Notes: generated from the sequence alone by a model not told the origin. A DNA stretch of 25,892 bases from Vulcanimicrobiales bacterium (GCA_038231455.1 JBBRLI010000032.1:1-25892), one strand, 5' to 3'; numbered from the stretch's first letter, positions 1 through 25,892 are shown. Program-made: numbers and translations.

Positions 1-424
1 CTTTTGGGAATTTTAACGTCTTCTCGAAAATTTTGATTGCACGAGAACCGTGCGGATATGAAAATGTATCGTACCTTTTTGATGCACGAAATCTTGGATA
101 TCCTGGCGTATCGCCGCGCAAAGCGCGGCTCATAAATGCAGACATCGCAACGTCAATTTTTTTCAAAACATCGCGCAATGTTTCAGAATACACATCAGAA
201 AGCCAGTGGTTTTCTGATTTTGCTTCGAGATAGCCATCGGTTTGCGAACGGAGATTTGGCCATGCAAAATCTTTGGGTTTGCCGGCAAGTTTATAGCGGC
301 CGTAGGCCGCACGGCGCTCTTCAAGAGCGCCGTTATAAAGAGAGCAGCACGTGCGCAAAATTCGATTGAACACGCGGATCTGAGCCGGATTTGGATAAAT
401 CCGAACTTTCTCAACACGCGTCAA
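1..424 (-). CDS. tnpB: IS200/IS605-family TnpB (RNA-guided nuclease family), N-terminal 141 aa; 3' part beyond window edge
   Basis: Manual translation from TTG at 424 (AAGGAAAG upstream): MTRVEKVRIYPNPAQIRVFNRILRTCCSLYNGALEERRAAY...DVYSETLRDVLKKIDVAMSAFMSRALRGDTPGYPRFRASKRYDTFSYPHG...LKFPK. This shows the RIYPxxxQ/LYNxAL HTH_OrfB pattern and the GYPRF..RY.TF.YP motif. The frame is open to position 2. Confidence 0.9.
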   Translation of the reverse strand, partial: MTRVEKVRIYPNPAQIRVFNRILRTCCSLYNGALEERRAAYGRYKLAGKPKDFAWPNLRSQTDGYLEAKSENHWLSDVYSETLRDVLKKIDVAMSAFMSRALRGDTPGYPRFRASKRYDTFSYPHGSRAIKIFEKTLKFPK

Positions 425-454
425 AGGAGATCTTTCCTTCTTTGGCACGAAAAT

Positions 455-483
455 ATCTTACCATAACGGCGAAATCTTGAAAA
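455..483 (-). promoter_or_regulatory. Putative sigma70 promoter of tnpB
   Basis: Minus strand TTTTCA (483-478), 17-nt spacer, then TAAGAT (460-455) preceded by an extended -10 TGn. Confidence 0.55.
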
Positions 484-529
484 GTGCACGAATTTTGACG
501 ATGAATACGCGTTGAACACACTTCATCCA

Positions 530-592
530 ACTTTTGAAACTTCGTTTTTAGGCTTCAAAAGTCGAAAATTGGGTCGTAAACTTCCTGTTTAC
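530..592. repeat. Two inverted repeats upstream of tnpB (candidate IS200/IS605 left-end hairpins)
   Basis: ACTTTTGAA (530-538)/TTCAAAAGT (554-562) and GTAAAC (576-581)/GTTTAC (587-592). Composition switches to GC-rich at about 593. Confidence 0.5.
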
Positions 593-601
593 TACCGCGG
601 A

Positions 602-946
602 TCAGGCCGCGGTGGTTGGAGGGACGTCCACCCCGCCCGCGACCGAAGCCAACGGTGGGGAAGTCTGTGATGGCGTGGCGGCGCTCTTATAAGCCGCAGT
701 GCCGCGCCAGATGGGCGCGACGATGTTGGTGACGGTCCACGCGATCCAGTGCATTTTCACATAAGCGAGGATCTGCGGAAGATCGCGCGCGCCGTTCGAA
801 ACGGCGTCCGTTAGGATGCCAGCACCAAACGCAACGAACGTGACGCGCAGCGACTTGAGCCCGGCCACGATTGCCGCCGCGACATGCGCGGTATCGACGT
901 CGAGACCGAATGCGACTAACGAAGCGACGTTGAGGATCCACCTCAC
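602..946 (-). CDS. Small membrane protein, holin-like (114 aa)
   Basis: GTG start overlaps the endolysin stop (GTGA). The protein has hydrophobic segments (WILNVASLVAFG, VTFVAFGAGIL, WIAWTVTNIVAPIW) and a Pro/Ser/Thr tail. It lies directly after the lysozyme. Confidence 0.55.
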   Translation of the reverse strand: MRWILNVASLVAFGLDVDTAHVAAAIVAGLKSLRVTFVAFGAGILTDAVSNGARDLPQILAYVKMHWIAWTVTNIVAPIWRGTAAYKSAATPSQTSPPLASVAGGVDVPPTTAA

Positions 947-1503
947 AACACGTCGCTGCCGTTCCCGGTCGGCGAGCACCAGTTGCTCGATCTCATCATC
1001 GCAATGCAGCGTCGCGCGCGATTTCCGGTCTGCGAGATCCACGTGGACGCCGCGAGGTGATCGGCGACCTGACCGTAGAGCTCGTGAGCTTTCGCCGGAT
1101 CGTGCGAAGCATCGACTGCTTCCGCGAGCAGCGCCTTCGTCTGCACGAATCCGCCCCAACCGTCAGGACCGACGCCCATGTTGTAGCTGATGTTGATGAT
1201 GACGAACTTGCGCGCGTCACTGAGGCCCGGGTAGACGCCCGGACGCAGCGACATGCGCGCAGCGTCGACGTACCTCATGAGGTCGCGCTGGAACGCAGCC
1301 ATTACCTCTTCTTGCGTCCAGATCAGACCTTCGTGCACTTCCGGTCCTGTGTGCCCGATGCCAATCGTCCACGGATCTCCGGGGCCGACGCCGGTGCGTG
1401 CACGCGCGCTAAGTGGATCAGCGTACGCAACGAGCTTGTCGCCTTCGTCGATCATGAATCGATGCGCGGTCTCAACGAGAAATTGCGGGAGTGTCATCCC
1501 CAT
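943..1503 (-). CDS. Phage lysozyme/endolysin (GH24, T4-like)
   Basis: DEG..VAYAD...WTIGIGH catalytic E/D/T pattern, SYNMG, and S.W..QT.NRA.R C-terminal motif. Confidence 0.9.
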   Translation of the reverse strand: MGMTLPQFLVETAHRFMIDEGDKLVAYADPLSARARTGVGPGDPWTIGIGHTGPEVHEGLIWTQEEVMAAFQRDLMRYVDAARMSLRPGVYPGLSDARKFVIINISYNMGVGPDGWGGFVQTKALLAEAVDASHDPAKAHELYGQVADHLAASTWISQTGNRARRCIAMMRSSNWCSPTGNGSDVL

Positions 1504-1556
1504 CGGTCATCTCCGCGCCGCAGAACGCGGCAAAGAAAACCCTCGCAGACGAGGGC

Positions 1557-1590
1557 ATGGATATGTATGAGAATTTATGGATATTTATGA
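1557..1590. repeat. AT-rich 14-bp direct repeat between divergent endolysin and integrase
   Basis: ATGGATATGTATGA (1557-1570) and ATGGATATTTATGA (1577-1590), 13/14 identical, 20-bp period. Confidence 0.7.
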
Positions 1591-1622
1591 ACTTGGAGGC
1601 GTAACGAAAAACAGAGCACGCT

Positions 1623-2681
1623 TTGCGATCGCGCCGAGAGCAACGAGCGCAGCTAGGATGCGCGCGGAGATCACAAAGTGGCGATCGAGTGCAGCACCCA
1701 CGCGAGAATACGTTGCACTCGTACGCTGCAATCATCCGGAATCACATCGAGCCGGCACTCGGGCTTCGGCCGCTCCAGAAGATCACATCCGCCGACGTCG
1801 CGATGGCGATCTCCGGCGCCGCCGGAGATCGCACGCGCGAGCTGGCGTTCGTCATCATGCGCAACGCATTCAAGACGGCCGTGCAGTGGGGCCTCATCGT
1901 GCGCAATCCGACCGACGGCGTACCGAAGCCGCGCGTCGTGAAGAAAGACCAGCACTTCCTCACACAACCCGAAGTGATCGCGTTCCTCGCCGCGGCGCGC
2001 AGCGATCGGCTGTACGCGCTCTACCTGCTCTTCATCTTCACGGGGATCCGGCCGGGTGAGCTGTACGGGCTCCAGTGGGACAGCGTAGATCTCGCAGGCG
2101 GTTCGATTCGGATTACGCGCACGCTGAACGCGCGCACGCGCAAGCTCGGCCCGCCGAAGCGTCAGAAAAGCAAACGCACCATCAGTATCTCCGGCCGGAT
2201 CGTCGCCGAGCTACGCGCGCATCGGAAGCGCATGCTCATCGAAGGGACGCCGCACGGCTACGTCTTCGTCGACACTGAGGGGCACCCGCTGCGCGAGAGC
2301 AACGTGACGCGCCGCTCGTATAAGCCGCTGCTCAAAGCGGCCGGCCTGCCGTCGACCGTGCGCATGTACGATCTGCGCCACACGGCCGCGTCGCTCGCGA
2401 TCGCGGCGAACATCCATTCGAAGGTCATGTCCGAACGCTTCGGCCACGCATCTTCGAAATACACCGAAGACGTCTACGGCCACATCATGCCCAACCTCCA
2501 AGCGGAAGCCGCCCTTGCGCTCGATCATTTCTCCCCGACGAGGATCCTATTGTGGTCAGCTTTGTCGCAAACGGCGGGTCGCAACCGAGAAAATAACGAC
2601 TCGGAAAATAAGAAAAACCCTTATGCTATAAGGGTTTTCGAACTGGAGCCGACGAGCGGATTTGAACCGCTGACCTGCTGA
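1623..2681 (+). CDS. Tyrosine recombinase/phage integrase, apparently lacking N-terminal arm-binding domain; start uncertain (alternative GTG 1689)
   Basis: Core-binding start RENTLHSY..IIRNHIEPALG; catalytic TGIRPGEL, PK, YDLRHT, RFGH and DVYGH motifs. Confidence 0.88.
   Translation: MRSRREQRAQLGCARRSQSGDRVQHPRENTLHSYAAIIRNHIEPALGLRPLQKITSADVAMAISGAAGDRTRELAFVIMRNAFKTAVQWGLIVRNPTDGVPKPRVVKKDQHFLTQPEVIAFLAAARSDRLYALYLLFIFTGIRPGELYGLQWDSVDLAGGSIRITRTLNARTRKLGPPKRQKSKRTISISGRIVAELRAHRKRMLIEGTPHGYVFVDTEGHPLRESNVTRRSYKPLLKAAGLPSTVRMYDLRHTAASLAIAANIHSKVMSERFGHASSKYTEDVYGHIMPNLQAEAALALDHFSPTRILLWSALSQTAGRNRENNDSENKKNPYAIRVFELEPTSGFEPLTC
2606..2638 (-). terminator. Intrinsic terminator downstream of tRNA-Thr (possibly bidirectional)
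   Basis: Perfect 11-bp inverted repeat AAAACCCTTAT (2614-2624)/ATAAGGGTTTT (2628-2638). The minus strand runs on into TTTTTCTTATTTT. Confidence 0.8.
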
Positions 2682-2719
2682 TTACGAATCAGCTGCTCTA
2701 CCAACTGAGCTACGTCGGC
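2644..2719 (-). tRNA. tRNA-Thr (anticodon CGT), 76 nt with encoded CCA; probable integration site
   Basis: GCCGACG TA GCTC AGTTGGTA GAGC A GCTGA TTCGTAA TCAGC AGGTC AGCGG TTCAAAT CCGCT CGTCGGC T CCA forms a full cloverleaf. Confidence 0.98.
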
Positions 2720-2794
2720 CCGGAGGGACACATTTGGGCCGTCCAGCGGGTTCGCGATTGCCCGGAGCCACCCTGCCCAGTCGGAAGCGTTGCC

Positions 2795-3451
2795 CTATGG
2801 CCGGTAAAAGGCTTTACTATCGTGGGCGTCTCGCGCCAGACGCGGCTTCAGGGGAAGGGCGCGCCGCGCCTCGACCGCAGCGCCGAGCACGTCGTAGGTG
2901 CTGTCGTGGAGCCGCACGGGATCCAGTGTAATCCGCGTGACTCCCGGGTCAGCAAAGATGACGCAGAGTCGCTCGATTAGATGTGCGAGCATGCGCGTGG
3001 ACTTTGCATCGTGAGCGATCCCATGCTTGGCATGAAAATCATCCAGCATCGTTTCGGCCTGAAGCGATTCGATCGGGACAAGCCGATGGACGCGATGCGA
3101 CCCGCTGCGCAATTCGACGATGCGCCCGAGCTCCTCATCGTTACGGCACTCGATCGCGATGTCGGTACCCGACGAGATCGAGCGCTGAGCGAGCACGTGA
3201 CCCGTGGCAAATGTATCCGCCTGCGGTTCGTAGCTCTTGAATGCATGGCGAATCGCATCGGTTGTCTGAAGAGCGTTGCCAGTAGCAGTCGGCGTGGCCA
3301 AGCTACCGGAGAGAACGACGCGTAAGACGATCGGGCGGCCATCGGCGAAGAATACGGCGTCCTCCGGACTCTCGACGTAGCGGGCGCGCGCAACGCGGAT
3401 GCCCGCTTCGCGCAAAAGTTCGAGCGCGTCGATTGGATCCATGATCATCAA
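2795..3451 (-). CDS. Stand-alone ATP-grasp domain protein resembling acetate-CoA ligase (ADP-forming) beta-type domain, divergent
   Basis: ALELLREAGI.VA....V.SPEDAV..A..PIVL start, D.ELG, and I.LDPV motifs. The start may be ATG 3442. Confidence 0.65.
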   Translation of the reverse strand: MMIMDPIDALELLREAGIRVARARYVESPEDAVFFADGRPIVLRVVLSGSLATPTATGNALQTTDAIRHAFKSYEPQADTFATGHVLAQRSISSGTDIAIECRNDEELGRIVELRSGSHRVHRLVPIESLQAETMLDDFHAKHGIAHDAKSTRMLAHLIERLCVIFADPGVTRITLDPVRLHDSTYDVLGAAVEARRALPLKPRLARDAHDSKAFYRP

Positions 3452-4395
3452 ACGGGCTCCAGGGCCCGCGTTTTCGATGCGGCGATCGGCTCACGCTCCA
3501 TTCGCACCACGAGCACCGGAACGACACTCGTGCGAACGAGTTCCTCTGCGACACTGCCGACGAAAAACCGGCGCAATCCGCGTCGACCGTGGCTGCCGAT
3601 CACGATCAGGTCGGCATCGATTTCCTCGGCGGATTTCAGAATCTCTTCAACGACTTTGCCTTCGGCGACGAACGTCGTCGCGCTCAGGCCACGGTCGATC
3701 GCGCGTCGGAGCGGTCGGTCGAGCAGATTGTCGGCGGCGGCGTTGACTTCTTCGATATAGGGGCGCGGATCGTAGCCGAACGCCGAGGCTTTGCCAAATA
3801 ACGCGTCGGTCTGCACGACGGTGCAGAAGTTGAGCTTCGTGCGTTCGTTCTCGCCGAGCGCAATTGCCATGGCGATCGCCGCATCTGCCGGATCGGAATC
3901 ATCGATCGCTATGAGCGCGTTGACGAACGCACCCGTCATCGACGGCGCATGCGCCGCCCCGCGCAGCGTGATGACCGGGATGGAACACGAGCGAAGAATT
4001 CCTTCGGCCGTACTACCTAAAAAGAGATGATTGAGTCCGGTGCGGCCGTGCGTTCCCATGATGATAACGCTTGCGTTGCGATCTTGTGCCGTGCGCGTGA
4101 CCGCCGAGACGGGGTCGTCGAAGACGAGTTGCGTCGTGATTCGCACGTTGGCCGTCTTCGCTTTTGCGAGCGCATCGGCGAGAATCGCTTCCCCTTGCAA
4201 TTTGAGTGCGTCGATGAGCGGCGTCGGATTGTAGGGATAGACGAGTCCCGCTGAGGGGACGATGACGCCGCGCGTATCGACCGCATGCAGACACACGATC
4301 TCGCGCTCTGCTTCGCGTCCGAGTCCAAGCGCGATGCCGAGTGCGGCATCCGAGAGGGGCGAGCCGTCGAGCGGCACCACGATATGCTCAAACAT
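3448..4395 (-). CDS. Universal stress protein, tandem USP domains
   Basis: IVVPLDGS, MGTHGRTGL..LFLGSTAE, IGSHGRRGL.RFFVGSVAE..PVLVV. Confidence 0.95.
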   Translation of the reverse strand: MFEHIVVPLDGSPLSDAALGIALGLGREAEREIVCLHAVDTRGVIVPSAGLVYPYNPTPLIDALKLQGEAILADALAKAKTANVRITTQLVFDDPVSAVTRTAQDRNASVIIMGTHGRTGLNHLFLGSTAEGILRSCSIPVITLRGAAHAPSMTGAFVNALIAIDDSDPADAAIAMAIALGENERTKLNFCTVVQTDALFGKASAFGYDPRPYIEEVNAAADNLLDRPLRRAIDRGLSATTFVAEGKVVEEILKSAEEIDADLIVIGSHGRRGLRRFFVGSVAEELVRTSVVPVLVVRMEREPIAASKTRALEPV

Positions 4396-4401
4396 GTACC
4401 G

Positions 4402-4444
4402 AGCATAAGGAGCGCGTTTGAACCTCGTGTGAAGGTCCTAAGAA
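4402..4444 (-). promoter_or_regulatory. Promoter with three 11-bp-period TTCnnA repeats; leaderless
   Basis: Minus strand TTCTTA-N5-TTCACA-N5-TTCAAA-N9-TATGCT-N6-ATG. Confidence 0.7.
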
Positions 4445-4449
4445 CGCCC

Positions 4450-4965
4450 TTAGGTGTGCGAGGGAGTCGGGACCGAGCGCTTCGGCGCAACATCATAGTA
4501 GGGCGTCGTCGGCTCCTTCGCGGGGGAGACCATGAGCGGCGCCGGCACACCAGCACGGCCAAGCGAGCGCACGAAACGGTAGATCGAGCGGAGCTGGTCG
4601 GTGTCGAGCGCGCGCAGGTTGTGCCAGGTCATCGGTGGATGACCGCCACGCGTACGCACCATCGACAGCCACTGATCCTCGCCAATCATTTGAAATTCCA
4701 GGCGCACGTTTGCCGGGTAGACCGTGCCCCACGGACCGCGGAAGCCGATTTCGCTACCGGTCATCCACTGCGCGACCGGAATCGTCGCATCGGACTCGCG
4801 CCAGCCCGGCGTATGGCAATCGTTACAGCCACCAAATGCAACGAGCGTGCGCCCGCGCGAGAGGTCGCCGGGTGCCGGAAGCGGCGAACTCCCGACACGC
4901 TGAACGAGGCCGGATGCGAGGACCGCTGCGATAGCGCCCACGGTGAAAATACGCACGTATTTCAT
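4450..4965 (-). CDS. Exported monoheme cytochrome c
   Basis: Signal-like N-terminus, GGCNDCHTPG, GPWGTVYPANVR, and PPMTW (axial Met candidate). Confidence 0.88.
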   Translation of the reverse strand: MKYVRIFTVGAIAAVLASGLVQRVGSSPLPAPGDLSRGRTLVAFGGCNDCHTPGWRESDATIPVAQWMTGSEIGFRGPWGTVYPANVRLEFQMIGEDQWLSMVRTRGGHPPMTWHNLRALDTDQLRSIYRFVRSLGRAGVPAPLMVSPAKEPTTPYYDVAPKRSVPTPSHT

Positions 4966-4974
4966 CGATCTATC

Positions 4975-5841
4975 CTACCAGAATCGTAAGCGCTTGCGCG
5001 CGGCGCGGTGCCACGCGCGCCGCCACGACTGGCGCGCACGTGACGCTTGCGTGAGATCGACGCCGGCAATTTCTCCCGCGACGAACGCGGCGGCATCCGA
5101 GCTACCCGCGCGAATGCGAAGTTGCTCGCGCTCGACGACCAAGTCGTGCACGTCGCCCAGGATCTCTTGCAGTTGGGTGATGCGTTCGATCACCGGCGAT
5201 GCCCGTTTGCTTGCGAACGGAGCGACCACCTCGAGCGCGTATCGAACCCGGCGAACGCGGATGCGTATGCGGTGCAGGTCGGCGTCGGTTGGATGATCGC
5301 CCAATCGCGCCACGTCGCTTTTGAGGCGCCGCCATGGCCTGCGGATCAGTCCTACGAGTTGCTTTCGGCCGACGTCGAAGGCCTCGGGCGTTGTCGGCGG
5401 ATGCACGCCTGCATCGCGCACGCGTTCGAGGAGTCGCGCATAACGATCTCCATTCATCTCGACCAAGAGCGCGTCGTATGCGATCTTGCGTCGCTCGCGC
5501 ATCGGCTCGACAACCGCAGCGAGTGCAGCGCGGTCCTCGAGCGGTAAACGATTGGCGAATGTCTCGATGTGGCCGAGCACGACATCAGCATCGCGAACGG
5601 AACCCAGATGTTCGCCGAGCCAGCCGAGTTCTTCGAGCAGCACGCGCGTCCACGCCGGCTCGAGCAAGTCGCGAAACGTACGCAGTGCCGAACGCAGCCG
5701 TCGCGTAGCGACGCGCGCTTGATGCACCGACTCGACCGCGCCGGTGTTCCGAACCAACGCTTCATTTTTGCACAGCGCGTCGACGGAAGCTGCAAACGTC
5801 GTCAGAATGACCTCGAGCGCCACGGTTCTGCGCACGCTCAC
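4975..5841 (-). CDS. CHAD domain protein (polyphosphate-binding family)
   Basis: ESVHQARVATRRLRSAL, LG.VRD.DV, LHRIRIRVRRVRY, LQEILGDVHD. Confidence 0.93.
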   Translation of the reverse strand: MSVRRTVALEVILTTFAASVDALCKNEALVRNTGAVESVHQARVATRRLRSALRTFRDLLEPAWTRVLLEELGWLGEHLGSVRDADVVLGHIETFANRLPLEDRAALAAVVEPMRERRKIAYDALLVEMNGDRYARLLERVRDAGVHPPTTPEAFDVGRKQLVGLIRRPWRRLKSDVARLGDHPTDADLHRIRIRVRRVRYALEVVAPFASKRASPVIERITQLQEILGDVHDLVVEREQLRIRAGSSDAAAFVAGEIAGVDLTQASRARQSWRRAWHRAARKRLRFW

Positions 5842-6299
5842 GATTCAAGACTCCGGGCAAACCGGCCCCGCTTTTTCTCGATACGGATACGATAGGCGAT
5901 CCCAGGCGCCTTGAGACGGGCGACGTGGGTCTTTGCTGCTGCACCCGGTTGCGATCCGGCGAGCGCGACAATCGCGTGTCGTGCCGAGAGCAGCTTCAAC
6001 GCATCAAAGGCCGCCTCACCGCCGAGTTGTTCGAAGGTTCCCATCGCGATGACCGACCACCAATCCGCTACATCGACGATTCGATCGACCTCCACGCACA
6101 CGCGTGGCGATGCGCGCATTCCCTCGAGCTTCGAACCGTCGGCGCTATACGCGAAAAACGACGTTCCGTCGTACGCGTACGAAACGGGCACGATCGACGG
6201 CGCACCGCGGCGGTCAACGTACGCGATGCGTGCGATGATTTCTTCCCGCAAGAGCCGTTCGATCGACTCGTCGTCGAGATCGCCGAACATCGGGTTCAT
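5838..6299 (-). CDS. Pyridoxamine 5'-phosphate oxidase-like (split-barrel flavin-binding) protein
   Basis: IVPVSYAYDG, GSKLE.MR.SPRVCVEVD, W.SVIA.G.F. Confidence 0.9.
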   Translation of the reverse strand: MNPMFGDLDDESIERLLREEIIARIAYVDRRGAPSIVPVSYAYDGTSFFAYSADGSKLEGMRASPRVCVEVDRIVDVADWWSVIAMGTFEQLGGEAAFDALKLLSARHAIVALAGSQPGAAAKTHVARLKAPGIAYRIRIEKKRGRFARSLES

Positions 6300-7219
6300 A
6301 CGGATAACGCTACGGTCGCGATGCGTTCCTCACCGCCAAGATCGATCCGGAAGGGAGGATAGTCATCGTACATCAACGCGACGTAGCCGATGACACGAAA
6401 GAGCCAACGGTTGAGACCGACGAGTAAGTCGAAGAGTCCGCGCGGATACCGACCCGTGAAGAGCAGAGCGTAGCCCACAATGCACGCGAGCAGCGGAACA
6501 AGCCCGCCCGTGAGGTGCGCGCCGCTAACACCGCTCGGTGCCGGTCCGCAGAAGATCCCAATGATCAAGTAGTGCGGAAGCGCCAGCAGCCACCATTTGA
6601 CCAGCACGAGCCGGCGCGAGAGCGCATGCGGAAACGCAACGCTTAGATGGGCCGGATAGTCCGCATCGCCAAGCGTAAATGGCGGGTAGCGGTCCGTTGA
6701 GAGTGTTCCGTAGGAGTAGACCGCGACACGCCAACTCCAGCGCATGATCCCAACGTTCGTCGCAAAAATCGCTTGTGGATAGCGCCCGCTGCCGAGAATG
6801 CTGACAAATGCGGCGACGGTGAGGATCCAAAACGCCAGCCACAAGAACGCGAGAACGACGAAGTGTGGGATCGCAAGGATCCACTTGATGAGCCACAGCC
6901 AGCGCCCGAGCGGTTCGTCGAGCTGCGCGCGCAGTCCGAGCGGATACGTGTCGGTGTCCGAGGTGCCGTTTTCGCTTGCCGGACGCGTACCGGCGTAGAG
7001 CACAAGTGCGATACCGCCAATCGTGCCGAGCGTCCCAAGAATGGCAAGCACCACGGCGGCAAATGCCGTCCACCCCGCCTCGGCCATCACAAGAAAGCCA
7101 TTGGGATCGGGCCATGCAACGAGGCGGCTTACGATTGCTGATTGCAGTAACCAAACGCCGCCGATGAGGGTCAACGCCGCACCGATGACGAGCATCACGA
7201 TCTTCACGCGTTCGCTCAC
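6296..7219 (-). CDS. DUF4389-type membrane protein (two repeats)
   Basis: Duplicated R.L.L.KW.LA.PH...GRYP..F....G..RW..RV..Y.....D.YPPF units. Confidence 0.85.
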   Translation of the reverse strand: MSERVKIVMLVIGAALTLIGGVWLLQSAIVSRLVAWPDPNGFLVMAEAGWTAFAAVVLAILGTLGTIGGIALVLYAGTRPASENGTSDTDTYPLGLRAQLDEPLGRWLWLIKWILAIPHFVVLAFLWLAFWILTVAAFVSILGSGRYPQAIFATNVGIMRWSWRVAVYSYGTLSTDRYPPFTLGDADYPAHLSVAFPHALSRRLVLVKWWLLALPHYLIIGIFCGPAPSGVSGAHLTGGLVPLLACIVGYALLFTGRYPRGLFDLLVGLNRWLFRVIGYVALMYDDYPPFRIDLGGEERIATVALSV

Positions 7220-7221
7220 GA

Positions 7222-7452
7222 TCAGCCTTTCGTGTGCTTATTACCGCCGTGCAATTCGGCGTGAATCTTCGCGGCGTCCGACATGAATTGCCCCGCGTGT
7301 TGCATGTGCGCCTGAGCGAGCAGCGCATAGTGCGCTGCTTGCGCGTGATCGCCGCGCGCGTACCGCTCGGCAGCAAGCTCGTGAAAGTCTGCTGCGGAGC
7401 GATGGTAGGCGGCAGCATTCGTGTGGAGTTCGATTGCTTTGTGCGTTGCCAT
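7222..7452 (-). CDS. Small His/Ala-rich helical protein, putative metal binding
   Basis: 76 aa with regularly spaced His (H..AA..H..AA..H..AA). One-nt TAATG overlap with the upstream gene. Confidence 0.75.
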   Translation of the reverse strand: MATHKAIELHTNAAAYHRSAADFHELAAERYARGDHAQAAHYALLAQAHMQHAGQFMSDAAKIHAELHGGNKHTKG

Positions 7453-8648
7453 TATTTCACTCTGCTGATCGGGAACGTCGCCCAGATCATGCCTTTCCAG
7501 GTCGGGCCGCCGGATGCACCGGCGAGCGCCGAATTCCCGCCGAGATTCGCCTCGATGTAGCCGTGCAGATAGATGTTGTGCGGGATATTGAAGGCAAGGT
7601 TGATCGAATTGCCGTTCGTGACGGCCCCGCCTGCGCCGGCATCGTTGATATCGTGACGGAATCCGATGAGCGCGCCACCGCGGAAGATCGGTTCATACAC
7701 TTCGAAACTCGCGCCGTGACTCGTCGTTGGACCAAGCGGCGTGACGCCATCGGAACCGACGCCCGGATTGTTATCGAACTCCGATTGGTAGATTGCGAGC
7801 ACGCCCGGACGGCCGTGTTGACCGGGATCGACCTGCACGTATGCGGCTTGCGAATGGTAGCGATCGGTACCGGTACTCACCGGCAACGTGCCGACGCTTC
7901 CAAAAACGCCGAATTCGTAAGGTTTGGTCGGCAATGCGTACGAGGCTTTCCATTGGAAGGTCTTATCGCCCGGTCCAAAATCCGTTGCGCCGTTGAGATC
8001 TTCTCCGCTCAAATAATAGCCCGCTTCGAGGTCGACGGCTTTCTTGACGTATGCGAATCGCGCTCCCCAACGATTGCCATACGTAGAGCCCCAGGCGTGT
8101 TCGCCAACGGTTGTCGACGACGCCGATGGACCGTCGAGATCGGAATTTTGGCTGTACGGCGATGGCGCCGGGTTAAGGATTTTCCCAACAAAAAGATGCC
8201 CGTCGCGATGGAAGAGGTTGTTGTAGGTAAGCCAGAGTGTATCCACCCCGCCGGAGGCGTCACCCGAAACGATGAACTGCTGCGCGTGAATTGTGAGATC
8301 CGGCGCGACGTAGCCGACGAGGTGGAGCGCGAAATTACCAAATGAGTAGCGCGGCACGCCCGTCTCTTTGCCAGCCGTAGAATTGTAATTCATCGCCTCA
8401 CCAAACCACACAGGATTGGCTCGCGCGAGCACGGTCCGGTCGAGCGAGGCATACCCGGTGCGCTGAATGTAACGTCCATACGCATTGAGCGAGGGGACGA
8501 CCGAGTGGCAAGCGTTACAGCTCAGACCATAAGCCTGCGCGAACGGCGGCATTGCCTCGGTGGCCTTCGGTACCACGAGCAAACCGGAAAGAAGCACACC
8601 GAGGGTCGCAATGACGCCCAATGTCGGATAGAGCCGCACTTTCATCAA
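7452..8648 (-). CDS. Cyc2-like fused monoheme cytochrome c / beta-barrel outer-membrane protein
   Basis: Signal peptide ending TEA, then MPPFAQAYGLSCNACHSVVPSLNAYGRYIQRTGY (Cyc2-type P.FA..G..C..CH...P.L...GR....G). It is followed by about 330 aa of aromatic-rich amphipathic beta-strand-like sequence. Confidence 0.75.
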   Translation of the reverse strand: MMKVRLYPTLGVIATLGVLLSGLLVVPKATEAMPPFAQAYGLSCNACHSVVPSLNAYGRYIQRTGYASLDRTVLARANPVWFGEAMNYNSTAGKETGVPRYSFGNFALHLVGYVAPDLTIHAQQFIVSGDASGGVDTLWLTYNNLFHRDGHLFVGKILNPAPSPYSQNSDLDGPSASSTTVGEHAWGSTYGNRWGARFAYVKKAVDLEAGYYLSGEDLNGATDFGPGDKTFQWKASYALPTKPYEFGVFGSVGTLPVSTGTDRYHSQAAYVQVDPGQHGRPGVLAIYQSEFDNNPGVGSDGVTPLGPTTSHGASFEVYEPIFRGGALIGFRHDINDAGAGGAVTNGNSINLAFNIPHNIYLHGYIEANLGGNSALAGASGGPTWKGMIWATFPISRVK

Positions 8649-9001
8649 GGAAGCACGTTAATCGTAAGCGTCATCGTGTCATGACCGGCACCGCAAACGA
8701 TCGTGCAATGAAGCACGTACGTGCCCGCCTTCTTCGGCGTAAACTTCACCTCGGAGAGTTTATCGGGTACGATCATCGTCTTGGCGATTCCAAGTTCGGT
8801 CGACTCGATGCCGTGCACGCCTTCCGATGAGGTAAGCAGCAGCGTCATCGACGAGCCGACATGGGCTTCGACTTTTGCCGGGATGAATTTCCAGTTCGAA
8901 GCGACGATATCGGCCGTTGGGTGCGCCGATGTTGCGCCTGCAGTAAACATGATGAAGGCACCAAGCGCGGCACCGAGAGCGATTCGACGAGATACAAACA
9001 T
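8645..9001 (-). CDS. Exported stand-alone cupredoxin with CuA-type motif
   Basis: ATG 9001 with GAGGGAG RBS; signal peptide; GVHG...CTIVCGAGHDTM (H...CxxxCxxxHxxM). Confidence 0.88.
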   Translation of the reverse strand: MFVSRRIALGAALGAFIMFTAGATSAHPTADIVASNWKFIPAKVEAHVGSSMTLLLTSSEGVHGIESTELGIAKTMIVPDKLSEVKFTPKKAGTYVLHCTIVCGAGHDTMTLTINVLP

Positions 9002-9042
9002 GATAAGAGCGCTCCCTCGAGCAGAGTCGTAGCGTTTTGCCA

Positions 9043-9135
9043 ATCATAGGTGCGGCCTACGAAGGCGATGCGAAGACGACACGCTCGGTACGGAAGCGCA
9101 CCTTCTTACGTTCTTCTTACGGCGACGGCTATGAT
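9043..9135. promoter_or_regulatory. Back-to-back promoters, each with a tandem TTCnnA repeat
   Basis: Minus: TTCGCA-N5-TTCGTA-N9-TATGAT (9074-9043). Plus: TTCTTA-N5-TTCTTA-N10-TATGAT (9103-9135). Confidence 0.72.
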
Positions 9136-9159
9136 GAGCGCGCTAAGAAAAGGAACTTC

Positions 9160-9555
9160 ATGTCATTCATTCCATTTGCACTCATGCTCGCAATCGCCGT
9201 GCCGATCGCATCATCCGCTCCCGCGGCCATGCCCGCGCAGCAAGCGAGCACTGCCGCTACGGCCAGCACCCAAGCCACTGGACCGATCACGATTACCGCA
9301 TCGAATTGGGCCTTCGATCCCGCCAAAGTGATCGTCCACGCCGGACAACTTACAACATTCCGCGTCACGAGCAAAGAGGGCGTGCATGGCTTGGGGAGCG
9401 ACGCGCTCGGTCTACCTGCGACGACGATCATGCCGGGCAAGATGACCGCTCTTACCTTTACACCAAAAAAAGCCGGCACGTATAAACTGTCGTGCACGAT
9501 CGTCTGCGGTGCGGGTCACGCCGAGATGGCGATGACGGTGATCGTTCTCCCGTAG
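9160..9555 (+). CDS. Exported stand-alone cupredoxin with CuA-type motif (paralogue of 8645-9001)
   Basis: ATG 9160 with AAGGA RBS; signal peptide; ASNW.F.PAKV..H.G, EGVHG, FTPKKAGTY.L.CTIVCGAGH..M. Confidence 0.9.
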   Translation: MSFIPFALMLAIAVPIASSAPAAMPAQQASTAATASTQATGPITITASNWAFDPAKVIVHAGQLTTFRVTSKEGVHGLGSDALGLPATTIMPGKMTALTFTPKKAGTYKLSCTIVCGAGHAEMAMTVIVLP

Positions 9556-9559
9556 GGCT

Positions 9560-9973
9560 CTACGCGACCTCGCTAAGCAGCGCATTCGAGAACGTTTCGA
9601 GTGCGTTGCGAGCGATGGCGTTCATAAACCGCGCCACCAGCGGGTGCGGGGCACCGCCGGCCACCGATGCATAGCTGCCTTCTAAGCGCAAGCGCGATGC
9701 GTTCGGCGGAGCTTCACAAACCCGAAGGCGACCGCAGAATTCGGGAAACGCATTGCCGGCGCAGACGCTCCAGGACACGGCGATACCGCCGTCATCGTGC
9801 CGCCGACAATCCACGACTACGTCGCGCACCATTCGCAGTTCCGGTAAGGCGGGCAACCGCGCAATCGGACGGACGGCAACGCGCGGCCGACCTTCTGCAT
9901 AAGCATCGAGGGCGGCCTCTGTCGTCGACTGCGGTTGTGCGAGGACGATTTCCCGCACGAGGCGCCGGTTCAC
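9560..9973 (-). CDS. Uncharacterised protein, divergent member of W..G.FP.F.G.L family
   Basis: VSWSVCAGNAFPEFCGRL...LRLEGSY...AIARNALE. Overlaps the upstream gene stop (GTGA). Confidence 0.7.
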   Translation of the reverse strand: MNRRLVREIVLAQPQSTTEAALDAYAEGRPRVAVRPIARLPALPELRMVRDVVVDCRRHDDGGIAVSWSVCAGNAFPEFCGRLRVCEAPPNASRLRLEGSYASVAGGAPHPLVARFMNAIARNALETFSNALLSEVA

Positions 9974-10473
9974 GTCGTTTGGGTTTCGCGCCGATTCCGT
10001 TTTGCCGTCTCGACGCTACGCGAGCTTTGTTCGACGTACGAACCGACGCGCTCCAGCAGTTCTTTGCCCGTGCTCTCGGCGATTGCGTGACCGACCGTGT
10101 GATCGAATGCTGCGCCGACGGGACCCAGCGGCGGTTCGTAGGTGCCGCTCAAGTCGAGCACACACGTCGTGTAATCCTCGGCGTTAGCGATCTCAAGAAT
10201 GCCGGCAAATTTGGGAAATGGGCCGCCGCCGGTACTGTGCCACGCGACGCGATACCGTTTGGTCATATCGCCCGCCTCGTGAAAGGGATGGACTTGAACG
10301 ACGCAATCACGCGCGAGTTCGATCTCCGGCAGTCCGGGAATTTGGATCGGGGCGCGGAGCGCCATCGTCGGCGTGCCATCGGCATCGCGGCGTTGATCGA
10401 AGAATTCCATCACGAAACCCGGTGCCTGACCGACCGGGCAAGCGAGTTGTCGAGAGACGTGCAGCTTGCTCAT
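9970..10473 (-). CDS. Uncharacterised protein, W..G.FP.F.G.L / G.Y.PP.G..G..FD family (possible START/SRPBCC-like fold)
   Basis: VAWHSTGGGPFPKFAGIL...LDLSGTYEPPLGPVGAAFDHTVGHAIA. Confidence 0.8.
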   Translation of the reverse strand: MSKLHVSRQLACPVGQAPGFVMEFFDQRRDADGTPTMALRAPIQIPGLPEIELARDCVVQVHPFHEAGDMTKRYRVAWHSTGGGPFPKFAGILEIANAEDYTTCVLDLSGTYEPPLGPVGAAFDHTVGHAIAESTGKELLERVGSYVEQSSRSVETAKRNRRETQTT

Positions 10474-10479
10474 GACGCA

Positions 10480-10522
10480 ACGCTACGCTACGCGCGTGCG
10501 GAAGTCTTGAACGAGTTGCGAA
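10480..10522 (-). promoter_or_regulatory. Promoter with tandem TTCnnn repeat one helical turn further upstream; leaderless
   Basis: Minus strand TTCGCA-N5-TTCAAG-N20-TAGCGT-N6-ATG. Confidence 0.55.
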
Positions 10523-10562
10523 GCTCGAATTCTTCTTTTCGGAACGCCTTACCGGAGCGAGA

Positions 10563-11234
10563 TCACGCCGTCCGCGGAAGCGTTTTGATGCTCGGGATGT
10601 TCACCGTGAAGCGGGCTCCGCTGCCGGGAACGTTCTCCACGGCGACGCTTCCGCCGAGTTCGTCGACGAAGCGCTGGACGACCGAGAGACCCAGACCGCT
10701 GCCTTTCGTCGCCTCGCTTGCCGAGCCACGGAAGCCGGATTCGAAAATCTGCGCCCGCTCGTGGTCGCGTACGCCCGGACCGGAATCCGTGACCATGAGT
10801 GTGAGCCCATCGGCGCGCCGACAATCGATGTCGACACGTCCACCATTTGGCGTATAGCGGATGGCATTCGAGACGACATTGTTGACGATCTCAGCTACAT
10901 GAATCGGATCGCAGGTAAAGGCACTGCACTCGGCATGATCCGCGCGACAGCGCTGGACGTTGAACGCGATGCCCTTTTCTTTCGCGGCCGCTTCGAACGC
11001 GATGACTTCGTTTGCAATAAGTTGGCAGACGTCGGTCATCCGCATCGTCGAGGCGCCGCTGGGCGCCGTCTGTCCGAGCGGCACGGCATCGAGCAACACG
11101 TCGACCTCGCCGAGCGCTTGCAGGACGGCGCCGAGGCGCGCGGGCGATGCCTCAAGCACGCCGTCGCGAAAGGCTTCGACGTTAGCGATTGCGATTGCGA
11201 GGTGATTGCGGATTTCGTGAATGACACTTTTCAT
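10563..11234 (-). CDS. Histidine kinase lacking sensor/TM domains (HisKA + HATPase only)
   Basis: H-box IHEIRN at residue 6, N-box NVVSNAIRYT, G1 DSGPG, F-box IFESGFRG, G2 GSGLGL. Confidence 0.9.
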   Translation of the reverse strand: MKSVIHEIRNHLAIAIANVEAFRDGVLEASPARLGAVLQALGEVDVLLDAVPLGQTAPSGASTMRMTDVCQLIANEVIAFEAAAKEKGIAFNVQRCRADHAECSAFTCDPIHVAEIVNNVVSNAIRYTPNGGRVDIDCRRADGLTLMVTDSGPGVRDHERAQIFESGFRGSASEATKGSGLGLSVVQRFVDELGGSVAVENVPGSGARFTVNIPSIKTLPRTA

Positions 11235-11926
11235 CGCGGTTCCACCATCTTGTAGCCGACCCCAAAGACCGTAAGAATGTAACGCGGATTTGCGGCGTCA
11301 CGTTCGATTCGGGCGCGGAGGTTGGCGATATGCCGATCGAGCGTCCGGTCGAAAACATCGCCGTCGGTCGTGAGCCGTTCGAGCAGTTGATCGCGCGTGA
11401 GCGTTTGGCCCAGATGTTGCACGAGCACGTCCAGTAGCCGGTATTGCGTGGGTGTGAGCGCAACAGAGACGCCCCCCACCTTTACCTCATGCCCAGCAGA
11501 ATCGATTGCAATCTCGCCAATGCGGCGAACCCGCGCTTCTTCGGCTTTCGGGCGCTCGCTTCGGCGCAGGATCGTCTTGACGCGCGCGACGACCTCGCGC
11601 GGACTATACGGCTTGCCCACGTAGTCGTCGGCTCCAAGTTCGAGGCCGACGACGCGGTCGATTTCATCCGTGCGCGCCGAGAGAATGACGACCGGAACGT
11701 CGCGCTGCGTGCGAATGCGGCGCAACACCTCAAGACCCGAAAAACCGGGCAACGTCAGGTCGAGCACCACGATATCCGGATGTTTTTGCTCGAACGCGGA
11801 GACGGCGCTTGGCCCATCGATCGCGCTCACCACCGTAAATCCCTCATCACGCAAATAGTGTGAAAGGACCTCGACGAGTGCCGGCTCATCATCCACGACC
11901 AGTACGGTGCGCTCGGAATGCTCCAC
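11231..11926 (-). CDS. OmpR/PhoB-family response regulator
   Basis: VVDDEP, VLDLTLPG, GADDYVGKPY, wHTH LTPTQYRLL...DRTLDRHIANLR...TVFGVGY. Confidence 0.96.
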   Translation of the reverse strand: MEHSERTVLVVDDEPALVEVLSHYLRDEGFTVVSAIDGPSAVSAFEQKHPDIVVLDLTLPGFSGLEVLRRIRTQRDVPVVILSARTDEIDRVVGLELGADDYVGKPYSPREVVARVKTILRRSERPKAEEARVRRIGEIAIDSAGHEVKVGGVSVALTPTQYRLLDVLVQHLGQTLTRDQLLERLTTDGDVFDRTLDRHIANLRARIERDAANPRYILTVFGVGYKMVEPR

Positions 11927-11979
11927 GGCAAAGACGTCTTCGGCGGTATCGGAGGCGCACCCCCGAAACGAGCCCTGCG

Positions 11980-13053
11980 ATGGAAATTCTCACCGTGAAC
12001 GCCGGCTCGACCTCGCTCAAATTGGAATGGTACCGACTCGGTGACGTGCTACCGGCAATCGACAATCCACCGGCACCGACGCGGGCACAGACCGTAGCGC
12101 GAGCCGAAGCTGCGGCGACGCTGGCGGCCCTTGAACCGCACGTTGATGCGATCGCGCACCGGTTCGTCCGCGTCCCCGACGATGCGCCCGGCGTCTTTTC
12201 GCTCGACAATGCGGCGCTCGCGCGGCTTACGGCACTCGAAGCGGAAGCGCCGCTTCACAACAGCGCAGCGTTGGAAGCGGTGCAGGCGCTCGCCCGCTGC
12301 GGTGCTCCGCAGTTTGCGGTGAGCGATAGCGCGTTCCACCGCACGCTCTCCGATGCGGCCGCGACGTACGCACTTCCCAAAACCATTACCGCACAAGGCC
12401 TACGTCGACGCGGCTATCACGGGCTCAGCCATGAATATGCGGCGCATCGCGCTGCGCGATTGTGCGGTCGCGGCGTGCGGCATGCACGCATCGTGACATT
12501 GCATTTGGGGGGCGGCTCATCGCTCTGCGCGATCGCGAACGGTTCCAGTATCGATACGACGATGGGATATACGCCGCTCGAAGGCGTCCCGATGGCGACG
12601 CGCAGCGGGAGCGTCGATCCGGGAATTCTCATCCACCTCTTGCGCGGCGGAATGACGCTGGCCGGACTCGAGCGGATGCTCGAAACCGAATCGGGGCTGC
12701 TTGGAATCTCCGGCACGAGTGGCGATGTGCGCGCGCTTTCGGCTGCGAGCGGCGATCCCGATGCACGACGCGCGCTCGACGTGTTCGTGTGGCGCGTCCG
12801 CGCAGCGCTCGGTGCGCTCATTGCAACGCTCGGCGGAGTCGAGATCATCGCGTTTACCGGCGGGATCGGCGAACATGCCGCCGACCTGCGGGCAGCCATT
12901 TTTCGCGGAGCGGTTCCCTGGGGTGCGACGCTCGATGCGGCAGCAAACGCGAACGCAAGCGGCGACACCGTCATCTCGCAAGCCGGCGCCGACGTCGGTG
13001 CGGCCGTGATCGAAGCGCGCGAAGGCTGGCAACTGGCGCGCGCGGTGCGCTAG
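11980..13053 (+). CDS. ackA: Acetate/propionate kinase
   Basis: Start [58 protein letters not shown]. Confidence 0.92.
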
Positions 13054-15425
13054 CGCTTCGCGCGCCAGCGCCAGTCGCGAATCGCGGGCATATCGTCGCC
13101 GATTTCTTCGATGTAGCGGCGATGATCCACGAGCGTATCGCGAATGAGTTGCTTGAGGTGCGCGCCGGTGTCGGATAACCCCGGTACGCGGTCGACCACG
13201 TCGCCCGCAAGATGAAAGCGATCGATGCGATTGCGAACGGCCATGTCGAACGGCGTCGTCGTCGTACCCTCTTCGATGTATCCGCGTACGTGCATATTGT
13301 CGTGCCCGTGGCGCCGATAGGTGAGACGGTGGATTAACCACGGATAGCCGTGATAGGCAAAGATCACCGGGCGATCGGGCGTGAAGAGCGCATCGAATTC
13401 GGCATCCCTCAGACCGTGCGGATGCTCGTCGTGCGATTGTAGCGTCATCAGATCGACGACGTTGATGACGCGGATACGCAGTGCGGGCAGATGCGTACGT
13501 AACAAATCGACCGCCGCGAGGGTTTCGAGCGTCGGCACATCGCCGGCGCACGCGAGCACCACATCGGGGACCACGCCGTCGTCGTTTGAGGCCCATTCCC
13601 AAATGCCGATTCCGGCCGTGCAATGGCGCACGGCCGCGTCCATGTCGAGCCACTGTGGTGATGGCTGTTTTCCCGCAACGATCACGTTGATAAAGTTTTG
13701 ACTCCGCAAACAGTGGTCGGCAACCGAGAGCAGCGTGTTGCCGTCGGGCGGTAAGTAGACGCGGACCGTATCCGCTTTTTTGTTGACGACGTGATCGATG
13801 AACCCGGGATCCTGGTGGCTAAAGCCGTTGTGGTCTTGGCGCCAGACGTGCGAGCTGAGCAGGATGTTGAGCGAGGCGATCGGTCTACGCCACGGCACCT
13901 CGCGCGAGATCTTGATCCACTTTGCATGCTGATTGACCATCGAGTCGACGATGTGGATGAACGCTTCGTAGCACGAGAAAAGTCCGTGCCGGCCGGTGAG
14001 CAGATACCCTTCGAGCCATCCCTCGCACTGATGCTCGCTCAAAACTTCCATCACGCGCCCGGTCGGACTGAGATGATCGTCCGTTGCAATCGTCGGGTCC
14101 AGCCACATGCGCCCGGTGATATCGAAGAGGTCATCGAGCCGGTTCGATGCCGTCTCGTCGGGCCCGAACACGCGAAAGCGTTCTTTATTGTGCGACATAA
14201 CATCGCGCAACCAGTGACCGAGCACGCGCGTCGACTCCGCATCCGTCGCACCGGGTGCATCGACTGCGACGGCATAGCTGCGAAAATCCGGCAATTCAAG
14301 CGCAGCGATCTGCCCGCCGTTCGCACGCACGCTCGCGCTCATGCGTTTATTGCCCGCAGGGGAGCCTGCCGTGACATCGTCGCGCACGCGCCCGTGGCGG
14401 TCGAAAAGCTCCTCGGGCCGGTAGCTTTGCAGCCACGTTTCTAACGCGCGAAGATGCGCGGGATTTTTCAGATTTGCCAGAGGCACTTGATGCGCGCGGG
14501 CGGTGCCTTCGATGGCGTGACCGTCGACGAACTGCGGCCCCGTCCACCCTTTTGGCGAGGCCAGCACGATCATCGGCCAACGCGGCCGCGTCGGCACGGC
14601 CCCGGGCGCGCGTGCCTGCCGTTGGATCGCACGGATGCGGCGATAACACGCATCCAGATGCATCGCCATCGCGCGGTGCATGGCACCCGGTTCGTGGCCT
14701 TCGACATAGTGCGGTTCGTAGCCGTAGCCGCGCAGCAGCAAATCCAATTCCGCGCGCGGCATGCGTGCGAGTACCGTGGGGCTCGCAATTTTATAACCGT
14801 TGAGGTGGAGGATGGGGAGCACCGCTCCGTCGCGCGCGGGATTGATAAACTTATTGCCATGCCAACCCGTTGCAAGCGGCCCGGTCTCCGCTTCGCCATC
14901 GCCCACAACGCACGCTACGATGAGCTCCGGATCGTCGAAGACGGCGCCGAATGCGTGTGAGAGCGAATAGCCCAGTTCTCCGCCTTCATGAATCGAACCG
15001 GGTGTCTCGGGCGTGGCGTGACTGCCGATTCCACCGGGAAAGGAAAACTGTTTCATCAGTCGTTGCAGACCCGCTTCATCGCGGGTGATGTGCGGGAAGA
15101 GTTCGGTGTACGTTCCCTCGAGATAGGCGTTTGCGACCAGCGCCGGGCCACCATGTCCCGGGCCGGCGATGAAGAGCACGTCGGCGTCGGAAGAGCCGAT
15201 CAGCCGATTCAGATGCGCGATGATGAAATTGAGCCCCGGCGTCGTCCCCCAGTGGCCGACGAGACGGGGTTTCACGTGTTCGAGCTTGAGCGGCTCGCGC
15301 AATAGCGGGTTTGCGAGCAAATAGATTTGGCCGGCGGAAAGATAGTTCGCCGCGCGCCAATAGCGATCGATGAGCGCGTACTCATCTTCCCGCAGCAGGT
15401 CGCCTTGCATCGTCAAGCTCGTCAT
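13050..15425 (-). CDS. xfp: Phosphoketolase (XFP/XPK family)
   Basis: [24 protein letters not shown] motif [31 protein letters not shown]. Confidence 0.97.
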
Positions 15426-15432
15426 AATCGTA

Positions 15433-15513
15433 AGTCTAACGAACCGGTTCGCCCGACTCGTGAACGGATCACCGGGTACCGTTCACGACGCCTTCCAATC
15501 TGCGCTCGATGAT
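15433..15513. promoter_or_regulatory. Divergent leaderless promoters sharing an inverted repeat built from TTCACG sites
   Basis: TCGTGAACGG (15458-67)/CCGTTCACGA (15479-88). Plus: TTCACG-N5-TTCCAA-N9-GATGAT-N6-ATG. Minus: TTCACG-N20-TAGACT-N7-ATG. Confidence 0.65.
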
Positions 15514-15519
15514 TGCAAC

Positions 15520-15963
15520 ATGTCCACGATCGCCCTCTCGGTCCCCGTCCACGCGCCGGCGAACTTCACCCTCTCGTACTTGCATTCGTACCTGCGCGAG
15601 GGAGCGGCCGCAGGGCCACGCTTGCATTTGCACGTCCCGCTGCGTCCCTTCGGTAATGACTTCTCGCTCGAAAAAGACGTGTCCGTGCGTGTCGCGTATG
15701 CCCACCACGAACTCACGGTGCGCTGGACCCCCGAAGGCGACGGAGCGTTTCCGAATTTCGAGGGCACGCTCACGGCGATCGAAAACGGCAGCGAACACTG
15801 CATCCTCACGCTTGCGGGGGCGTATCGTCCGCCGGGCGGATGGCCCGGGAAGATTTTCGATACGCTAGCGGGCGGTAGCATCGCGCGCTCCACGATCGAG
15901 ACGTTGTTGAACGAACTCGGCGCGGCAACCGAGGCGGACTTTCACATCCGATCTTCGGACTGA
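15520..15963 (+). CDS. Uncharacterised protein, third paralogue of W..G.FP.F.G.L family
   Basis: VRWTPEGDGAFPNFEGTL...LTLAGAYRPPGGWPGKIFDTLAGGSIA. Start ATG 15520. Confidence 0.8.
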   Translation: MSTIALSVPVHAPANFTLSYLHSYLREGAAAGPRLHLHVPLRPFGNDFSLEKDVSVRVAYAHHELTVRWTPEGDGAFPNFEGTLTAIENGSEHCILTLAGAYRPPGGWPGKIFDTLAGGSIARSTIETLLNELGAATEADFHIRSSD

Positions 15964-17054
15964 AGCGCGGAGAGTTCGCTTGCGGCCTTCCGCTCGTCGC
16001 GCTTGGGACGGCAACGCTCAGCGCCTGTACGTCGCGTGCGCTAACGTATGCGGATGACGTACGTTCGACCTGGCTCGAGCTCGATCGTTCGCTAGCATCG
16101 CAGCCGGCGGGGATGCGCGAACTCGTTCGGTACGCGACGCTTGCTCCTTCGAGTCACAACACGCAGTGCTGGCGGTTTACGATCGATCCGCACCGCGTTA
16201 CGATTCGGCCCGATTTCGCGCGGCGCTGCCCGAGCGTCGATCCCGACGATCACCACCTCTTCGTGAGCCTCGGCTGCGCAGCGGAGAACCTCGTTCAAGC
16301 AGCAGCTGCCGTGGGATTGCAGGCCGATGTCGCCGTCGATTCGGCCAGCGGCATCGTCTCCGTGTCGCTCGCTCCCGCGCGGACGATCTCCGCATCGCCA
16401 CTCTTCGCCGCGATCACGCACCGCCAGTGTACGCGGTCCGTCTACGATGGGCGCCGCGTTTCAACCGCGGACCTTGCGTTACTCGCAAGCGCGGCGCAAG
16501 GAAGCGGTCACTCCGTTCACTTTCAGACGACGCCCGCACAAGTCGAACGCGTACTCGAATTCGTCGTCGCCGGGAACACCGCACAGATGAACGATGCGGG
16601 ATTCATGGATGAGTTACGCCACTGGATCCGCTTTAACGATGCTGACGCCGCGCGCACGGGCGACGGACTTTTTTCGCGCGCATCGGGCAACCCCGCAATT
16701 CCCGGCTGGCTCGGCCCGACGATGATGCGCCTCGTGTTTACCGCGAAAGGCGAAAACGACAAGTACGCGCGCGAACTGCGGAGTTCCGCGGGACTTGCAA
16801 TTTTCGTTTCCGAGTCGAGCGACCGGGAACACTGGGTCGACGCCGGTCGGGCATATCAGCGCTTCGCGCTTCAGGCGAGGGTCCTCGGCATCAAGACGGC
16901 GATGGTGAATCAAGCGGTCGAGGTTCGCGCGGTGCGCGGAGCATTCACACAAGCGATGGGGCTGGGCGGACGTCCGGATCTCGTCGTCCGCTTTGGATAC
17001 GCTAGCGACATGCCGCGTTCGCTTCGGCGTCCAGTCGCCGCGGTGATCGATTGA
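15960..17054 (+). CDS. Acg-family nitroreductase-like FMN-binding protein, probable exported/lipoprotein N-terminus (first ATG is 16113; frame extends to CTG 15960)
   Basis: ATLAPSSHNTQCWRF, VDPDDHHLFVSLGCAAENL, RQCTRS.YDG, GRAYQRFALQA, RFGY...S.RRPV. Confidence 0.85.
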   Translation: MKRGEFACGLPLVALGTATLSACTSRALTYADDVRSTWLELDRSLASQPAGMRELVRYATLAPSSHNTQCWRFTIDPHRVTIRPDFARRCPSVDPDDHHLFVSLGCAAENLVQAAAAVGLQADVAVDSASGIVSVSLAPARTISASPLFAAITHRQCTRSVYDGRRVSTADLALLASAAQGSGHSVHFQTTPAQVERVLEFVVAGNTAQMNDAGFMDELRHWIRFNDADAARTGDGLFSRASGNPAIPGWLGPTMMRLVFTAKGENDKYARELRSSAGLAIFVSESSDREHWVDAGRAYQRFALQARVLGIKTAMVNQAVEVRAVRGAFTQAMGLGGRPDLVVRFGYASDMPRSLRRPVAAVID

Positions 17055-17062
17055 AGCAAGCA

Positions 17063-17094
17063 TTCACAAGCGATTCACATCGCCCGGGTACGGT
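17063..17094 (+). promoter_or_regulatory. Promoter with perfect tandem TTCACA repeat
   Basis: TTCACA-N5-TTCACA-N9-TACGGT upstream of the second USP gene. Confidence 0.7.
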
Positions 17095-17128
17095 GAAGGT
17101 CTCTCGCTCTTCGGAAGGATGCGCTTCG

Positions 17129-18001
17129 ATGTCACAGGCGAATTTTCACCGCGTTGCCGTCGCCATCGACGGCTCGCCGGCGGCACAAGCGGCGCTCGGG
17201 CTTGCGCTCACGATCGTCGCACCGGGTGGAGAGGTCGCGTTTATCCACGCTCTCAATCGAACCGCGGTGATCGCCGAGTGCGTCACCCCGTACGGCGGCG
17301 ATGCGACCGTTGCGCTCGACGCACTCGAAGATGACGAGGGCGATCTTCTCGCCGCTGCCGTCGGACGCGCAACCGCGCAAGGCCTGCGTTCCACAACCCA
17401 CTCGCTGGACGGCCCGGCGGGCGATACAATCGCGAAATTCATTCAGCGCGACAATTTCGACGCCGTCGTTCTTGGAACAGACGGTCATACGGGCTTCGAG
17501 CGACTGATGCTCGGGAGTACCGCGGAGACCGTGTTGCGCGGCGCGCACGTCCCAACGTTCATCACGCGCGAACGGATCGTCTCGCGCGCCGAAGTCGGCA
17601 TCTGCCGCATCCTCGTTGCAGTCGATGAGTCGGGACCGGCAAGCGATGCCGTACGCTACGCGATCGGCCTTGCCGCGGAACACGAAGCAAACATCGTCTT
17701 TGCCCACGTCGCTCCGAAGAACGCCGCGCCGGCCGCCGAGGCGCCGTACATCCGCGCGGCAACCGACGAAGCGACGCGCAGGGGCGTTGAGAGCGAGACG
17801 ATCGAGTTGCACGGGTCGCCCGAGGAGGCAATTCCAATCGCGGCCGAGGCAACCAAGAGCGACCTCATCGCCATCGGCACGCATGCCCGTACGGGTCTCG
17901 ACCGCATTCGCCAGGGCAGCGTCGCCGAAGCCGTCATCCGCGCGTCGACCATCCCCGTCCTCGTCATTCCGCTGGCAGTACGAACACCCAGCCGGATGTG
18001 A
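17129..18001 (+). CDS. Universal stress protein, tandem USP domains
   Basis: VAVAIDGS, LGTDGHTGFERLMLGSTAE, IGTHARTGLDRIRQGSVAE..PVLVI. Start ATG 17129. Confidence 0.94.
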   Translation: MSQANFHRVAVAIDGSPAAQAALGLALTIVAPGGEVAFIHALNRTAVIAECVTPYGGDATVALDALEDDEGDLLAAAVGRATAQGLRSTTHSLDGPAGDTIAKFIQRDNFDAVVLGTDGHTGFERLMLGSTAETVLRGAHVPTFITRERIVSRAEVGICRILVAVDESGPASDAVRYAIGLAAEHEANIVFAHVAPKNAAPAAEAPYIRAATDEATRRGVESETIELHGSPEEAIPIAAEATKSDLIAIGTHARTGLDRIRQGSVAEAVIRASTIPVLVIPLAVRTPSRM

Positions 18002-18062
18002 AGACGGCGCGAAGATTGGTTCGCTCATCGTTCATTCGATCGCGAACCGCTCTCGTTACCAT
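17997..18062 (+). promoter_or_regulatory. Promoter of ba3 oxidase operon with TTC tandem sites; leaderless
   Basis: TTCGCT-N5-TTCATT-N20-TACCAT-N6-ATG. There is also an opposite-strand pair TTCGCG-N5-TTCACA at 18013-17997. Confidence 0.55.
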
Positions 18063-18068
18063 CAGCAC

Positions 18069-18188
18069 ATGAATGAAACCGATCGTGATGCGCCCCTACC
18101 CGCGACGCTGAAATTCGTCCTGAGCATGGGCGCCGTCTTTTTCATCGCTTGGTTGCTGATGTTCGCGCTCGTTCAGAAGGAGTGGTAG
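18069..18188 (+). CDS. Single-TM 39-aa protein, probable ba3 oxidase subunit IIa (CbaD-like)
   Basis: MNETDRDAPLPATLKFVLSMGAVFFIAWLLMFALVQKEW lies immediately before subunit II, as in B-family oxidase operons. Confidence 0.75.
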   Translation: MNETDRDAPLPATLKFVLSMGAVFFIAWLLMFALVQKEW

Positions 18189-18189
18189 C

Positions 18190-18663
18190 GTGCCGATCCA
18201 CCTTCACCGGGCAGAACGCCTCTGGCTGATCCTCGGCGGCACGATGCTCGCCATTTTCTTTGCGGTGATCGTTACCGCTGCCGTGGTCGAGGGCTTCGTG
18301 CCGCCGAGCCACGTGCAGAGCATCGATCCTGCCAAAGTCGCGCAGACACCGCCCTTCGATCACCCCGGATTGCGCAAGATCGGCGACCACGAGTACGAAG
18401 CGTACTACATTGCGCGCGTCTTCGCGTTCGAACCAACGACGATTACGGTTCCGGTCGGATCCAAGGTGACGTTTTACGTAACGAGTGCCGACGTCGAACA
18501 CGGCTTCAGCATCCCGCAGACCGGCGTCAACACGATGGTCACCCCCGGCTGGGTGAGCACCGTCTCGCACACGTTCAAAGCTGCCGGGACGCTACTGCTG
18601 GTGTGTAACGAGTATTGCGGCGCGAGCCACCAACTGATGGCCGCGAAAGTCGTGGTGCGCTAA
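18190..18663 (+). CDS. cbaB: ba3-type cytochrome c oxidase subunit II
   Basis: One TM helix, TPPFD.PG, TSADVEHGF, CNEYCGASHQLM (CuA). Confidence 0.93.
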   Translation: MPIHLHRAERLWLILGGTMLAIFFAVIVTAAVVEGFVPPSHVQSIDPAKVAQTPPFDHPGLRKIGDHEYEAYYIARVFAFEPTTITVPVGSKVTFYVTSADVEHGFSIPQTGVNTMVTPGWVSTVSHTFKAAGTLLLVCNEYCGASHQLMAAKVVVR

Positions 18664-18664
18664 G

Positions 18665-20347
18665 ATGGCGCAGCTGCTAACCCCGCCGATTCGCGTCGCT
18701 CCGACGAGGCTCGAACTCTCGAACGCCGACGGCGATCTCCTCGTGCTCACCCACATCTACACGGCGACGCTCGTGCTTGGGGTCGGCGCGCTCTTTGGGA
18801 TGTTGCAAGGCTTCTCGCGCGCGAACTGGATCGTCATGCCGTCGTGGTTTGACTACTATCGGATGCTCACCGCGCACGGCGTCCTCATGGCGCTGGTGTT
18901 CACGACGTTTTTCATCACGGGTCTCATCACGTACGCAACGTACCACTCCATCAAACGCGATCGCTCGGTGCGCATCGGGTGGATTGGCTACGTCGTCATG
19001 CTCCTGGGGACGACGATCGCGACGATCGAGATCCTTGCCGGCAACGCGACGGTGCTCTACACGTTCTACGCGCCACTCAAAGCCGATCCGCTCTTTTATA
19101 TCGGCACGACCTTACTCGTTGTCGGCACGTGGTTCGTTGCCTATGACATTCTCGAAAACGTCGTGTGGTTCAAACGCAACAACCCGGGCGTCATCAGCCC
19201 GCTGCCGTCCTTTTTAGGCGCGGCTACGATGACGATGTGGGTGATCGCAACGATCGGTGTCGCGATCGAAATGCTCTTCATGCTCATCCCCTGGTCGCTT
19301 GGCTGGGTGCCGGGCGTCGACGTGAGCCTCTCGCGGATGCTCTTCTGGTATTTTGGCCATCCGCTCGTCTATTTCTGGATCATGGGCGCGTACATCATTT
19401 GGTATACGATCGTGCCCGCAACGTTCAACGGTTCGCTCTTCTCCGACGCGCTCACGCGGCTAGCGTTCATCTTGCTGCTGGTCCTCTCGACACCCGTCGG
19501 CCTGCATCACCAGTATCTGGAGCCCGGAATATCCGCGGGCTGGAAACTGCTCCACACGACGCTAACCTACGGCGTCGTCGTTCCGTCATTTATGACGGCC
19601 TTCGCCCTCTTTGCCACCTTCGAGCTCGCCGCGCGCAAAGCGGGCGTGCGCGGTTTTTGGAACATCGTGCGCTGGTTGCCGTGGAAGAATCCGGCTTTTG
19701 CCGGCCCCGCCTGCGCGATGCTGCTCTTCATCCCCGGCGGTTTCGGCGGCATCGTGAACAACTCGTATTCGATGGACGTACTCGTGCATAACACGATGTG
19801 GATCGTCGGACACTTTCATATCACCGTCGGCGGTCCGGTCGCCCTCACGTTCATCGGCGCCTCGTATCAACTCGTTCCCGCGCTCACCGGACGCAAACTC
19901 TTCGCACCGCGCCTTGCGCTCATTCAAGTCTATACGTGGTTCGTCGGGATGATTCTGATGTCGACTGCGATGCACTGGGCCGGGCTCCTCGGCGCACCGC
20001 GCCGCACGTCGGATGTCACGTACTTCGGCGCGCAGGGCGCAGCGTCGTGGCATCCCTACATGGTCGCTGCCGGCATCGGCGGAACGCTCATCGCGATCTC
20101 GGTGCTGCTCTTCGTCATCGTCGCGACGGGCACGTTCGTTGCAAGTCGCCGCGAAAATCCCGTGCAATACGGCGAACTGACCTTTGCCGTTCCGGAACCG
20201 GGCGGCGCCCCGACGCCGCGCGCGCTCGATCAACTCGGCCGCTGGGCCGTCATCGCGCTCGTGCTTGCGATTCTTGCTTACGCGGGTCCCGTGACACAGC
20301 AATTGACCGCCCACGCGTATCCCGCCGCCGGCATGCGAACGTGGTAG
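18665..20347 (+). CDS. cbaA: ba3-type (B-family) heme-copper oxidase subunit I
   Basis: YY..LTAHGVLM, LYTFYAPL, FWYFGHPLVYFW, GLHHQY, VHNT.W..GHFH, G.PRR. Confidence 0.95.
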   Translation: MAQLLTPPIRVAPTRLELSNADGDLLVLTHIYTATLVLGVGALFGMLQGFSRANWIVMPSWFDYYRMLTAHGVLMALVFTTFFITGLITYATYHSIKRDRSVRIGWIGYVVMLLGTTIATIEILAGNATVLYTFYAPLKADPLFYIGTTLLVVGTWFVAYDILENVVWFKRNNPGVISPLPSFLGAATMTMWVIATIGVAIEMLFMLIPWSLGWVPGVDVSLSRMLFWYFGHPLVYFWIMGAYIIWYTIVPATFNGSLFSDALTRLAFILLLVLSTPVGLHHQYLEPGISAGWKLLHTTLTYGVVVPSFMTAFALFATFELAARKAGVRGFWNIVRWLPWKNPAFAGPACAMLLFIPGGFGGIVNNSYSMDVLVHNTMWIVGHFHITVGGPVALTFIGASYQLVPALTGRKLFAPRLALIQVYTWFVGMILMSTAMHWAGLLGAPRRTSDVTYFGAQGAASWHPYMVAAGIGGTLIAISVLLFVIVATGTFVASRRENPVQYGELTFAVPEPGGAPTPRALDQLGRWAVIALVLAILAYAGPVTQQLTAHAYPAAGMRTW

Positions 20348-21054
20348 CTGGCGCGATCGGCCTTCTGCTCGCGGCGGTGCAGTTCGCACTGCCGCCGATG
20401 CAGATCGGCGACACGCTACCGCCGACGGCCCTGCGCGATCAAACGAGCGCACCGCTCTCGACGACTTCGCTTCGTGGTAACCTCACGCTGGTCGCCTTTA
20501 TGTACACCCGCTGTCCCGAGATGTCGCAATGCCCCGCCGTCACCGCCAAGTTTGCCACGATGGCGCGTGCACTTGGGCCGAGCGAACATCTCCGGCTACT
20601 CGAGATTACGCTCGATCCCACGCACGACACGCCCGCCGTTCTTTCCGGATACGCACGTTCGTACGGCCGCGGCGATCCACGTTGGCGTTTTGCGACCGGC
20701 GATCCGGAGGCACTCGTCGAGCTTCAAACGCGCCTGGGCGTTTCACTACGCGCAGCACCGGATGGGCGACTCGTCCATGAAGACCGGCTCCTGATCTTCG
20801 ATGACGCGCAGCGGCTCGCCGCGACGATCGAGGGCACGGACTGGGCGCCGCTCGATGCGCTTGCGCGGGCACGCGGACTCGCAGCACAGCGCATCGCACC
20901 ACTCGCGACGGTTCGATTGTGGCTCACGTCGGCGATCGCGACTTGCGGCGCGAGCGTGCCGACCTTTGCCGCGTGGTCGGCGCTCGTCCTACTCGTGGCG
21001 CTTGGCGCGATTTTCGGGCTTGCGATGCGACGCGCACTGCGTTCGACGCCATGA
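20341..21054 (+). CDS. SCO/SenC-family copper chaperone with C-terminal membrane anchor
   Basis: FMYTRCPEMSQCP, ITLDP.HDTP.VL..YA, WRFATG, LVH. GTG start at 20341. Confidence 0.88.
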   Translation: MVAGAIGLLLAAVQFALPPMQIGDTLPPTALRDQTSAPLSTTSLRGNLTLVAFMYTRCPEMSQCPAVTAKFATMARALGPSEHLRLLEITLDPTHDTPAVLSGYARSYGRGDPRWRFATGDPEALVELQTRLGVSLRAAPDGRLVHEDRLLIFDDAQRLAATIEGTDWAPLDALARARGLAAQRIAPLATVRLWLTSAIATCGASVPTFAAWSALVLLVALGAIFGLAMRRALRSTP

Positions 21055-21890
21055 CGCGCGTCGAACGGAGGCTTGCCTTCGGTACGCTGCTGCTCGCGAG
21101 TAGCGCCGTTCTGCTCGCGTCGGCAAACACGCACTGGAATCAAACAAGCGCGCGACTCCTCCGACGGCTCGACGATGGTCTGGCACGCAATCGCGTCGCG
21201 TCGACCGACGTTGCGATTCCGCCGTGCGTGCAACGATACTTCACCTTCGCACTCGGCGAGCAGCGGCGTGCAATCGAGCGCGTGAAACTCGTGCAGAGCG
21301 GTACGATGCGCGGCGATTCGACATCGGCGTGGAAACCGTTCCAAGCGATCGAAACGCTAAGCGCGCGGGCGCCCGGGTTCCTTTGGGATGCGACGATGCC
21401 GATCGCACCTGGCCTTGCAATCCGCGTGCGCGACGGATACGTCGAGGGCGCCGGCATTTCGGAGGGTTCGCTCGGTGCGATCGTCCCGCTCGGCGGCTCG
21501 AAGCCGGGGCCGGCGGCGAACCACGCGGCGCTGTTACGGTATTTCGCCGAGTCCGTCTGGATCCCGACGGCTCTGCTACCGACGAGCGGAGTTCAGTGGA
21601 CGCCGATCGACGAGTTGCGCGCGCGCGCGACTCTGACGAGCGCAGATTCGACGGTTTCGATGGACGTCACGTTCGGTGTCGACGGGAGCATCACGCACAT
21701 CGCTGCGATGCGCGAGCGAGCGGTGGGATCGATGCTTGTGCTCACGCCATGGATTGGAGAATTTTCCGAGTATACGAACGTCGAGGGCATCATGATTCCG
21801 CTCGTCGGCGCAGTGTCGTGGGCGCCGGTTGCGGGATCTTTTCGCTATTGGCGCGGGCACGTCGACGCCGTAGCGTACACCTTTGACTAG
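21051..21890 (+). CDS. Conserved hypothetical protein (DUF6544-like)
   Basis: P..VQRYF, Q.G.MR, W.PF.A, PGFLWDA, V.DGY..G.G, L.RY.AE.VW.PTALL. ATGA overlap with SCO. Confidence 0.75.
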   Translation: MTRVERRLAFGTLLLASSAVLLASANTHWNQTSARLLRRLDDGLARNRVASTDVAIPPCVQRYFTFALGEQRRAIERVKLVQSGTMRGDSTSAWKPFQAIETLSARAPGFLWDATMPIAPGLAIRVRDGYVEGAGISEGSLGAIVPLGGSKPGPAANHAALLRYFAESVWIPTALLPTSGVQWTPIDELRARATLTSADSTVSMDVTFGVDGSITHIAAMRERAVGSMLVLTPWIGEFSEYTNVEGIMIPLVGAVSWAPVAGSFRYWRGHVDAVAYTFD

Positions 21891-21914
21891 GGCGTCTGGC
21901 GAGGCGACGCGGCG

Positions 21915-22799
21915 CTAGAAGGAACCGGCCGCCTGAAGTTGTTCGGTTTGCTTCATTTCTTTCGCACGCGACTTGGGCATCGCGACTTGATGGAAGCGCG
22001 GGTGATTGGGACGGTGCGCGACGCGCCAGATTTGCGGGGTCACGCCGCTCGCCGCGCGGAATTTGCGCGCGAAGTACGCCGGATCGGCGTATCCCGCCAT
22101 CATGCCAACCGTTGCGATTGCCTCGTCGGTCTCCGCGAGCAGAGCCCGAGCATGTGCCATGCGAATACCGCACACCCATGCGCTGAGCGAAACACCGGTG
22201 GAACTGCGGATGAGATCGTTGAGGTGCCCGCGTGTGTAGCCGATTTCCTTGGCCAATTCCGCAAGGCTGACGTGGCGATCGAGATGACTCCAGAGCATCC
22301 GAAAGGTCGCGTGCACGACGCGGCGCGTCTCGAAACTATCTCGCAGCCAAAAATAGCGCGCAAAGCGCTCTTTGAGCGAGAGAATATCGAGCGGTCCGAC
22401 GCGGCCGATGGACGTGCGCCGAACGAGTTCGCGCATCGTCCCTTCCCACTCCGGGCGGTCGACTTCCGGAACGACGCGCAAGAGCGGAGCGGAAAACGCG
22501 CGCAAAGGCGAGCTCGGCGAATTCCCTTGCTCGCGAATGGCAAGTCCCAAGAGCGCGTGATCCGGCGAAACGCGAACCCGCACGCGACCGGGCGGAGCAA
22601 AAAGCAAACTTCCGGGCTGGAGCGTCGCGCGCAGACCGGCAACCTCGATCGATGCCGAGCCGGCGGTCATATACAGAATCGCCCACGTTGCGGTGACGAA
22701 TTCATCGCTCCCGTGCGAATCCGGTCCATCACCACGCGCGTCGATGCCCAGGATCGACGATCCGGAATCCGCGACGTACACCACTTCGCTGCGCTGCAT
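21915..22799 (-). CDS. AraC-family transcriptional regulator
   Basis: C-terminal SLAELA..IGYT..HL...TGVS...IRM.HA..LL...GYADPAYFARKFR...GVTP..WR. Confidence 0.9.
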   Translation of the reverse strand: MQRSEVVYVADSGSSILGIDARGDGPDSHGSDEFVTATWAILYMTAGSASIEVAGLRATLQPGSLLFAPPGRVRVRVSPDHALLGLAIREQGNSPSSPLRAFSAPLLRVVPEVDRPEWEGTMRELVRRTSIGRVGPLDILSLKERFARYFWLRDSFETRRVVHATFRMLWSHLDRHVSLAELAKEIGYTRGHLNDLIRSSTGVSLSAWVCGIRMAHARALLAETDEAIATVGMMAGYADPAYFARKFRAASGVTPQIWRVAHRPNHPRFHQVAMPKSRAKEMKQTEQLQAAGSF

Positions 22800-22902
22800 C
22801 TTCCGGTGTTCTTCGAGACCGACTCGCCGTTGACTTTATCAGCGGTTCGAGCAGGCGACCAATCCGCGATTTGTCCTAGTTTCGTACGCTTCTCAGAGCG
22901 AT

Positions 22903-23358
22903 TTACGGGAGGAGGTGCGTATCATCTCCCGCTTGCGGCGGCGTCTTCACGACAAGCAACTTGAGATGGCCGCTCGTTTCGATCGAGCCTGCGTGCGGCA
23001 CGCCCTTGGGGACGATTAGCAAAACGCCTGGTCGCAGATCGACGACCCGCTCGCCAAGATACTCTGTCCCCGTTCCCTCGACCACGTACTGAATTTCATT
23101 TGCGTCCGCGTGGTAGTGCTTCTTCACCGTTCCAATTTGAACGGAGACGGTCGCACCGTCGGCCGTCGCGAGTGTTTTAGAGCGGAACGTGGCTCCGGGA
23201 CCTGCCGGGTTCAGGTCATCGGATGCCACCGCGGTCAAGTCGACGACTTGCGAGGTGAGCGGCGCGGACGCTGCGTGGGCGGCGGGAATCCGCGACACGG
23301 CAAAACCCAGTGTGAATGCGCTAAGCACCATGAAGCTCGATCCGAGAAAACGACGCAT
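22903..23358 (-). CDS. Exported cupin-domain protein
   Basis: Signal peptide from ATG 23358 (GAAGGGG RBS); KHYH...EIQYVVEGTG...L.PG.L..VPKGVPH. Confidence 0.88.
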   Translation of the reverse strand: MRRFLGSSFMVLSAFTLGFAVSRIPAAHAASAPLTSQVVDLTAVASDDLNPAGPGATFRSKTLATADGATVSVQIGTVKKHYHADANEIQYVVEGTGTEYLGERVVDLRPGVLLIVPKGVPHAGSIETSGHLKLLVVKTPPQAGDDTHLLP

Positions 23359-23457
23359 GAAAGTCCCCTTCGTGAACGGCGGCGATCGCTCTTGAACGCC
23401 CGTACGAAGTGTAGCGCTCTGCACGCCAACTCTCCCTTGGTCGTCGCCAAACTCGCA

Positions 23458-23775
23458 TTACGGAGCCGTCGCTAAGTCGTCATTTTCGCGCACGAACTGC
23501 GCGAGCTCGGCATACGCGGGTCCGCCAACCGCGAATCGTTCGCAAATCTGGACGAACTGGTAGCTCGAATGCCACAGGCGCGACCAATCCGCCGGCTGCC
23601 CGCGTACGAGCGCGCGCTCGTATGCTTCGAGCACGCCTTCACCAACGTCCGTGAGGAGCATCCGCAACAAATCGTGCGTCGATCCGATCGCGACGTCGAT
23701 GTTGCGATTCATGCGCTCGATCGAGCGCGTATGGTCGTATCCGTACTCGACGCGCAGCGCGCCGCTAGTTTGCAT
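23458..23775 (-). CDS. Hypothetical protein
   Basis: 105-aa ORF fills the gap co-directionally. TAGACT -10 lies 6 nt before the ATG. Confidence 0.6.
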   Translation of the reverse strand: MQTSGALRVEYGYDHTRSIERMNRNIDVAIGSTHDLLRMLLTDVGEGVLEAYERALVRGQPADWSRLWHSSYQFVQICERFAVGGPAYAELAQFVRENDDLATAP

Positions 23776-23836
23776 ACCAAGAGTCTACGCCGATTCCGAT
23801 CCGAAGCGTCAGGACGATTCGCGGATTATCGCGCGC

Positions 23837-24784
23837 CTAACTCAGAATCGCGGCCAAGGCCGGCGGGATCGCACGACGATCACCAACGGTACTCGCCGTT
23901 ACCAGAGAAAGACCCGCACGCGCCAAGAGCGCTTTCCCTTTGGCTCCGAGCAGAAACGCAACGAACGCCGCACCGCCGCTGGGATTGGTTGCGTTCGTCG
24001 GAATCGTCACCGCATACACAATCGGGGCGCCCCGGTACGTTTTCGTTCCGACCGTCACGGACGCTGCGAAATAGAACGCCGACTCTTTGGGATCGCCGAG
24101 ATTGATCTGCGGCGGAAGGTCCACAACGTCGAGTCCACGCGAGATCGACTCGGTCGAATACGCCCAAATCGCATCGACTTCACCGGTCTGAAGCCGAGCT
24201 AGCGCAACCTCTTCAGGCACGATTTGTTCGGCGTTGCGATCCTCGCCGAGAATGCTCTTCGCAAGGCCGAGCTGCCGGTAGAACGTCTCGGCAAGTTGCA
24301 TGACCATCAACACCCGGTAGCCTTTGGGATCTTGTGCCGGATCGGTCCGCGCAACGACGATCCCGGGCTGTTGGAGAACCGCGTACCAAGGCTTCGTCCC
24401 GCGCGCGGCGGCTGCGAAGTCTGCCGCGAATTTGGATTTTGCCGAATACGCAATCTGCATGCGCGTCGAGGCAAAGGTCGTATACCACTTCGCCGTATCG
24501 CGACCGCTCGGCCCGCGCAGCGATTCGATCGCGGCGGTATCGGCACTGATAAAGACGTCGGGTGTTCGTAAGCCTTCGCGAATCAGATTGGCGATCGCCG
24601 TGCTCCCGCGGCCCTCGCCGTGATACGTATATCCGGTTGCCGCGAACGCCGGTCCAAGGGACTTCTCCATCAGCGTCACAAGCGATCCCGCATACGCAAT
24701 CGACACATCGGCATCGGCGGCGCTCACCGCGTGAGGCGCGAGCAAAGTTGCCGTCGCGAGTCCGAGAAAAAAACGACGCTTCAT
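23837..24784 (-). CDS. Molybdate/tungstate-type ABC substrate-binding protein (WtpA/ModA-like), Tat signal
   Basis: MKRRFFLG signal, YAGSL, GS, PDVFISAD, RTDP.QDP.GYR, Y.T..A, INLGDP, PIVYAVTIP. Confidence 0.85.
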   Translation of the reverse strand: MKRRFFLGLATATLLAPHAVSAADADVSIAYAGSLVTLMEKSLGPAFAATGYTYHGEGRGSTAIANLIREGLRTPDVFISADTAAIESLRGPSGRDTAKWYTTFASTRMQIAYSAKSKFAADFAAAARGTKPWYAVLQQPGIVVARTDPAQDPKGYRVLMVMQLAETFYRQLGLAKSILGEDRNAEQIVPEEVALARLQTGEVDAIWAYSTESISRGLDVVDLPPQINLGDPKESAFYFAASVTVGTKTYRGAPIVYAVTIPTNATNPSGGAAFVAFLLGAKGKALLARAGLSLVTASTVGDRRAIPPALAAILS

Positions 24785-24785
24785 C

Positions 24786-25709
24786 CTAGACCGGTTTCCA
24801 CGCGACATAGGGCGAGAGGGCAGCGTCGATAAACGAGCACGTCGGCGTTGCGACGCCGGCGTCTCGACCGTACCGGACGACCGCTCCGCCGAGCCACGGC
24901 AATTCGAGCCGGTAACCGTTTTCGAGATCGCCGTGCATCGATGAGGTCATCTGTGCCGGTGCCTGATCGCAGAAGGCCATGCGTTGGTCGGCAAAATCAA
25001 CCGGCAGCGCGATCCCGCGCGCGCGCGCGACGGACGTTGTCTCGGCCATGACGTCGTGAAGCAATTGCCGGGTCCCGGGATGCGAGCGCAGCACGCCCAG
25101 CGGAGCGCGTACGAGTGCGGTCATATCGCTCAGACCGACGATGAAGACAAATTTCTCCCACGTCACGCGCGCGATGTCATCGGAGACCTCGATCTCGATG
25201 TTCGCGGCGCGCGCCACATCGGCGAACGCACGAACGCGCTCGACTTGCGCCGGTTGGTAGGCACCGACGATCAGTTTTGCAAGCGTTCCCGTATGTGCGA
25301 TCGCGCCGGGTTCGGCGATGACCGAGGGAATGTAGGCAACTCCGCCCATGCGGTGTTCCGCTCCAATGGCCCTGGCGAGAACATCGTCTTTGTCGACGCC
25401 ATTTTGGAACGACACGACAAGCGTTTGCGGACCGACGAGCGGAGCGAGTGCCCCAGCCGCGCTCTCCGTATCCCAGAGTTTGACGGCGAAGATCACGATG
25501 TCGACGGGGCCGATGTCGGCGACGACATCCGTTGCATTCGCCGGATGAACGAGCACGTCGCCAAGCGCGCTGCGCACCGCAAGCCCACGCTCACGGATCG
25601 CTGCGAGGTGCTTACCGCGCGCGATGAACGTCACGTCATTTCCCGAGGCGGCAAGCCGTGCTCCAAAATATCCGCCCAGGCCGCCGGTTCCCATGATCGC
25701 TATGCGCAT
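24786..25709 (-). CDS. panE: 2-dehydropantoate 2-reductase (ketopantoate reductase family)
   Basis: G.GGLGGYFG, AVKLWD, QNGV, WEKF, SSMHGDL..G.RLE. Confidence 0.92.
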   Translation of the reverse strand: MRIAIMGTGGLGGYFGARLAASGNDVTFIARGKHLAAIRERGLAVRSALGDVLVHPANATDVVADIGPVDIVIFAVKLWDTESAAGALAPLVGPQTLVVSFQNGVDKDDVLARAIGAEHRMGGVAYIPSVIAEPGAIAHTGTLAKLIVGAYQPAQVERVRAFADVARAANIEIEVSDDIARVTWEKFVFIVGLSDMTALVRAPLGVLRSHPGTRQLLHDVMAETTSVARARGIALPVDFADQRMAFCDQAPAQMTSSMHGDLENGYRLELPWLGGAVVRYGRDAGVATPTCSFIDAALSPYVAWKPV

Positions 25710-25766
25710 GGTGCGGCCTTTCGTCTCCGATGGCCGATTCGCTCTACCGCGCCGGCCGCCAGCACG

Positions 25767-25892
25767 CTATTGCGGCTTCGGCGAGGGTTTCATCGCGTGG
25801 TCGCCCTTCATTGCGTGGTCGCCCTTCATCGCGTGGTCGCCCTTCATCGCGTGGTCGCCCTTCATCGCGTGGTCGCCCTTCATCGCGTGGTC
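25767..25892 (-). CDS. 3' end of His/Met-rich repeat protein (MXKDX-repeat-like); 5' part outside window
   Basis: Minus strand reads (DHAMKG)x5-DHAM-KPSPKPQ-TAG. Confidence 0.8.
   Translation of the reverse strand, partial: DHAMKGDHAMKGDHAMKGDHAMKGDHAMKGDHAMKPSPKPQ
25791..25892. repeat. 18-bp tandem repeat CATCGCGTGGTCGCCCTT (at least 5.7 copies, continues off window)
   Basis: Direct reading; one synonymous variant unit (CATTGCG). Confidence 0.95.

What the first reader, a model, noticed from the sequence alone, without database searches (positions are those of the whole stretch)
4402..18062. Undescribed regulon: TTCnnn-N5-TTCnnn boxes phased to the -10 at eight promoters
Seen: 11-bp-period TTC(A/G/T/C)nn hexamers lie 9-10 bp upstream of a -10-like hexamer at USP1 (4417-4444, three copies), both cupredoxins (9058-9074; 9103-9119), the 15520 gene (15482-15498) and USP2 (17063-17079). 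They lie exactly one turn further (20 bp) at the 10473 gene (10506-10522), xfp (15459-15464, single site) and the ba3 operon (18020-18036). Known: OmpR/PhoB regulators bind 11-bp tandem repeats, and Pho boxes replace the -35 about 10 bp from the -10. Inference: the OmpR-type regulator at 11231-11926 activates this island. The gene content (USPs, Acg, PPOX-like) parallels the mycobacterial DosR dormancy regulon, but DosR is NarL-family and binds a palindrome.
Basis: partly seen in the sequence, partly recalled or inferred. Interest (0 to 1): 0.82.

Follow-up and report, generated by a model that had tools for sequence, protein, structure and literature searches.

The report
Stress regulon with phased activator boxes
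Eight promoters in this gene island of an uncultured soil bacterium carry the same short repeated boxes exactly one or two DNA turns upstream of the promoter's -10 element, which marks one two-component regulator switching on stress, respiration and fermentation genes, an arrangement that recurs across the phylum.

Summary
TTCNNN hexamers with an 11-bp period sit 9-10 bp or 20 bp upstream of TANNNT -10 boxes at eight promoters. Most of these promoters give leaderless mRNAs.

The window is a whole contig of an Eremiobacterota (WPS-2) genome. In 31 loci from other genera around orthologues of the response regulator 11231-11926, the same architecture recurs. The box-to-(-10) distance is 9 (19 cases), 20 (25) or 21 (7), and 0-3 at every other distance. 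Period 11 gives 44 cases against 0-8 for other periods. The boxes lie upstream of the same gene kinds.

Genome-wide, the pattern tracks this regulator's orthologue, at 1.16 against 0.26 hits per genome. It does not track a second OmpR-type regulator. 14 of 68 listed hits lie within 10 kb of the orthologue.

Best reading: a PhoB-style activator regulon, distinct from the Pho system. Its kinase has no sensor domain but four invariant cysteines. The mechanism is of a known kind; the regulon is a new member, not found in print. Binding, activation and the signal are inferred.

The parts
4417..4444 (-). Three in-phase boxes (TTCTTA, TTCACA, TTCAAA) of the USP1 promoter, in registers C, B and A
4402..4407 (-). 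-10 box TATGCT of USP1, 6 nt before the ATG at 4395 (leaderless)
2795..4395 (-). USP1 (tandem Usp, 3448-4395) and the overlapping ATP-grasp gene (2795-3451)
9058..9074 (-). Two boxes (TTCGCA, TTCGTA) of the cupredoxin-1 operon promoter; -10 TATGAT at 9043-9048
4450..9001 (-). Seven-gene operon with touching or overlapping ORFs. In order: cupredoxin 8645-9001, unknown 7452-8648, small ORF 7222-7452, DUF4389 6296-7219, PNPOx-like 5838-6299, CHAD 4975-5841, unknown 4450-4965
   Evidence: operon inferred from spacing
9103..9119 (+). Two boxes (TTCTTA, TTCTTA) of the cupredoxin-2 promoter; -10 TATGAT at 9130-9135; gene 9160-9555
10506..10522 (-). Two boxes (TTCGCA, TTCAAG), 20 bp from -10 TAGCGT at 10480-10485, leaderless ATG at 10473
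9560..10473 (-). Two paralogous SRPBCC/START-like genes (9970-10473 and 9560-9973)
11231..11926 (-). OmpR/PhoB-family response regulator, the proposed box-binding activator
10563..11234 (-). Histidine kinase of 223 aa. It begins at the H-box (His6), has no sensor or membrane segment, and carries four invariant Cys (70, 96, 103, 138)
15459..15464 (-). Single box TTCACG of the xfp promoter, 20 bp from -10 TAGACT at 15433-15438; ATG at 15425
13050..15425 (-). Phosphoketolase (xfp)
15482..15498 (+). Two boxes (TTCACG, TTCCAA) of the 15520 promoter; imperfect -10 GATGAT at 15508-15513; leaderless ATG at 15520
15520..17054 (+). Third SRPBCC-like paralogue (15520-15963) and the Acg-family nitroreductase (16113-17054). 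The nitroreductase has no box of its own and is possibly co-transcribed
   Evidence: co-transcription inferred
17063..17079 (+). Two boxes (TTCACA, TTCACA) of the USP2 promoter; -10 TACGGT at 17089-17094; gene 17129-18001
18020..18036 (+). Two boxes (TTCGCT, TTCATT), 20 bp from -10 TACCAT at 18057-18062; leaderless ATG at 18069
18069..21890 (+). ba3-type oxidase operon: 39-aa ORF 18069-18188, subunit II 18190-18663, subunit I 18665-20347, a SCO1/SenC domain gene, and DUF6920 20919-21890
11980..13053 (+). Acetate kinase. It is in the island but no box was found upstream (53-bp gap to the regulator gene)

Best explanation
The boxes are binding half-sites of the OmpR/PhoB-family response regulator encoded at 11231-11926.

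Inferred mechanism: the phosphorylated regulator binds head-to-tail as a dimer to two adjacent 11-bp units, with cross-phylum consensus c-g-TTCAC-a/g. The sites occupy fixed registers relative to the -10. Taking the first base of leaderless mRNAs as +1, they span about -38 to -22 (boxes 9 and 20 bp from the -10) or -49 to -33 (boxes 20 and 31 bp away). In either place the site stands where a -35 would be. None of these promoters shows a -35. The regulator would therefore recruit RNA polymerase as PhoB does at pho boxes.

In this genome it drives at least eight promoters and about 24 genes in the island:
- two tandem USPs;
- two CuA-type cupredoxins;
- a ba3 oxidase operon with a SCO1 domain gene;
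- phosphoketolase;
- three SRPBCC-like paralogues;
- PNPOx-like, CHAD and Acg nitroreductase genes.

A few promoters elsewhere carry the same boxes, for example a multicopper oxidase gene.

Input comes from the co-transcribed 223-aa kinase. It has no sensor domain, so it most likely senses through its own four invariant cysteines (redox, O2 or a metal) or through a partner protein. The gene set suggests a low-oxygen or energy-limitation persistence programme.

Shown: the motif, its phasing, its conservation, and its genomic and phyletic linkage to this regulator. Inferred: binding, activation, and the signal.
For: 1. The sites are real and non-random.

2. Cross-genus phasing in 31 loci (498 kb, same-genus locus left out):
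- box-to-(-10) distance: 19 cases at 9, 25 at 20, 7 at 21, and 0-3 at each of the other 31 distances tested;
- period 11 gives 44 cases, other periods 0-8;
- TTC gives 44 cases, the next-best trinucleotide 15;
- a single box before a leaderless ATG peaks at distances 9 (12), 20 (32) and 31 (18).

3. The 49 downstream ORFs in 32 loci fall in the same families:
- tandem Usp 5, small cupredoxin 7, ba3 subunit II 4, xfp 4, SRPBCC-like 165-169 aa 5;
- Hsp20 2, SpoIIE/PP2C 2, PNPOx 1, BON 1, the regulator itself 1;
- ATP-grasp 1, TonB-dependent receptor 1, a weak DUF6920 match 1, and 14 without a family.

4. Twelve high-GC loci around unrelated OmpR regulators had 0 matches.

5. A matrix trained only on other genera (102 boxes) finds 9 sites scoring 14 or more in this genome and 0 in the reversed-sequence control. 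Three of the nine lie in the window.

6. Linkage to this regulator:
- Boxes lie upstream of its own gene in L015 and L019-L025.
- Of 131 genomes of families f1-f3, the 81 with the orthologue have 94 leaderless distance-20 matches (control 9). The 50 without it have 13 (control 6). Fisher odds ratio 7.1, P 8e-7.
- Crossing with the second OmpR regulator, RR2: RR1+/RR2- gives 1.19 matches per genome, RR1-/RR2+ gives 0.28.
- 14 of 68 listed matches outside this genome lie within 10 kb of the orthologue.

7. It is not the Pho regulator. pstS sits beside another OmpR-type pair, and CTTAA-type repeats spaced 10-11 bp lie upstream of it.

8. The regulator has REC and Trans_reg_C domains.

9. The kinase is sensor-less in 15 of 24 loci examined, and its four Cys are invariant in 11 of 11 aligned sequences.
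Against: - There are no binding or expression data. No RNA run was listed, and that blank is not evidence either way.
- In this genome and its same-genus relative the regulator gene has no recognisable box of its own.
- Only TTC is fixed, and it is fixed by how the sites were collected. A 17-bp matrix without the -10 is unspecific: most of its top hits lie inside genes.
- Regulon membership varies. Of 20 xfp upstream regions, only 5 show clear boxes, plus one with a single box. Three regulator-adjacent xfp copies (G008, G019, G028) show none or are ambiguous.
- Genomes without the orthologue still show a small excess (13 matches against 6 in the control).
- The genomes are related, so the Fisher P value is overstated.
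- 81 matches were not listed, so the proximity count covers only part of them.
- A second OmpR-type pair (C1:446649-448216) sits behind similar boxes next to copper proteins, so some cross-talk cannot be excluded.
- Sites spanning -38 to -22 could in principle repress.
Confidence: 0.75

Rival explanations
1. The boxes are real activator sites, but they are bound by another OmpR-family regulator of the genome. The candidate is the copper/RppA-like pair at C1:446649-448216, whose own operon is preceded by similar boxes. The neighbouring regulator would then do something else.
For: Boxes TTCAGA-N5-TTCACA-N9-TAGCGT-N6-ATG and a divergent set precede a plastocyanin-like, cytochrome c, regulator and kinase operon and a SCO1 gene. 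The window island is rich in copper proteins: two cupredoxins, the ba3 oxidase and a SCO1 domain gene. A multicopper oxidase gene elsewhere carries a near-consensus site.
Against: The architecture tracks the window regulator's orthologue and not RR2. The 26 genomes with RR1 but without RR2 have 31 matches (control 0). The 43 genomes with RR2 but without RR1 have 12 (control 6). Sites cluster within 10 kb of RR1 orthologues. The two proteins are only 34% identical.
Confidence: 0.08
2. The TTCNNN hexamer 20 bp from the -10 is a -35-like element read by an alternative sigma factor, not a transcription-factor site.
For: The box at distance 20 is the one most often present (32 single-box cases). 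It lies roughly where a -35 would be.
Against: A 20-21 bp spacer is longer than sigma-70-type spacers (established knowledge, not tested here). The boxes come as tandem copies exactly 11 bp apart in three registers (9, 20 and 31), and USP1 has all three. That is the pattern of a head-to-tail dimer, not of one sigma contact. The pattern's phyletic distribution follows a response regulator.
Confidence: 0.04
3. This is the organism's phosphate (Pho) regulon. The half-site resembles the Streptomyces PhoP core GTTCACC, and the island holds CHAD, phosphoketolase and acetate kinase genes.
For: The S. coelicolor PHO box core is GTTCACC in 11-nt direct-repeat units (passages of PMC4415409). The regulator's best solved relative is RegX3, at 1.2e-55.
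Against: The only pstS (C3:164148-164963) lies directly behind a different OmpR-type regulator-kinase pair that is 42% identical. CTTAA-type repeats, not TTCAC, lie upstream of it. No pst or pho gene was found behind a TTC box. The PhoB models score below their cut-offs.
Confidence: 0.02
4. The boxes are a chance or compositional by-product of TTC-rich intergenic DNA.
For: TTC-N8-TTC alone is common: 1953 in the genome and 21 in the window. Three distance-20 matches in the window lie inside genes or an IS element.
Against: Shuffle, genome-rate, wrong-distance, wrong-period and wrong-word controls all fail to reproduce the signal. The same genes carry the boxes in other genera.
Confidence: 0.01

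Closest known systems
PhoB and the pho box (E. coli), the OmpR/PhoB class of activators
   Same: Two 11-nt direct-repeat units bound head-to-tail stand in place of the -35, about 10 bp from the -10, and the regulator contacts sigma (passages of PMC4415409). The proteins share the REC plus winged-helix architecture.
   Different: The half-site differs: TTCAC-type here, CTGTCAT in E. coli. The regulon differs, with no pst or pho genes. A second promoter class is shifted by exactly one turn. The kinase has no sensor domain. The curated PhoB models are not reached (209 bits against a 296 cut-off).
Streptomyces coelicolor PhoP PHO boxes; mycobacterial RegX3
   Same: The PhoP core GTTCACC in 11-nt repeat units is nearly the consensus found here. 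RegX3 is the best solved relative and also binds direct repeats.
   Different: Those are phosphate regulators. Here the Pho system is a separate pair with CTTAA-type boxes. The RegX3 site given in the preprint (GGTGCcaactGGTGA, 5-bp spacer) differs.
DosR/DevR dormancy regulon of Mycobacterium tuberculosis (and OsdR of Streptomyces)
   Same: The gene content overlaps: an Acg-family nitroreductase (306 bits against a 199 cut-off), tandem USPs, and Hsp20/alpha-crystallin in relatives. The DosR regulon members are as listed in PMC3721108 passages. OsdR and DevR are known to me here from abstracts in a search listing only (PMC5069765, PMC3177182).
   Different: The regulator here is OmpR-type, not NarL/LuxR-type (that DosR is NarL-type is recalled). 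The sites are direct repeats phased to the -10, not a palindromic Dev box (recalled). The kinase has no GAF-haem sensor. The set here also includes a ba3 oxidase, cupredoxins and phosphoketolase.
lxa low-oxygen locus of Burkholderia cenocepacia
   Same: It is an island of USPs, alpha-crystallin, nitroreductase, acetate kinase and cytochromes, induced at low oxygen from many promoters that share one motif (passages of PMC3721108).
   Different: Its motif is TGA-N6-TCA, an inverted repeat of Anr/FNR type. It therefore has a different regulator class.
SrrAB of Staphylococcus aureus (OmpR-type, redox and hypoxia)
   Same: It is an OmpR-family pair linked to hypoxia. Its kinase senses redox through a cysteine disulfide in the catalytic (CA) domain (passages of PMC8534201). 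The four invariant Cys here lie at the start of and within the same domain.
   Different: SrrB has extracellular Cache and PAS domains; the kinase here has none. Orthology was not tested. Redox sensing here is an inference.

Membership tests
OmpR/PhoB-family response regulator | N-terminal receiver domain plus C-terminal winged-helix Trans_reg_C domain | tested here: met
   PF00072 at 2.9e-29 (residues 8-117) and PF00486 at 3.7e-21 (residues 154-227). The best solved relatives are RegX3, MtrA, BaeR and PhoP.
OmpR/PhoB-family response regulator | Binds tandem direct repeats with a period of about 10-11 bp | not testable with these tools
   Candidate sites with an 11-bp period exist and co-vary with the gene. 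Binding itself needs EMSA or DAP-seq.
Any named regulator equivalog (MtrA, CreB, BaeR, PhoB, OmpR, ArcA, CopR and others) | Score at or above the curated NCBIfam cut-off | tested here: not met
   The best is MtrA at 218 bits against 300. PhoB scores 209 against 296, ArcA 131 against 334, and the heavy-metal subfamily 143 against 279.
Pho regulon | The regulator is encoded with or controls pst/pho genes, and its boxes lie upstream of pstS | tested here: not met
   pstS lies beside another regulator-kinase pair, with CTTAA-type repeats upstream. No pst or pho gene lies behind a TTC box.
DosR/DevR regulon | NarL/LuxR-type regulator binding a palindromic box | tested here: not met
   The regulator has Trans_reg_C, not GerE. 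The sites are direct repeats. The DosR features themselves are recalled, not taken from a call.
DosR/DevR regulon | Gene content: Acg nitroreductases, tandem USPs, alpha-crystallin | tested here: met
   Acg family NF047509 at 305.8 bits against 199. Two tandem Usp proteins. Hsp20 lies behind boxes in L017 and L043. Overlap in content only.
Pho-box-type (class II) activator promoter | The site overlaps the -35 position about 10 bp from the -10, and there is no -35 hexamer | tested here: met
   Distance 9-10 at five window promoters and 19 sites in other genera. I read no TTGACA-like hexamer 17 bp upstream of the -10 in the sequences. Start sites are inferred from leaderless ATGs, not mapped.
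B-family (ba3) haem-copper oxidase | Subunit I is closest to Thermus ba3 rather than to A-type oxidases | tested here: met
   1ehk and related chains at 4e-119, against A-type chains at about 1e-12.
SRPBCC / START / Bet v 1 superfamily (three unknown paralogues) | Helix-grip fold | tested here: inconclusive
   The model has pLDDT 92.6. Foldseek hits to START, Bet v 1 and CoxG chains have E 2e-4 to 1e-3 and TM about 0.5. 15 of 82 family members weakly match Polyketide_cyc2.

The most novel reading that the evidence does not exclude
The partner kinase is a minimal cytoplasmic sensor. It is a bare DHp-CA core that starts at the phospho-accepting histidine, and it reads cellular redox state, O2 or Cu(I) directly through four invariant cysteines (a disulfide switch or a bound metal or Fe-S centre). 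The pair would then be the master switch of a persistence programme (USPs, Hsp20, Acg, ba3 oxidase, phosphoketolase) across Eremiobacterota and perhaps Dormibacterota. It would be a third, independent regulator solution, after NarL-type DosR and FNR-type Anr, for the same low-oxygen survival gene set.
Probability: 0.3. Interest if true: 0.65.

Novelty: new member of a known kind. Interest (0 to 1): 0.5.

Why it matters
Eremiobacterota (WPS-2) is a widespread soil and peat phylum that is almost entirely uncultured, and I found no regulon described for it in the library searched.

This finding supplies several usable things:
- a concrete cis-element with a strict promoter grammar, and its likely regulator;
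- a conserved target set, which allows prediction of co-regulated genes in metagenome-assembled genomes;
- functional context for unnamed families: the three SRPBCC-like paralogues, DUF4389, and the 398-aa protein;
- a direct target for DAP-seq.

It also shows that a DosR-like gene set (USPs, Acg, Hsp20) can sit under an OmpR-type regulator. This adds to the cases (DosR, Anr at lxa) where the same survival genes were wired to different regulators.

The sensor-less kinase with four invariant cysteines is a tractable candidate for a new way of sensing within the kinase core.

Tried and rejected
- A 17-bp two-box matrix without the -10 was too unspecific. Most top genome hits lay inside genes.
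- A broad pattern with a variable 9-21 gap in five complete relatives gave counts like the reversed control and was uninformative.
- A stricter TTCNC pattern lost most of this genome's own sites.
- Same-genus alignment of the cupredoxin intergenic region was 93% identical throughout, which is too close for footprinting.
- The PhoU locus on C16 gave no useful context. pstS did.
- RNA evidence: no RNA holder was listed for window 8600-18590.
- One paper search timed out and was repeated with fewer terms.
- I looked for boxes upstream of the regulator gene, ackA and the Acg gene in the window and recognised none.
- The site at C23:5668, inside a flagellar export operon (fliQ/fliR/flhB/flhA by Pfam), is probably a false positive of the matrix.
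- I did not test whether a DosR-type regulator exists in this genome.
- I could not measure whether the four cysteines cluster in three dimensions, because the tools return no coordinates.


Full report
**What the window is.** The 25,892-bp window is the whole of contig C32 of a 3.71-Mb, 106-contig genome. Titles of public records holding close relatives of its response regulator name Eremiobacterota, also written Vulcanimicrobiota, WPS-2, Baltobacteraceae or Elarobacter. Pfam and NCBIfam give the following gene map:
- tandem-Usp protein USP1, 3448-4395 (-), with an overlapping ATP-grasp gene;
- a run of seven touching minus-strand genes from cupredoxin 8645-9001 down to 4450 (unknowns, DUF4389, PNPOx-like, CHAD);
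- a second cupredoxin, 9160-9555 (+);
- two unknown genes, 9970-10473 and 9560-9973 (-);
- an OmpR-type response regulator, 11231-11926 (-), overlapping a 223-aa histidine kinase, 10563-11234 (-);
- acetate kinase, whose true start is ATG 11980;
- phosphoketolase, 13050-15425 (-);
- an unknown gene, 15520-15963 (+);
- an Acg-family nitroreductase, 16113-17054 (306 bits against a 199 cut-off);
- USP2, 17129-18001;
- a ba3-type oxidase operon from 18069. Its subunit I matches Thermus ba3 at 4e-119, against about 1e-12 for A-type chains.

Five promoters have two or three TTCNNN hexamers at an 11-bp period, ending 9-10 bp before a -10-like hexamer: USP1, both cupredoxins, the 15520 gene and USP2. 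Three have the proximal hexamer 20 bp away: the 10473 gene, the ba3 operon, and xfp with a single box. At five of the eight, an ATG follows the -10 by 6-7 nt (USP1, 10473, xfp, 15520, ba3), so these mRNAs are probably leaderless. This is a general habit of the organism: a TANNNT ending 6 nt before the called start occurs at 68 of 3156 crude gene calls, against about 18 at other offsets.

**Chance controls.**
- Dinucleotide shuffles of the window expect 0.02 matches at distance 9 and 0.06 at distance 20. The window has 3 and 6.
- The genome holds 34 matches at distance 9-10 and 16 at distance 20. Of these, 5 and 6 fall in this 0.7% of the genome.
- A blind enumeration of all 3- and 4-mers as direct repeats at periods 5-15 in the seven island intergenic regions puts TTC at period 11 first: 9 observed, 0.49 expected, Poisson 2.7e-9.
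- Three distance-20 matches in the window (450-492, 3210-3252, 10981-11023) lie in an IS element or inside genes. I do not count them as promoters.

**Conservation in other genera.** I fetched 20-kb loci around relatives of the regulator. The 32 loci with 52-97% identity (519 kb) hold 52 matches to the two-box-plus-(-10) pattern. The rate in this genome would predict about 7. Twelve high-GC loci around unrelated OmpR regulators hold none. After leaving out the same-genus locus, 31 loci (498 kb) remain, and the phasing in them is sharp:
- Box-to-(-10) distance: 19 cases at 9, 25 at 20, 7 at 21, and 0-3 at every other distance from 0 to 33.
- Period: 44 cases at 11, and 0-8 at periods 7-16.
- Word: 44 cases for TTC, and 15 for the next-best trinucleotide.
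- A single box before a leaderless ATG peaks at distances 9, 20 and 31 (12, 32 and 18 cases).

There are therefore three registers, each one helical turn from the next. Promoters use the inner two, the outer two, or all three (USP1). The consensus unit from 102 boxes is c-g-TTCAC-a/g.

The 49 ORFs downstream of these sites fall into the same families as in the window:
- tandem Usp 5, small cupredoxin 7, ba3 subunit II 4, phosphoketolase 4, and the 165-169-aa unknown 5;
- PNPOx-like 1, Hsp20 2, SpoIIE/PP2C 2, BON 1, and the regulator itself 1;
- ATP-grasp 1, TonB-dependent receptor 1, a weak DUF6920 match 1, and 14 without a family.

**Sites elsewhere in this genome.** A matrix trained only on the other genera finds 9 sites scoring 14 or more, and none in the reversed-sequence control. 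Three are in the window. By Pfam, the others precede:
- a multicopper-oxidase gene (C8);
- an 83-aa ORF followed by a TPR gene (C1:442740);
- a small ORF followed by type III polyketide synthase and ICMT genes (C5);
- an IS element inserted in front of a BON-domain gene (C12);
- a plastocyanin-like, cytochrome c, second OmpR regulator and kinase operon, with a divergent SCO1 gene (C1:445 kb);
- a doubtful site inside a flagellar export operon (C23).

**Which regulator binds?** The genome has several OmpR-type regulators, so adjacency alone is weak evidence. Four tests bear on the question.
1. Boxes precede the regulator's own gene in L015 and L019-L025, which is typical autoregulation. They do not in the window or its same-genus relative.
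2. I searched 201 genomes of the phylum for the leaderless distance-20 pattern without reference to any gene. I searched the same genomes for the regulator's orthologue. In the 131 genomes of the three related families, the 81 with the orthologue hold 94 matches (reversed-pattern control 9). The 50 without it hold 13 (control 6). Fisher odds ratio 7.1, P 8e-7. The P value is overstated because the genomes are related.
3. The same table crossed with the second regulator, RR2, shows that the signal follows RR1 only. Matches per genome are 1.19 with RR1 and without RR2 (26 genomes, control 0), 0.28 with RR2 and without RR1 (43 genomes), 1.15 with both (55 genomes) and 0.14 with neither (7 genomes).
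4. Of the 68 listed matches outside this genome, 14 lie within 10 kb of the orthologue on the same contig, where about one is expected. 81 matches were not listed.

The Pho alternative fails. The only pstS lies directly behind a different regulator-kinase pair, and CTTAA-type repeats spaced 10-11 bp lie upstream of it.

**How it most likely works.** The geometry is that of PhoB at pho boxes: two 11-nt units bound head-to-tail stand in place of the -35, and sigma is contacted (passages of PMC4415409). With +1 at the leaderless ATG, the inner class spans about -38 to -22 and the outer class -49 to -33. I saw no -35 hexamer at these promoters in the sequences, which fits dependence on an activator. 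Binding and activation are inferred.

The half-site is close to the Streptomyces PhoP core GTTCACC. The best solved relative is RegX3. No curated equivalog cut-off is reached. The protein is therefore a distinct member of the family that has kept a common recognition core.

**The input.** The kinase starts at its H-box (His6) and has no sensor or membrane segment. This form follows the regulator in 15 of 24 loci examined, at 230-258 aa. Four cysteines (70, 96, 103, 138), at the start of and within the catalytic domain, are invariant in 11 of 11 aligned sequences. SrrB of S. aureus senses redox through a disulfide in the same domain (passages of PMC8534201). I therefore favour redox or oxygen sensing by the kinase core at about 40%. 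Copper or a partner protein are the alternatives. This is inference.

**The unknown genes.** Three unknown genes behind boxes (9970-10473, 9560-9973, 15520-15963) are paralogues of an unnamed family with 1764 representatives at E up to 0.001. Their fold is probably SRPBCC/START-like: the model has pLDDT 92.6, Foldseek TM-scores are about 0.5, and 15 of 82 members weakly match Polyketide_cyc2.

**Comparison with known systems, and novelty.** The gene set overlaps the DosR regulon and the Burkholderia lxa locus. The lxa motif is an FNR-type inverted repeat. DosR is NarL-type (recalled). Here an OmpR-type regulator does the job. The mechanism class is textbook. The regulon, its grammar and its kinase were not found in print in two full-text searches. 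Supplements were not consulted. I rate it a new member of a known kind, well supported by comparative evidence, with moderate interest.

**Unpublished genomes.** G009, G020, G022 and G036 enter only the tallies, one negative row, and one zero row of the 131-genome table.

Noticed in passing
window 10563-11234 (-); L020, L026, L028, L032-L037, L040, L044: The histidine kinase is a bare DHp-CA core that starts at the phospho-accepting His. It has four invariant Cys (70, 96, 103, 138) in 11 of 11 sequences. ORFs of 256-277 aa with four Cys also follow regulator relatives in L039 (titled Dormiibacterota), L046 and L053; these were not examined further.
   Followed up: partly
window 9970-10473, 9560-9973 (-), 15520-15963 (+): Three paralogues of an unnamed family of about 150-170 aa (1764 representatives at E up to 0.001). 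All are behind TTC boxes. The fold is probably SRPBCC/START-like, with a long C-terminal helix.
   Followed up: partly
G000 C1:444345-448216 (L091:8346-12214): A second OmpR-type regulator-kinase pair (34% identical, RppA/heavy-metal-like, below cut-offs). It lies in an operon with a plastocyanin-like protein and a cytochrome c, divergent from a 204-aa unknown and a SCO1 gene. Both directions carry similar TTCA-type boxes at an 11-bp period, and one has a leaderless ATG.
   Followed up: partly
G000 C3:164030-164147 (upstream of pstS; L098): Four CTTAA-type repeats spaced 10-11 bp lie upstream of pstS, directly after another OmpR-type regulator-kinase pair. This is probably the organism's real Pho box.
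   Followed up: partly
G000 C12:14856-16865 (L099): A near-consensus box promoter is followed by an IS3-like transposase (HTH_Tnp_1, rve). The transposase is read through into a BON-domain ORF. This looks like an IS insertion between a regulon promoter and its BON gene (BON is box-driven in L044).
   Followed up: no
window 1-2681: The left end of the contig holds an IS605 OrfB-like fragment, a phage-lysozyme-like ORF and a tyrosine integrase. GC in the first kb is 0.52 against about 0.62 elsewhere. This is a mobile-element remnant next to the island.
   Followed up: no
window 13050-13053: ackA (+) and xfp (-) converge and overlap by 4 bp at their stops, so they are not in one operon. ackA starts at 11980, only 53 bp from the divergent regulator start, and no box is recognisable there.
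   Followed up: partly
window 3210-3252 (-): A two-box, distance-20 match lies inside the ATP-grasp gene and is conserved in the same-genus locus L013 (18201+). It may be an internal promoter for a 133-aa C-terminal product, or chance within conserved coding DNA.
   Followed up: no
G025:C22:3880-8453; G026:C30:39313-44069; G028:C243:18120-22924; G027:C82:14585-17248: In genus g25 (family f2) the regulator orthologue is present as two or three copies about 2 kb apart on one contig. This is a local expansion of the system.
   Followed up: no
whole genome G000: There is a leaderless-mRNA signature. A TANNNT ends 6 nt before the called start codon at 68 of 3156 crude gene calls, against about 18 at neighbouring offsets.
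   Followed up: partly
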